Positions 1 through 64,000 are shown, counted from the first letter of the stretch. The stretch: DNA of 64,000 nt from Lineus longissimus (GCF_910592395.1 NC_088312.1:2869858-2933857); one strand, 5' to 3'. Notes: generated by a model from the letters alone, not told the origin. Numbers and translations: made by a program.

Positions 1-3000
1 AGTGCATGACTGCTTATAAAGATACCTGTGAAATACATACTGTGCAACTCTTGTCAAAAAGTCAGGAATACAAACAATGACAACGAGCTACACGTGTACA
101 TATTGCATATCCATCAGGAACTATCACGGCTTTAGGGTGCATCACCCAAGCATGATAACAACAGATCGAGAGTGATGGCACCAAAAAGTTGCGATAGATC
201 TTGACTGATGTTAGATAATGCCATTCTTTGGCGCCGTTCATTTGGATTTATTCATTCAGTTCATTGCATAAAGGATTATCATTACACTACGAGGAATTTA
301 GAAGGGTTCCTAAAGAATTTCTTCCACAGATTGTTGCATTTACCGTTGCCATATGCATATAACACGTACCTTCACCAAAAGCGTAACTTGCACCGATACT
401 CCTATACATGTAATGGCTGAGAGTGATGTTTGTCAAAGTCTATATTAACGACCCGGGACTTGTACATTGACATGGTGTTTTTGAGATTTAGTATTTCATG
501 ACAGACTTCACTCTCAGGCTAATGGGTTTTCATTCTATTTTCCAAACTGTCATTATTACGATCAGTGGTTGATAACCAGAACGTTACGTCTTCACGTCTT
601 CATGATTGTCGCGTAAGGAATCTTGCTGTCCTTCTGAAATGTAAAGAAACCTTAATGATCATCTCAAAGCCTGAAGGCTTGGGACTTTTGAATGCCCGAT
701 GGAATGGTGCTGATAAAAATATTAACAAACTATGCAAGATGTAGTTAAGTCATTTTGAAAAGATATCAACTGTCAGAAAGTTTGTTCCAAACCAAGCCAT
801 GATAAACCTTGTTCATAGTATTCTCTGACCTGTAAATTGTCAACAACCAATCATAGGTTTGTCAATGCGCTAAGTGATGTTTATCTGTACATTTCTGTAC
901 ATTATCTGCCTATTTGAAGAATAATTCTATTCATTATCGAATAATGGTATTATTAACTTGGCCATTGATATCTTTGCAATGGCCTTGGTATTGTTGAAAT
1001 ATCACCCTGTTGAAAGGGTTAACAACTTTTGTGAAAATTGTACATAACGGTCCCAGCAATGCATCCTGAGATACTCCTACATCGTCGAGATGCGGAGTAT
1101 ATTAAAAACCACTCGTTATGCCGGATGCAGCAAGGTGTATGCTGTCACCGAATCAGTTGAAGAGAACAATGATCTTTTGTCAAAGTTTGCTGGTGATTTT
1201 TTGAAAACTCTTCCTGCTTGTTGGGACATTTTTCAAGTTCCTGCGGCTTTTATAAGTAAGAAGATTGCATATACCAAAACAGGAAAGGTATTTTAAACAA
1301 AAGTTATTATCGCTTGCGGTGGGGTAAGAACAAGAATTCGTCTGAAAAGTGACCCTCCTGAATGACGAGATATCTTGTGGCTTATAATGAAATAAATAGA
1401 CGCGAGTCGAGAATTCAATTTAAAAATCAGTCTGATTTTCCATTATTTGGTATTGGTAAGAGTTTCTGCAAGAATTGATGAAAACTAAATTGTTCTTGTT
1501 GTGCATTTCAACGATCCAGCAGTTCAGCATACGTAGTCACGGATTCCGGCACTTTCAACAAAGGTACCTTGCCAAAGGTTTGATATTGTTTGAAGACCGT
1601 GCCCAAGGCGCCGCCGTTATCTTGGCAATTTCTCTTTTGAAGTCGTGCGTCCATTTCCTTTGATTGATCACCTTGTTTACTTGCAAACATACCCGGATGC
1701 TCTGTCGTCTGCTCGTGAGTGAGTGAAAATGTAAGTTATCACAGAAATGTACACTTGCAAAATGCATACAACATTTACATACACGTAACATTTACGACCC
1801 ATTAACTGAAAGGAAGAAAACGTAAACTATTAAATAAACCTCGCATTCCTGCTCCTTTCACGCAGGTCTACGTTTGTACGGGTTTGAACTATCATTGGGC
1901 CGGATATGGCTTTCCAACTGACAGTTAAAGGATATTTTACGACCTTGGTTGGCAGTGCACCTTTATTAACTGTTGATTTATCATTGGATTATCAGTTATA
2001 ATGCATCGCTGTTGCTGTACAATCTTGCAAGATTCCTACAGGCCATTCTGCTTGCTGCTTCCAAAACAGGGACGTGAACTTTTGATGATCTCTTTCGAGT
2101 GATTTATTACGACATTCAAGTCCACGAGTCATCGGTTGGAATTGCTCATAAGCCGTTAGTTATCATAATGGATTCTTCATTTCGAATGTATCGTCAGTCT
2201 TTTGGTCCTAGAGCTCGAATAAACCATCAAAATGGTGATTTCACTGGACTATGGTTGGTAAGGTGTATCTGCCGTGCAGATAGACACTTTACATGGTTGA
2301 TAGAGAAAGGTCAGAACTCTTCCCATCCGCCTCAAGCCATTATCTTTCATTACCATCGAACTGATAAGTTACTTCAACCTTCCTTGCACCTTCCTTGCAT
2401 CTGTGATGGCTATCATCAACAGTGAGCTCCAGATCCAAACACAAGTTGTGTTAATGATGCTCTTTCACGGGTGGTGTTCATTTTCATCTTCATGCTTGTG
2501 TACTTCAAACTCCTTGTAACCTCAACATCAAAGCAACGCCAATAGTTTAATTCAAGATTATTTATCATTAAATGCGAACTGTTGAAATAAAAAGGAGTGT
2601 CAATCCAATTTAATCGCTACTCTTACCTCAGTGGCCATATGACCCCAACATCAGAAGAAAAGCTATTAACTGCAGTGCTTAATCAGTGCACATTTACATT
2701 TGATAATCACATCTAAGCGATATCAACCAACCTATTGAAGTGGTTACGTATAGGCAGGCATCTTAAGTTGAAAAGTCATCGATATGACATTTACTTCACC
2801 CCGATGACATTTTTGTTCTGTTCATTAGTGATTGCTCAGCCGTTGCTCACTGTAACAATGATGCTTCGTAAACATCGCCTAATAATCAGGCCCATTAAAC
2901 CATTCGTGAACCAACCTATCGCGATTACGGCTTTGTCAAGTCGGTATGTCATTTTGGGACGCCCTGTTCAGCAGATTTCATGTTCAGCCATACTTCACAT

Positions 3001-3469
3001 CACCTCCACTGGTTGTTCTGTATCCTAACATCCAACTCTGTATGCATTATCCATGTGACCTGGGGTATAGACACTCTCTGAACTATGATATACCCCTGTT
3101 TTGCATTTCTGTCAACACTGTGACATGCATGGTGTTCTAAAAATGTCAGTGTTTCGTCGCATGACCCAAATGCAATATGCCTAAAGGCGGTGGCACTATA
3201 TTTGGACTAAGAATACCTGTGAACGTGTTGTGAAAATCTGGTTGCAGAGTGGCATGATGCTGCTGAATAAAAGTGATGAGATTACACCAAGTTTCTCCTC
3301 CGGGGCACTTGCATCCGATGCGTGTGCATCCATTGGTTACTGCATGAACACGATGCTGTTCATGTTGTGGAATTGAAAAAAGACAAGAATCGAGAGCTCT
3401 ACATGTGTACAGCACTTCTACAGCGTTTTTCCGCTTTGAAACCTGGTAAAGGTGCCTTAGCATCCCGAA

Positions 3470-3610
3470 GTGCTCCGGGAAGAGCTCCGGAGCACTTCGA
3501 ACTCTTTAGTTCGGAGAGAAAGAAGAAATTGGCTGCAGAGGGATTTGAACTCACGACCTCTTGGTCAGAACACTTCGCCACCGCGCTTTCTTGTATATTC
3601 ATGCGCACAA
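3470..3610 (-). mobile_element. tRNA-related SINE-like fragment (tRNA T-arm/acceptor-like box ggtcgtgagttcaaatccctctgcagcc on the minus strand) adjacent to a 13-bp perfect palindrome cgaagtgctccgg..ccggagcacttcg
   Basis: GTTCAAATCC is a T-loop consensus. No complete cloverleaf could be folded, so this is not a functional tRNA gene. Confidence 0.3.
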
Positions 3611-6600
3611 GATGCGGTAATCGATCTCAAACTCCCTATAAATTTCTTTTATAGAACAGATCTCATCGCAAACCTTTGCTATAACTTCTAACGTCAACTC
3701 GAGTGGTTAGGGTCAAGAATAACAGTGGCACGACTTTGAAGTCGATGCCTTTTGTGTTAGCATAATCAGAGTTTGCTTATCGTTGGCTCGAGAAAATACC
3801 CTCGGTGTGTGATCGCGCAGTTGTCCATTGTGCTGACAGGCAGAACCATTCTCTGACAGGCAAAATAGTTTTCTTTACTTTAATTCAAAGGAAAACAGCA
3901 TATAAATGGGTTATTTGCTATTTGCTACCAGCGTTCGTGCTCGACCGGCCCGTCCAGCGATAGTCACGGTTGTACGCTATACTCCGTCAAAAATGGAGTC
4001 AACCAGTAGTCAGTAAGAAATCTAATGATTAAACTGTGTACTAAAGGGTTTGCTCGAAAAAAATCTTAAAATTTCTAGATTTTTGGTCTCCATTGGTCAC
4101 CAATATCAACATTTTCTATCTCTCAATGAGGAAACTGCTTACCACATTCCTACCACTTACCACATTCTTCACTCTTATCGGCAATATCGACGCGAACCAA
4201 GATCATTCGCGAAATCTGCAAGCAGCTTGCAGTATTTCTGCGAACTTACATGAGCAATGAATGCAATCTCAAGCAGAACATGATTTCAAAGGCAGCCGAT
4301 TGTTCTTTTGCAGCCAGAACAAACCCTGTGTGGGTTATTACAACAAATGAACACAAGCACTCTATCGATTTCTGTATAGGACTAATAATGCTGACATATC
4401 CAATGTGGAGACGGTGAACGGTGTTCCATGACTACAGGGCACGCTTGTCATCACGTTTGTTTGTTTTACTAATATCACAGCGATTCTTTGAGAGAAGCCG
4501 CTGCCGCCGCGTGATGCTGCTGGCGATATCGTCAGACACTTTGATGTATCTGATGCCACGAAATGATGGTACAGAGAGATAGAGTGACGACGTGTGTATG
4601 CATAATGCACTTCATCACCGTTTGCGGGGAAATTATTCTTAAGTAATCATTTGAGAAAAGCAGCCCCCCCCCCCAAACAAAATATTGTTTTATAAGTGTA
4701 GAGACACCCTGCTCAATTTCAAAATAAAAAAGCCAACATCTGACTGCTTAGTTATTGAGGATTGCCGTATATATCGGAGGCTGGATCTGCTTCATCCGTC
4801 TGCTCCTTGTATCCCCGGGTAGAACCTGACGTTTGATGAAGTACCTTTATCAGTACCTTTCAAGATTCAGACTCAGCAATTCGCTTCTCATTTGTTCCCG
4901 ACAGATAGGAGGAATTCGCCGGACGATGGTGGCGGCGCTGTTATCGGAGAATGCATTCTGCCGAATGGCGGTGTAAAAGTTTGAAATGTCCCAGGATAGA
5001 ATGTCCGGGGAAGAAAGAATTCTATTACCGGTATGCGCAAATCACGTTTCTCAGTCAATTGAAAAAGTGGAGAAATGGTCACTCCAAGCGAAACCGATGG
5101 GTACAGCTAGAGTAACCAAGCTTGGCTTGAACTCAGTTGGACTGAGAAATCTGTTATAGGCCTTATCTTATCGATCAATTACCTTGGACAGTTTGAAGGA
5201 GGTCGGTCAGAGCTTTGATCTGACGGAAAGTAATCAAACTAACTGATAACGTACATTGGATAGATGGCCTAGAGTAAATACTTATATATTTGATTTGATT
5301 ATGAAGGAATGTATGTGAGCCTTGTATACACTGTACAGACCTGTGTACGATGCACTTTAGATAGTGACGGCGGAGTATTTGCAAATCATGGCAAGGCAGA
5401 AAGAAATATTTGCTTTACATACCAAACCTACATCTAGAAGCTTCAATCTTATTTATACCTCCATGCTTCAATGGTTATGAAATTTATACAGTTCAGATGT
5501 GCTCATTACCTTGTACATGTAGATTTTAAAATGAGCAGATCAGTTCGTTAATGCCTAATTTGTTGCCCATCAAAACTGATAAAACTAATCTTCAAATTCG
5601 GGAATCGAGGAGATGAACGATCTTGCACTCGCAACATCACCTCTCCACGCTCCGCATGACATTTCCCAGTTAGTTTCGAGGTTGATCATTTTTTCCAATT
5701 CGCAGATCAAACGGAGTAGATCAAACATTGGCATCCGGTGTTTCTTATCAATCGTTTGCTTGTCACATTGGCGATGACGCGTCGGTGATTAATGACCACT
5801 CTATGCATTCAATTAGCATCAACGAAGAAGACAAAGCAAGCGAAGGAAATGCAATTTCGGAACGCATGCAACCTCAGCGACCTAACCCCCATTTTAACTC
5901 TCAGGTTTCGTTTTACATTTAACTCCAATCAGGTTTGGTCGTTTCAGCACCGAAGAACCTAAGAATTCAAGGTGACTTTTCGAAAGGTTTGGTCGTTCTT
6001 CCGGACATTCGCCTGAAAAGTAATTTCCTGGGTCCTGATTAGGCCTATATTTGCACCTCCGGTGAGTCTGCATCATCTCGAATACCAGGGCCCGGGGCCG
6101 TCGTATGCTCCTTCCCACGCACACGTTGCATAAGCATGGTCATTGCAGCCGCGAGTAAAGGCTCTGATGCTCAGGATGCTGGCACATACCCCTTTTAATT
6201 TCTGACAGCTATACGTGGTGTATGCTCCAGCGCTTTCGTCTGTAAACTGATAAAGAATCACCTTAATGGCGACCTTTGACATTCCTGGAAATGTGGAACT
6301 CACCAGGCAGTATATACATACTCCCGGGAGTTGACTCTCCTTGGCCAATACTACGCCAGAACAAAGAGCCATAAATGACAATGACTGTCACTAACATAAG
6401 ATAAACAGTAGCAATAAAACGTTCAGTTCATGGTAGCCAGCAATATAAATGTATTTATTATTCTGCATCCTCGATAGAGAGTGTATTTGCAGTGATGGAC
6501 AGTGCATGTGGTGGCTCCTTGAGTGTGAGTTCGCCAATACATGCACACTCGCATGTTAAAAAAATGCGCAGTAAATCATTCTGTCGTTTATGGTCGAATA

Positions 6601-8199
6601 TCAAAATGCATCACGTACATACCACCGATGGCTATTTCAGAGAAAGCCGACCAAATAGGCATGGTGATTTGTACATAAGATGATGCTCGCCTCAATGAGT
6701 TCGATAACGATTCTTGAGTAACCAAGAAGAAAAGAAGCTTTCTCATCGAAATCACAGTAGGATCAAAGCGTTTCCTTTGAAGAGTTCGATGCAGGGACTG
6801 TGGTGATACGCGGTATTGTATCGCATCTCGAAGAGAATCCTCGAAAAACCAGAGTCGGTCATATCCTCCTCCCCTCGTGCACTGCCCAGTGTTGACCTGA
6901 AGTTCAAGATGCTCGAAGAGGGGGAGGATGACCATGAGGCTGACAGAGCCGATTTCCACGACAGGATCAATCACGCGGCGTATCGAAGAGGTGGTAGATG
7001 AATCCGCTTCATCGAACTCCGAATCCCTCCGAATCAAAACCCGATCCATTAGCGGGGTGAAGGCGCCCAACTATGGCAGTTGCTTTGAATCATGTTTGTG
7101 ATCAAGCCGCTCCTGGGGTATAGTGGCAACTCGTGTGAATGCCTCACAGGATGATTGATGATCACTTCTGTGACCTCTTTCTCCTGCCAGACTCGGCAAA
7201 GTTTGGCGCGTTTTAGGGAAGATTTATGTGGCATTATAGGCCGCCCGGCGATCAATCACGCATGCGATATGATATAGCGATTCTGGGCATGAATACTGCC
7301 GATTATAGAGGCTTGTACGCCGAGCGGAGATTGATGGAGTTAAATTTATAAATGGCGCACACAACTGATAAAACACAAAGCGCCAGCTCCAGCGCAGATG
7401 TGGGTTCCTGCTATCTTGTTTGAAGAGGATGGTTTTGAGCCATGTTTTGAGCAGATTGTGTACATTGGCGATGGATTTCAGATTGAATTGAAATTGATTA
7501 AAGCGATGGGATCATTCGAAAATCACCCTTTTGTTTTCCGTAGATTGCTCTAGTGGGATGTTATAACTCAGAGCAAAGAGTGGCTTCTTGAGTCTGCTGG
7601 ACTGGCTGATTTTATATTTCCTGAAAAAAATTTCATGTTGAAAAAAGATCATGCGATGTCCTTTCCCAGCCACCGTACTTATTCTATTGACAGAACGTTG
7701 TAACTTGTACCAACATTGGATCGTTGGACACTATGATTTTCTTTCTTGTGCATGATAGCTTTACCTCGTAAACCGTATAAAGTGGTGGAAACCGTCCGAC
7801 GCATGCATCCCCAGCTAATCCTAGAGAATGGCTCGAGATTGGCTCAGACGGATGGCACAAAAATCGAAATACATACAAAATGAATGATGCAAGACGGCGC
7901 CATGGCAGGGCCGCGGACCTTTGAAAGGTATAGTCCCACGTCAAAATATTAGTGTCGGACAAGCGAACATTATCGGATCCTGATCGGGATTATGATTTTC
8001 TCAAAGAAATACAATAATAACTCTTAAAGGTAACAATATAGTGTTTCTTCCCTTGCGTCAATATTTCCTTTTGAGAAATCGTGTTACCACCCGTGTAAAA
8101 ACAAAATCGACGAAAGTCAAAAGCTGGCCTTTGGCACTCTGACAACTAATGGTTCATTTTTTCAATGCAAAGTTTCGTTTGGAATAGATTCCTGCAAAA

Positions 8200-8570
8200 T
8201 TCTTTGGTAACGGCTTTCTTTTTGACGGAAGCTTTCCAAAGACATTGACGTGAAGAAGGAATATTTGCTACTGACGCCCGAAATTGAAATTAAAACTTGT
8301 TGACAAAGGCGTTTCCTTTGACGAGAAAGGTTACGACAGAAGTTTACTGGAAGAAACTTTGCAAAGACGTTCCCTTGACAGAAAGAAGCTTTGCTCAAGA
8401 CATTCACTTGGAATAAAGAAGCTTTGCTAAGACGTTCCCTCGGGCAAAAGAAAGCTTTACTAAGACGTTCCCTTGGTAGAAAGAATCTTTCCTAAGGCAT
8501 TCACATGAAAGAAAGAAGCTTTATAAAATTCGCTCGGAAGAAAGAAGCTTTGCTAAGACAACTTGAGCCT
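8200..8570. repeat. ~32-bp minisatellite, agaaagaagctttgctaagacgttcccttgg, about 10 degenerate copies
   Basis: Tandem periodicity visible in the sequence. Confidence 0.7.
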
Positions 8571-9245
8571 CACTTCCTACTCGAATTATATACAACCTTA
8601 ACAAGCTCCACAACCGCCGTTCCCCTTGGGATCCAATGGCCCACACCACCATCTTCCAACAGACAATATAATCTTACCATAAATCTTGGAGTCGGAGATG
8701 ACCGGAATGCCAACTGAAATCTTTTAGCAGCCGACAAGGACCAACCATGGCTAATCAAATACGAAATCAGTTATCTTGTCCATACGATCTGTCAAACGCT
8801 CACAAGAGACCCCTAAACTTGCAAGAACATGAACCAAAAACTTGCTTAGCAGATACGTGTATTGACAAGAGAGTCAATGCCAATAAGACATTTGCGATTC
8901 ATTGCCGAGTGGCCATTGGTTTGGCACGGAATACTGACTAGGTATTTACAATTTCAAACAAGTATCTGTGGGAATTGATACTAATTCTGCGTACGTGAGG
9001 AAATTCAATTCTCAGGTTCCGTTAGTCCGCGGACTGGGCTTGGCGGGGATGCTTTCAGCCCAAGGATACAGTAACAACAAGTGGTGCTCTTTGAATGATG
9101 CCAAATGGACGAAGATGGCACCATCTATGACCAGGCTACCTAAGATTTCTGTCACTAATTGTCCGTGGGAGCATACGCCATACGGGACTTGGGGAGGGGA
9201 TGAGTCAGGATGGATCGCTTCAAGGCTGAAGACATGACTGCCGTA

Positions 9246-9275
9246 ACAATACACAGAATGCAGAAGAAGAAGAAG
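9246..9275. repeat. (GAA)n microsatellite
   Basis: gcagaagaagaagaagaagagaagg. Confidence 0.8.
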
Positions 9276-10094
9276 AAGAGAAGGTAGATTCGGGTTTCAC
9301 AAGCAAAATCATAATCATAATCCAAACACCGATTGCGCGAGCAAATTGGCTAGAGTTTCATGAATGACCGAATTTCTGCACCCTAGCGGACAATGAACAA
9401 ACTACGGTCTGTGAAGGGAGTAATAATACTATCCCCGTTGGACTTGGGCCTGTCCTTGTACCTCTGCGTAAGGTGATGAGCGTTCACATCAGTCATCGCG
9501 GTACACTTTGGAAATGGTCCCTCGTCCGTACGGATATCCATAGTAAAAAGCGTATACGCCACTTGTCCTAAATGATGACTCTGATGTTCATCGCTGCGAG
9601 AGGATCATGGTCTGCGGACGAAGTTATCATCCTAACATGAGGAGCCTCATTGGCCTATATAGCTTCGTGTACAGAAATACTTGTACATCTTAATAGTGAA
9701 TTAAGAGTAGTTAAACTGTATTCCACTTTGCAATTATTTAACTGCTACAACAGTACTATCACAGGTTACCACGGCAACGCATTCTTCTATCAGAATGATC
9801 ATTTTGAAAGCTTTATCAACAGTCTATTAAATGGATTGGGATTTATTATTTCTGGGATTGGGCATATGTCTACCAACACCAATACCGGTACTGCCCCTAT
9901 CAAATGATCTGCGACCCACGGTCAAAGTGGAACAAAAGTTCATCACCACGGCTCTTACAGTCCATAAGGTCGACTCCCGGTACAAAATAAGATAAAACTC
10001 CATGACAATGGTCGTAATCACTAAGAATTTCTAGGCCCGGTACACATTGATAGACAGCGCTAATTACCCCAGCAGTAAAATAGGCCTAGATAGT

Positions 10095-10440
10095 GACCCG
10101 GGTCGCTACGTAGCGCCCCGGGACAGATTGTTTGGAGATAGGTTTGTCCCGGGGCGCTACGTAGCGGCCCGGGACAGATTGTTTGGAGATAGCATTGTCC
10201 CGGGGCGCTACGTAGCGGCCCGGGAAGGGTTGGATGGAGTTGGCGTTATACCGGGCCGCTCCGTGATAGGTTGTCGGGAGATTGCGTTGTACCGGGGCGC
10301 TACGTAGCGGTCCGGGTAGGGTTGGATGAAGTTTGCATTATACCGGGCTGGTCCGTGATATGTTGTTAGGAGGTTGCGTTATACCGGGTCACCCGGGTAG
10401 GGTTGAGTGGAGATGTGGTATACCCGGGACGGTTTGTTCG
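10095..10440. repeat. ~55-bp tandem repeat (cccgggacagattgtttggagata..gtcccggggcgctacgtagcggc) carrying the palindromic core cgctacgtagcg. Mirrored at 18380..18720.
   Basis: About six consecutive units. The translated ORF shows the repeating peptide GRYVAARDRLFGD. Confidence 0.7.
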
Positions 10441-10829
10441 ACAACGATGCTACCTGTGGTTGGAATAATTTCATTAATGATCACCTTGGTTTCTTTTGAT
10501 GATTAGTTAGCCTAAGACCGCAGTGGGGTCTCTAAAATGCGCTACCGGTTTCACGACAAATCATCCGAATTCCGTAAATATGATATCAAATCGCATGCAG
10601 ACACAAGCTAGACTTCAGACATACATAATTCTGAAGCCTGGATAAAAGATACAATGTACATGTGCATGTAGTACATAATTCTGTAGCCTGGATAAAAGAT
10701 ACAATGTACATGTGCATGTAGTACATATATATTGGCCTGGCAAAGTCATGAAGTATAGGCCTTGCTTCAGAGATGTTATGGACATATTAGGTCATTGTCA
10801 TCTGTTCTTTCCTCCGTCTGGATTCTCTC

Positions 10830-11230
10830 TTGGGATGAGGCACTGCTCTTGATAGGTCTACTACATGCCATCTCAACCAGGATAGGTTTTACCAGGCCTA
10901 CCCCCTCAGAGGAGACTATCTATGCAACTGCAATGACGAACAGGGACATCTTCTAGAAGGATTCTCCTTTGGGTTGGGGCACTCCGCCCTTGATAGGCCT
11001 ACTGCATGCCATGTCATCCACGGTGTGGGTTCTACCAGGCCTGCCCCCATAGAGGAGACTATCTATGCAACTGCAATGACGAACATGGACATCTTCTAGA
11101 AGGATTCTCCTTTGGCCTGCCCCCTCAGAGGAGACTATCCCTGTAACTGTAATATCGACCAGGGACATCTTCTACAAGGATTCTCCTTTGGGTTGGGGCA
11201 CTCCGCCCTTGATAGGCCTACGTCTGTTAC
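10830..11230. repeat. ~130-bp satellite (3 copies: gaaggattctcctttgggttggggcactccgcccttgataggcctactgcatgccatgtcatcc..gaggagactatctatgcaactgcaatgacgaac). Mirrored at 17640..18020.
   Basis: Direct repetition visible in the sequence. Confidence 0.65.
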
Positions 11231-12194
11231 GGATCAACTCTGAAACAGTTTCAACTCTGAAAGACACCAACTCAACTTTGAAACTGCATCTCTGAAAGTA
11301 TGAAAGCCTATGACCGCAGTGGGTTCTCTAAAATGCGCTACCGGTTTCACGACAAATCAACCGAATTTCGTAAATATGATATCAAATCGCATGCAGACAC
11401 AAGCTAGACTTCAGATAAACATAATTCTGAAGCCTGGATAAGATAAAAGATACAATGTACATGTGCATGTAGTACAAATATATTGGCCTGGCAAAGTCAT
11501 GAAGTAATAGGCCTCGTTTCAGAGATGTTATGGACATATTTATTAGGTCTTTGTCATCTGTTCTTTCTTCCGTCCGTTTCATATTTTCTTATTGATTTTG
11601 AAACCTTTTGTCCTTATATGTTAATGTTTTTGGAACAAAGAGATTGATACCCTGTTCACGGATGTGTAACAGCGCACTACTCCATGACCTGTGTAGGCCT
11701 ACTACTGTACGTGCATGCGTGTGTGCACATACAGTCTGTTGATGTACACACACGCTGTGTATGCCCTATTCCAAATTGACTCCTTCCCGCGCTCGTCACC
11801 AAGGCAACTCCAATTAGACATAAGGAAGTCCAGGCTTCATTCGTAGATGTTCGTATCAAAATTGCCGAGCACTACCGAAGTTGGATGGGATATAGCAATG
11901 CAGCAGGCAGGTGGGAGAGGGGGGGACTCTTATAAATAGGCTAGGCCTAGAGATAGGTTGTGTCGTGACATGTCCTCGGCGACTGTTGTCTCATCTTTAG
12001 GCCTACTCTCGGAATAAGACACCAGCTGGGTGAAACACTAGGCCTACACCCCCTGCCTTATGAAGTATATAGGCCTAAAGGTTGTGACAATCCTCGCTGT
12101 TAATTGTCTCATCTCTCCGAACTATGGGTTGTGACTTGTCTCCAGCGACTATCTTGATAGGCTAGGCTACCAGAGGACACCAAATTTGGTCCTG

Positions 12195-12765
12195 CCTAAT
12201 ATTATTAACATCATTATCCGCATCATCATCATCATCATCTTTCGGTAGGCCTAAATGGTAGGGCGCAGTTTGCGCGTTATTAACCATGAAGTAGTTGCTC
12301 ATTACGCAGACGGTGCACAGACGTTTATAAAATCTTGGTCGGTGCGATTAGAACGATAAAATCTGGAGGTTAAAAAAGTTGTGGTCTACGCGGAGCTGGA
12401 GGCTAGGGGTCTTGGCAGATGTTGTCGCTTCTGGGAGGGTGTTCCAGCTTCTGATCGTTCTGTGGAAGAAGGATGATGCCTCTTGCTGGGTGGTATCTGT
12501 CCAGGCCTCGGGTCCTTGGGTCGCCCATGGTGATGGAGTCTGGGGCGACGAAGTCCACGAGGCTGTGCCGGATATTGTAAAGCACTGTAGTGATGCCTTC
12601 CTTCTCCTCTCTTTGAGTGTATCCCACTGTAGGGTTTGGAGTTGGCGGGTGACAGATCCTGCACTGTCAGCAGCACAGCAGCAGTATGTTGTTCTTTGCG
12701 ATCTGTCTCATCTTGGTAGGTCTAGCCCCCCCCCCCCCCACAGGACACATTGGTTCTGTCTATGA
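12195..12765 (-). mobile_element. Mirror copy of the 5'-truncated LINE 3' end in the left palindrome arm
   Basis: Reverse complement of 15130..15745. (ATC)n/(ATT)n tail at 12207..12245. Confidence 0.6.
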
Positions 12766-12850
12766 TATCATAGGTTGTGACATGCCTTTTGCGACTATCT
12801 GTCTCATCTTGGTAGGCCTAGCCCCCCCCCCCCCCTCCCCACAGGACTTG
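12690..12850. repeat. Poly-C minisatellite (~75-bp unit ggttgtgacatgcc(t)ttgcgactatctgtctcatcttggtaggcctag + C12-15) at the inner edge of the left arm
   Basis: Two units visible, each ending in a C12-C15 homopolymer. Confidence 0.7.
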
Positions 12851-14619
12851 TCCTTGTAAGGCCATCTCGATCTACCTGGGACAAATTTATGCCCGGGAGA
12901 TATGCGTGTTTCGTCTCTCTCTGAAACATACACCCCATCCTGTTTCTGTGGGGACTATTGAGACGCTGCTTTAGTCGAGCAGTCTAGACAGCCTAATGCG
13001 TACGCTTTATACCTGAAAACAAGGGGCCTTTGATAATGGCCCCCTTTCCTCAAAATGAATGTTATTTCAGTATTAAGTACAGGCAGAGTCTTTCTATACA
13101 AAGAATATATAGAATTGTACAAATAATTGTATAGAAAGACTCTGGTACAGGCGACTTGCAACCGGCTTAAACCCGCAGACAGAGTATATTATTATACATC
13201 TAGGCCTAAGCCTAGGCCTTTTTAGCCAGCAATTGATCGAGGATGAGAAGATGAATAATGTCTTCTGTGTCCGAGGGTTATAGCCGGTGCTAGGCATGTC
13301 ACTGCACATAGGCATATTACAGGTAAAACCAGGTATTATACCAGTAGGCTTACTAATCTAGGCTACTGTGTCCGCGGGTTTTAGCCGTTTGCGGGTCGCC
13401 TGTAAAAATACCTTTTTTTATACCTGTAATAGGCCTATGTGTGGTGCTATTCTAGCACCGGCTAAAACCTGCAGACACAGTAGGCGTATACAATTATTTA
13501 TTTTGTACAGGCGACCTGCAACCGGTAACCCGCGGTCATAGTAGTTGGCCTATCTCGATGTAGCCCCACTTTGCTTTGCTCGAATAATTATATAATTCGG
13601 GGACAAGCACTTCAGTTTAAAAATAAACTTTTTCATGCCGGTGAGAAGTTTAAAATGTCCTACGTTAAAATGTCCGGGAACAAAGGATTCTATTATGCGC
13701 TTCAATCTCTGAGCTATTGACGGTCAGGGTCTCTATAGAACCATATTGCAGAATACAATAGGGCCGGACACTTTTTCCAGGCGGGACACTTTTTACTTTT
13801 ACACCGGATCCACAGGGCTAAATCAGAGTCATTCTAAACAACTGTTTAGAATGACTCTGGCTAAATGAATCAGATACAGTACCGGGATTATTATCAATTT
13901 GGTTTATTATTTGGTTTATTATTTTGTATCTCACAGAGATATTAAACACCAAGTGTTTTCTTATAGTAAAGCATAGTACAATTCAATTTATTTCATCTTG
14001 TTAATGCCCATGGGGCTGTTACAGATATATCATGAAGCATAGGCCTATGAGGAGAGACGAAATAATGTTCAGTAGGGGCCCATGTAGGCCTATACCCTAT
14101 AGCTAGGTAGGCCTATAGTACAGGACGCCAACACACGACCCCCAATAAGCAACCCAGTTCCTCACCCCGACCGCTTAATAAACGCGTGGGGATTACATAA
14201 AAGGCCTGAATTCACCCATGTGTATGCCACGCGATTGTGTTGTAGTAATTAAGATTGGATGTAGGCCTAATTATTGTGTTTGTTGGAACCAGCTTCCTTG
14301 AACCAAGCAGCGTGTATTATTATAGGCTCTTTTGGGCTACCATCTTGGACAGGTTTAGGCATGCACTGTAGTGTATAAAAGATGACTTTAATGGAGTTTT
14401 TCTGTAGAAATACTGATGATTGTTTGCACCTCTTTTATGCTTCAGCCCAGATACAAAATCTTCTGAAAATAGCATTTTAGTGTTCTGCTTATAACATAAC
14501 TTTGTATGACTGTGATTAGATTAAGTTTTCACCAAATGAAAGACAAATAAATGACATTTAAGGCCCTACTTGTTATTCGTTGTGAAGATGATTCGTCATT
14601 CAAAAATGTCATGCTCATA

Positions 14620-15115
14620 CATGGTATGAAAGATTGGTGTCCTATTGTACCAAAATGAAACAGATAGTCGCAAAGGACATGTAAACCCTTGATAAAAGGC
14701 AGGGCAAGGTGTCGTGTTCTATATACTAAGATGAGACCACAGACTCGCAAAGGACATATAATATCATAGACAGAACCAAGGTGTCCTGTTGCACCACGAT
14801 GACACAGTAGTCGCAAAGCTAGGGCATGTCACAACCTTTAATATCATAGCCAGAACCAATGTGTCCTGTGGGGGGGGGGGGGGCTAGGCCTACCAAGATG
14901 AGACAGATAGTCGCAAAGGACAGTCACAACCTATAATATCCATAGACAGGACCAATGTGTCCTGTGGGGAGGGGGGGGGGGCTAGGCCTACCAAGATGAG
15001 ACAGATAGTCGCAAAGGGCATGTCACAACCTATGATATCATAGACAGAACCAATGTGTCCTGTGGGGGGGGGGGGGGCTAGGCCTACCAAGATGAGACAG
15101 ATCGCAAAGAACAAC
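14620..15115. repeat. Poly-G minisatellite (the same ~75-bp unit in reverse complement, ~5 copies) at the inner edge of the right arm
   Basis: Repeated ctaggcctaccaagatgagacagatagtcgcaaagg.catgtcacaacctat.atatcatagacag.accaatgtgtcctgtgggg(G)n. Confidence 0.7.
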
Positions 15116-15129
15116 ATACTGCTGCTGTG

Positions 15130-15745
15130 CTGCTGACAGTGTCCTTCATAGGCAAGACCAAGGTGTCCTTACTAAGATGCAGATAGTCGTAAAAAGGGCA
15201 GTCACAACCGACCTACTGGAGCGAATTCAACGAAGAGCAGCGCGATTTTTTTTGTCACCAATGAATACAGAGACCGAAGACCAGGATCTGTCACCCGCCA
15301 ACTCCAAACCCTACAGTGGGATACACTCAAAGAGAGGAGAAGGAAGGCATCACTACAGTGCTTTACAATATCCGGCACAGCCTCGTGGACTTCGTCGCCC
15401 CAGACTCCATCACCATGGGCGACCCGAGGACCCGAGGCCTGGACAGATACCACCCAGCAAGAGGCATCATCCTTCTTCCACAGAACGATCAGAAGCTGGA
15501 ACACCCTCCCAGAAGCGACAACATCTGCCAAGACCCCTAGCCTCCAGCTCCGCGTAGACCACAACTATTTTAACCACCAGATTTTATCGTTTTAATCGCA
15601 CCGACCAAGATTTTATAAACGTCTGTGCACCGTCTGCGTAATGAGCAACTACTTCATGGTTAATAACGCGCAAACTGCGCCCTACCATTTAGGCCTACCG
15701 AAAGATGATGATGATGCGGATAATGATAATAATAATATTAGGCAG
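15130..15745 (+). mobile_element. 5'-truncated non-LTR (LINE) retrotransposon 3' end: degenerate ORF2 C-terminal domain plus 3'UTR ending in a (GAT)n(AAT)n microsatellite tail
   Basis: The conserved ORF2 C-terminal signature RAIFFVTNEYRDRRPGSVTRQLQTLQWDTLKERRRKASL / LYNIRHSLVDF / FFHRTIRSWNTLP is split across three frames. This matches the ..QRRAARFVTNDYRR.SSVT.ML..L.W..L..RR...RL.M.YKI.H.LV....FFPRTIRDWNSLP tail common to invertebrate jockey/CR1/RTE-type elements. A microsatellite terminus follows at 15700..15740. Confidence 0.6.
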
Positions 15746-16484
15746 GACCAAATTTGGTGTCCTCTAGTAGCCTAACCTATCAGGATAGTCGCTGGAGACA
15801 CGTCACAACCCATAGTTCGGAGAGATGAGACAATTAACAGTGAGGATTGTCACAACATTTAGGCCTATATACTTCATAAGGCAGGGGGTGTAGGCCTCGT
15901 GTTTCACCCAGCTGGGGTCTTATTCCAAGAATAGGCCTTAAGATGAGACAACAGTCGCCGAGGACATGTCACGACACAACCTATCTCTAGGCCTAGCCTA
16001 TTTATAAGAGTCCCCCCCCCCTCTCCCACCCGCCTGCTGCATTGCTATATCCCATCCAACTTCGGTAGTGCTCGGCAATTTTGATAAGAACATCTACGAA
16101 TGAAGCCTGGACTTCCTTATGTCTAATTGGGGTTGCCTTGGTGACGAGCGCGGGAAGGAGTCAATTAGGAATAGGGCATACACAGCGTGTGTGTACATCA
16201 ACAGACTGTATGTGCACATACGCATGCACGTACAGTAGTAGGCCTACACAAGTCATGGAGTAGTGCGCTCTTACACATCCGTGAACAGGGTATCAATCTC
16301 TTTGTTCCAAAAACATTAACATATAAGGACGAAAGGTTTCAAAATCAATAAGAAAATATGAAACGAACGGAAGAATGAACAGATGACAAGGACCTAATAA
16401 ATATGTCCATAACATCTCTGAAACGAGGCCTATTACTTCATGACTTTGCCAGGCCAATATATTTGTACTACATGCACATGTGCA

Positions 16485-17397
16485 CTCATGGTCAAAAGTT
16501 TATGGACACCAGATTTTGCACATTTTCTCAAAAACGGCTAATCCTTTTTTACCCAAATTTTCACCAATGTTGGAGAATCTTCTTGGCTATCGAATGATAT
16601 CATAGTTGATATCAGGACCAATTGCATAACAAAGTTATTACATACTTTTGAGGGGCATCTATTTTCACTTTTTGGTTGATGGATTTTTTAAATCGAAGTA
16701 TAAATCTTGCATCATACAGATAACAATGCTAAGACTTTCTGTGCAGAAAGTATTTAAAAATATCATTTACTTTTCATGATATATCAAAATATCAAAATTT
16801 TTATTTATCCATATTCTGAAAATTTTGAGATTTTTTTGATTTTTCGTTATATCCTAGTAGTACCCATGTCCCCTGAATGAATGGTGATTTTTTTCTGATT
16901 TTCAACTAAAGGAACATCTTGAAATTATAATATGAACATTTTCATACTACCAAGTATCCACCTTTTCTCAGCAATATTAGTTGCTAGCTGTGCTAAATTG
17001 GTGCCATTCATTATTTGGGTATGACTTCTCAATGATACAGTTGCAAAAAACCCAAAAATATCAAATTATCAAAATATCAAAATATCAAAATTTTGATATT
17101 TCGATATATCTCAAAACCGAAATGAGATTTATCCAATTTTTTTCACAGAAAGTCTTAGCAATGTGCAAGATATAATGTAGGGTAAATTTGGTTTTGAAAA
17201 ATTGATTAACAAAAAGGTAAAAAAAGATGCCTCTCAAAATGATGTAATAACTTTGTTATGCAATTGGTCCTGATATCAACTATCACGTCATTCGATAGCC
17301 AAGAAGATTCTCCACCATTGGTGAAAATTTCGGTTCAATAGGATTAGCCGTTTTTGAGAAAATGTGCAAAAACTGGTGTCCATAAACTTTTGAACAT
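16485..17397. mobile_element. Foldback/MITE-like non-autonomous element with ~230-bp terminal inverted repeats and an AT-rich core of (atatcaaaat)n repeats
   Basis: gtcaaaagtttatggacaccagattttgcacattttctcaaaaacggctaatcc.. at 16488 is the reverse complement of ..ggattagccgtttttgagaaaatgtgcaaaaactggtgtccataaacttttgaac at 17340. The whole block interrupts the sequence that is contiguous in the left arm (~11455). Confidence 0.7.
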
Positions 17398-20300
17398 GAT
17401 TGTACATTGTATCTTTTATCCAGGCTTCAGAATTATGTTTGTCTGAAGTCTAGCTTGTGTCTGCATGCGATTTGATATCATATTTACGAAATTCGGTTGA
17501 TTTGTCGTGAAACCGGTAGCGCATTTTAGAGAACCCACTGCGGTCATAGGCTTTCACACTTTCAGAGATGCAGTTTCAAAGTTGAGTTGGTGTCTTTCAG
17601 AGTTGAAACTGTTTCAGAGTTGATCCGTAACAGACGTAGGCCTATCAAGGGCGGAGTGCCCCAACCCAAAGGAGAATCCTTGTAGAAGATGTCCCTGGTC
17701 GATATTACAGTTATAGGGATAGTCTCCTCTGAGGGGGCAGGCCAAAGGAGAATCCTTCTAGAAGATGTCCATGTTCGTCATTGCAGTTGCATAGATAGTC
17801 TCCTCTATGGGGGCAGGCCTGGTAGAACCCACACCGTGGATGACATGGCATGCAGTAGGCCTATCAAGGGCGGAGTGCCCCAACCCAAAGGAGAATCCTT
17901 CTAGAAGATGTCCCTGTTCGTCATTGCAGTTGCATAGATAGTCTCCTCTGAGGGGGTAGGCCTGGTAAAACCTATCCTGGTTGAGATGGCATGTAGTAGA
18001 CCTATCAAGAGCAGTGCCTCATCCCAAGAGAGAATCCAGACGGAGGAAAGAACATATGACAATGACCTAATATGTCCATAACATCTCTGAAGCAAGGCCT
18101 ATACTTCATGACTTTGCCAGGCCAATATATATGTACATCATGCACATGTACATTGTATCTTTTATCCAGGCTACAGAATTATGTATGTCTGAAGTCTAGC
18201 TTGTGTCTGCATGCGATTTGATATCATATTTACGGAATTCGGATGATTTGTCGTGAAACCGGTAGCGCATTTTAGAGACCCCACTGCGGTCTTAGGCTAA
18301 CTAATCATCAAAAGAAACCAAGGTGATCATTAATGAAATTATTCCAACCACAGGTAGCATCGTTGTCGAACAAACCGTCCCGGGTATACCACATCTCCAC
18401 TCAACCCTACCCGGGTGACCCGGTATAACGCAACCTCCTAACAACATATCACGGACCAGCCCGGTATAATGCAAATTTCATCCAACCCTACCCGGGCCGC
18501 TACGTAGCGCCCCGGTACAACGCAATCTCCCGACAACCTATCACGGAGCGGCCCGGTATAACGCCAACTCCATCCAACCCTTCCCGGGCCGCTACGTAGC
18601 GCCCCGGGACAATGCTATCTCCAAACAATCTGTCCCGGGCCGCTACGTAGCGCCCCGGGACAAACCTATCTCCAAACAATCTGTCCCGGGGCGCTACGTA
18701 GCGACCCGGGTCACTATCTAGGCCTATTTTACTGCTGGGGTAATTAGCGCTATCTATCAATGTGTACCGGGCCTAGAAATTCTTAGTGATTACGACCATT
18801 GTCATGGAGTTTTATCTTATTTTGTACCGGGAGTCGACCTTATGGACTGTAAGAGCCGTGGTGATGAACTTTTGTTCCACTTTGACCGTGGGTCGCAGAT
18901 CATTTGATAGGGGCAGTACCGGTATTGGTGTTGGTAGACATATGCCCAATCCCAGAAATAATAAATCCCAATCCATTTAATAGACTGTTTATCCCAGAAA
19001 AAGCAACCCCTCTCATATTTACTAGAACGCGCGGCAGCGTTGCACGAAGAATGAAAGGAAGCGCCAGTAACATGCACTCCATTTGCTCTTTGATCTCGGC
19101 GAAGGCTCAGGAGTCGTCATTGATATTTCTTTTCGGGGGCATCGAATTAGTGGCGTAGCGGTAGATTGGTGCAGACAAACCTCGTTCTCATGGTTTTCCG
19201 ATTCTGTACTCATCTTTGACGACCCAGCCTGTTCGTTGGTTTCTCTACTTGTGTCTCAAACAACGGTGTGTGCTCTCGGCGCATGTTGATGTGGTCGGGC
19301 CCCTGGGGTTGGACCTGCAGAAAATGGGGTCCGAGCATTCCTCATGTTCATAAGTAGAAATTGAGAGCGGTAACCTAAGAAAGAAGCTCTAATGCATTGG
19401 CTTTATAAAGACCAACCGACAATCATGTGTCAGTATTCATGCCATATTTCCGACCAACGGCAATATGAAAACCAAGGCATCTGTTCCGTGAGGTCAGTTG
19501 TTCAGGATTTTGCGTAAAGATAACCAGCTTCATGATTGGAGTTATGGAACGATTTCACATTCTGGATGTCAGCACCAGGATAGATATACCTCTTCTCACA
19601 TGCTTAACCACTTGTATCTTGATTTATTGGGTGTAGAGGTATCTTTACCAATGATTAGTGTAACCTTTGCACAGGTAATTCCTCTGAAGATGTTTGTATC
19701 CAATTATCGACCATAAAAATTACTAACTCCAAGCCGATGGTTACACTTGCAGCGACATCAAAGCTGCTATGACTCATGAAGAAAATCTTGCCCACAGGTG
19801 ACATAATAGCAACGCATGCTGGTCCGGGCAACAGATAGGAATGTACCACTGCCATGTACAAAGATATTGTAATGAAGAACCTTTCGCAGGGACACCCCAA
19901 GGATGTCGTTGATTGGTAGCAGTGGTGAAGTTATACTTTGTATTTGCCACATTGGAATGTTACACACCTGTTTTGGAACAATCATAATCACAATAACGCA
20001 GTCATCAAGATGATACCGGCATGCACGCCTTCTCTCCCACAGACCGGAACTACGTTTATTGACGTCGTTCCGAAAATCTTCCGAGCCGCTGTACGCGTGG
20101 AGATGAGCTAATTACTGTAAATTCGAAGCAACTTGCTGTGCGTCAGAATTTGACAGACAACAATATTGATACATATACATATAGTATGACGTCATCCAAG
20201 ATGACTCGTTCTTCAGCATCCGTATCTGATAGATAATGTTCCAGGCGAACGCTTCAAAAGTCCTCGTGCTGAGCGAAACGGAAGCAACGGGTTCGCATTT

Positions 20301-20499
20301 TATCATCCCTGAGATAATCTCGAAAGCAGCGGGCACCTGAGCAGACAGCCATTTTCTTTTCACATCATATTCGTTCCCATATTTTCTTTTCCATTACTAG
20401 TTTAGTGTCTGTTAATAGTACATAAAATCCTGGAAAGAGGTTGACAGAGTGTCGCCTGCTTAGTTTCGGAAGAGACTAGAGAAGCAGGTCCAGGACAGA

Positions 20500-20934
20500 T
20501 TGCCGCGAAAATTGGAGTGGCAAGCGTATTGGGACGCAGAAATTGACGATTCATCTATGTACAAGGGTCAGACGAAGTTCAGAACAGAGGCTGATTTATC
20601 CCGTATTCATCTCCCCATCCGGAGTTTCGAAACTGCTACGAAAACTACCTTTATCACGTATTGGAAAGATCCCGACTTTGGCAAATTCCTCAAAGGCATG
20701 TACATGTTCGCGGCAATCGTTCCTGGACCTGCTTCTCTAGCCTCTTCCCTTATCTTTGCACATCATAACGGCGGAGTAATTTACGATCACCGAATCGCGG
20801 CTAAGCTTGAAAGAGTCATTCTTAATCGTTCTGAGTCAGAATTAGAGGTAATTATTCTCCGACATGTGCAGAATTACTGTATGTCCATTGCACAAACGAG
20901 AAATATATTCAAATTTGCAAGCGTTTCTCATTAG
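20500..20934 (+). CDS. Unassigned long ORF, possibly a coding exon (..MYKGQTKFRTEADLSRIHLPIRSFETATKTTFITYWKDPDFGKFLKGMYMFAAIVPGPASLASSLIFAHHNGGVIYDHRIAAKLERVILNRSESELE|gtaatt)
   Basis: 144-codon open frame in otherwise ORF-poor sequence. First ATG at 20558. A candidate GAG|gtaatt donor lies at ~20867. No recognisable family. Confidence 0.2.
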   Translation: MPRKLEWQAYWDAEIDDSSMYKGQTKFRTEADLSRIHLPIRSFETATKTTFITYWKDPDFGKFLKGMYMFAAIVPGPASLASSLIFAHHNGGVIYDHRIAAKLERVILNRSESELEVIILRHVQNYCMSIAQTRNIFKFASVSH

Positions 20935-23900
20935 TCGAGTGTCATCCAGGGGCTATATATATAGTGAGAAAATCAAGATTCATGTATTTTCTGACATCGC
21001 AAATCCAGTTATTTTGATTTATTTTAGAAGATGGGAAACATTTATTGCTGATTGCTTCGTGCTTCCTTTGGGCTAACATGTTTTAGCATGTTTAACTTAG
21101 ACCTTATCGCTGCCCTGCCGTTTGATTTCGCCTCTATTTAGTCGCTTGTGTGCTGCTCAGGGCGACATGTAAATGAGCCATCTTTCTATGAATTCGGAAG
21201 GGCTTGGCGAGCAAGCATGTCTGCTTATCGAACAAGGCTTGATTTAGAACAAACATTGATTTATAGCCAACGTAAATATCTTGTCAGGACGCAAAAATCA
21301 TTCATCACTAAAGCAGGCACGGGTCCGTGAAGCAGGTAAACACTAGCTCCCACTAAACGATGGATGGATCTGCGGCACCCCTGCAACAGAACGGCTTGAG
21401 GCCGGTACCAAAGGTCTCTCCTAACCGCGTCGTCACTAAAGAAGATCGAGTCTCCAACTTCCGTCAGTTACACAATTACAGATCACTGGATATCAAGAAC
21501 TATTAACTTTTGTCAACTTATTGACGCTCGCTAACCATGCTAAAGCCGCCATCCGGGATCCCGCGCCCCTGCAAGGAAAACCCTCAAACGGCCCCCCTAA
21601 CTTGCTTTGCACTCGCCGTTCTATAAATCTTATCATCGACGGGCCAAATCGGCTTTTTTTCTGTGGACGACGAAAGAGTACGTCAAGGCAAAATGGGTTG
21701 ATTTGTCCAATCTTTCACTGAGAAAACATGCAACCAAAACTCCTGGCCTCAACTGCACATGCCAAACGGACGACTCTGTTACTTGGTTACTACATGCAGC
21801 TGGACTTCATCATGACATCACCCATAAATACTTCAGATCAAACTTGTTGGTTTTTGCGTGCTTTGTAACCTGATAGCCTGCTTTATGTACGTTCATTTTT
21901 GCTCAAATATTATCTCTCACAGTGGGGTAAATATTTAGATGGGGTGATAAACTGCTAGACCTGCACTATCGCTGTGTGTACTGTTTGGGCCGCAGGCAGG
22001 CAGGTCTAGCTTTGGCGCGTATACTTTTGCGCCCAGCGCACCCGCCGGGGAGAAACTTCCGGAAGTAACGTCCAATCAGATGAACTCATGAAATTCTGCA
22101 TTATAAACTGACATTATCCAACCAATCACACCGGGCCAATCACAAAGCGTTGAATAGATTGAGGAGTGCCTTCAAAAAAACCCAGTGGTTATTTTCACAA
22201 CGACGCACCATCCAAACTGTGTCCAATTCGGCTACCATATTTTGTGCCGACGCCATCATTTTTTCAGACGGCATGTTCAAACTAGCCGTTGATTTCAATT
22301 TTCTAATGTTATCATCAAGAACTGAACCCATCGTACTGCTCTTTCTTTGAACAAATCAATCAATAAAACTGAGTCAATTCATGTAATTATTATTTAGCAC
22401 TCCATCGACTGTATGAATAACTTGTTCCATAACATATTTGGCAAAAAAAGATCAAAGCGATATTGTTTATACTCCATTAATCGCGCTGTCAACTACGGCT
22501 TAACACGCAACTTCCAGAATCAAGAGTCAACAATTAATAGGTTCCCATCAAAAGTTGACTAAATTATTCATACTGAGCAGTACATTTTCCAGTAAAATAA
22601 GTGTGGGATTCTTGGTCTAGTAGGGTTGAAAAAAACTGAAGAACTCGACCAATGTTTGCTTGATTTTTTACCGTCTGCTTCAAACAGCTGAACGATTCGC
22701 TCGTCAGGAAGTGACATCATGACCAGCGTCAACAACAGACGCATGATCGAGAATAAAAACATTATCTTTTCACATGTTCACGACTTGAAATGAATGTAAA
22801 CAGAGCAATCATTTGCAGAACCATCAAAAAGACGTGATTTAGCTGCGTTTTCTTTCTGAATTCACAAATAACAAAAATGTGCCTTTCCCATGCAGTCGTC
22901 TTACATGGGTAATATGCAGGTACACGTCATTGTTGTGCCTACGAATTGTACTAGTCAAGGCAATTACACCCTGGAGAATCAGCACCACATTTCTCGAGGG
23001 GATTCTCAGGCTGGGCTTAGACCGAGGTATAGGATTTCCTGAAAATGTCATCTCTGCTATTCCCGAGGTGATCTTGCTAGCCCACAGAAAATGCGAAACT
23101 TTTGCATCAGCGCAAAATCACAATTGTGGATCGCAAATATTTTTATCGTGTTGGCGGGGTTAACACTTGTAAGCATAACTGGGTGTGAAAGAAGGCAAGC
23201 TGCATGCATCCGTGGTTCGGCATGCTTCACCAACTCCAACATCTCCATAAAAATGTTGTCTCTGTAAGGCGGTGCATTTAAGGAGTCCTTCGGCATGGGT
23301 CGTATGTACTTTAAGACTCCAACTCGATGCTAATGATATTCACTATCAATGGTAGCGGTATTTTCTCGTGATTTATGACCCGAACTTACTACCCGGGTAA
23401 AAGTAGTCCCTGTTCGGTTTTAGCGTGTATCTGGCAGTGTTCGCCATGTCTGCTGCTTTCTTCTTGAAGATCAAGGACGAAGGATAAAATATTTAGTTTA
23501 TTAGCCAAAGTTAACCTAAATCATTGCCAGCAATCCGTTATAATGGCAAATTCGAATGTGAATAATCGATGTCGTGTCAATATATACATGTAAGAGTGGC
23601 GTTCCGTCATCCCACTTTTAAATGTAAGTTCCATCGGACACTGGCGGTGTAATAAAGGGAGAGGCAACATTTCCATCCAAATTCTCGCCATTTGTTAAAC
23701 TTATATGTGCCATGGAGCGGCCCCATGCGCGGCGTAATTAGAAAGATGGCAGGATAATTAATCACTGTCATAGAAAATGTGGAAATAAGTCTGACCTCGC
23801 TTATTGAAGCAGACTTTCGGTGAAAATAACTCGGTAATTTATCATCCAGGGCCATTAGGCCCGATAGTTGAATCGGGACGGGAAGCTACCCCATGAATAA

Positions 23901-24729
23901 ATGAATGGTTCACCCGGACTATATGAACAGGCCGCACATTGAAATGGGGTGGGGGTTTGCCAGTGCTACAATACCACGTTGTAAATTAGAATTAAAATTA
24001 ATCTCTCGGGCCGGGACCTTTTGATAACTGTAACGATTTTATCAAAAATCTTTCTATATCTGAGAAATGCAACACCAGTTTTAGACTATACATTAACTCC
24101 AGCCAGACTCTAAAAAAGACGGTGTGGACTGGTCCACTGACTTTGCAATGGGGGTGTTTTGACTGCAAGTATCTTACACCTATCGTCCATTTGACGATCG
24201 GTGTAACGGTTTTGATTGTTCCCCTTTTATCAGTGTTTCCTAACAATAGACAGCTTATAGGTAGCTGGCTGGCAGAAACTTTACAATATGAACAAATCAG
24301 TTCCTGGCTGTACAACAGAGCTGTGGAGATGGATATTTTGTGGCAATAGACCTAGTGTAAAGTGTACCCCCGGGATATAGAAAATATCGGCCCTTTAATT
24401 TCGTCGAGTTTAATCTTATTTCTGCATGCTGCGATATATGACTATTGGACAGCAATCTTTGTAATTGGATGATAACTGAATTAGTTATTATATTGTTAAC
24501 GTGGTGTATCGAATGATTTAGTATCATTCAGCGGAAATACTTTTGTCGGGGATGCGCGATTTCGTGCCTAAAGACTGTCTATTGAGAAGTAGTTGATTTA
24601 AACGTTTTGTTTGTTACGTTGTTAACTATCATTTTAATGGGGTTAGGGAAGATATTTGCTGTCCAAATTGTGCAATCATGGCAAATTGCTAATAATTGAT
24701 AATGCGAATAGATTTATTATAGGCCGGGT

Positions 24730-25260
24730 CTATTTGGCAAGCCGCTCGCCGAACAGGCATCTTTTTTTGTCCTGTTTGGAGAGCCGCTTGCCAAACAGCA
24801 CTAAAAAGCCACCCTGTTCGGCAAGCCGGGCTTGCCAAACAGGGCAAAAATACTACCCTCTTTGGCGAGCCGGAGAGGTTACAACATGTTGGCCAATCAG
24901 AGAGCAGTGACGTCATATTCGAATTTATATGCGCATATTTAACAATGGCCGACTTCCTGCTCTCGATTCAATTTCTGTTACTAAACTCGGGTTTTGGTCA
25001 ATAATCCATGAAGAAGCATGTACATGTACATGACTGTATGGATTTACAAAAAAAGTTATAAACGTGATTTAACTGATAGGCATGTTAAATGCATTAGTGT
25101 GCATTTCTAAAGGCGTTTCACTGTAACTCCAGTGTTGCTGACCGTGTTGCCACGAATGATAATGAGCTCCTGGATGGTTGAATATGCATGAGTTCGGCTC
25201 TCCATCAAGGGCAGAAAAAGGCGCTGTTTGGTGAGCCGGGCTTGCCAAATAGTCACTTCC
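24730..25260. repeat. Cluster of 5 palindromic ~30-bp units (ctgtttggcaagccgggcttgccaaacag) in two groups flanking a CCAAT box plus a perfect CRE (tgacgtca) at 24893..24925
   Basis: Units at ~24738, 24776, 24815, 24850 and 25218. The sequence gttggccaatcagagagcagtgacgtcatattcgaatttatatgcgcatat lies between them. Confidence 0.5.
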
Positions 25261-28200
25261 TTTATTATATTGTAATTGCATGCCGTTAGAAAATGTGTAT
25301 TTAATACGGATGCCTATGCGTGAATAAACAGTTAGATTGGAGAAAGCTTTAGAAATGTTTCGGCTTTGACTACGTCCTTGTAATCAAATCGTGGTAACCC
25401 CACGTAGCCTGGAAGAAGGCAGAAGTAATCGAGATGCGGAAAAGGAACGAGAACTTTTCACTAGGCCCTATAACGTCGTCGTCGGAAGTCCTTTTATCGC
25501 CCATTGCTCTAATCGCGACAGCGAGACAGGCATACATTCATATGGTCAATGTCTGCAAAGAAGTCCTCTAAACTAACAATCAAGTAACATTGCCATTGGC
25601 CATCTTTTCCCACTCTTCAAACAAGGTCTTCTCCATGGGTCCATTTCAAATTTGTTATAGTGCGCAAACTCGTCAGTTCAATTCAGTCGAATCGAAGTTG
25701 TCATTAGACGACCGTAATTCGCTCAGGGTGAGCGTCGTAAATGATTCTGTAGTTACTCTGAAAATCTCTCCTGTTTCTGAGGATAACGACAGCCTTTGAC
25801 ACGGACCTTCAACCACAAAGCTTGCAGAATAGAACGCCTCCAGCCATCGCATCTTTTTCGTGATTGATCTTCAGCGGAGTAATTGAAATTATCTGCAGGC
25901 TCAGTGATCAAACGGCTGCATGAAAAATGTGGTCTGCAAGAAATGGCAAAGGAACCATTGTCAATGGGGCGTGGAATTTTATTGCTTTGCCGGATCATTG
26001 GTGATAGATCGCCTTACGTCTTTACCGTGATTGATTGGTGTACATCATAAAGGCCCCATGGACCGGATTTGGGGAGCAGATGTGAAGTGATTGACAACTT
26101 CTTTCAGACATGGCATGTCCTTTGAAGATTTCATTTAAAAATACTAGTTTTCATTGCAATAAACAGCTTTTAAAAACGTAATATAACTTTAAAACTACCA
26201 AGACAATCGTTTGACACCTTGTACATGTACATGTACATGTAATACATGATACATGTAGTTAACAGCTCTTCGTGCATTGAATGTTTGCGCCATTAATGAC
26301 CACCGACTGGCGGTACATAACAGCAAACATCAAAGGGAATTAAACATGTTAATACGCAAAAAGAAAACGCAAAACCATGGCAACTGCATGAGGTCGACAC
26401 AAAATTATAATCCTCTGTGACATATTTCCACCGCTCCAGGAAATAAAAATATAGGAAGTTTTGATCATGGTTTCGGAGGATGATAGATCGACTTGCTTAT
26501 AAATCGTTGTAGAGAAAATTGTAGATTTGGCTTCTCGATTCGCGGGCTGATAATTGATGCGCACTGGTCCCAAGGGAGAGCGGCCCTTTGCATTGTTATT
26601 GCCTTAATTCTATGAAAGGCGTACAGGCGTGAATCCGGCAAGCTTGATTGTGCTCTAATTGAAGACACTGAAGTTGATCCACTGGTAAAACAGCCGGAGT
26701 CATGAATGGAGGATGAAAATATAAGATCGGCGAAATATTATAGGTCAACAGAAAATGCGAAGGGCACATACAAGGATAAGCACCGATACCAGTCGTATGA
26801 CGGACGGCCCAGCGTGGTACTGTAAAATCGGCAAGGAGCCGTCGCAATTGTTCGATGGCAGAAAAACTGTCGTGAAGCGTTTGGGGTTACCAAAATAAAG
26901 ATTTAGCCATACATGAGAGGTTACTTTGTGCACGTAACGGTGTGTCTTTAAAACATCGCAAAACTATAATAAGGAGGTGACGCAAATGGACACGGATGAG
27001 AAGGGATGAGCTGCCCGCATTGCCAAGACTCTGTACGGGCTATGTCGTCTGCTTGCCAGGAAGCGGCAACATGAAAGCATCCTGGTGATAAACGACCCTG
27101 GATTATAATCTCGCGGGAGGATATTAAGATTAATTACTGCCAAGTAATCACGGAGATTCACCAGAGGAAATTTGGGACTATTGGTAATGTCGTCTGCCCT
27201 TCATCAATAGAACTCCAAGAGACGCGGTCGTCTGCTTCATTTGATTATCGGGCAGTGAAATCAAGTTAGCCTAGACATAGTGATAAATGAATGACCAGGT
27301 TGAAAAGGCCTGATGGTGCTAATTGTTTCGCTGGCAGAATTTGGTCCCTACTTCATATCTGTCCTATCATCGTGCATCCCTTCAACGAACTGGATCTGCT
27401 CGTGAAATGACGATTTAGTTGTTGCACCAGAACACTGGCATTCAGCAGTGAGTTCGAGAGTCAGAATCGAGAAGGTTGCTACCCTACTTACATCCTCGTA
27501 ACCAGAGCAGTTTTCAATAAACTCCCCCTCTCGATTTTTGTATATGACGTATACATGGTATAGAGGTGAAAACACCTGACTCTCAGGATGTGATTAGAAC
27601 GAGAGACTCCGAAAGACTTTCCATACCTTATATAAAGAATCTTTCGAAAACCTTTCATTGAAAGATTCTGATATGTCTAGCTATACGACCAGTGTCTTTT
27701 AAGATTGCTACATATACGGCAAACCAGATGAATCAGAACTCTTGTAATTAGTCACCTTTGTTTAATCAATGTTTGTGCTCCAGGTCCAAACTGTCCACCT
27801 CGATCTACACTGTAAAGGCAACCTGGCTCAGAGACCAACCAACTTTGATCCACCTATTAAACACATTTGGCCCCCAAGTGACAGTAATTACTTTTTCATC
27901 CCTGAGTCTTCACTGGCCAAATATTGTCTTGCGGGAGGAGACTTTGTTCTCTAAATGATCATGATTACGCTTGGTCGGTCATGTTGAGGGCTGGATGACG
28001 GTAATTGTATCCCTTGACCTATTACATCATAAAAGACTCCGACATGGGAGGCTCGGAAATCTGGGTTCGCCGTATCTCTGATCATGGCCATCAGTCAGTC
28101 CACTGACGTGTCATCCATGCAGCATGGTCACTAGCAAACAAACTTTCCAACCAAAAGTCAGTTCCGTTTTTCCCTTTATTCCTTACGCGAGGACACACCA

Positions 28201-29235
28201 TGGGAGGGCTTGGGACACTTTCCAATCTCACCTTGCAACAACCCACACCTCGAATCTCCTTCAATAAGATTAAAAAGTGTTGAAATACATATGCTTATCT
28301 TTTGAGAAATCATCAGAACGGATCCCCTTCACAAATCTTTTGTTCGACAGATATTTCCCTGTGGGTTTTAACTGATACACCTTTTGCAGCGACCTCAATG
28401 CAGCATTGATGCCCGAGGACCTTTTAGACAAGGATGCATCCTAATGACTTCATACACGTTCAGCGATACCGTCCAATCTTCCTTTGCAAAGTTGTAGTTT
28501 ATCAAATTTAATGGTGATGAGATTTTCTCCATCGTGCATATCTTGGCTGATAAAGACCCTCAGAAGGGAGAATTGGAGTAATTAACTCAATACACCGTGA
28601 GGGTTGCAAGGCAGGACATTGATTTAATGAGAGATAAACCCCTCAGGGGATGAATCCCTCTTCATCGAATGTCTCGAAATAACCTGGCAAAAATGTGGCT
28701 ATCAGATCGAAAGACTTCGAAGATATTCATCTGATGTTTTGTGCGAAAGACAGACATGAACTTGAATTGTAGGATCGATGGTATTTTCTTCACAGCAACG
28801 CCAAAGTCAAGTCAGATTCAATTGCGAGGTCTATCATTTTCCTGGCATTGTTTTTGCTCAGGGATCAGCGCGAAGACACCAAATGGAAGTGTCTCACTCC
28901 ATCATGCACTAATGCAACAACGACAACACTGCTATTGATCAGCAATCAGCATTATCAAACACCGGACGGTTGCCGTCAGTTAGGCCTACTTCAAACACGT
29001 TGATTTTGGCTGCTGCTATCCTTTTCAAAATCTCTGGACATGGTTGGTTGAGACAGTTTTATTTCGTGTTTTCACCCTGATGGCACACTTTTGTGTAGCG
29101 TACATGTACGTATTTGTGCAGAACACTGTCACTAATCCGTCAGTGGTCCTTGGGTGGTTGTGACATCAATCACACCGGCGTGAGAGGTGATACACATGCT
29201 GTCCTTGTTCAAAAAACAAAGTCAGCAAACCGAGA

Positions 29236-29385
29236 TGCGAGATACATTGTACAACATGGACAGAGCGACTCATCCGCCAGGACACGATCCTCATTCCTCC
29301 TCGCCAGCATAGATACATTGTACAACATGGACAGACCGACTTATCCGCCAGGACACGATCCCCATTTCTCCTCGCCAGCATAGCT
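29236..29385. repeat. Tandem duplication of a ~70-bp unit (gatacattgtacaacatggacag.gcgact.atccgccaggacacgatcc.cat.tcctcgccagcata)
   Basis: Two adjacent near-identical copies. Confidence 0.8.
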
Positions 29386-32002
29386 TTTCCTTTGGACCAA
29401 TAAAAGTCCGAGACCCATCATAATGTCTGGTAATGTACATGGATACGTAAAAAAACGAACGAATTTGGCATCTCTCCGACCTCGTCTCATTAGGTAAGCT
29501 AGTCCATGGTATAATTATTTTATCACACAACATTTGTTTGATGAACGAGCGGACTGCTTAATGTTTTCTGTTATGGCCCTTAATGTTCTGCAATGTTGGT
29601 AGAATTAAACGTATTGGCGCGTTATATGGGAGTCGGGTCGGGGTTATTTATCGGTTGTGGATATTGCTCTCCTGGGCGAGTCCTCGGCAAGCCAATGGCA
29701 CCTGCTATGGTGCAAGCATCCAACTATGGCTTCAGTGGCAGTTGGTTACGACCCATCGGGGACATTAACGGCCTCGGAAGATTTATCGTCCACAGGGCGT
29801 CATTATTTTATTATTTATATTGCACTTCTAGAAATCAGACAGTCATGGATCCGATTGTTTTGGGCTGCTGCTGCTCGGGGACTACCATAAAGTGATGATT
29901 TAGCGGTAGTCGAACCCCCCGGACCTCCTCCTCTCGGTGGCTAGTTTGACTTCATCTGTGGAAACCAGTAACCAGTATCAAAATTCTTCGTAGTCATTGC
30001 CGGTATAAGCCCCCATGATAGCTTCTTCCTTTCGTCTCCCTTTGTAGTTCCTTTGCGTTCCACCTGGAACCAAGAATTTGTTTATCAACAAGGGAATGGC
30101 CTAAACTATACCTTATGACAGTAGCTGTCACAATGCTAAAAGAATTGTAGACTGTCTTCTGAAGAACACATGCAGTTGCGCGTGCGAAACGACTACGATG
30201 TGGAGCGAAGCGACTGGGGGCGAAATCGTCAGGGAGCGAAATGATAGATGACACTACGCCATGGAGATGCCGAACTGTGCAACGGCGCTTCGTTAGGCAG
30301 TTTGAATGTGTCGTCAAACAAATTCGTTTTAAAAGTTTTATTTCGTGCCAACTATGGATTTATCTGTTGATTTGATTTTAGGATATCATACGTAAAGGTG
30401 TATTAGGTAAGAATTTTAAGGGTTTGGTTCATAAATGACCACAAAAAGTGGATGTTATGCGAACTTTTCGACGATGTCCAAAGCGCCACTATCGGGATAC
30501 AGTGTTGTATGCAGTTGTGCACAGTGTTGCATACAGTTGTGCACAGTGTTGTGTATCATGAGGTATTGTGGTAGCTTTATGCATGTATGTGTGGAGAGAA
30601 GATGTTTCAGTGACACTGACAGCCTGGAACCAAGAATTTGATTATCAACAAGGGTATGGCCTAAACTGGGGGATTGAAATGCTGTAATTATAATTGAAAT
30701 GACCTCCATGGCTCCAATGCATATCTCCTTCAAAGAAAACACTGCATCGTCATGCACAAATGAGAAAGGTTAAATTTTGGGGATCAAACTACAACAAAGT
30801 TATATTCTGACACCTCCGTAATGAATAAGACCAAGATTTGTATAATATAATTACCCATGTAGCTATGATTACATTCAGCTGCTCTAAACAATAGCTTGAT
30901 TATAATATTTAAGGGCTCTTTGATCTTCTAAGTTATAGTCCTGTTGGGTTGACACTTTCTGTCCCTACAGATTTGTATGCTTCGTTACCTTCATCTTATA
31001 ATAAAACAAAAGGATTAGTTTCCTGATGCAGGGCTGAGTTGTGATCAACAGCAGGACAGCTTTAACCTAGGCCTCGGGGATGACTGGGCCTTTTAGCCTG
31101 TAGATCATTTTGAGTTTGATCATTTTGGATTATACAAGCCCTTTTCCCTTGTCCCGCAATGACAAGGATTTCACCTCAGTTTTTGCTTTGAATGTTGTAG
31201 ACAGGATTAGTGTGGTTCATACCTCTAACTGTGCTGAGATGTGTAAGTACTGTATTCATCTTGCATTTCACCTATAGACTTAGTGCTCGGCTCTGGCAGT
31301 ATTGCCTATACCATAGCTGAGATGATACTGTCCTAGCCCTGCAATGGATCATGATGTCCATGTGTTATGGATAAGCGCATGTGCCTTTCAATGAGTTGAC
31401 ATCATGCCTTAAGAAAAGGCATTGCTGAAGGCAATAGGGATAATGCAAATTGGCCAAAGAACTACCTAGACTATACTTTGAAGGATCCTTTGTTTTTGTC
31501 AAATATTGTATAAAGCTCTCTGCATTACATTCTAATTTAGCTTTTCAACTGTCGTCAATACTGATATCGGCATGATTCTTCATTATGTTATTGTGGTCGT
31601 TGATTTTGACGCAGTGGTCGTCACATGGGCAGTCTTTCCTGTATGATTCTGTCATCACAAAGAAAAATCGGTTTTCACCTTTAAGCAAACCTGTCGCAAA
31701 ACATCTTTCATTAGACATGTGTCGATACAATATGACAACCCTTGTTGATGACAAGTCTGCATAATTGTTGGTGCATACCATGAAAAACATGCCATGACCA
31801 TGATGACCCCCTACAGCTCTGTGGCACATTCTGTGGGATGATAATGGTTATTGTCAGGAGCAGTTTTACTCTCAACCAAAGATTGTGGATTTGGACCCTA
31901 GTAATGATCATAGCTTTGTTACCCCATGTCGAACTCACTCAAGGTGAACTATCTGAACATACCATCATTGATGATGTTTGTCATTCTCTCTTTTCAGTTT
32001 TG

Positions 32003-32125
32003 ATGGCCACTAACCTTGGCATGGCATCCCTTGCTGACAAGCTCCGCCTAGCCGCCAGCAAGGGACAGTTTGATAAGGTGGAGGAGCTGCTCAGAGCTGG
32101 GGCCAATACCTACGATACAGACAAT
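32003..32125 (+). CDS. ANKRD6: Ankyrin-repeat protein (ANKRD6/Diversin/Diego-like), coding exon 1 (ATG..GACAAT|gtaagt), 41 codons, MATNLGMASLADKLRLAASKGQFDKVEELLRAGANTYDTDN
   Basis: ATG at 32003 sits 5 nt after a ttttcag acceptor. The ORF runs to a gtaagt donor at 32126 and encodes an ankyrin cap that is collinear with the following exons. Remembered similarity to the Diversin N-terminus (LSERLLVAAYKGQ..). Confidence 0.7.
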
Positions 32126-35100
32126 GTAAGTACCCTGTCATTTTGTCGGAGAGTGAGACTGAGTCTGGCACAAAAGTCTCCAGGCGCTAAGCTTGGGGGT
32201 TTCTTCTTGTTGTACAGAGCAGGGTAATTGAATCTCTCAGTCTCAGATACATTCCCTCCGACTTAGAACTTCACTTTTCTCAGACTGTAGATTGTCTTGA
32301 TCCTCTCAACTTATCCACCTCATCCAGTACTTTTATATCTGAATTTACAGTTCAAAGTTGCCATTGAATGAATTATATTCAATTGGCAAATCTTCTTCAA
32401 AGTTGCCAATGCTAATTCTTATGGCTATGTTTAGCTTGAGACTTTAAAATCAACCTTATTCTTGTACACAAGGATGTTCATCACCTCACTGGGAATCTGA
32501 TTTCATGGTGACTTGCGATGAATTGTCAGTATGAGACCTGGTGTCTGGGGTGGGTGTGACTGGCTAACATGACTTGTCACAACAATGTGGTTCAGGACAT
32601 AGTCCTGGTTTTGATCAAAATCTTTCAGTTGAGCTGAAGTGAAAATGACTGAATGAAGGTTTCTCTTTCTCAGTGCAGTAGTGCAATAGTGCAAAAAAAG
32701 CTTTTTATTGGAGAAAGAAACATAATTCATTTTCACAATCGGATAATTATATCGTCATGACAACATGGATAATCCTAATGTATAGTTTCAGACAAACAAT
32801 TTAGCACATGTAGTAAGGCTCTATCAATCTTCATCAATTTTTTACCCCAAATTGACTGGTTTGTGATCAATAAGCCTAATCTTGCATCAATTTTCAGATT
32901 ATCGCATGGAATGGAAACCGCTTTTGATCTCAAAAAGAAACCTAACGAGTCAATCTTTAGCAAATATGCAACATAGTGTGATCGTTGTTAGCCTTTTAAA
33001 GGTCATGTACAACGTTTGATGTATGTTCACTCTCAATAACTTCATGACTAGTACGTCCAAAGTTGTAACATGCAAGTGGAAGGAGCATGTGAGTGACCTT
33101 GGTATGCTAACAGTGGTTGTGGCCAACAAAGGGTTGGCAACTTTGTGTATCATTTCCGATAATTTGTACAAGCTATTGGAACACCTTTGAAGTTGAAATA
33201 ACAATAGCAACCAAGATCATTATTGAATTATCATCCAGCGATCTACTTTTAGAAATTGGAGACCTTTGGTATTGTAGTGCGGCTATCAGCACTTGGATAC
33301 AATTGTCAGACCACTTGAGGATGATGTCTGACAGCTGGTATGAATATCAAGTGGGAATGTGTAAGAGTGAGCGCAGAGAGGAGAGTTTTGGATCCTGCTG
33401 GCCTTCGAAGACTTCCCTTGATCAGCACCTCAAATATCCTCGACACACTTAGTTGGACTTTGTTTCTGTTTTGACCAGGTTGGCAACAGGATTTCTTATG
33501 ATGTTCGAACAGAAAAACCAGATTACCATGAAGTTGTCCCTCTGTCTTGTACCTGTCTTCATGTGGTTTAAAGAAGTTGGTCAGTGAAGGGGGCAGATCT
33601 GGTATTATCATAATATTACATCTAGTTTGCTGTTTCCCTGATGTCTGACAAGAATTTAGATTCTCTTGATTGATTTCGAAAACACTGCCAAACCACTAAC
33701 ACTGGTTATGATCGGGTGTGTACCTGCAAACAGGCAGTTCACTAATCTCAGACTGTCCTTACTTGACACTCGGCTCTTAATTCAATATTTGTGGAGTTTT
33801 AGAACTTAGTTTGGGCCACAATTTTCGGAATTGTACCAGTCATGGTAAACATTTCTAAGGCCTGGCGGAGCAGAGAAAGGAATGAATCGAAAGTATGTCA
33901 GTGTACTCGCGAAATGTATGTTTGTTTCATCAGGCCCAGTATGGCACTTCATGTCCCCGTAATAGAAAAGTAGGCGGTTTGTGGTGTATTTACCCTTAAT
34001 ATTCCTTTCACAAGCCAATATGGAGTTGAACAGGAACACTAAATTCAAATAATTCAAAGGAACAGGACATGTCATTGTGTATAAAAGATATACTTTTACT
34101 TGACAATATTTGTACAAGACGTGCTGTACATGCTAAGTGCCTAAATTATTTCTATGCTTCTCACTCGACCAAACCCAAATAGCGTCTACCACTTGAATGT
34201 CGAAATAGCTGTACAATTATCCGCCAGATTTGGCAAGCACAACATAGGCCCTAGCATTTCCTAATGACTTCTTGGATGTGAATGAAGCATGCTAAACCTC
34301 TCTATTAGAAAGAACAATGTTTACACTCAAACAGGACACAAACATTTAGGCGGATTATTTCAATATTTCAAGTACCTATCGTCTAAGGTAGTTTCTTTAG
34401 GGCCACTAACTTTTAATTGCTGGCCACCCTATACCTTGTGTTGACAACCCTACTTTGTGAAAACCCTGTGGAGAACTCTGCATATCTTTCAAATATCAGA
34501 ATCGATTTGCCGTAATTGGCATTGACAAATATTGCTTTGTCGTCGGGATCGTCCATGATTTAAAGCATTGAGGAGCATTGAGATTTGAATGTTAGGCAGT
34601 TTTTTGGTAAAACCACATGATGTACTCATGGTACAATGTAATCATGTTTGAAGAGATGATTGTGAATAAGCCAAGCGGGGTGTCCTCTGTCGCAAGCTGA
34701 GAGGGTCATGACCCTCATAGCATTCAACTGGATCGTAGTGCCTGATTCATGGTCACTGTTGGGGGTACACATGGTACAATATGTACTTGTTCTGTATACA
34801 CATTGCTGGTTCAAATTGTACAAGATATGTATTGGCTACTTTGATGGACGATTTTTCATATCTTATTACAGGAGATTTCAAGCTAAACGATGACTGATTA
34901 TACAAGTTACTAAATAAAATTGTCAGTGCAATATGGAAAATTAATGATAAGGAAAAAATCAATTTGTAGTGAGGACTTTTAACACAAATGATGGTTGGTT
35001 GGTTGGTATCAGGGAAATTGGAAATTGGGACTTCATGTAACTCAACTCAGTCATGACTGTTGGCGACTGAGTGGTTCATTATGGGTTCCACTGCATTGAA

Positions 35101-35455
35101 CCCACTCCTGTGATAATTTGCCATACAAGTTGCCACACTTTTGGTTCGATATTTGGTGGTTTCCCGTTGAATCTCGAGAGCATTGTCATTGGTTGTAGGT
35201 GCAGCTGTTAGAGTGGACTCAAACCTCTGTTTGGAGGAATCGTTTCATGTAAATAAGGTCAATATAGAATATATTCAGACTTTAGATATGTGCTGCTGCC
35301 TCCCCCCCCCCCCCCCTCCAAGTTTTCCCTCCGGTCAATTGTGTCTGCATGGTCATTGCCTTTCTGGTGTTACAATGACAATATCCTGGGGATCATTTTG
35401 GAAGTATACTCCTGTCTGAAAGGTTGTAACATCTATCACTTTTATCTTGCTTCAG

Positions 35456-35554
35456 GAAGGAAGGTCTTCCCTGCATCTGGCTTGCTACCATGGCTTCCCT
35501 GATGTCACCCAAATTCTTCTCGATGCTGGATCTGATGTCAATACACAAGATCAT
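35456..35554 (+). CDS. ANKRD6: ANKRD6-like exon 2, 99 nt phase 0, EGRSSLHLACYHGFPDVTQILLDAGSDVNTQDH
   Basis: cttgcttcag|GAAGG acceptor and CAT|gtaagt donor. The exon encodes exactly one 33-aa ankyrin repeat. Confidence 0.8.
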
Positions 35555-35639
35555 GTAAGTAAAAAGATCAACGGCACATGTATGGTTACTTAAGTGGGCA
35601 ACTCTTTATCTTTGGTGGCTGCAGGATTGCATGGACTAC

Positions 35640-35960
35640 ATCGAATAAGTTGCCTGTGTGTATGTGCTGTAGTTGCCTGTGTGTGTGTGCTGTAGTTGCC
35701 TGTGTGTGTGTGCTGTAGTTGCCTGTGTGTATGTGCTGTAGTTGCCTGTGTGTATGTACTGTAGTTGCCTGTGTGTATGTGCTGTAGTTGCCTGTGTGTA
35801 TGTGCTGTAGTTGCCTGTGTGTATGTACTGAAGTTGCCTGTGTGTATGTACTGTAGTTGCCTGTGTGTATGTACTGTAGTTGCCTGTGTGTATGTACTGT
35901 AGTTGCCTGTGTGTATGTACTGTAGTTGCCTGTGTGTATGCACTGTTTTGCCTGTGTGGG
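35640..35960. repeat. 26-bp tandem repeat (gtagttgcctgtgtgtatgtgctgta) x12 in ANKRD6-like intron 1
   Basis: Near-perfect periodicity. It generates the spurious repetitive ORFs 35590..36006- and 35636..36169-. Confidence 0.9.
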
Positions 35961-37530
35961 GTTGTGGTGGCATGTTTGTATGCAACAGCATGTTGAATGA
36001 AATCAAATAAATTGGTGCGTTTGGTTATATGTGATTGTTTCCTCATATGAGACTGTACTGTATTCATGACAGGTGCCAAAACACAACTGACGACATATAC
36101 TTCTATATAGGTCAGGATAAAGAAGGATTCAACGTGAATGAACTGCTTTACGCGTGGTGAACTTGTCACCTAAACATAGGCCTAAGCTTCCGCTCAAATA
36201 AAGATCCGCTTCAGGCAACCGGTGCTCGGTTTAACCGTCTTGTCAATAACACGTAGATTGCTGATCTAATTTCTCCAGGATTTCATGCACAAGCAATGAA
36301 AATATAGGTTTACAAAACTTGTTAAAATATCCCAGGGCGAAATGAAATTATCAAAGTAAACTTGTGACATTGTAGTTTTGGACAATCCAGTACATACCGG
36401 ACATGTTTACTTAATTCATTTTCTGCACACAATAGGAAGGACTGCTATAGGTCCATGACAACTGAAATGATATTGCTGTCCTAGGAAGTTTATTTGTGGA
36501 AAAATGATTTGCCTAGAGCCAGCGAATTCGTTTATGTGTAGTATTCTTATGATCTTGGAATAACTCATCAATGTGGCCATTTTGTTGGGACAAAAAAATC
36601 TTGGGCTGGCTATTCAAAAGAAAAATGTCCAACTAATTCATATTAACCAAGTATTCATAGACCTCTTGATATAACATACTGTCTCCCTCTGCTGCTGCAT
36701 TGTCCCTGGTCAGGAAATTACTGAATCAATCAAACATCAATAGAACCCTACGGGATACATGTCACTCACTGTCAGTGCTGTCCCAGCACCACTGCTACCT
36801 ATCATGGAATATGAATGAGGTCAAGCACATTGCCCGAGGAATTTGCTCAGCACTTCACTATAATGTAGTTTACCCGTCTCACCTACAAGAATTGGACTCT
36901 CAAGAAATAAAAATTCATAATAGTTCTCATACGCAGCACCTCTTGACAATTTCAAGAGTATTATAGCGATCCCCCTAAAATTATTTTCGTACAACAATGA
37001 GCAAGTCAGGTCAAATGTTGCACAGTTAGGCAGATCTGTATACGCAGGTGTTGGACTGAATATTTGTCACTTCAGTGTTAGCGCATTCTATTGCGGTCTT
37101 TTGAATTTCCTGGCCGTTAAATTTAATGTCGGAAATGAATGCTTTTGGCAATAAAGGTCGGGGTGTATAGCCTAATTTGGGGTCAAGCGATCTTTGTTGT
37201 GGTTATTCCAGTTTGCCCACAATGGCGATCTAGCTCCAGTGATAATTGGATGGGTCTGACCGAAGAGAATTTAGAAAGTTAACGCGTATTCAATCCATAT
37301 TCTCCGATTGATAACAGGATATTTTGAGATAAACAAATATTAGAAATCGAAATAAGAATTTGATAGTGGTGACCTAGTACATGTCCAATAAACTCTCTAT
37401 CACGCATGATCTGCTGGCGGTCCTCCAGTCCAAAGGATTTTGTCCACGTAAGCAAATCACAATATCTGCCCCTGTCTAATGTTTTTCGGAAATATGATCT
37501 TGTATTCATGTTCAACTCATCTCCTTGCAG

Positions 37531-37632
37531 ATGGGCTACACCCCTCTTCACCGAGCAGCTTCTCAGGGCCACCGTGAGATTATCAACCTTCTGCTTGCGA
37601 GAGAGTGTCTCCTCGATATCCAGGATAGAGTG
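37531..37632 (+). CDS. ANKRD6: ANKRD6-like exon 3, 102 nt phase 0, MGYTPLHRAASQGHREIINLLLARECLLDIQDRV
   Basis: ctccttgcag|ATGGGC acceptor and GTG|gtaagg donor. TPLHxAAxxGH ankyrin consensus. Confidence 0.8.
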
Positions 37633-38427
37633 GTAAGGGTCAAGGCGGATCTAGATACAATTGAAGAAGAAATATTTTGTCGAATGTTGGCCAAGATTAC
37701 CGACTAACCTGATATCATGAAGATGAAAAAAAGGATGAATTTTGATGATAACGTTGGCAGTATATAAAACTATGGGTCATATGAAAGAAAAGCTTGTATG
37801 AAGGAAGTGAATGGACTTGTTGACTGAGGAATAGGCCTAGTTTCCTTTGAGGTTTAAAAAGAAGTACCTTGGCCCAGCTGATCAGTTGATCTTGCAGGAT
37901 TATCTTAATCAATCAGCTTATTCTCTGACTTTCTCCTAACGTTGAAGCATTCTGTGACCTTACCTGTCGCAAATAGTTAGTGTAGCAACCTGGGGGTTCA
38001 TTTTTCCATTATTTTGGACAAAAAGGACCTGAATTAGTAATCCATATGCTTTTGTATTGATTGATCCTAATCATGGCAATATTTTGGTTATTGAATGGTC
38101 TACAATAAGGGTTTATATTATAATCCTAATATGGGTTAGGTCTCTGGGTAATTAGCCATATGGCTCATTACTCTTGTTTTCTTTAAGTCTGAGTCCTTGG
38201 TGCACAGCTTTCTCCAGCAAAATATGCTCGAGCGAGTTTATGTTTCTTTGTCAAATAAATATTGGGCAGGAATTTTCACTTTGATCTTAAATTATTACAT
38301 ATTTCATAAACTCTCGTTAGTAACCAATGTTTCGTTAGTTGTATCATGTGTTATATTGCTTTCTGTTGTCACATCTTGGAAAATTCTTTGAGATGTTGAT
38401 ATTGATATCTTGAAAATACATTTTCAG

Positions 38428-38526
38428 CATGGAAATGCCCCCATCCACGAGGCTGCCTGGAATGGGTTCAGTGAATCTCTAGATATGCTCATCAAGGCAA
38501 AGGCTAGAATCTTCCTCACAAACAAG
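38428..38526 (+). CDS. ANKRD6: ANKRD6-like exon 4, 99 nt, HGNAPIHEAAWNGFSESLDMLIKAKARIFLTNK
   Basis: ttttcag|CAT acceptor and AAG|gtacga donor. The HEAAWNGFSES segment matches the remembered Diversin HEASWHGFSQS. Confidence 0.8.
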
Positions 38527-38651
38527 GTACGAGTCTTCACATTTTTGAAGGTTATTTTATTTGAGTTCGTTGTACCCACTGCCACTGGAGGGTACAAGGC
38601 TGCACTACATACTGGAGTGACCCCTCTCATCATCTTCTTTTCTCATTTCAG

Positions 38652-38750
38652 TCCGGTTTCACAGCTCTCCATCTTGCGTCCCAGAATGGTCACAACCAGA
38701 GTGCCAGGGTCCTCCTCTATGGCAATGCCAATGCTGACATGAAAAACAAT
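38652..38750 (+). CDS. ANKRD6: ANKRD6-like exon 5, 99 nt, SGFTALHLASQNGHNQSARVLLYGNANADMKNN
   Basis: tcatttcag|TCC acceptor and AAT|gtatgt donor. One ankyrin repeat. Confidence 0.8.
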
Positions 38751-38990
38751 GTATGTACTAACTTTTAAATTCCTCTACCTTCATTGGTCTGGGAGAATAT
38801 CAAAACAGTAAAACCTAATCTATATACAGCATACCCCTGGAACTGACAAATGCTGTCCTCAATAGAGGGGTTTCCAGATTACCAATGACAAATTCAGCGT
38901 CCTTAACAGGTAGGGTGTGCTGCTAACAGAAGTGTCCGCTAAGATTTGTCCTACTTTATCATGGGTAACCCATATTCTTTTTCCTTCCAG

Positions 38991-39089
38991 TATGGTGACA
39001 CCCCCCTCCACACTGCTGCCCGGTATGGTCATGCTGGCGTCACTCGCATTCTCATGAGTGCTCGTGCCCGGATCAACGAACAAAACAAG
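38991..39089 (+). CDS. ANKRD6: ANKRD6-like exon 6, 99 nt, YGDTPLHTAARYGHAGVTRILMSARARINEQNK
   Basis: ttccttccag|TAT acceptor and AAG|gtaaag donor. One ankyrin repeat. Confidence 0.8.
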
Positions 39090-39897
39090 GTAAAGTCACG
39101 CTTGCTGTAGATCCTTTGGGGGGGTGGGGGGTTTTGTCATGGTCATTGGGGAACATATTTCCTTGCTACTCGGGATTCTGAACAGGAAAGAAGTACCAAC
39201 TTCTCTAGTCAAGACCTTTCCATGTCAGACCAAGTGCGATGCACCTTTGGGTAGGTGGCAGCACTTCATAGACTAGAATCTTAATGAAAGTGATCGAGTT
39301 TACCATGAGTGCTTCAGGGAGCAGAACTGTCGTGTATTTGTCAAAAGATATGCAATATCGGTTTCTTTATTCTAAATTCATAAGTGCGTTAATAATTGAT
39401 AGTGAAAAATTTGAATAGAAGAATCAAATATCAATAGGTACACAGAGAACTTGTGTGTCAATAACTGATGGTCTACAAGTCCCTTTGTCCCTTATGTTGT
39501 TCTTTTCAATTGCCACCAGTGTAATCCAGCCTCTGTGGTTTGTATCACTGAGTCTCGGGATGTCGAGCTCTTTGTGGGTCAAGATGTATTTGGATTAGAT
39601 GTTGCATACCAATCATATTGACTCTGAAGTCTCTTTTGTGTGTGTGTTTGTATCATATGCAACTGGTATGCATTTAGAAGTTGTCTTTACTCATTTTGTC
39701 TGCAGAACAATTTTAGCGATTAGAATGGTCCCTTGTACAAACAGTCCTACTAAATTCATTAAAATCTTATGAAATTATTCGAAATAACAATGCAGTGGGA
39801 AAAATTGTGTATAAACACTTTAAAAATATTACGAGCAAATAGAAAATGAGAGTTATTGCCAAGCTATCATTGAGTTTTGTCACCATCGTGCAGGCCG

Positions 39898-41472
39898 TCA
39901 AAGCTTAGCATCAAAACTGTCATTGCTGTGTCCATCTATGTCCATTGCTTGTTCCTGCTCCTCATGATCTGTTTGCCACACTCCCTGGCTGTGGCACCAA
40001 TGTGGCTTATCTCTCCCTTTTGTGACTTGCTTCTTGATGACCGGTTTAGTGGGAACAGGAGGAGGAGCTGGTACGTTCCGTTTTTTCGGATTGATGTAGG
40101 CCGTCTGCTGTTCTGTTTGGATCATTCTGTCCAAGGGCAGTGTATCAGCGGAAATTTGCTTATCCGTGTCGAGAGGCTTGTCTAGAGTTACCGGCTGGCC
40201 CCAGAATATTGGTGCATGCTCTGGTGATGGGCTTGCTGACTGCTGTCTTTGTGGCCTATTTTGGTAGATTGGCCCCGGCTGTACAGGCGACACTGGTCTC
40301 TGGCACAAGGTTTCATCTTGATAAACACGTTTTGGGTATCCAGGTTGTGCTACCTTTGATTGGTTCATTGGGACAATGGGCACCGGCCTCTGCTGTACAG
40401 GCGACACCGGTCTCTGCTGTACAGGTGATGCCGGTCTCTGCTGTACAGGCGATGCTGGCCTCTGCTGTACTGGGTGCACTGGTCTCTGACACAAGGTTTC
40501 ATCTTGGTTAACAAGCTTTGAGTTCCCAGGTAACTCTCCCTTTGCTTGGTTCATCGGTACAATGATTGGAAGTACCAAGACTTGCTGCTTGTTTTTCTTC
40601 AAAGTGTTAATGGTTTTCTCATCCAGAATCAGCTGCCCCTTCCTTAGATCTGGATTTTCCCCGCTTTGAACTTGGTGTTCAGGTATAGATCTCGCGTCTT
40701 CGACCTCTTCACTCTGGATCGGGTCTGGATCTGTTATGACTGGTGCCTGTGCTTCTGTTGTTTTGATGATATTGGCTCCTGAAGGCTCTGGTACCATGAA
40801 AATGTTCGCACCTGACTTTGGCACAACAATATTCCGTTCTGTTGACTTTTGGTGTTTTTTCTCCATCAGAATTTTAAGGGTTTGACAATGTTTACAGCGG
40901 GGACATCCCATCTTATGCAACGTGACATTCCGTGAATAACAATTCAGGGCCTGCACGATTGTTATCAAAATCTCACAGCAAGCGAAGACAACATACAGAA
41001 TATCCAGTGCGATCTTTCCACGGGCAGCTTTTGAACTAACCGGTACAATCCTTGGGCAAAGTATTGTCGAGTCAGTGTCCGAGAGATCAAGCACGATGGC
41101 GATTCCTCCAAAAACGATGGCCGCTGCTGCTATCATACCTGCTAGAAAACAAAATGTGATAGTTGTCATCACATACTTGCGTCCTCCATGATAAACTGTC
41201 AATATTCCCAGGAGTCCTGCTATGATGAAAAACACACCGCCCCATATTCCTATGCATATGATACCCATGCAAGTGTTCAGAAAGAAACAGCCAAGTCCGA
41301 TGGCGATGAAGCATAATCCGAAAACGATTTGCATAACTCCACAATAGAGGGCGGTAGCTTCACTGAATCCATATTTCTCGGTACGATATTGGTAATATGG
41401 CGAAGAGAGGGGATTGGTTCCATCAGACCGGATGCTGTTCCCACGTCTGAATTGGAGAGTCTCGTACTCCAT
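39898..41472 (-). CDS. Intronless 524-aa four-transmembrane protein (CD20/MS4A/sarcospan-like topology) with a proline-rich tail containing tandem SPVQQRPA octapeptide repeats. Nested antisense in ANKRD6-like intron 6.
   Basis: Uninterrupted 1575-nt ORF. Four hydrophobic 22-29 aa segments (ALYCGVMQIVFGLCFIAIGLGCFFL; MGIICIGIWGGVFFIIAGLLGILTV; YVMTTITFCFLAGMIAAAAIVFGGIAIVL; IALDILYVVFACCEILITIVQAL) with a very short first loop. TM1 has the GxxQIxxGL CD20-like signature. The C-tail repeats are encoded by a 24-bp DNA repeat. Confidence 0.6.
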   Translation of the reverse strand: MEYETLQFRRGNSIRSDGTNPLSSPYYQYRTEKYGFSEATALYCGVMQIVFGLCFIAIGLGCFFLNTCMGIICIGIWGGVFFIIAGLLGILTVYHGGRKYVMTTITFCFLAGMIAAAAIVFGGIAIVLDLSDTDSTILCPRIVPVSSKAARGKIALDILYVVFACCEILITIVQALNCYSRNVTLHKMGCPRCKHCQTLKILMEKKHQKSTERNIVVPKSGANIFMVPEPSGANIIKTTEAQAPVITDPDPIQSEEVEDARSIPEHQVQSGENPDLRKGQLILDEKTINTLKKNKQQVLVLPIIVPMNQAKGELPGNSKLVNQDETLCQRPVHPVQQRPASPVQQRPASPVQQRPVSPVQQRPVPIVPMNQSKVAQPGYPKRVYQDETLCQRPVSPVQPGPIYQNRPQRQQSASPSPEHAPIFWGQPVTLDKPLDTDKQISADTLPLDRMIQTEQQTAYINPKKRNVPAPPPVPTKPVIKKQVTKGRDKPHWCHSQGVWQTDHEEQEQAMDIDGHSNDSFDAKL

Positions 41473-42148
41473 GTCATCTGTTTAGAATCAAATATGACTT
41501 TATTCTAGTTTAAGAAATCTGTTCAAGCTGTTGTATGCCTGACGAGAAAATGTCTTTTTGTGTGATACTACAATCAGGCCATCCAAAATTCATGATGGTT
41601 GACCTGTAGTGCTCTGGCTAACAACTGCGTCTGCTCCACACTTGATATGGTAGCTATGTTAGCGATACTGCCAAACTTGCTCATTTGTTGCTCGTCTGAG
41701 TGTAGACACGTAAAGCTTATCAAGCATGTAAAACTTAGTCATGTGAGCATACCGTTGCTATGGTTATAACACTTATTTGGGGTTGTTGAATTGACAAATT
41801 GTTTGGAAGCATTTGAAGTGGGTTGCCTAACATTTATTGCTGGGGTAGTATTGTCTATAGCTATTGTTTGTATGTGCTGTTGAAACTCTTTAGCAACTTC
41901 TATTGTGCTCAACATCAAAAAATATTGATCATAAATAATGAATTTCTGCACTTTTTCTGTGTGTAAAATCTCTGTTAGTGTAAGTGGGTTGCTATAACGA
42001 TGGTTCGAGGAAAGAGATTTTTGGAGGGTGTATTAGCCAAAAGTACCAAAAGTAACTAATAACTAGTAACAAAAAGTAACTCATTTTTGCTGTCAGTGCA
42101 GAAAAGCTGAAATTCCCCAACCGTCCTAACATTCATGTACCATTTCAG

Positions 42149-42247
42149 AACGGTGATACTGCTCTACATATTGCTGCAGCTCTCAAGAGACGAAAGATAA
42201 CGAAGCTTGTGGTTGAAGCAGGCATTGATCCCAACATCAGGAACAAG
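42149..42247 (+). CDS. ANKRD6: ANKRD6-like exon 7, 99 nt, NGDTALHIAAALKRRKITKLVVEAGIDPNIRNK
   Basis: catttcag|AAC acceptor and AAG|gtacgc donor. Intron 6 (39090..42148) contains a nested antisense gene. Confidence 0.8.
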
Positions 42248-42413
42248 GTACGCTGAATGAGGACATTTCTGATGCTCAACTTCTTTTGTGTTCTCTCTAT
42301 GCTCCAAGGAGTGTAACTAAGGACTTGTGTGCCACTACGGTTGGGGCCAGTTGGGTTTATTAGCCTAGTGACCTTGTCATAATCTAATCCATTGATCTCG
42401 ATTATTTTTGCAG

Positions 42414-42488
42414 CAAGGGGAAACTGCTGTTGATGTGGCTCGTAGGAAAGACCATGCAGAAGTCATCCAACTCATCTTGAAGCCAAAG
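42414..42488 (+). CDS. ANKRD6: ANKRD6-like exon 8, 75 nt, QGETAVDVARRKDHAEVIQLILKPK (C-terminal ankyrin half-repeat cap)
   Basis: tttttgcag|CAA acceptor and AAG|gtaaat donor. Resembles the Diversin [26 protein letters not shown] segment. Confidence 0.75.
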
Positions 42489-42757
42489 GTAAATAGTCAT
42501 CTTGTGCATCAGTATTTAGCAATATTGGGCTATCAAGAGAGTTACAGTGGAAACATCAGTACCTGTCACCTCTGAGATTCCAGCTTCAAGTCCCGGTCAA
42601 TTCTTGTATTCTCAGGTGATAGAGAGGGTAACTCTATTCAACAGCGTAGGTTTCCTCCTACATTACATATGCCCAAATATTGTCAAATATAGAGCTAAAC
42701 TGGTGCTTATGTGCTCTCCATTCGTTTTGTACCAATGTTGCCTTCTTGCATCACCAG

Positions 42758-42913
42758 GCTCGTCGCCGAGGGAAGAAAGACGACCTTGATGGGACTCGTA
42801 CGATCTCGGTGACCATGTCTGACCCAGACCTGATGGAGGACAAGGGACCAGAGGAGAAAGAGACCAAGAAGGCCAAGTTTCCATTCTTTCGGAAGAAGAA
42901 TAAGAAATCTAAG
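42758..42913 (+). CDS. ANKRD6: ANKRD6-like exon 9, 156 nt, basic/acidic linker ARRRGKKDDLDGTRTISVTMSDPDLMEDKGPEEKETKKAKFPFFRKKNKKSK
   Basis: tcaccag|GCT acceptor and AAG|gtttgt donor. In frame with the flanking exons. Confidence 0.7.
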
Positions 42914-43192
42914 GTTTGTTGTCAGTCTATTAACAAAGCTTTTCATCAGTAAACTATGATTAGCCGTTTTGTAATTCAATGATTAAGTTGTCAAGGAAGG
43001 CCTGCCGGCAGTGTAACATGTATGGTGTCTGTATAAGGACATTAAGAGAGTCTTGTGATGTGTGTAAGACATGTCAAACTAACATAATAACAGCCCTTGC
43101 CAAGTCTGTATTCAGTAAGTACATGTAAATAGTTATGACTCAAACTATCTATTCCAAGGGCAATCTGGTAAAAGAGTAGTTAAATTTTTCAG

Positions 43193-43420
43193 GCGAAGGT
43201 GAAATCCTCTCCTGGTCCAACTCCACCACAGCGTGTCCCACCGCAGGGTGGTCCAGGCCAGACTCCATCACCTCACCAAGCTAGCCCAGCAGCACAAGCC
43301 CAGCAGGGACAACCAGGTCGGCCTGGACAACGTGGTCGGCCCACTGTTGGATTCTTCAACCAGTATGTGCCCAGACCAGGTGTCCAGTACTACAGAGATC
43401 TTGCTGGTAATGTCAAACAG
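43193..43420 (+). CDS. ANKRD6: ANKRD6-like exon 10, 228 nt, P/Q/G-rich (AKVKSSPGPTPPQRVPPQGGPGQ...YYRDLAGNVKQ)
   Basis: aatttttcag|GCG acceptor and CAG|gtaagc donor. Phase 0. Confidence 0.7.
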
Positions 43421-43578
43421 GTAAGCTCAATTCAGTGCTCGGAATAGTTTCATAAAAGTGATTTTAAGAGCCAAATGCATGATAACTATCATCTTCAGCA
43501 GTCATTTCCAACTAGCCTCTTACTGTTGAATCTGTTCTTTGAAGAGTTAAGATATTCAAACAAGTTATCTCTTCTCAG

Positions 43579-45864
43579 CTGGTGTCTTATTCATCTGACG
43601 TACTTTTCCAGGGTCCTGTAGGCTTTGCCCCAGTCTGCCAATGTACGCCCGCCTTGAAACAATTCGAGCAGAGGATCGAGAACGATAACCGTAATGTCTA
43701 CAATCACGTTGAAGTTGCTCGGAAGATGTTGACAGAAAGAATAGACATGCTTGATCATAGAGGGCAGCAGCAGATGTTCCAGGTCGGCGATATGTTCGAA
43801 GAGGATGAGGAAGCATGTCGGGAACGTATTCACCAACGCAGTTTGGAGGATCGTCAATACCAGGAGCAGTTTGTTGAAGATTACTCTGATGGTCTGAAGA
43901 ATGAGTTGAAAACGTGGACAGCAGATCGCATGAAGTCGCTGGAGCGGCGGGTCGTGAAAGGCCATCACCATGACGATGCTGATTGGACACACGGACGGCC
44001 ACATAAATCTGGTGGGATGGTGCAGTCGTTAAATTACAACAATATTGTCGAAGGACGTCTGTACCGAGCACGATCAGACGAGACATTGTCGGTTTCCGAA
44101 TACAATCAGAAGCAAAAGACAGAGCGGGAAATGGCACACCAGGTGGCGCTGAGAGAATTACGTTCTATGCAGCGCTCACGGGCAGCTAGAGATGATCGTA
44201 GGAGGGATAGGAAACCGCCACAGCGGAAGGAACCGGCAATGGTTAAGGTGCAGTTTGAGCATGACAACATGCGTAGAGTGCAGTCTGCTGGACGGGAACC
44301 GGTTATAGGGAGAGAGCAAGTATCTGATACGATTCACCGGTCTCAGTCTGCGGGGCGGGAAATACCGTCAGGGAGGGATATGATGCAGTCAACTGGACGA
44401 GAACCTATGCATCAGATGGCCCAGGAGAGGGAACGAGTTCCTGGGAGAGACTATGTTCAAGTAAAACCTCATCCTGATCAGTTCAGGAGAGGTTCTGTCC
44501 CTGATCAATTCGGTCGGAGAGGATCAAATTCAGATCAGTTCGGTCGGGGAGAAGCTAACCCATCAAGGGAGAGGGTTCAAGTGAGGGAGCACAGCTTATC
44601 AAGGGATCAGTATTTGAGGAATAATACACCTCAGAGAGAGTATCCTGAGCGACGAGGATCTGTTCCGGTGCTGGATCATTTATATCCAAGAGACATGCCT
44701 CCAAAAAATGAAAAACATTTTAACCAAGAGAGAATTTTTGATGGCCAGGAGCAAAAATTTTCTCCATTACGGACTAGCCCGGATGGGCATAACTTTCGGC
44801 CAACCTCATTTTCTGAGGGCACCAGTGGTGACTTGAGAATGATAAACAGAACTGAATTCTATTCACCACGAAAAGTGCATTCGCAGGATGAATTGTCCCC
44901 GAAGAAGAATCAGGGACAAGAAGCAAGGCCTGATTTAAGTGCTAAAAGTTCACCAAATGTTAGTAATCCACCGAATGTGCCACTGAAAACACTTGATCCA
45001 AATCTGCTTCAAAGGTTTGAAAAGATGGACACAAATGGTAATGTGCATGTTGTGCATCCAAGGCAAGGCCTTCCTTATGATAGAGACAATTATTACGACA
45101 ATCGGTCACCGGGACATATTCAGGAGAAGACTGTTGCTAGGGCTCCACCTGTTGCTAATGAGGGCCATAAATCTGATCCGAATCTCCTTGATGTAACGAA
45201 ACAAAACACCAGTTTCAATAAGAACAGTAGCTTTAGAGACAACAGTTATAACAATAACGATGGTTACAAAAATAACGGTCATATTCAGATTGGAAGTCAT
45301 AATGGTGCAAACAGTAGCCGCAGTGCTAACAGTAGCTATAGTGACAGTTTTAACAATAGCGGAAACTATTATCATGTGCAGCATTCCACTGCTAATTACG
45401 ATAACCACAACCATAGTGGTAGCGAACCGTCCTATGCTTACATCGTCCCAAAACAGCATCAGAAAACAGACTCTGGTAGTAACCCAGATTCTGGGTACAG
45501 CAGTAAGATATACGGTGGAAAGGTCCAGCCCACTCCGAGACAAAATGGATCTGGGAGCCCGAATACCCCGGGTTCAACTTGTAGTACTGGTCATAATATT
45601 TCAAGCATCACATCAACGTCCATCTCGACTGATCAGAGCTTTCCCAGCGCCCACAGCTCGCCCGTTTCATGTGCCTCGGACAATGAGTCGAATCAGCGAC
45701 AGTATTATGAACGCGTTTCGCAGGAGATGAATCGTTATTATCAGCGACGGGGCGTTCCGCAGCACCCACCTGCAAGGAATGATGGACGATTACAGTTTGT
45801 GAATCCAGGGCAAAGACCCAACGTTGAGAGAAAACTAGAGCCTGTTACTGCCACTGATGTGTGA
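43579..45864 (+). CDS. ANKRD6: ANKRD6-like terminal exon, ~760 codons to TGA at 45862..45864. Low-complexity, S/N/R/Q/G-rich and predicted disordered.
   Basis: ctcttctcag|CTG acceptor at 43578. An alternative in-frame acceptor, ttttccag|GGT, lies at 43611. A single 2.28-kb ORF follows with no internal stops. Confidence 0.7.
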   Translation: MVSYSSDVLFQGPVGFAPVCQCTPALKQFEQRIENDNRNVYNHVEVARKMLTERIDMLDHRGQQQMFQVGDMFEEDEEACRERIHQRSLEDRQYQEQFVEDYSDGLKNELKTWTADRMKSLERRVVKGHHHDDADWTHGRPHKSGGMVQSLNYNNIVEGRLYRARSDETLSVSEYNQKQKTEREMAHQVALRELRSMQRSRAARDDRRRDRKPPQRKEPAMVKVQFEHDNMRRVQSAGREPVIGREQVSDTIHRSQSAGREIPSGRDMMQSTGREPMHQMAQERERVPGRDYVQVKPHPDQFRRGSVPDQFGRRGSNSDQFGRGEANPSRERVQVREHSLSRDQYLRNNTPQREYPERRGSVPVLDHLYPRDMPPKNEKHFNQERIFDGQEQKFSPLRTSPDGHNFRPTSFSEGTSGDLRMINRTEFYSPRKVHSQDELSPKKNQGQEARPDLSAKSSPNVSNPPNVPLKTLDPNLLQRFEKMDTNGNVHVVHPRQGLPYDRDNYYDNRSPGHIQEKTVARAPPVANEGHKSDPNLLDVTKQNTSFNKNSSFRDNSYNNNDGYKNNGHIQIGSHNGANSSRSANSSYSDSFNNSGNYYHVQHSTANYDNHNHSGSEPSYAYIVPKQHQKTDSGSNPDSGYSSKIYGGKVQPTPRQNGSGSPNTPGSTCSTGHNISSITSTSISTDQSFPSAHSSPVSCASDNESNQRQYYERVSQEMNRYYQRRGVPQHPPARNDGRLQFVNPGQRPNVERKLEPVTATDV

Positions 45865-48056
45865 GAGACTTGAGATTGAAAGAAATCGCTATCTTTTCAA
45901 ATTTGAATAAGATTGTTTAAATTATATATTTTTGATGATTGTCTAATGCATTTCAAATTTGGGGAAGGGGATATTTCACTAATATCTGATGTCAAACAGG
46001 AACTTGTTTATCATATTTTGGTGATTTATTTATAACTTCTGTCAAAAAGCTCATTCTTGACTGGACAGTTTGAAAAATAGGCAGCGGGTCTCAAGCTGCT
46101 AAGTGAAATATTGGGATGCTTGATTCCTTCTTATGAAGGTGTACATTGATGCAGAATGAATTTCATTGTATGAATTCAAGTTGTCTTACTTTTGTAAGTC
46201 ATCAAGATTTTTCTCCCTTGGAGTGCTGTAAAATATACATAATGTCTATATCCTATATATTTTATAACACTAGACCTGTATGGTGTGCATGTCCTAGTGT
46301 ATTGTTACTGGAAGCTGTTATAAGTTTTTGATACTGTATTTGGATTGTATTTATTCCACACTTTGTACATATTTCCTGATACTTGCATTCCGCCCAATGT
46401 CAATGTGTTGACATTTGAATATCAACAGCCCATGAAGAAATTGTTTTGACCAAATCTGATTGGTACTGCCTGTACCCTTTATTGCTTAGAACCAGTCAGT
46501 TGATTGGGCAGTATGGCAAAATATTCTCAGTCACCTCCATATCAGTAAGTTTATCGACCTTTAGTTCCCTCCCATAGCATAATGTGCACATTATTTATAT
46601 GACATGACGGGTAGAATATAATTTCAACCACAGTGTAAATCTTAGTATGGAACCCCAGATGGACTCACTGAAGTATTTCAGTATGTAGAATTTGTAAATA
46701 TTCCTTATTAATGATATGTACATTCTTGTAGACAAGCATTAATGGCTGCCATTGATATCATTTCGAAATGTAAGGGCCCTTTATCTTTGAAAGCATGACT
46801 CCTTAAAAGGACTATAGGCGGGAGCTTGGGGTGGTCGAGTCGGTGGTCAAACATAGTAGATACCAATTGGCAACTTTGTGAAACTTTTTCATGGCCACCT
46901 AGCTCTAGCCTATAATCTGTGTAAATCTTGGAGCTCTGTGCAAGTTCAGTCCACAGTTGAACCGTCCTCTTTTCATTTTTTCTGGCCTTGTATTGACCTT
47001 TCGGCATTGGAATTGATTTGTCCGAGCCTTGCACCTGAAGGACCGCGCAAACAAACCGTTTAAAATGCTGCAACCAGTGATTACTATCTGCTTTTCGAGA
47101 CAAAAATATCTCTCACCATCGCGGCTCCTCAGTTGAACCGGAGACCTTGGACATTAAGATTGAGCAGTGGAGGGACAGACAAAGAATGATAGCATTGTAG
47201 TGACATTGTCCTTGCAGCATTCCCGTTTACATTTTATAGTTGCGAGTTTTGATTTATCCGGTACTTCAGCCATTCCGTTTTTATCACGAGACATTGAGCG
47301 AGTCTTGTTGGCTCATTATGCAGCCAGTTCATTGTTCCTGTTATTTATTATTATTCTTAGCAAATGAAATAAAAGCTTTCAGATGACTCCAGTTTTTTTC
47401 CTGTTTCTTGTAATAAATGAGCATATTACCTCCAAAGCCTGCAAGCAGGCATGGAAGAGGCTACAGAGGCAATATATACCGCTGGAAGTTCAGTATGGGC
47501 CCAAGGGGCTGACACTTTGCTTCCTGCCCCAAGATAATGAAGGCAACAATATTTCAAACAATATGAGTTTATTATTAACAATACAAAATTTTTCTGACCA
47601 GATCTACATGGCTGGACGAGCATTTTAGAAACAAGTTGTTCAGCAGTCTCATTCTTGCAAGAACGAAACCGCTGCTGCTAGGGTCCTTGATCTTCACATA
47701 TACTCGATCCTCATCTACATGTTACCAGGGAAGGAGACTATTGAGGAAGACTTCCCAGGATGACAGGAGAATGCTTAAGACATCGTTAGCCGCAAATTTT
47801 TGGCGCCTTTTAAATTTTTCAATTTCATTTTATCACAATACTGCATAATGTAGCATCTAGCGAGCAGGAGGTCACAGGTCGTTATGTGGAGGGTTTCTTG
47901 AACTGAAACAAATAGAGTAGAGCGTACATGAATCATAATGTTTATTTATTTTTCATTTCATTGTGCTGCTGAAGCTTCCATGAAATAGTAAACTGAAAGA
48001 TAAAATCTTGGAGAGAGATTGCTGCCTAGTCTTTGTCATTACATTTCTAAAACTTT

Positions 48057-48191
48057 CTATAGAATATAATCCATATAATCTGTCCTCACCTCGATCATAT
48101 CAAAATGATGATTGTGCACATGCATCAAGTGAGATGGTTCCTTCAGGTCGGAGAGTTCACCCTTATAGAACATCTGGTAGGCGGTCAGCAT
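48057..48191 (-). CDS. Macro-domain protein putative terminal exon (MLTAYQMFYKGELSDLKEPSHLMHVHNHHFDMIEVRTDYMDYIL*)
   Basis: ttctctttcag|ATG acceptor, in frame to a TAG stop. An internal gtgagg site could be an alternative donor, so the true 3' end is uncertain. Confidence 0.35.
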   Translation of the reverse strand: MLTAYQMFYKGELSDLKEPSHLMHVHNHHFDMIEVRTDYMDYIL

Positions 48192-48350
48192 CTGAAAGAG
48201 AAATTAGAACATCTAAATATAAAATTTTACATATTCAAATTATCCCAAAATCAAATTATGCCAAAAAAAACTCACTTTCCGATAGTCTTTTCTGGGGTTT
48301 CAAGTAGATCCTACAAAGTAATCATTTGAACTTGTTCTTACATACTGTAC

Positions 48351-48463
48351 CTGGTATGCACATCTGTCTGCAGGCATCTTGCCCACAGCTGTCCCAAGTC
48401 CGGGGCATAGCACACTTCGAATTTTTTCCTGGTTGTCCTTGAGGTTGGCATTGTGTTTATTCA
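48351..48463 (-). CDS. Macro-domain protein exon 6 (V NKHNANLKDNQEKIRSVLCPGLGTAVGKMPADRCAYQ)
   Basis: cctcctcag|TG acceptor and CAG|gtacag donor. The PGLGTAVGKMP segment resembles the macro-domain second glycine loop. Confidence 0.5.
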
Positions 48464-48717
48464 CTGAGGAGGAAATGATAAGGAGATGGATACAAGAAAG
48501 TCTGGGCATGTCGGTTAAAGTGTTTCGAGATAATGCAGACCCACGGCAGTTCTAGGATGCATTTATAATATAGACAAACTCTCAATAAGTTGTTTCTGCA
48601 CATTCCTGATGTGCCCTCAATATACAGGAAGTATGATTTTTGTGATTTTGTGAAGGCCAGCCCAGGAATAACTTGAAACTCCTCCAGAAGGATACCTTCA
48701 TAGTAAGCTTAACTTAC

Positions 48718-48892
48718 CTGCTAAAATAACTGCCTTAAATGCCAAAAAAGCATTGGCCGTCTCCGACACATTTAGAGGTACTCTCATGGTTGGTGCACAG
48801 ATAAGATACTTTATCATTTGTCCCTGGTTGTACTGGGACCAGTCATCCCCTTCTGGTTCCCCTTCAAAAGTGGGTATGATGACTGCTTGACC
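48718..48892 (-). CDS. Macro-domain protein exon 5 (GQAVIIPTFEGEPEGDDWSQYNQGQMIKYLICAPTMRVPLNVSETANAFLAFKAVILA + 1 nt)
   Basis: aattcaag|GGT acceptor and G|gtaagt donor. 175 nt in frame. Confidence 0.5.
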
Positions 48893-49085
48893 CTTGAATT
48901 AAACACATCAGCAATGAGTTGGTTGAGATTGTCTTCTGTTATCAAATGACAAGTCGAGCTTTGGCCAATTTCAGAGTTAGTTTAACGAGGCATATCACAA
49001 CACTGCTGTAGTCGGCTGTTTTGCTATTGAAGGCTGATGCTCCAGAAAGATTGTGACCAGGACTAACTAAATGTGTCATACATAC

Positions 49086-49140
49086 CACAAGAACTTCTCC
49101 ATCGTAGTCTTTTCTAATCACTTTTTGAAGACGCTCAGAC
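49086..49140 (-). CDS. Macro-domain protein exon 4 (L SERLQKVIRKDYDGEVLV)
   Basis: ttgttag|G acceptor and GTG|gtatgt donor. Phase-consistent with the neighbouring exons. Confidence 0.5.
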
Positions 49141-49316
49141 CTAACAACAGAAAACAAATGCAAAAGGACTTGAAAAATCTGTAAGTGGCGGATAAGTTTG
49201 GATGATTGGAGTGTTACTTGGAACTATGCTGCCACATATTATAATGACAGGATACAGATTGGTTTAAGTGATTGAACAGATTTTCCAGAGTGTGTGCTAT
49301 TCCGAGTTTAACTTAC

Positions 49317-49393
49317 AGCTGCCATCCAAAATGTCTTGTATATGCCATGTCTATACCTCCATCCATGAACCCAAAACTATTGGCTGGAGATAC
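49317..49393 (-). CDS. Macro-domain protein exon 3 (VSPANSFGFMDGGIDMAYTRHFGWQ + 2 nt)
   Basis: cattccag|GTA acceptor and CT|gtaagt donor. The PANS..GGID segment corresponds to the macro-domain N(A)ANxxLxxGGGVD motif. Confidence 0.6.
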
Positions 49394-49634
49394 CTGGAAT
49401 GATCAAATGCATATGTCAGGGATGAGGAAGGGGGATTCACCAACTGCAGCAGGTCGATTATATGACAGAGTAGGGCATATTTCAGTCTATAAGGTGCATC
49501 ATCAACAAAGATGTGAAGACCATATCTTCCGAGGTTTCGTCCTTTGTAGATGCAGTTTTGTCTCTTATCACTCCAATAACTCATCTTTCCCGATGGGATG
49601 GGGGATGGGGCAGGTTAGCTATCTGAATACTTAC

Positions 49635-49682
49635 AATTGCATCAGCTGCTGGTCCATCTTTGAAGATGTCTCCCTTATGAAC
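49635..49682 (-). CDS. Macro-domain protein exon 2 (VHKGDIFKDGPAADAI)
   Basis: tttcccag|GTT acceptor and ATT|gtaagt donor. Contains the GDI..ADAIV macro-domain start. Confidence 0.6.
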
Positions 49683-49842
49683 CTGGGAAATAAAATGAAG
49701 GCTTGGTTACACTTAGAGAGTGGAGTTGGAGACCATCTTGGCCAGAATATCCCACCAATCTTGTCTTGATCTGAGCACAGTTAAGTGTGTAACCCAAGAC
49801 CCAGTGTCACATATCGTTTAGTAGAGTTACTCTGGCACCTAC

Positions 49843-49971
49843 CTCAATATCTCTTTCATCTTTGAATACTTCTTGCCATGCTGTGGTCATCCGATCTTTA
49901 ATATCACAGAATTTGTAGACAACTGGCTCAATGATCTCAACATAATCAGGATCAGGGTCTGACAGCGACAT
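49843..49971 (-). CDS. Macro-domain protein, coding exon 1 (MSLSDPDPDYVEIIEPVVYKFCDIKDRMTTAWQEVFKDERDIE)
   Basis: ATG at 49971 (minus strand) and GAG|gtaggt donor. Head-to-head with ALKBH3. Confidence 0.55.
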
Positions 49972-50273
49972 GGTTGGAGACTCTGGGGATGTGTTGAAGT
50001 TGAAGAGAAGTTGAACTGGCTGACAAATAATTAATAGTGGGGTATTTATTGGACATACTAAACTGTCATTGGAAGTGACAGAGATCTAAAAATACTAAAT
50101 AAGGAAATACAGTGTTGCAAATCTGGGAATCCCCACGAGAGGCCCGGCTGGTGTGGAAATATCTACAAGTTTACAAAAGCGACAATAACGCCAAACAATT
50201 CAACAAAAAACTTTCATTTTGGTCTTATTGTTTTGGTGTTTTCTCCTCTAATATTGAAAGTTCTGCCAATTTG
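49972..50273. promoter_or_regulatory. Bidirectional intergenic promoter region shared by the macro-domain gene (-) and ALKBH3 (+). Contains an inverted repeat ctgtcattggaagtgacag with an inverted CCAAT box.
   Basis: Only 302 bp separate the two divergent start codons. No TATA box is evident. Confidence 0.4.
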
Positions 50274-50453
50274 ATGGCGGATGATAGAAGAAGAAAGGCC
50301 CGTGTACAAGGCGGATGGGCTGGACCCTCCAAACCTGCGCCTCGATCGGACAGAAACAAGCCTAAATTGCCACCAACTCCTGCCTGGGTTGCATCAAATT
50401 CTGTTGACCAACCAGCACTTCAAAAGAAGTTTGTGTATCAACAACCAGCAGAG
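50274..50453 (+). CDS. ALKBH3: ALKBH3 (alkylated DNA/RNA repair dioxygenase AlkB homolog 3) exon 1, MADDRRRKARVQGGWAGPSKPAPRSDRNKPKLPPTPAWVASNSVDQPALQKKFVYQQPAE
   Basis: ATG at 50274 and GAG|gtgagg donor. The N-terminus matches the remembered human ALKBH3 sequence MEEKRRRARVQGAWAAP. Confidence 0.75.
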
Positions 50454-50620
50454 GTGAGGGTCCCATGGCGAGATTTACTGCTATTTAGATAATAGTAGGC
50501 CTAAGCTGTGTGCTGACTGGCTCTAAACGACGTCTAAACGTTCTAATTCTCTGTTTTCCATTTCGGTATGTAAAGAATTTTGTCTAAACTAAATTACTTT
50601 CTGTGTCCTTTCACTTTCAG

Positions 50621-50655
50621 GGAATAAAAGCAAAGTTACCGGAACTATGCATAAC
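50621..50655 (+). CDS. ALKBH3: ALKBH3 exon 2 (35 nt, GIKAKLPELCIT..)
   Basis: tcactttcag|GGA acceptor and AAC|gtaagt donor. It keeps the reading frame into exon 3. Confidence 0.55.
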
Positions 50656-50961
50656 GTAAGTGTCGAGGTGATTAAGCCAAGCCTAAGTCTGCATGATGTC
50701 TACAGTGATTGGTTCTTCTGTATTGGTTTGATGAATACAGTTTGAGTGTTTCACATGCATGTATCGGTATGGCCCTTGTAGATTTTCAGCTTGCAAGTCT
50801 AATCAATTCTTGATTTGATTTTAAATTATTGGGTCATTACTTTGGAGAGTAATGGCGATAACATCCTATTGGTAAATCCTCAAGCAGTGTTTTGGAGATC
50901 CGCAACTTTGTAGTGCCATGATGATGCGCTCTCTGCAATATCATATTTTCTTTTTCTTCAG

Positions 50962-51009
50962 GAAACCTGGTGTATATGACATTAGTGATGGTTCTGAAGG
51001 TGTTTCAAG
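50962..51009 (+). CDS. ALKBH3: ALKBH3 exon 3 (..KPGVYDISDGSEGVSR)
   Basis: tttttcttcag|GAA acceptor and AAG|gtgaga donor. Matches human GVYEISLSPTGVSR. Confidence 0.7.
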
Positions 51010-51342
51010 GTGAGAAAACCATGAAGTATTCATACTACTCAAAACTACAGAGCCTGTATAAAATCTCATAAAACTCTGCGCCTTTAAAGGAGCTGATTTG
51101 TAGTGAGCGTTGAGATGGTTGAATAGTAAGACTGTTGTCAATGTCGCTTTCACTGAATCCAGTCATGTGTATAGTGTCATCTGTGGAATGATATTGTTCA
51201 CTTGTGCTCCAGTCAGGATGAATAACTGGATGTCGATTGTCAAGTTTTAGAGTATTTTTTTGTTGTTGAATACCAGACTCTCATCTCCTGCGTACAATTT
51301 GACAACCCACTTTTATAATTTTTTCCCATCTCTCTTCTCCAG

Positions 51343-51529
51343 ATTACGTTTTTTCCCGGAATTCATCAAAGAGTCAGAAGCTAGTGAAATATTTCATGAA
51401 CTTCATGGGGAGTTACCATGGAAACAGCAGACAAACAAAAAATATGACAGTGTCGAACCTCGGCTCACAGTCTGGTATGGAGACCTGGCATACAATTACT
51501 CCGGGGTGCTCCAAGTGCCCAACCCAGAG
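51343..51529 (+). CDS. ALKBH3: ALKBH3 exon 4 (LRFFPEFIKESEASEIFHELHGELPWKQQTNKKYDSVEPRLTVWYGDLAYNYSGVLQVPNPE)
   Basis: tctcttctccag|A acceptor and GAG|gtgaga donor. Conserved PWKQ..PRLT.WYG motif of ALKBH2/3. Confidence 0.8.
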
Positions 51530-51847
51530 GTGAGAAAATAGGACTCCTGGTAGAATGAAGAACCTGCACCCCCACTTGGAAACTTGAAGGGTACCTGTGC
51601 TGTTACCAAGAGTCGAAATTGTCCCCCTAAAGAAGGGAATGCCATCATAATCATCACCCCCTATTTTTAGCACTGTCGGGTAACATAAGGCTTTCTTTAT
51701 GGGTTTAACGCTGAAATATCATATCCAGGTAGAATGGCCTGTAAAGACCACTTATTCAGTGTCACTGTCAGAGCAAAAAAAGGTCAGGTAACTTGATATT
51801 TCACAACATGCATGCGACTACTAACATTTGATTCTCCTTTATTCCAG

Positions 51848-52057
51848 TGGTATCCCCTCCTCAAAAATCTCAAAGATCGTTTAGAAGAAGTGACCGGGTG
51901 TCAGTTCAATTCAATGTTAGGAAACCTATATCGTGATGGAAAGGACAGTATAGCGTGGCATGCTGACGATGAGCCTATTTTAGGGACCCATCCAATAATT
52001 GCTTCCTTATCGTTTGGTGATTCACGACTCTTTCAACTCAGGAAAAATGTCCCCGAG
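51848..52057 (+). CDS. ALKBH3: ALKBH3 exon 5 (WYPLLKNLKDRLEEVTGCQFNSMLGNLYRDGKDSIAWHADDEPILGTHPIIASLSFGDSRLFQLRKNVPE). Includes the 2OG-Fe(II) oxygenase HxD motif.
   Basis: tttattccag|TGG acceptor and GAG|gtaagg donor. FNS.L.NLYR.GKDSI.WH.DDEP.LG..P.IASLSFG is near-identical to the remembered human ALKBH3. Confidence 0.85.
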
Positions 52058-52223
52058 GTAAGGTTGAAATGGTGATCATTTGAGGCAAACAGATTTCTGG
52101 CTTTGGCTAGGAGTAAATGGAAAGCACTTTGAGAATGTTCTCCGACTTAAACCTCATTTCATCATTTGCAATTTCGTCTAACTTGGTTGCAAAAATTCTT
52201 ATATCTGTGTCCTTTTCTTCCAG

Positions 52224-52316
52224 GGTGAAAGCTATGACAATAGCCAGTATCTCAAGTTACCACTGACGCATGGTAGTCTGCTCATAATGGAGGGTGCAAC
52301 ACAACTCGACTGGCAG
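52224..52316 (+). CDS. ALKBH3: ALKBH3 exon 6 (GESYDNSQYLKLPLTHGSLLIMEGATQLDWQ)
   Basis: ccttttcttccag|GGT acceptor and CAG|gtaaga donor. HGxLLIMEGATQxDWQ motif. Confidence 0.8.
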
Positions 52317-52552
52317 GTAAGAGTGATAGGTTAAACTTACTTTTTGGCAACACTGAAGATCTGATTACACTTAAGCGGTGCGAGTTAAATTCACGCTGTG
52401 GGGAAAATTCGGTTTGCATAAATTGTAAAGCTAGCAGGAACAGCCGTGGTTTTTAATTTCACTGCTGCCTTAGGATTGCTGTGGTGACCTGAGATATCTG
52501 AAAGCTGAACTGTGCGAAAGGCGTATGCTAATGTTCTCCTCTTGATTTGCAG

Positions 52553-52627
52553 CACAAAGTACCAAAGGAATATCACGACAAAGGCCCAAGGATAAACCTT
52601 ACGTTCAGAGTTATTATTCCTGAATGA
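52553..52627 (+). CDS. ALKBH3: ALKBH3 terminal exon (HKVPKEYHDKGPRINLTFRVIIPE*)
   Basis: cttgatttgcag|CAC acceptor, then TGA at 52625..52627. The HRVPKEYHSREPRVNLTFR motif is conserved. Confidence 0.8.
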   Translation, partial: HKVPKEYHDKGPRINLTFRVIIPE

Positions 52628-53289
52628 CATGTGGTCTCAAGACATACAAGGACATTAACAAATCGGACAGCATAACCTCTGAAGTTAATCAGTAATCTTT
52701 CCCCACCTTGTGCTCTTGACAGCAAAAATGATGTAAAAATCTGTCAACCTTTTTGTTTAGGCTATTGCTTCTGGCCGCATGTGTCACTATGCTGATAAAC
52801 CAAGTTGCAATTGGTGCCCAATACTAGTGTGAATTATTTCAACTATCAATGTGTATGGCATGATTATGTACATAGAAAAATATAACTTATCTGGAAGTGT
52901 GTGTTTGTTGTCTGTTGGCCTGGGAATACCAGAATAAAAGCGGGCAACCACCATGAGGTCAGATTGGACATTCGACGTAGCACAGCACAATGATGATGTT
53001 GGGCGTTTAGGACAATCAATCAGAAAATACGTCAGTCTGATACCAGTCATTCACAAGAATGACATCGGCAGATAAGGGAACACCTCATGTTGACCACCAA
53101 AGACTATGAACCTGTGCGGTTGTCTAAGGACAGCCTTGATAAAGCATTGATTGTCTGGTTGTGCCTTCGTCCCACATCTTACTGACGATGAGGAGAGCTC
53201 CAAGACCAAATAACAGACGCTGTGCTGTCTTAAATAAACTGTCCATAATGGGCCAAGCGGCTGGAAAATTAGGAGACAAAATCTCTAAT

Positions 53290-55000
53290 ACAGTAGATTG
53301 ATCAGAGGACATGCCTGTTTGTGCCTTTGTCCTGTCTGCCATCTCGTCTCTTCCTACCAGACTGGTCTCCTTCATTGATCATCATTAGGGACACAACATC
53401 CCCAATCCTGAGACACACATTTGGTTTCATAAGAGAGTACGTCTGTTTGTGCCTTTGTCCTGTCTGCCATCGCAGACCACTGATCTCATCCCTTCTCGTT
53501 TGGCTGGTCTTCTCCATTGATTATCATCACAGATAAAACATCCACTGATCATCATTACAGACAGAACATCCCTAATCCTGCGTTGCACATGTGGATTTAT
53601 CAGAGGGTATTGTTGTGCCTTTGTCTCACTTGCCCTTGCACACAGTTTGATCTCGTTCCATCCTACTGTGCTGTTCTTTCCCATTGATCATCACTGGACA
53701 CTGAATCCTCCAATCCTCCAATCCTATGATGATCCTGGACTTGAGATACCATCCAAGGCCATGCCTTGTTGTGCCTTTGTCTCACTTTCCCTTGCACAGT
53801 TTGATCTCGTCCCATCCTACTGTGCTGCTCTTTCCCATTGATCATCACTGGACACTCAATCCTCCAATCCTCCAACCCTGGGATGACCCTGGACTTGAGA
53901 TACCATCCAAGGCCATGCCTTGTTGTGCCTTTGTCTCACTTGCCCTTGCATGCGGTTTGATCTCGTCCCATCCTACTGTGCTGTTCTTTCCCATTGATCA
54001 TCACTGGACACTCAATCCTCCAATCCACCAACCCTGGGATGACCCTGGACTTGAGATACCATCCAAGGCCATGCCTTGTTGTGCCTTTGTCTCACTTTCC
54101 CTTGCACAGTTTGATCTCGTCCCATCCTACTCTGCTGCTCTTTCCCATTGATCATCACTGGACACTCAATCCTCCAATCCTCCAACCCTGGGATGACCCC
54201 ATCCAAGGCCATGCCTTGTTGTGCCTTTGTCTCACTTGCCCTTGCACAGTTTGATCTCGTCCCATCCTACTGTGCGGGTCTTTCCCACTGATCATCTTTA
54301 CCATTGACCGGTCACCGAAAGCTTACGCCCCCAAATCTAGTTCATGACGAGTGAAATGCCGTCAAGTACCAGTCTCTTATGTGTGAATGGTGGAGACTGG
54401 TGAAAGAGTCTACCGAATATTGGGGACAAATAGAGACTGCAGTGACCCTGTGGGAGAGGTCGTGTTTACTTTGTCTCACTTGCCCTTGCACACAGTTTGA
54501 TCTCGTCCCATCCTACTGTGCTGTTCTTTCCCATTGATCATCACTGGACATACTCAATCCTCCAATCCTCCAACCCTGGGATGACCCTGGACTTGAGATA
54601 CCTTCCAAGGCCATGCCTTGTTGTGCCTTTGTCTCACTTTCCCTTGCACACAGTTTGATCTCGTCCCATCCTACTGTGCTGTTCTTTCCCATTGATCATC
54701 ACTGGACACTCAATCCTCCAATCCTCCAATCCTGTGATGACCCTGGACTTGAGATACCATCCAAGGCCATGCCTTGTTGTGCCTTTGTCTCACTTGCCCT
54801 TGCACACAGTTTGATCTCGTCCCATCCACTGTACTGTTCATTCCCATTGATCATCACTGGACACTAAATTCCCCAATCCTCGAATGCGCCTGGAGATACC
54901 ATCCAAGGCCATGCCTTGTTGTGCCTTTGTCCCACTTGGTTCTCATGCTTTCTTGCTGGGCTGTTCTTTCCCATTGACCATTATTGAAGATACAGGATGT
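53290..55000. repeat. Satellite array with a ~150-bp monomer (..ccatccaaggccatgccttgttgtgcctttgtctcacttgcccttgcacacagtttgatctcgtcccatcctactgtgctgttctttcccattgatcatcactggacactcaatcctccaatcctccaaccctgggatgaccctggacttgagata..), about 10 copies. Interrupted by ~180 bp of unique sequence at 54290..54470.
   Basis: The atgccttgttgtgcctttgtctcact marker recurs at 53761, 53909, 54071, 54209, 54613, 54769 and 54911. Confidence 0.85.
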
Positions 55001-55079
55001 GCCAGTCAATTCCCCAGTGGCACCAGTATTAAACGAAGGTTCAACTACCGGTATGTTTGCCTTCTGATGAATCCATAAA

Positions 55080-55760
55080 GTAAAGGATAAGATCCAAAGG
55101 GCATGCAAGGGCAAGTGGGTCAAAGGTACAACCAGGTATAACCTCTATCAATCCATTGCCACTTCCAAGGTTTGGGGATTATGCCTTCAACAATGCTCAG
55201 TGGGACAGCAGAGTCCAGCGGGAGTGACGAGAACACAAATGATGTGCAAGGATAACAAGGACAAAGCACAACTAGGCAGGCTCTTTGATGAATCCACTGG
55301 CGCATCCCAGGATAGGGGATTGTGTCTTCAATCATAATCAATGGGAAGACCAACACAACAGGAAGGGACAAGAAGACAAGTAGGACAAAGGTACAACTAG
55401 GCATATCCTCTGATGAATCCACTGGCGCATCCCAGGGTTGGGGATGGTGTCTACAGTGGTGAGCGATTGAGAGTCAGCAGGAAGTACATGTACATGAGGT
55501 ATAGAAGCGTGCAAAGGGCAAGTAACAGGCATGCCCTCCAATATATCTAAAGGCACATCCAAGGATTGGAGATTTTGTCTCCTCCTCGTTATCCTGCCAT
55601 TTAGCACATACTTTAAGCTGGACTTTTCCATCTTGTTTGCGTAAGTGTTGACGCAACGGGTCAGTTTCTATGGTCTTTTATGAGAGGGCGGCTGTCCTCA
55701 TCGTCAGTAAGATGTGGGACAAAGGCACAACCAGGCACATCCTCTCACAAATCCACATGC
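55080..55760. repeat. Diverged copies of the same satellite in inverted orientation
   Basis: gacaaaggtacaactaggcatatcc..atcccagggttggggatggtg is the reverse-complement counterpart of gacaaaggcacaacaaggcatggcc..atcccagggttggaggattg. Confidence 0.6.
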
Positions 55761-56126
55761 TAAAGTGTGGCTAATGGCTGAATCACAGCTATTTCTATAG
55801 GGATGGAAGGCTGTCTTCAAGATGGGTTTAGTATTGGTCTATTGCTAAACAAATTCAAGGCAAATTCCGGATTGTACTCGGCCAGTCCACTTTGTAAAGG
55901 CCAGATCTTGGGGAAATAGTCTTGAACAAAAGAGGACACAATATATCAACAGAAAGCTATAGCTTTATTTTACTCCAATCAATCAATATGTATGGTACAG
56001 TGTGTTTGGCCAATATACATGTTGCAACTTCATTTAGGATAACAAACTGAAGACAAAGTGGAAATAGCAGGACCAAGAGCTTACATGTATTACTTTCTAA
56101 AGTAAGCTAGTAATTGATCTATAAAC

Positions 56127-56246
<120 letters not shown>

Positions 56247-56943
56247 TCATTTGTCTGCGAGGGGAATGGCACAAAAAACCTTTAACCAGGCTGAAAATCT
56301 GTCCAAGAATGACCAATGCTTACATGCAATGAAAAAAACACCAAGGGGATGAAAAATGTTGGTCGTACCCCAGCACCAGGGAGCGTCTGTGCTAAGTTGA
56401 TGACACACCCTCTTTTTCAAGGCCTCAAACTTTATACTATTGTCATTTTGATAGTGCACCTGACAGTTTTGTGTCTAATTGTATACATGATGCTCACAGT
56501 TGTGCAAATGACCAAGGCCTCTCCAATACGATATCATAATCGTAATTCACAACTTCTGTTTACACATACATCTAATCAAATTCTGATGCATTACACTTGT
56601 GTCTCATTATCCCTCAGGCATACGCTGTAAATGTTAAAATATTGACTATTTGAGCATTAGTCCAGGTGTTTCATGTCAATTTGAAAGAGAAGCTATATGG
56701 CTACACTATTTCATTGTGTTATGATGGCAGGCCTATACCAGCAAGCAACACCATATGCAAATGCAGTTGTTGTTATGATTTGGAACAACAGCATCATTCA
56801 GAATTTCAAAATACTGGTATACTTTCAATTTCACATCGATCAAACTTTTTCACAGAAGTACAGAGCCTTAATATCAAATTTCCCATTGTTTGGAGTTGTT
56901 TTACACAACAGATGTGTAAAAATGTTATGGATCCTGATTTTTT

Positions 56944-57084
<141 letters not shown>

Positions 57085-57240
57085 CTACAAGCAAGTCAAC
57101 CAATCTTGCCAAGACACCAAAAATGGATAACAAGTTTTTAAACAGTACCTCAAACGCCTATTCCATAAAAGCAAAAGAAATCAACATCCCCTTTCCTAAA
57201 AATCACACAAAGCAAGACAAACGCATCCACCGATTCTTAC

Positions 57241-57313
57241 CTATTCTGAAGCCGTTCTTTGCCCCTTTTTCAGCAGCTAGCTTTTTGGCAATGTATAAGA
57301 GATGTCCCAATAC
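57241..57313 (-). CDS. HINT1: HINT exon 3 (VLGHLLYIAKKLAAEKGAKNGFRI + 1 nt)
   Basis: ttttcag|GTA acceptor and G|gtaaga donor. Matches HINT1 [26 protein letters not shown]. Confidence 0.7.
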
Positions 57314-57431
57314 CTGAAAACAGAAGACTCATTGCATCAGTACTTGCATCATGATAAGGTAAGGTGGTACAATTATTGCCCCATTACAATTACAGCCTTT
57401 GAGCACATTGGTAGCCTTAAACTGGCAATTA

Positions 57432-57656
<225 letters not shown>

Positions 57657-58161
57657 CTACAAGCCAAAAAAAGCATAGAAAATTCTAACACCCAGATAAG
57701 AGGCAAACCACAAAACTGTAGAATGAAGAGAAGCAATCATAAAGCCTATTCCTCGTTAAAGGAACAAGCTTTGTTTGGAGAAAAACCAATGTCCCAAGAA
57801 TTTCACAACAATATCAGCATCAGGCTGAACTATTATCAGTATACAGATCTGTTATTGCCAACATTTGAGGGAGTAGTTTTCAGACTTTCAGACTATACCA
57901 GTTTCAGGTGTAGTTTCATCTAAGATCATACTGTCTTGGGCCTACTAGCTGGAATTGAACTTCCAAGATACTGGGATTGCTATTACTATTAGAAGAGAAT
58001 GATTATTCTGGGACCCAATTAATGATAAATCTTCTTGCCTCAATGCTGTGAAATTCTTGGGGACATTTTCTCCCAAAAGACATCACCTAGACAAAAATAT
58101 AGGAAGAGAGCCTCCTAGTGTCACGAGCCACACCATGAACTGATCAAACATTTCTTCTTAC

Positions 58162-58266
58162 TGGTTCATCTTCGGGTGTGGCCTCAACAAGACTTGGGAT
58201 TGGTTTCTTTGGTACGACCAAGAAAGCTATAGGAGCAACAGGGTGCAAACCATAGAAGGCTATCAC
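58162..58266 (-). CDS. HINT1: HINT exon 2a (VIAFYGLHPVAPIAFLVVPKKPIPSLVEATPEDEP). Divergent paralogous copy of exon 2, 105 nt, phase 0/0.
   Basis: tttcag|GTG acceptor and CCA|gtaaga donor. Same length and phase as exon 2b, with ~40% amino-acid identity to it and to HINT1 [21 protein letters not shown]. Confidence 0.55.
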
Positions 58267-58480
58267 CTGAAAATGTTATTGATACAATGAAGGAATTGCG
58301 CTGAAAAGACCTGAAATTAAGTGCTTTGTAGCTACTCCTTACATTTACTGGAAGACTCGAAGATAATGAAGGATTTGTTTATGAAAATGTGTTTTAAGAT
58401 ATTCAACTTTACTTTCTTATGTTATCAAAAATGACAACACGACGCAAGTAAATTCTGAAACCAAATGATAATTTTCTCAC

Positions 58481-58642
58481 TTTGTCATCCTCATAGATGA
58501 TATTCGCTGGGATCTCTCGGTTGATGATCTTTGTGAAGACGGTCTCAGCTGGCTTTCCCTCCTTCTGATACTTTTCTTGTGCTTCTTTTGCGGCCTTGAC
58601 CTCATCATGGTCACCCTTATTGTGGGACCCTTCACTCATCAT
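58481..58642 (-). CDS. HINT1: HINT (histidine triad nucleotide-binding protein) exon 1, MMSEGSHNKGDHDEVKAAKEAQEKYQKEGKPAETVFTKIINREIPANIIYEDDK
   Basis: ATG at 58642 (minus strand) and AAA|gtgaga donor. TVFTKIINREIPANIIYEDD corresponds to the HINT1 [20 protein letters not shown]. Confidence 0.75.
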
Positions 58643-60659
58643 GCACTGCTGACAATGTGGAAGAAAATATCCAATTAGTCAATTTAAAAACAGATAAAAG
58701 TTACCCCCCACAAGCATGCACATACCAGACTATGCTTAGTGCTATGTCTGAACCAGATACAAAATCTGAAAATTTTGTCCAACTACTGCCGCAGCCGATG
58801 CAGTCCTCAAAGTAGTATAGATGAGTTTTATACAGAATTTTGTAAGTTCTAAAAGCAATCAGCATTATGAAAGAAAACAAATCCAGGAGGGGAGGAGGGT
58901 ACCTTTTCCAACATCTCATTATACATGCTATAAGAAGGTCCAGTTCCCGAACAGCAATTTCAGTTTAAAGATATCTCGAAATAGTTTGCTCTTCGTCCCG
59001 AATCACATCCCGCCAATATATAAGGCCGTTTTCATTTCGACAACAACTATATTGACTCATGAATTTTTAGGGACATTAGGCCACAAAAAGCTTTTTTCAT
59101 ACCAGTACTCTACACCCTCCTCAAAATTAGAATGTGAGGGCTTATTTCCATGCGATAGAATAAAAACAAGAAAAGAAACCCGAACGCCAAGTAAAGAGAA
59201 TCCAGCTGAAGAGAAAGCACTCCGCATGTCATCTTGAACACCAAAGTTTTTCGCCATGGAAATTCAAAATGTTCTCTTTAGAATGACCAGATACAAAACC
59301 TTGGTTAGTCAGGATGACGGCATCAAAACCATTCTGCTGGCACTCGAAGAATAATACTTACATTTATACAACCGACCAAAGATAGAATAAACAAAATTAT
59401 CAAGCATAGCTGAAAAGTAAGATTGAGTTTTTACTGGTACTTTACGAAGAGGCACTGTAGGCCAACACAAACAGTTGGCAGCTACATCTCATCAGATACC
59501 TTAAAAAACTTTTTTGGTAATTTTGACCCCCCAAATTGGACCCACATATCATTCTGTTATAAAGTGCTATCAAAGCCAAAAGATGTTTATTTTATTATCT
59601 AATCTAGTGGATAGTGTACTGTTAGTGTTAGTGAGAACCCTGCGACGTGCTGTTATATCAAGCACAAGCTAACCCGAACTTGTTTCATGGTGCGACTAAT
59701 TTGTTTCTGACCAGTACTGTAGCGATATACACTGTTGCGCATTTGGCGGGAAAAATTGCCTGCACACGAGGATCATAAGTAGTAGGTACACTATAAAACC
59801 TCGCACCAAGGATGCTAAAAACTAATTACCTGAGCTGTGAACAACGGAAATGCTTTTATTTTGCTTCTGCCAGTGACCCAAAGTTGTGAAGATCTTTGAA
59901 AAACTCTAACATATACTGACATTATTCATACAATCCAGTTATTTCATAGTTTTTGTGAGCGAAATGCCGGGACGAAATGTAGCCCAGTGCAAAATGCTAA
60001 TGTCGAAACATGGAGCTAGATGCAGGGCGGTATGGGGCGTCTACAAAGAAAGACCATAGATCAAAGACCGGCAGCAGTTACCCTTTCGGGATGAGGTCGT
60101 CCCAAAACGACTATCGGGAATCTGAATAGAGGGGAAAAGGGTAGGGGAACATGGAGCAGAGCAGGCTTTGGGACTCAGGAATGGGATTTGTCATATGCTA
60201 GGCCTACTAACGCAAATGATCGAGATCGCCGAAATCACTTTATATTTACAGTACTCTCGGTGTTGATTTAATTGTTGGTTTATCAAGTTACACAGTCACA
60301 AAACAAAATCATAACTACGAAACGCCCTGCCACAAATGACCAAGAACATTGACCAGCAATAATATCAAGAATTAATTGCAACTACAGAATGCAATACTTG
60401 ACTACTGTGTTTGGTATGCCAAAAGTATAAGACACGTTGTTGACGGTCTTGAGTCATAGGTCTTTGTTTTGACGCGAGCCCAACGTTGATAGGCATAAAT
60501 TATGATAATTAACACTTGTACTGCTCGACAAATAGCTTTGATAAATCTGCGCAGTAAGATGCGCATACTGTCGAAAATTTAACAAAACAGGCAAAATGGC
60601 TGTCATTTGTGGATATTGTTGAAATGTAGGAGGAAAAATTACTTATTACTGGTGCAAAA

Positions 60660-60756
60660 ATGAATTCCCCGAGCTCTGCAGCTACCAGATTCGCAGATTA
60701 CTTTGTAATCTGTGGGTTGGATGTGGAATCGGGCCTCGAACCGGATCAGCTTGCTG
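60660..60756 (+). CDS. DENND5: DENND5 (Rab6-interacting protein 1)-like first coding exon, [33 protein letters not shown]. The rest of the gene lies beyond the window.
   Basis: ATG-initiated ORF ending at G|gtaagt. The [18 protein letters not shown] motif is the conserved uDENN N-terminus of DENND5, recalled from memory. Confidence 0.45.
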
Positions 60757-63700
60757 GTAAGTTCTCCTCTTTCCATGATGATCCAGATTCATTTTCTGAC
60801 ATTTCTCTTTCTCTGACTGTGTCAGTGACTCTGTCTCACTGTTCTCAGACTCAGTAGTGTTCTGACAGTCACACGCATTAATCCCTGCATCGTCATAAAA
60901 TCATCAACTACCTGTGGGAAGCTCTGTCTTAATCTGTTGTGTGATGTGTTCATTCATTGTTGCCAGTAGTACTGACTGTTGCACGGCACTGGTCATTATT
61001 CAGAATATTATTCATATCATTGTTGTCTTATCTTTTGTTTTTACTTTGTTGCGCTGTCAGTGTCAGACTGTCATGTCCTCAGAGACAGTGGCCAGCCTGC
61101 ATGTGCAGCTCAAGCTCAGTCACCGGATCTGTGACGTTATTGATGAAAGAACCGAATTGAAATAGACCTTTGCCTGGTCCTGCGGCTGCTAGTGCTAGTA
61201 TAGTTAATAGTATTGAGTAGGGCTACATGAGTAACGCTGCACAATATTGTAATGCCACTTATGCTTTAGGCCTATACTGATATAGGCCTATCGCCTTTTA
61301 CGTCATGACGTTAATCCTTGTAATTGAGGCCGGCTGAGCAATACCATGGTCTTGGATGCCATTGCCATCAGCTTTATCTTAATTTTTTTGATAAAAAGGC
61401 ACAAGCTTACAAGCTTTTACGATGTGGAGTGATTTCCCAACTTCATGACTTTTGATGATGACATCTGACATTCCGTGACGAACTCTGACGCAGGCATGAG
61501 AAGAAGTTCACACAAAATCAACATGCAGTAGGGCTTACGACTTGAGTTGATATCTTGATACTTTGGTCAAGTTATCAGTGATTTGCGTGTACTGTAAAAT
61601 GTGATATCTCCATACATTGAATTTGAATTGTTACAGGACACACACCTTTTTTGGGACACCCTGTATATTACGGTAGTCACAATGGTTGTTCAGTGACTTG
61701 TAGAATACCCTAAAGATGTGACTGTGGGCAAAACAATCACAGTGGTGAAAAACACATACTGGTAATTTCAAATCTGTGTGGTGGAGTTGGTGGACAAAAA
61801 TTCACTGTCCATAAAAAAAGGTAAAGGCTTTATACATAAAGGTCAGAGTTCACAACTCATCGTATTTTTAAACTTTTTGTTAAGAAAGACACATTTTTTA
61901 CGTGGTGAGGCTGTAGTTAATCCCTATAGATATCTCCTCTTCATCAGACTGTCTAGATAAAGGGAGAGTTGCCAACGGCACCGAGACAAGAGAAGGGCAA
62001 AGTCTCAAAGGTCATATAGTGCTATCCAAGTGTCACTGGAGAGCTTCTGTGGCAAATACACTTGTGTGTGGAGCAAAATCTAGTATCAGAAGATGATGTA
62101 GAAAGGAATATTTAGCAACTGAAGTTTTTTTCAAAAGAGCTGTTGATGTTACCAAGTATTGATTAAATCTAATCTTCATGTATACTTGATGTCCATTGTT
62201 GCTAACATCATTGTACCCGTAATTGCTATCATGATAATCATCTATGACATACGATCAAGTTGCCTGGAAAAAACTAATTACCTGCATTCAATCATTCATG
62301 TCAGTGTATAAAACTGTATTTTCATGAAGAACTGCAAAAATCAATGTTAGTATTTGCTATAATGGCTACAGCTTTTAAAATTGCCAATATTTTGAACATT
62401 TACGATTCTATGAAACTATATACAAGCCAATATCATTGAGACAATGCAAGATGTCAGTTTCTTTATCATGTTTGAAACATGAACTAAGGATATGCTTGCC
62501 GTTCTTCATGGTTTTCCACTTCACATCTCTCATCTTACATGATTTGAAAAGGAGTAGTATATCAGCATGTGGTGTGTACTGTATGAGCATGATGCGAGCC
62601 CAATATCTTTATGCTTTGTCAATATCTCTGGCAGACAACCTAGGATTTCTGGAGCCAACTCATTTTATTTCGCTTGATAATGATATTGTAGAGAAGACTC
62701 TGTGAACCTTAGTTTTAGTTCATGAGAGTACCAGTAATCGAAGTCTTCGTCTTTGTACTGACTACTGACCATGTATTGACCAAAAAAAATCAGAACTAGG
62801 TCATTTTGAGTCACTGTGTTTATCAACACAGATTCATATTATTGAATCTTCTATATCTTGTCAGTGTTCACAGTGGCCCTAGTTGGATACATGTAGGCCA
62901 ACTCTTGGGCATCACATCATCACATGATGGCTACATCTCGTTTCGTGTAACATACATGGCATGCATGGGGAGGAGCATGTTGATGAATCGGTCCTTCAAG
63001 GAAAATATGTTGTTTAACTTTCAGTGTCTGGTTGGTTTATTGTCAGCATGATATTTTGTTATGGCCCCGGTTATGGAATAACACATGGCAAAGTCTGTTG
63101 GCAATTATGTGATGCAGCATCTAATGCTAAACACTAAAACAGATAGATTGGCAAGATGACTCAATTTGCATAGTGTTTGATTAATGACCGTGTCTGATGA
63201 TCCATGAGTTTGTTATATTGATCCAGTCTCTTGATCTCTGTGTCATTGGCAATGCTTGGCTATGTCGGCATGGACACCAATGGTCTCATCAATGCACAGA
63301 CCGACTGTTCTTACTTGTAGAGACTGCATGGAAAGTCGTTTCAGGGCAGTGTAGTCTACTGTCTAGGGAAATTGTCGGCCTATAAGAATGTTGCCTGGTC
63401 CGCTTATATCACAAATGTCATTTCTCATCCTTTATACTGCAGGCATCTTGCAATCATATTCCATTTTTAGATCAAAATATTTGTCTGTGGCAGCAAGACC
63501 AAAATATCCCCCTCCCCCCCCACACACTACACAAATCGAATCTGAAATATCACATTATCAGGGGGTCGTTTTGACATGACTAAAGTGAGTTAACATGCAG
63601 GCTATTCCATCTATAATCAACAAGTCATCACAGAGTGTATTTGCCTGGTCTCGCTAAACCATGCTAAGGCTAGTGGCTGTTTGTGCACAGTGCTATCCAG

Positions 63701-64000
63701 TATCACCATCTCATTGGTTTCTTGTTCCATAGTTACCAACAAAGGCTCGTAACTATAGGATCTTTTCAAAGCCCTTTGAACTAGGCGAGTCTGCATTCGT
63801 ACTGTTGATTAACCCGTAAATCATGTAAATGCAGTACATGTATACACAGTGTCGTTGTACTGTTATCATACATGAAACTCTGCTGAAACTTGGTCTACTC
63901 TGAAGTGTATTTGTATATCTGTTATGCATTTGTTGTTTCACTCTCTCTCAGGAAAAAGATATCACCCATCCCTGCATCATTTCAGACAATCAACAAATGT

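Follow-up and report, generated by a model that had tools for sequence, protein, structure and literature searches.

The window analysed here, a 64,000-nt stretch of Lineus longissimus DNA (GCF_910592395.1 NC_088312.1:2869858-2933857), contains a near-palindromic stretch of 9.2 kb. The question that it raises is one of origin: whether it arrived as a single mobile unit, was formed in place by duplication, or was put together during assembly. The original prediction had described two reverse-complement arms built from repeat blocks at 9811-18985 and had named a giant foldback transposon among the alternatives.

Results

The palindrome was confirmed as real and far beyond chance, and it is the sole inverted repeat of at least 60 nt within the 64-kb window. 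Its location was as predicted but its bounds were not, since exact complementarity between the outer ends places the unit at 9818-18989 (9,172 bp). It is divided as follows:

9818-12847, + strand: left arm, 3,030 bp
12848-14958, unstranded: spacer or middle domain, 2,111 bp
14959-18989, - strand: right arm, 4,031 bp, reverse complement of the left arm

The arms make up 7,061 of the 9,172 bp. Self-alignment bore out that they are reverse complements, with an identity of 98.7% (gapped global alignment; 39 mismatches in 2,966 aligned positions), and BLAST together with a repeat finder delimited complementary blocks of 863, 770, 470, 459, 334, and 174 nt with 93-99% complementarity. The expected arm length of about 3 kb was right for the left arm only; the right arm is longer because it contains a 920-bp insertion and 140 bp that are absent from the left arm. 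The spacer also turned out shorter than the 2.4 kb proposed.

At the outer ends, we identified a flanking direct repeat and two ordered domains:

9814-9817, unstranded: flanking direct repeat TATC, left copy, an exact 4-nt match abutting the end and a candidate target-site duplication
18990-18993, unstranded: flanking direct repeat TATC, right copy, abutting the right outer end
9818-9883, + strand: terminal (flanking) domain of 66 bp, AACAGTCTATTAAATGGATT...; mirror copy at 18924-18989
9884-10440, + strand: subterminal array of ~15 (A/C)CCGG(G/T) motifs over ~550 bp; mirror copy at 18367-18923

The 4-nt abutting direct repeat, seen in a single copy of the unit, has an empirical chance of 0.0045 in the 64-kb window, and it may alternatively be read as TTATC or TTTATC if the terminal one or two T of the right arm are included. 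Its direct orientation is what insertion by a staggered cut predicts, whereas microhomology-mediated template switching would predict GATA on the right. A 4-bp match could still be due to chance.

The terminal domain is identical in both arms and absent elsewhere in the 64-kb window. The array that follows includes tandem repeats of 51 bp (2.5 copies) and 92 bp (2.2 copies) at 10097-10388, in place of the 55-bp repeat proposed; four CGCTACGTAGCG cores per arm lie in the 51-bp and 92-bp repeats. The density of (A/C)CCGG(G/T) reaches 11-20 per kb in the array vs. 0.2-0.4 per kb outside the palindrome (30-60x). The array starts just 66 bp inside each end; therefore, the arm ends coincide with a natural domain boundary. 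To our knowledge, the AACAG termini fit no nameable superfamily, which speaks against a foldback element.

The remainder of the arms consists of nested repeats:

10509-10818, + strand: Unit A, copy 1, containing a left-arm-only 50-bp tandem duplication; mirror copy at 18040-18298
10820-11221, + strand: satellite with 143-bp and 76-bp periods; mirror copy at 17636-18037
11305-11574, + strand: Unit A, copy 2; mirror copy at 16367-16482 and 17403-17552, split by a MITE
12215-12661, - strand: 5'-truncated LINE 3' end, left copy, with ORF2 C-terminus, 3' UTR, and (GAT)n tail
12662-12847, + strand: 98-bp poly-C/G minisatellite, left copy, ~1.9 units
15208-15716, + strand: 5'-truncated LINE 3' end, right copy, frameshifted, LLERIQRRAARF...SFFHRTIRSWNTLP, then 3' UTR and (GAT)n

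Unit A copies 1 and 2 (270-310 bp, two per arm) are 78-81% identical, and no copy was found outside the palindrome in the 64-kb window. They had been anticipated as SINE-like units of ~280 bp; the units were there, but we rejected the SINE label, as they present no pol III-type similarity to tRNA, 5S, or 7SL (no match with ARAGORN; Rfam E-value scan). Unit A, the satellite, and a linker recur as a block with a period of ~796 bp. The satellite itself had been given a period of 130 bp, which neither of its measured periods matches.

The predicted poly-G/C minisatellite is present with a 98-bp period. On the right it spans 14648-15207, longer than the left copy, and degenerate units also occur at 11926-12200 in the left arm. 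The LINE fragment sits inside a 98-bp minisatellite unit. Its description as an ORF2 C-terminus with a microsatellite tail was upheld by the protein matches and by the (GAT)n, which in the right copy lies at 15705-15716. We obtained 44 protein matches (best E = 1.9e-14); P0017 and P0052 carry RVT_1, and P0052 additionally carries an endonuclease domain. The right copy aligned with residues 987-1096 of a 1,106-aa endonuclease and RVT_1 protein at 45% identity (E = 1e-21). At the level of sequence similarity, this confirms the arm fragments as the remnant of a non-LTR retrotransposon (endonuclease-type LINE), derived from the C-terminal ORF2 region downstream of the reverse transcriptase.

Within the spacer, unique non-coding DNA occupies 12848-14647 and includes, at 13084-13545, a cluster of ~40-bp motifs whose orientation alternates; the last ~310 bp (14648-14958) hold extra degenerate minisatellite units without a partner on the left. 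The six-frame Pfam scan of the spacer returned no protein domain above threshold, and the spacer has no ORF of at least 100 aa.

Arms and spacer also share a motif, TAGGCCTA, a perfect 8-bp palindrome with 34 occurrences vs. 0.54 expected. It occurs at 3.3 per kb in the left arm, 3.3 in the unique spacer, 1.9-3.9 in the right arm, and 0.10-0.16 in the flanks, being ~20-30x denser in arms and spacer than in the flanks (spacer vs. flanks, p = 5e-7); ~3 per kb is roughly 200x the base-composition expectation. Thus, the enrichment common to arms and spacer marks them as one compositional unit distinct from the surroundings.

This shared enrichment bears on the idea of two independent head-to-head insertions of one TE family, ~2 kb apart. 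Inverted pairs of repeat-element copies are the commonest source of genomic inverted repeats, and the two outer ends terminate at an identical base, as full-length members of one family would. However, TAGGCCTA enrichment is unexpected of ordinary intervening DNA, neither arm has a flanking duplication of its own (the left is flanked by TATC/TTGT and the right by ATGT/TATC), and the outer ends lack the poly(A) or microsatellite tail that marks a retroelement 3' end. We find two separate insertions hardly credible.

The inner ends of the arms bring in a serious rival, an immobile inverted segmental duplication formed in place, with the flanking TATC a coincidence. A double-strand break or stalled fork beside oppositely oriented 98-bp minisatellite units would allow a 3' end to fold back, anneal, and copy one arm outwards, and the new end would finally be joined to the other broken end. 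That short inverted repeats can initiate palindrome formation is well established, as reportedly documented by Tanaka et al. in PNAS in 2002. The inner arm boundaries do lie inside the inverted minisatellite, and the ~310 bp of older degenerate units occur on the right only, after which identity jumps to ~99%; in-place formation predicts such a pattern, which weighs against a foldback element.

The arms are, moreover, largely ordinary nested genomic repeats, with the LINE tail inside the minisatellite, which would be equally expected of a segmental inverted duplication, and the 64-kb window holds no further copy. Yet duplication in place does not predict the exact 4-bp outer direct repeat (chance 0.0045), and template switching is fitted by just a 2-nt 'AT' microhomology. 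Coincidence would also be needed to put the duplication endpoint no more than 66 bp from the outer limit of the CCGG array and close to the border of the TAGGCCTA-rich island. We regard this origin as possible, although we would not expect it to be the correct one.

Three segments distinguish one arm from the other or stand out in divergence:

15142-15281, + strand: right-arm-only 140 bp, one minisatellite-like unit and the 5' start of the LINE fragment
16483-17402, + strand: right-arm-only foldback MITE, 920 bp, with inverted arms that start CACTCATGGTCAAAAGTTTATGGACACC
11459-12220, + strand: arm segment of raised divergence, 24 mismatches in 762 bp (3.15%) vs. 0.68% elsewhere

The claim that the arms are distinct and diverged after duplication held: the right arm has a MITE with TA-type flanks, and the left arm has a 50-bp duplication and a 140-bp loss. 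A foldback insertion private to the right arm had been placed at 16485..17397, slightly inside its actual bounds. Its inverted arms of ~365 bp are 82% identical overall and match at 26 of the terminal 28 nt. It is flanked by TG and TA, and the corresponding left-arm site reads TA. Tc1-type ends begin with CA. With terminal inverted repeats and no coding capacity, the insertion has the features of a Tc1/mariner-type MITE, a superfamily that we presume from the TA flanks and CA-type ends.

The left-arm-only duplication, predicted as 60 bp at 10620..10740, also exists but has a 50-bp unit (10622-10671 repeated as 10672-10721). The 140 bp of the right arm represent the ancestral state, as the LINE frame runs through them, and the left arm lost them. 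This deletion removed the start of the LINE reading frame, so that 74 bp are missing from the beginning of the left copy. Mismatches between the arms are unevenly distributed (Fisher p = 2e-6), a pattern consistent with arm-to-arm gene conversion in a genuine structure of long standing.

The same differences can be turned towards an assembly artefact, either an inverted fusion of two haplotypes of one locus at the poly-G minisatellite or the incorporation of a chimeric long read. A divergence of 1.3% with presence or absence of a MITE and of repeat units is a plausible allelic difference in a polymorphic invertebrate, and the inner junctions lie in G14 homopolymer-rich, error-prone repeats. 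However, past a haplotype mis-join the sequence should carry on as the left flank in reverse complement, whereas the homology here ends within unique sequence, at one and the same base in the two arms. Two independent mis-joins would thus be required. The window is also free of N gaps.

In read-level foldback artefacts, the halves map to one place (within 200 bp) but to opposite strands, are near-identical, and enclose no spacer (PMC12338684). Here, we found a 2,111-bp unique spacer, indels of 920, 140, and 50 bp, and 39 substitutions between the arms, and we rejected a long-read foldback chimera. An artefact of either kind appears very unlikely.

Discussion

The foldback transposon became our leading reading: 9818-18989 is a genuine non-coding inverted-repeat unit of non-autonomous, foldback-type architecture (very long TIRs), and of the origins weighed here we consider arrival as a whole the likeliest, with about even confidence. 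The long terminal inverted repeats dominate the unit, a tandem-repeat domain adjoins the terminal domain, and the middle is short and non-coding. The flanking TATC, the motif array near the ends, and the TAGGCCTA density common to arms and spacer suggest a self-contained unit, inserted in one piece. Against this, neither the remaining 55 kb of the window nor the metagenome contigs yielded a second copy of the termini or of any arm component.

For such an element, the starting DNA would have been a 98-bp minisatellite already bearing the 5'-truncated LINE tail, the 143-bp satellite, and the ~800-bp macro-repeat. Inside the element, inverted duplication of this ordinary repeat-rich DNA may have produced the long arms, by analogy with arm growth in Galileo. 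Insertion by a staggered cut would then have duplicated TATC, and the empty site before insertion would read GCTTTATCCCAG. The MITE insertion, the 140-bp deletion, and the 50-bp duplication would have followed, while arm-to-arm gene conversion may have held most of the arms at ~0.7% and a 0.76-kb patch beside the MITE reached 3.2%. As no transposase is encoded by the unit, it could move only with an enzyme supplied from another source.

Among known systems, Tetris, a foldback transposon of Drosophila virilis with few structurally complete copies, presents long TIRs made of outermost flanking, tandem-repeat, and inner domains, a variable non-coding middle, no transposase, and flanking target-site duplications (PMC4079207), all of which are seen here, the duplication as a candidate. 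The two share no sequence similarity. Tetris arms reach at most 1,735 bp vs. 3.0-4.0 kb here (about twice), and its duplications are of 8-10 bp (Mutator-like) vs. 4 bp. Tetris is demonstrably multi-copy, whereas our unit is known from one copy in the 64-kb window.

Galileo, a P-superfamily foldback-like element of Drosophila, also has non-autonomous copies that are almost wholly long, internally repetitive inverted repeats, and its arms grow as tandem repeats expand and as internal sequence is recruited in inverted orientation (PMC3573991). Its arms are at most ~1.25 kb, about three times shorter than those described here, its duplication is 7 bp vs. 4 bp, and a transposase-encoding relative is known for it. 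Unlike Galileo, the arms of our unit hold unrelated passengers, namely the LINE tail and satellites.

Mammalian sex-chromosome palindromes (human Y P1-P8, and X) likewise have inverted arms around a unique spacer and exchange sequence between arms, which here is seen as patchy divergence (PMC8600007, PMC8327919). They range from >10 kb up to megabases with >99-99.9% arm identity, contain testis-expressed gene families, and are conserved by selection (PMC8600007, PMC8327919). We rejected a large gene-bearing palindrome (arms >8-10 kb, at least 99% identity, genes), as the arms are 3-4 kb long, 98.7% identical, and gene-free, with nothing in them but repeats and a dead LINE tail.

Palindromes and fold-back inversions initiated by short inverted repeats after a double-strand break, known from yeast and mammalian cell models (for spaced inverted repeats, PMC10164571), resemble the unit in their inverted duplication with a retained loop (the spacer) and in inner junctions placed in a pre-existing short inverted repeat. 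However, such events usually lead to dicentric or amplified chromosomes, not to a 9-kb unit with defined ends and a direct repeat on either side. The original prediction also saw a classic site of cruciform extrusion and instability, a claim that proved weak. Inverted repeats become less unstable as their spacer lengthens and their arms diverge, long single-stranded DNA being the exception (PMC10164571). In our unit, the spacer measures 2.1 kb, mismatches amount to 1.3%, and the arms differ by a 920-bp heterology, so that a hairpin or cruciform should seldom form.

At the functional level, the unit has no evident cellular function, and its non-coding foldback-like build marks it as fairly ordinary DNA of a repeat-rich genome, not as a novel type of system. 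A broader idea, which we consider unlikely, is that it represents a family of giant foldback-type transposons not described so far, with arms of 3-4 kb, a 4-bp target duplication, and TAGGCCTA studded throughout. On this reading, transcription of the unit, if it occurs, could also give rise to hairpin RNA directed at the LINE family present in the arms. The family would be placed outside the Mutator-like and P-like foldback groups, and TAGGCCTA could be a binding site for a transposase or host factor, or the footprint of repeated local transposition.

Results and discussion

Reverse-complementary, collinear blocks were found at 9815-12847 and 14959-18992 by both a repeat finder and BLAST, with exact complementarity starting at 9818 (AACAGTCTATT...) and ending at 18989 (...AATAGACTGTT). 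The unit consists of a left arm of 3,030 bp (9818-12847), a spacer of 2,111 bp (12848-14958), and a right arm of 4,031 bp (14959-18989). It is the sole inverted repeat of at least 60 nt in the 64-kb window, which has no N gaps. Gapped global alignment of the arms, the self-alignment proposed together with the original prediction, gave eight blocks with 39 mismatches over 2,966 aligned positions (98.7% identity). The palindrome first described from the sequence alone is real and unambiguous. It is a well-delimited, non-coding inverted repeat of foldback type, and represents either a further foldback-type element or else an ordinary inverted segmental duplication.

Composition of the arms, from outside to inside (left-arm coordinates; unit A is a 270-310-bp repeat, with two copies per arm)
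9818-9883: terminal domain, 66 bp
9884-10440: array of ~15 (A/C)CCGG(G/T) motifs, including a 51-bp repeat (2.5 copies) and a 92-bp repeat (2.2 copies)
10509-10818: unit A, copy 1
10820-11221: satellite with 143-bp and 76-bp periods
11305-11574: unit A, copy 2, with 78-81% identity to copy 1
11575-11925: unique DNA
11926-12200: degenerate units of a 98-bp minisatellite
12215-12661, minus strand: 5'-truncated LINE 3' end
12662-12847: well-preserved poly-C/G minisatellite units

The 51-bp and 92-bp repeats are both built on the palindromic core CGCTACGTAGCG, and a larger, ~796-bp repeat is made up of unit A, satellite, and linker. Unit A had been called SINE-like, a label that our searches did not support: it contains no tRNA, presents no similarity to tRNA, 7SL, or 5S even at E up to 1, and has no dispersed copies. 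Rfam gave no match at gathering score; sub-threshold "miRNA" matches at 10091-10224 and 18583-18710 were discarded, since they merely reflect the hairpin-forming tandem repeat.

The LINE ORF2 C-terminus had been correctly recognized. An exhaustive HMMER search with the right-arm frame (15254-15568) matched 44 proteins, all at their C-termini (best E = 1.9e-14), and in P0017, a protein matched by the LINE-tail search, RVT_1 lies directly upstream of the match. The frameshift-corrected translation aligned to residues 987-1096 of P0052, another matched protein (1,106 aa) with endonuclease and RVT_1 domains, at 45% identity (E = 1e-21). An earlier word-indexed protein search with the frameshift-corrected tail gave no match, and a cluster look-up of its relatives returned no names. 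The right-arm copy is dead, carrying at least two frameshifts. The LINE fragment sits within a minisatellite unit, which it splits (...CACAACC / LINE...(GAT)n / TAATAATATTAGGCAGGACC...), so the minisatellite is the older of the two. A third matched protein, P0002, is a 477-aa predicted protein of another organism and consists of tandem repeats of the LINE-tail motif (...QQSFFHRTTKEWNSLPRTV...); evidently, the amplification of LINE 3' ends into tandem arrays also occurs elsewhere.

Each arm presents derived changes of its own. The right-arm foldback insertion and the left-arm tandem duplication of the original prediction were recovered as a MITE and a 50-bp duplication, respectively, and the left arm also has a deletion.

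Presence/absence differences between the arms
16483-17402, right arm only: 920-bp foldback MITE, with ends CACTCATGGTCAAAAGTTTATGGACACC and its near-perfect inverse
10622-10671, left arm: 50-bp tandem duplication
15142-15281, right arm: 140 bp absent from the left arm

Because the LINE reading frame runs through 15142-15281, the left arm has lost these 140 bp. The right-hand minisatellite is the longer one, with extra, more degenerate units at 14648-14958. The inverted ends of the MITE span ~365 bp at 82% identity, and no second copy was found in the window. At its site, the left arm has ...CACATG-TA-CATTG... and the right arm ...CACATG-TG[MITE]TA-CATTG...; the TG and TA flanks are a TA duplication with one later substitution. 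TA duplications are made by Tc1/mariner-type elements, which the MITE resembles.

Mismatches between the arms were patchy, with 24 in 762 bp at 11459-12220 (3.15%) versus 15 in the remaining 2,204 bp (0.68%; Fisher p = 2e-6). We interpret this as arm-to-arm gene conversion, which would have homogenised most of the length of the arms, except the patch beside the MITE heterology; mosaic ancestry would give the same uneven pattern.

We consider it improbable that the structure is an assembly artefact. The 1.3% divergence and the presence/absence indels could also be found between two alleles of a polymorphic species, but a haplotype mis-join would read on into the left flank in reverse complement, and a second wrong join would therefore be required. 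Foldback chimeras at the read level have near-identical halves and no spacer (PMC12338684), unlike this unit with its 2,111-bp spacer.

Immediately outside both ends of the unit lies a 4-bp direct repeat, TATC, with a chance probability of 0.0045 (random site pairs in the window). A direct repeat is the prediction of a staggered-cut insertion, whereas a microhomology-primed template switch would need GATA on the right, where only the central AT fits. The (A/C)CCGG(G/T) array, in which motifs are packed 30-60 times more densely than in the remainder of the window, begins 66 bp inside each end; thus, the arm ends coincide with a natural sequence boundary and not with an arbitrary breakpoint. We judged the chances that the unit is a foldback-type element to be even. 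Most importantly, what weighs against it is that other copies were not found: arm components, spacer, and termini did not recur in the other 55 kb of the window, except for one 63-bp spacer match, and metagenome contigs scanned with the tandem-repeat core and with the terminal 23-mer gave 0 matches each. The AACAG termini had no match assignable to any superfamily.

An inverted duplication formed in place is the main rival, though the less likely reading. The inner arm ends lie inside an inverted minisatellite, and the right side retains ~310 bp of older units that are partnerless on the left, after which identity leaps to ~99%. Fold-back priming after a break, from a short pre-existing inverted repeat, would leave such inner ends. 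However, formation in place does not predict the TATC repeat, and it must be a coincidence in this model that the outer endpoint falls just 66 bp outside the motif array. We also rejected duplicative inversion by intramolecular transposition, which predicts inverted and not direct flanking repeats, and later insertion of the spacer into a once-perfect palindrome, because no flanking duplication surrounds the spacer.

For an insertion, the expected unoccupied site is ...GAAAGCTTTATCCCAGAAAAAGC.... Removing the unit and one TATC copy joins 9650-9817 to 18994-19158 and fuses two open frames into 113 stop-free codons; no homologues were found for this frame, which therefore does not argue for a disrupted exon. 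The spacer contains no ORF of at least 100 aa, and its six-frame translations, with stops masked, presented no Pfam domain above threshold. At 13084-13545, it carries five copies of a ~40-bp motif (TACAGGCGACYTGCAACCGG...GACACAGTAG) in alternating orientation, giving small nested hairpins that resemble miniature inverted-repeat elements stacked on one another.

Shuffled sequence predicts 0.54 copies of the 8-bp palindrome TAGGCCTA in the window, but 34 are present. Most copies (26/34) are inside the unit; the others are at 6040, 28981, 36177, 37832, 50496, 60199, 61267, and 61283. Its density per kb is 3.3 in the left arm, 3.3 in the unique spacer, 1.9-3.9 in the right arm, and 0.10-0.16 in the flanks, so that the motif is ~20-30 times denser in arms and unique spacer than in the flanks (spacer vs. 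flanks, p = 5e-7); the younger MITE has zero. Thus, arms and spacer share a signature that the flanks lack. That the arms derive from two independent insertions is very unlikely, since the spacer is also rich in this motif and neither arm has its own flanking repeat. The copies lie in unrelated contexts (satellite units, minisatellite units, LINE 3' UTR, and unique DNA), with 26 perfect copies vs. 17 one-off variants. Older minisatellite units read CCT-TACTAAG and younger ones CCTGTG(G)nCTAGGCCTACCAAG, which hints that the motif may have arisen by insertion next to TA. The literature on it (or AGGCCT) returned only primers and unrelated papers, and its unexplained local concentration is the most curious by-product of this analysis.

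Among known foldback elements, Tetris of Drosophila virilis has arms with flanking, tandem-repeat, and inner domains around a non-coding middle, and just three of its copies are structurally complete (PMC4079207). The unit shares this three-domain arm plan and non-coding middle. Galileo arms grow by tandem-repeat expansion and recruitment of internal sequence, inverted (PMC3573991); arm growth of this type would explain the minisatellite, LINE tail, and satellites inside the arms of the unit. However, its arms are longer (3-4 kb vs. up to 1.7 kb in Tetris and 1.25 kb in Galileo), and its candidate flanking duplication is 4 bp, compared with 7-10 bp across the two families.

Other features of the window
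8351-8560: 32/65-bp tandem repeat, 6.6 copies, 1.3 kb upstream of the palindrome
35648-35958: 23-bp minisatellite, 13.6 copies, 96% matches
39898-41472, minus strand: intact ORF of 524 aa, weak CD20-like domain (four-pass membrane type), tail of proline-rich repeats (QRPxSPVQ)
43582-45864, plus strand: 760-aa stop-free frame of low complexity, R/Q/S/N-rich, without Pfam domain
53610-54938: satellite with periods of 154-156 bp and 310 bp, two blocks of ~1.2 kb in total, 90-92% matches, in a region with strongly negative GC skew

The 524-aa ORF itself matched no recorded protein and had a single homologue among 5.8 billion proteins (62% identical, on a JGI metagenome contig), from which the host lineage seems very poorly sampled. 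The 760-aa frame probably represents a large exon from a gene not yet characterised.

Conclusions

Hairpin or cruciform formation and breakage drop with spacer length and divergence, and widely spaced repeats pose a danger chiefly upon exposure of long single-stranded DNA (PMC10164571). Given the 2.1-kb spacer and the 920-bp heterology, calling the unit a classic site of instability was overstated; occasional inversion of the middle and arm-to-arm gene conversion are expected, rather than frequent breakage.

The unit lacks gene content or any sign of cellular function, so its wider importance is modest. For annotators, whichever its origin, assemblies and read mappers can err here, and inter-arm recombination can invert the 2.1-kb middle. 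Were the unit mobile, foldback-type elements would span a wider range of sizes than is now known, and it would illustrate how their arms come to incorporate ordinary genomic repeats. Were it formed in place, it would be a clean, datable inverted duplication seeded by a short inverted repeat and followed by arm-to-arm conversion, in an invertebrate-like genome.

What the first reader, a model, noticed from the sequence alone, without database searches (positions are those of the whole stretch)
48057..52627. Head-to-head macro-domain gene and ALKBH3 sharing a ~300-bp bidirectional promoter
The macro-domain gene (minus, ATG at 49971) and ALKBH3 (plus, ATG at 50274) are divergently transcribed from a 302-bp interval. 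ALKBH3 is a 2OG/Fe(II) demethylase for alkylated DNA/RNA. Macro domains bind or hydrolyse ADP-ribose, a DNA-damage signal. Tight divergent pairing of two damage-response enzymes suggests co-regulation and possibly functional coupling. The macro protein is atypical: FGFMDGGID replaces the canonical GGGVDG loop.
Basis: partly seen in the sequence, partly recalled or inferred. Interest (0 to 1): 0.6.

Follow-up and report, generated by a model that had tools for sequence, protein, structure and literature searches.

The report
Lineage-specific divergent ALKBH3–macrodomain gene pair
Two real, already-annotated genes of the ribbon worm Lineus longissimus (an ALKBH3 demethylase and a YMR087W-like macrodomain protein) do sit head-to-head 302 bp apart, but the pairing is absent from all seven other animal genomes checked, so it looks like an ordinary by-product of gene-order shuffling and not a functional unit.

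Summary
The window is Lineus longissimus (Nemertea) DNA. The geometry is real: the macro gene (minus strand, ATG 49971) and ALKBH3 (plus strand, ATG 50274) are divergent, with 302 bp between start codons. My ALKBH3 model (7 exons, 275 aa) equals the NCBI protein exactly. The true CDS splices at 48090 to an eighth exon (47902-47882), which matches the NCBI protein and a transcript from a related nemertean.

The macro protein belongs to the Macro2-type (yeast YMR087W/Pdl32-like) clade, not MacroD, TARG1 or Poa1p. Its 'atypical' SPANSFGFMDGGID loop is invariant across the family and still fits N-x6-GG[VLI]D.

The adjacency is not conserved in any of 7 other genomes. In Tubulanus and Gigantopelta the two genes share a chromosome but lie 15-22 Mb apart. 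The macro gene's recurrent head-to-head partner is instead a mitochondrial-type acetoacetyl-CoA thiolase (ACAT1-like), seen in 4 of 6 genomes. None of 80 bacterial loci places an AlkB or thiolase gene beside the macro gene.

The verdict is a real, compact, lineage-specific divergent pair. Functional coupling is unsupported and interest is low. The macro-ACAT1 microsynteny is the more interesting by-product.

The parts
50274..52627 (+). ALKBH3 orthologue, CDS span. The 7 coding exons are 50274-50453, 50621-50655, 50962-51009, 51343-51529, 51848-52057, 52224-52316 and 52553-52627 (stop included). The product is 275 aa.
   Evidence: All introns are GT-AG and the frame is continuous. The translation is identical to NCBI P0121. 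Pfam 2OG-FeII_Oxy_2 scores E 5e-33. Human ALKBH3 structures score E 3e-73, against 1e-30 for ALKBH2. The Fe(II) triad is H188/D190/H252 and the 2OG arginines are R264/R270.
47882..49971 (-). Macro2-type (YMR087W-like) macrodomain gene, CDS span. The 8 coding exons are 49971-49843, 49682-49635, 49393-49317, 49140-49086, 48892-48718, 48463-48351, 48191-48090 and 47902-47882 (stop included). The product is 239 aa.
   Evidence: All introns are GT-AG and the translation is identical to NCBI P0001, LOC135487551. The congener transcript L010 aligns to every exon. Pfam Macro scores 37.5 bits (cut-off 22) and Macro_2 scores 32.5 bits (cut-off 27). The best PDB sequence hit is 1njr at E 1.7e-5. The AF2 model has pLDDT 86.6 and its best fold match is 1njr at E 1.1e-9.
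48057..48089 (-). It is not coding.
   Evidence: A GT donor lies at 48089/48088. The NCBI protein and the congener protein and transcript continue with FKKPS(T/S) from exon 8.
49972..50273 (.). 302-bp interval between the two start codons. It holds both 5'UTRs and the presumed divergent promoter.
   Evidence: GC is 37% and CpG o/e is 0.39. There is no TATA box and no CpG island, and no motif is shared with macro- or ALKBH3-upstream regions of 9 other loci.
49972..50103 (-). Inferred 5'UTR of the macro gene, at least 132 nt, contiguous with exon 1.
   Evidence: Transcript L010 nt 1-30 aligns to 50103-50074, and nt 60-281 aligns to 50068-49841. This is inferred from a related species and is not a Lineus longissimus transcript.
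49752..49793 (-). This stretch is NOT part of the feature and is listed only to prevent confusion. The codons for the ADP-ribose-binding loop SPANSFGFMDGGID (residues 61-74) lie in exon 3 at about 49390-49349, not here.
   Evidence: Exon 3 (49393-49317) begins with VSPANSFGFMDGGID.

Best explanation
This is an ordinary, lineage-specific divergent (head-to-head) pair of two housekeeping-type genes in Lineus longissimus.

ALKBH3 is a canonical Fe(II)/2-oxoglutarate dealkylase orthologue. The partner encodes a Macro2-type macrodomain protein of the YMR087W/Pdl32 family. It most likely binds an ADP-ribose derivative and hydrolyses it, with ADP-ribose-1''-phosphate to ADP-ribose as the model reaction.

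The two genes belong to the same ancestral chromosome in spiralians but are normally megabases apart. In the lineage leading to Lineus, an intrachromosomal rearrangement brought ALKBH3 next to the macro gene's 5' end. That is the position held in several other bilaterians by an ACAT1-like thiolase.

The two genes now start within at most 170-300 bp of each other. They therefore probably use back-to-back core promoters in one nucleosome-free region, which may cause some co-expression.

What is shown: gene structures, protein family assignments, the geometry, and the lack of conservation of the pairing.

What is inferred: the rearrangement history, promoter sharing, and the enzymatic activity of the macro protein.
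For: - Organism and gene models: P0001 and P0121 are Lineus longissimus proteins on one 23.9-Mb contig, and the models are identical to them.
- ALKBH3 identity.
- Macro2-type assignment: plus PMC6397177.
- Ligand-loop residues: N64 and D74 align with YMR087W N80 and D90 and are invariant in the family.
- No adjacency seen from the macro side in Tubulanus, Lingula, Saccoglossus, Glandiceps, Gigantopelta or Patiria.
- No adjacency seen from the ALKBH3 side in Tubulanus, Gigantopelta or Owenia.
- Same chromosome but far apart: Tubulanus OZ123226.1 has the genes at 5.33 and 27.85 Mb, and Gigantopelta CM027793.1 has them at 42.5 and 57.5 Mb.
- No neighbouring gene is shared between the window and any of 9 orthologous loci.
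- An ACAT1-type thiolase is head-to-head with the macro gene in 4 of 6 genomes.
- None of 80 bacterial macro loci has AlkB or thiolase within 6 kb, and their neighbours are heterogeneous.
- Bidirectional pairs are common and are usually not functionally related (PMC5572396).
Against: - Promoter sharing and co-expression were not measured. No Lineus longissimus transcript data were available, and the genome is not in the gene-position index.
- The closest genome sampled is another nemertean class (Tubulanus). The pair could be conserved within Heteronemertea, which could not be tested.
- The two genes stay on the same chromosome across spiralians, but that is expected from conserved macrosynteny.
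- The third residue of the catalytic triad proposed for YMR087W (His145, recalled from Kumaran et al. 2005 and not re-read here) is Cys135 in Lineus and Ser in most orthologues. The Appr-1''-p phosphatase activity is therefore only an analogy.
Confidence: 0.8

Rival explanations
1. One reading: the pair is a co-regulated damage-response module. ALKBH3 would reverse alkylation damage, while the macro protein reads or erases damage-induced ADP-ribosylation, both driven from one bidirectional promoter.
For: The start codons are 302 bp apart. After subtracting the inferred macro 5'UTR, at most 170 bp remain. Both protein superfamilies include damage-response members. Both could also touch tRNA/RNA metabolism: Macro2-type enzymes act on a tRNA-splicing by-product (PMC6397177), and ALKBH3 acts on methylated RNA (background knowledge).
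Against: The pairing is absent in 7 of 7 other genomes. No AlkB gene lies next to the macro gene in 80 bacterial loci. A literature search for ALKBH3 with macrodomain found no functional link. The Macro2-type clade is reported to lack de-MARylase activity. The interval has no recognisable shared or conserved regulatory motif.
Confidence: 0.07
2. The genes are adjacent but independent. Two separate core promoters happen to lie back-to-back, or the 5' ends overlap or use an upstream non-coding exon. Under this reading there is no shared regulation at all.
For: The ALKBH3 TSS is unmapped. The interval is AT-rich, CpG-poor and lacks motifs typical of shared bidirectional promoters. The pairing is evolutionarily recent, so there has been little time for co-adaptation.
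Against: With at most 170 bp between the macro transcript's 5' end and the ALKBH3 ATG, the two initiation zones must fall in essentially one nucleosome-free region. In other animals this usually gives some co-expression (PMC5572396).
Confidence: 0.25
3. The adjacency is an assembly artefact, a misjoin between two distant parts of the chromosome.
For: In the other genomes the two genes are on one chromosome but megabases apart, so a local mis-scaffold could in principle fake the adjacency.
Against: There is no gap or run of N in 49800-50500. The sequence homologous to the congener macro 5'UTR runs uninterrupted to 50103, only 170 bp from the ALKBH3 ATG. A misjoin would have to fall exactly inside that 170 bp. 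NCBI annotated both genes on the same 23.9-Mb contig.
Confidence: 0.03

Closest known systems
Human ALKBH3 (PDB 2iuw, 8jnr, 9ncz)
   Same: It has the same 2OG-FeII_Oxy_2 catalytic domain. Alignment over residues 71-275 gives E about 3e-73. The HxD...H iron triad (H188, D190, H252) and the R264/R270 pair are conserved, and the length is similar (275 vs 286 aa).
   Different: The N-terminal ~60 residues are divergent, basic and low-complexity. Identity to vertebrate orthologues is only about 50-55%. No activity data exist for the nemertean protein.
Yeast YMR087W / Ymx7 / Pdl32 (PDB 1njr), the only studied Macro2-type macrodomain, an ADP-ribose-1''-phosphate phosphatase
   Same: It is the best sequence hit (E 1.7e-5) and the best fold hit (E 1.1e-9, TM 0.52) among all solved structures. 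The SPxNSxGxxxGGxD ligand loop is shared, with N64/D74 matching N80/D90. The second loop P-G-L-x-T-(G/A) and a C-terminal helical extension are also shared.
   Different: Identity is only about 22-28%. YMR087W His145 corresponds to Cys135 (Ser in most orthologues). The animal proteins carry a ~20-residue acidic insertion (residues ~112-130) that bacterial members lack. The TM-score is modest. Activity has not been tested.
MacroD-type macrodomains (MacroD1/2, Af1521, OiMacroD, DR_2288)
   Same: They share the macrodomain fold and the N-x6-GG[VLI]D motif (ANSFGFMDGGID vs ANKQLMGGGGVD).
   Different: Sequence similarity is weak (E 0.02-0.5). The second loop is GTAVG, not G[VIA][YF]G. Pfam Macro_2 also matches. 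This is not the closest class.
Vertebrate-style bidirectional promoters (head-to-head genes with TSSs less than 1 kb apart)
   Same: The arrangement is divergent with 302 bp between ATGs, and one partner is a DNA/RNA-repair gene.
   Different: There is no CpG island (CpG o/e 0.39, GC 37%) and no conserved motif. The TSSs are not mapped. The pair is not evolutionarily conserved.

Membership tests
ALKBH3 (AlkB homologue 3, Fe(II)/2OG dioxygenase) | 2OG-FeII_Oxy_2 (AlkB-type) catalytic domain scoring above the Pfam cut-off | tested here: met
   PF13532 scores 115.4 bits against a cut-off of 31.2, over residues 89-270.
ALKBH3 (AlkB homologue 3, Fe(II)/2OG dioxygenase) | HxD...H iron-binding triad and the conserved R-x5-R 2-oxoglutarate-binding arginines | tested here: met
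   WH188AD190DE, WQH252KVP and R264INLTFR270 align with the corresponding residues in the human ALKBH3 structures.
ALKBH3 (AlkB homologue 3, Fe(II)/2OG dioxygenase) | Closer to ALKBH3 than to the paralogue ALKBH2 or other AlkB homologues | tested here: met
   ALKBH3 structures score E 3e-73, against 1e-30 for ALKBH2. The top 120 database hits are all named ALKBH3.
ALKBH3 (AlkB homologue 3, Fe(II)/2OG dioxygenase) | Oxidative demethylation of 1-meA/3-meC in ssDNA or RNA | not testable with these tools
   This needs an enzyme assay.
Macrodomain superfamily | Pfam Macro match above the cut-off, and a three-layer alpha/beta/alpha macro fold | tested here: met
   PF01661 scores 37.5 bits against a cut-off of 22. 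The AF2 model has pLDDT 86.6 and pTM 0.87. All fold matches at E <= 2e-3 are macrodomains, apart from one designed protein.
Macrodomain superfamily | ADP-ribose-binding loop 1 motif N-x6-GG[VLI]D | tested here: met
   N64-SFGFMD-G71G72-I73-D74 fits the motif, and these positions are invariant in 28 family members. The motif definition is from background knowledge of the macrodomain literature.
Macro2-type clade (YMR087W/Pdl32-like; Pfam Macro_2) | Pfam Macro_2 match above the gathering score | tested here: met
   PF14519 scores 32.5 bits against a cut-off of 27, a narrow pass. Most orthologues carry a precomputed PF14519 hit.
Macro2-type clade (YMR087W/Pdl32-like; Pfam Macro_2) | The closest solved structure by both sequence and fold is YMR087W (1njr) | tested here: met
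   phmmer gives E 1.7e-5, with the next hit above 0.02. Foldseek gives E 1.1e-9, with the next macrodomain at 5.8e-5.
Macro2-type clade (YMR087W/Pdl32-like; Pfam Macro_2) | Proposed catalytic residues of YMR087W (Asn80, Asp90, His145; recalled from Kumaran et al. 2005, not re-read here) | tested here: inconclusive
   N80 and D90 correspond to N64 and D74, which are conserved and invariant. H145 corresponds to C135 in Lineus and to Ser in most orthologues, so it is not conserved.
Macro2-type clade (YMR087W/Pdl32-like; Pfam Macro_2) | ADP-ribose-1''-phosphate phosphatase activity without de-MARylase activity | not testable with these tools
   The activity is known only for the yeast protein (PMC6397177).
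MacroD-type / TARG1-type / Poa1p (ALC1-clade) macrodomains | Best similarity to members of that class | tested here: not met
   MacroD-type chains score E 0.02-0.5. No TARG1 or Poa1p chain scores at E <= 1 by sequence. TARG1/C6orf130 (2eee) is only rank 15 by fold, at E 0.06.
Bidirectional-promoter gene pair | Head-to-head orientation with starts less than 1 kb apart | tested here: met
   The ATGs are at 49971 (minus) and 50274 (plus). The congener transcript's 5' end maps to 50103.
Bidirectional-promoter gene pair | Mapped TSSs and shared regulatory elements or co-expression | not testable with these tools
   No Lineus longissimus expression data were available, and the look-ups failed. No shared or conserved motif was detected.
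Conserved (functionally constrained) microsyntenic pair | Adjacency retained in other lineages | tested here: not met
   The adjacency is absent in all 7 other genomes. The genes are 22.5 Mb apart in Tubulanus and 15 Mb apart in Gigantopelta.

The most novel reading that the evidence does not exclude
In the heteronemertean lineage a rearrangement broke an ancient macro-ACAT1 bidirectional pair and put ALKBH3 in ACAT1's place. ALKBH3 is now driven from the macro gene's divergent promoter. The two enzymes would then form a lineage-specific co-regulated RNA-maintenance module: ALKBH3 removes m1A/m3C from tRNA/RNA, and the Macro2-type enzyme clears ADP-ribose-1''-phosphate made during tRNA splicing or RNA 2'-phosphate removal. 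Separately, the macro-ACAT1 head-to-head pair is itself a previously unnoticed ancient bilaterian microsynteny, invisible in vertebrate-anchored surveys because vertebrates appear to lack the macro gene. It hints at a mitochondrial or acyl-CoA-linked role for Macro2-type proteins, in keeping with the report that yeast Pdl32 is partly mitochondrial.
Probability: 0.07. Interest if true: 0.45.

Novelty: new member of a known kind. Interest (0 to 1): 0.15.

Why it matters
As submitted, the finding matters little. Both genes are already annotated, divergent pairs are commonplace, and this one is not conserved.

The work still has three uses:
1. It corrects the macro gene's 3' end.
2. It assigns the 'uncharacterized' LOC135487551 to the Macro2-type/YMR087W clade. 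That family is widespread in marine invertebrates and bacteria, appears absent from vertebrates, and has essentially no functional data.
3. It reveals that this gene's recurrent divergent partner across protostomes and deuterostomes is an ACAT1-like thiolase. That is a testable lead to the unknown biology of Macro2-type macrodomains.

Tried and rejected
- Looked for a thiolase in the window by tblastn with Tubulanus and Saccoglossus thiolase fragments. None was found, so the ACAT1 partner is not within 14 kb upstream of the macro gene in Lineus.
- Tried to fetch the official Lineus gene calls through P0001 and P0121. Neither is on record, so no annotated UTRs or TSSs could be obtained.
- Searched for genes shared between the window and 9 orthologous loci. 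Only the exons of the two genes themselves matched.
- Tested the prokaryotic guilt-by-association idea on 80 bacterial loci. Pfam scans of 151 flanking ORFs gave no recurrent partner. There was only a thin scatter of NAD/ADP-ribose-related genes: NAMPT/NAPRTase x2, NrtR+NUDIX x2, Pribosyltran x3, Tpt1/KptA x1. ORF calling was crude (longest non-overlapping ORFs), so some neighbours were missed.
- Literature search for ALKBH3 with macrodomain. The only apparent hit, the ASCC1 paper, mentions macrodomains only in its reference list.
- Rfam scan of the whole window gave nothing.
- Motif and CpG analysis of the 302-bp interval, and blastn against upstream regions of orthologues, gave nothing beyond coding sequence.
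- NCBIfam gave only sub-threshold hits to bacterial macro models and did not help with subfamily assignment.
It cannot be excluded as a retained-intron product, but neither the NCBI model nor the congener transcripts support it.

Full report
**Source and gene models**

The window is eukaryotic DNA with short GT-AG introns. The macro protein's best database hit is 'uncharacterized protein LOC135487551 [Lineus longissimus]' (P0001). The ALKBH3 protein's best hit is 'alpha-ketoglutarate-dependent dioxygenase alkB homolog 3-like [Lineus longissimus]' (P0121). Both are on a 23,943,388-bp contig.

My 7-exon ALKBH3 model has exons 50274-50453, 50621-50655, 50962-51009, 51343-51529, 51848-52057, 52224-52316 and 52553-52627. 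It translates to exactly P0121, 275 aa.

The real transcript splices from 48090 to an eighth exon at 47902-47882, which encodes FKKPST*. The 8-exon model is identical to P0001.

Two intronless RNA-seq contigs from a related nemertean give independent support. They are L010 and L011, and their product P0002 is 86% identical. They align to all eight exons at exactly these boundaries.

It is corrected for the macro 3' end.

**ALKBH3**

- Pfam 2OG-FeII_Oxy_2 scores E 5e-33.
- Human ALKBH3 crystal structures score E about 3e-73 over residues 71-275, against about 1e-30 for ALKBH2.
- The iron triad (H188, D190, H252) and the arginines R264 and R270 align with the human residues.

This is a straightforward orthologue.

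**The macro protein**

- It passes the Pfam gathering scores of both Macro (37.5 bits, cut-off 22) and Macro_2 (32.5 bits, cut-off 27).
- By sequence, the only convincing solved relative is yeast YMR087W/Ymx7 (1njr, E 1.7e-5). MacroD-type chains score 0.02-0.5, and no TARG1 or Poa1p chain appears.
- An AlphaFold2 model built on a 28-sequence alignment is confident (pLDDT 86.6, pTM 0.87).
- Its best Foldseek match in the PDB is again 1njr (E 1.1e-9, TM 0.52). Next come PARP9 macro 1 and macroH2A macrodomains. TARG1/C6orf130 is only rank 15.

In the literature YMR087W is the sole studied representative of the 'Macro2-type' clade. It converts ADP-ribose-1''-phosphate to ADP-ribose and is reported to lack de-MARylating activity. 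Poa1p belongs to the ALC1 clade (PMC6397177).

**The 'atypical' loop**

In an alignment of 28 family members from nemerteans, molluscs, brachiopod, annelid, hemichordates, echinoderms, cnidarians, sponges and bacteria, the string S61-P-A-N-S-F-G-F-M-D-G-G-I-D74 is invariant or nearly so at every position. It is the family signature, not a peculiarity of this protein.

It still fits the general macrodomain loop-1 pattern N-x6-GG[VLI]D. Only the first glycine of 'GGG' is Asp. N64 and D74 align with N80 and D90 of YMR087W. From my memory of Kumaran et al. 2005, those residues together with His145 were proposed as catalytic. The His145 position is Cys135 in Lineus and Ser in most orthologues. A YMR087W-like phosphatase mechanism is therefore an analogy, not a demonstrated property.

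**Synteny test**

From the macro side, with ±10 kb flanks:

| Species (locus) | Neighbours of the macro gene |
|---|---|
| Tubulanus polymorphus, a palaeonemertean (L001) | Thiolase head-to-head, then three 3-hydroxyacyl-CoA dehydrogenase genes downstream |
| Lingula (L002) | LamG/EGF gene and an EH-domain gene |
| Saccoglossus (L003) | Thiolase head-to-head |
| Glandiceps (L004) | Thiolase head-to-head |
| Gigantopelta (L005) | Thiolase head-to-head, about 4.9 kb away |
| Patiria (L006) | Short-chain dehydrogenase |

From the ALKBH3 side:

| Species (locus) | Neighbours of ALKBH3 |
|---|---|
| Tubulanus (L007) | ABC transporter and CCDC81 |
| Gigantopelta (L008) | Cofilin |
| Owenia (L009) | SUEL-lectin gene |

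The pair is found in none of the seven other species. A six-frame comparison of all nine loci with the window finds only the exons of the two genes themselves.

ALKBH3 and the macro gene are nevertheless on the same chromosome in Tubulanus (5.33 vs 27.85 Mb) and in Gigantopelta (42.5 vs 57.5 Mb). That pattern matches conserved chromosome-scale linkage with scrambled local order. The Lineus adjacency is then most simply a lineage-specific intrachromosomal rearrangement. This is an inference.

**The real recurrent partner**

In 4 of 6 genomes the macro gene's divergent neighbour is a 413-421-aa thiolase. A Tubulanus exon fragment matches human mitochondrial acetoacetyl-CoA thiolase ACAT1 (2ib7/2f2s) at E 2e-36, against 8e-21 for cytosolic ACAT2. 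The hemichordate copies are 69-77% identical to the Tubulanus fragments. No thiolase lies in the Lineus window.

The nemertean, gastropod and hemichordate lineages together span the protostome-deuterostome split. This therefore looks like an ancient bilaterian microsyntenic pair that Lineus, Lingula and Patiria have lost.

**Prokaryotic neighbourhoods**

The family has bacterial members about 45-54% identical to the animal proteins. In 80 bacterial loci with ±6 kb flanks, tblastn with Lineus ALKBH3, E. coli AlkB and thiolase probes found nothing. Pfam scans of 151 immediately flanking ORFs showed no recurrent partner. There was only a scatter of NAD/ADP-ribose-related genes, including one Tpt1/KptA, two NAMPT and two NrtR-NUDIX. 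That scatter is weakly consistent with an ADP-ribose-metabolite role. It gives no support to coupling with AlkB.

**The interval**

The congener transcript's 5' end aligns to window position 50103. The macro 5'UTR is therefore at least 132 nt long and contiguous with exon 1. At most 170 bp remain before the ALKBH3 ATG. The two initiation zones must be very close, so a shared nucleosome-free region is likely. This is an inference, because the ALKBH3 TSS is unmapped.

The 302 bp are 37% GC with CpG o/e 0.39. There is no TATA box or CpG island, and no motif is shared with upstream regions of orthologues.

**Chance and literature**

[quoted passage not shown] A single unconserved pair in which both partners can loosely be labelled 'damage-related' is not beyond chance. 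No paper in the searchable library links ALKBH3 to a macrodomain protein.

**Verdict**

This is a real, compact, lineage-specific divergent gene pair made of two already-annotated genes. The macro gene model needed a 3' correction. The macro protein is a typical Macro2-type family member. The proposed functional coupling is unsupported by synteny, by bacterial context and by the literature. Interest is low (0.15). The macro-ACAT1 microsynteny and the poorly studied, vertebrate-absent Macro2-type family are the more worthwhile leads.

Noticed in passing
L001 6222-14764; L003 1-14154; L004 1-13133; L005 1-17844: The Macro2-type gene is head-to-head with an ACAT1-like (mitochondrial acetoacetyl-CoA) thiolase. 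This holds in a nemertean (Tubulanus, gap ~1 kb), two hemichordates (Saccoglossus ~0.4 kb, Glandiceps ~0.5 kb) and a gastropod (Gigantopelta ~4.9 kb). It appears to be an ancient bilaterian divergent pair, lost in Lineus, Lingula and Patiria. Yeast Ymr087w/Pdl32 is reported as partly mitochondrial (PMC5494306).
   Followed up: partly
L001 16671-22869: In Tubulanus, three tandem 318-aa 3-hydroxyacyl-CoA dehydrogenase genes lie just downstream of the macro gene, with the thiolase upstream. The macro gene therefore sits inside a small cluster of beta-oxidation/ketone-body genes.
   Followed up: no
Contig lengths; L001/L007 and L005/L008: ALKBH3 and the macro gene are on the same chromosome in Tubulanus (22.5 Mb apart) and Gigantopelta (15 Mb apart). 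The pattern is conserved macrosynteny without microsynteny.
   Followed up: partly
Alignment A1; loci L012-L091: Animal and bacterial members of the macro family (Myxococcota, Acidobacteriota, Bradyrhizobium, Chthonomonadaceae, Deinococcus) are about 45-54% identical, which is unusually close. Animal proteins differ mainly by a ~20-residue acidic insertion. No vertebrate, arthropod or nematode protein appears in the top 120 hits. This could reflect strong constraint or ancient horizontal transfer.
   Followed up: no
window 53610-54296 and 54469-54938: Two arrays of a ~154-156-bp tandem repeat (4.5 and 3.1 copies, ~90% identity) lie about 1 kb downstream of ALKBH3. They produce long spurious ORFs on both strands.
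   Followed up: no
window 10035-11292 vs 17565-18772, and 12351-12762 vs 15096-15592: Nested inverted duplications are present: identical ORF translations appear on opposite strands. This suggests a large palindromic element or a transposon with long inverted ends spanning ~10.0-18.8 kb. It carries internal 51-, 76-, 92- and 143-bp tandem repeats.
   Followed up: no
window 57432-57656 and 58412-58678 (minus strand): These are exons of a HIT-domain (HINT-like) gene. Pfam HIT scores E 3e-6 on one exon, and the other exon carries the 'FTKIINREIPANI' N-terminal motif.
   Followed up: partly
window 43543-45861 (+) and 39901-41481 (-): Two long uninterrupted ORFs are present. One is 773 aa with no Pfam hit. 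The other is 527 aa with only a sub-threshold CD20-like hit. Both are unusual in a region where other genes have many short exons.
   Followed up: partly
window 50063-50081: A perfect 6-bp inverted repeat, CTGTCA-N7-TGACAG, lies inside the inferred macro 5'UTR. It falls exactly where the congener transcript alignment breaks (between 50074 and 50068). This may be chance.
   Followed up: no
window 35648-35958: A 23-bp minisatellite (AGTTGCCTGTGTGTATGTACTGT) is present with 13.6 copies at 96% identity.
   Followed up: no
L-series bacterial loci (alignments A2, A3): A few bacterial macro genes neighbour NAD/ADP-ribose metabolism genes: NAMPT/NAPRTase x2, NrtR-NUDIX x2 and Tpt1/KptA RNA 2'-phosphotransferase x1. 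[quoted passage not shown]
   Followed up: partly
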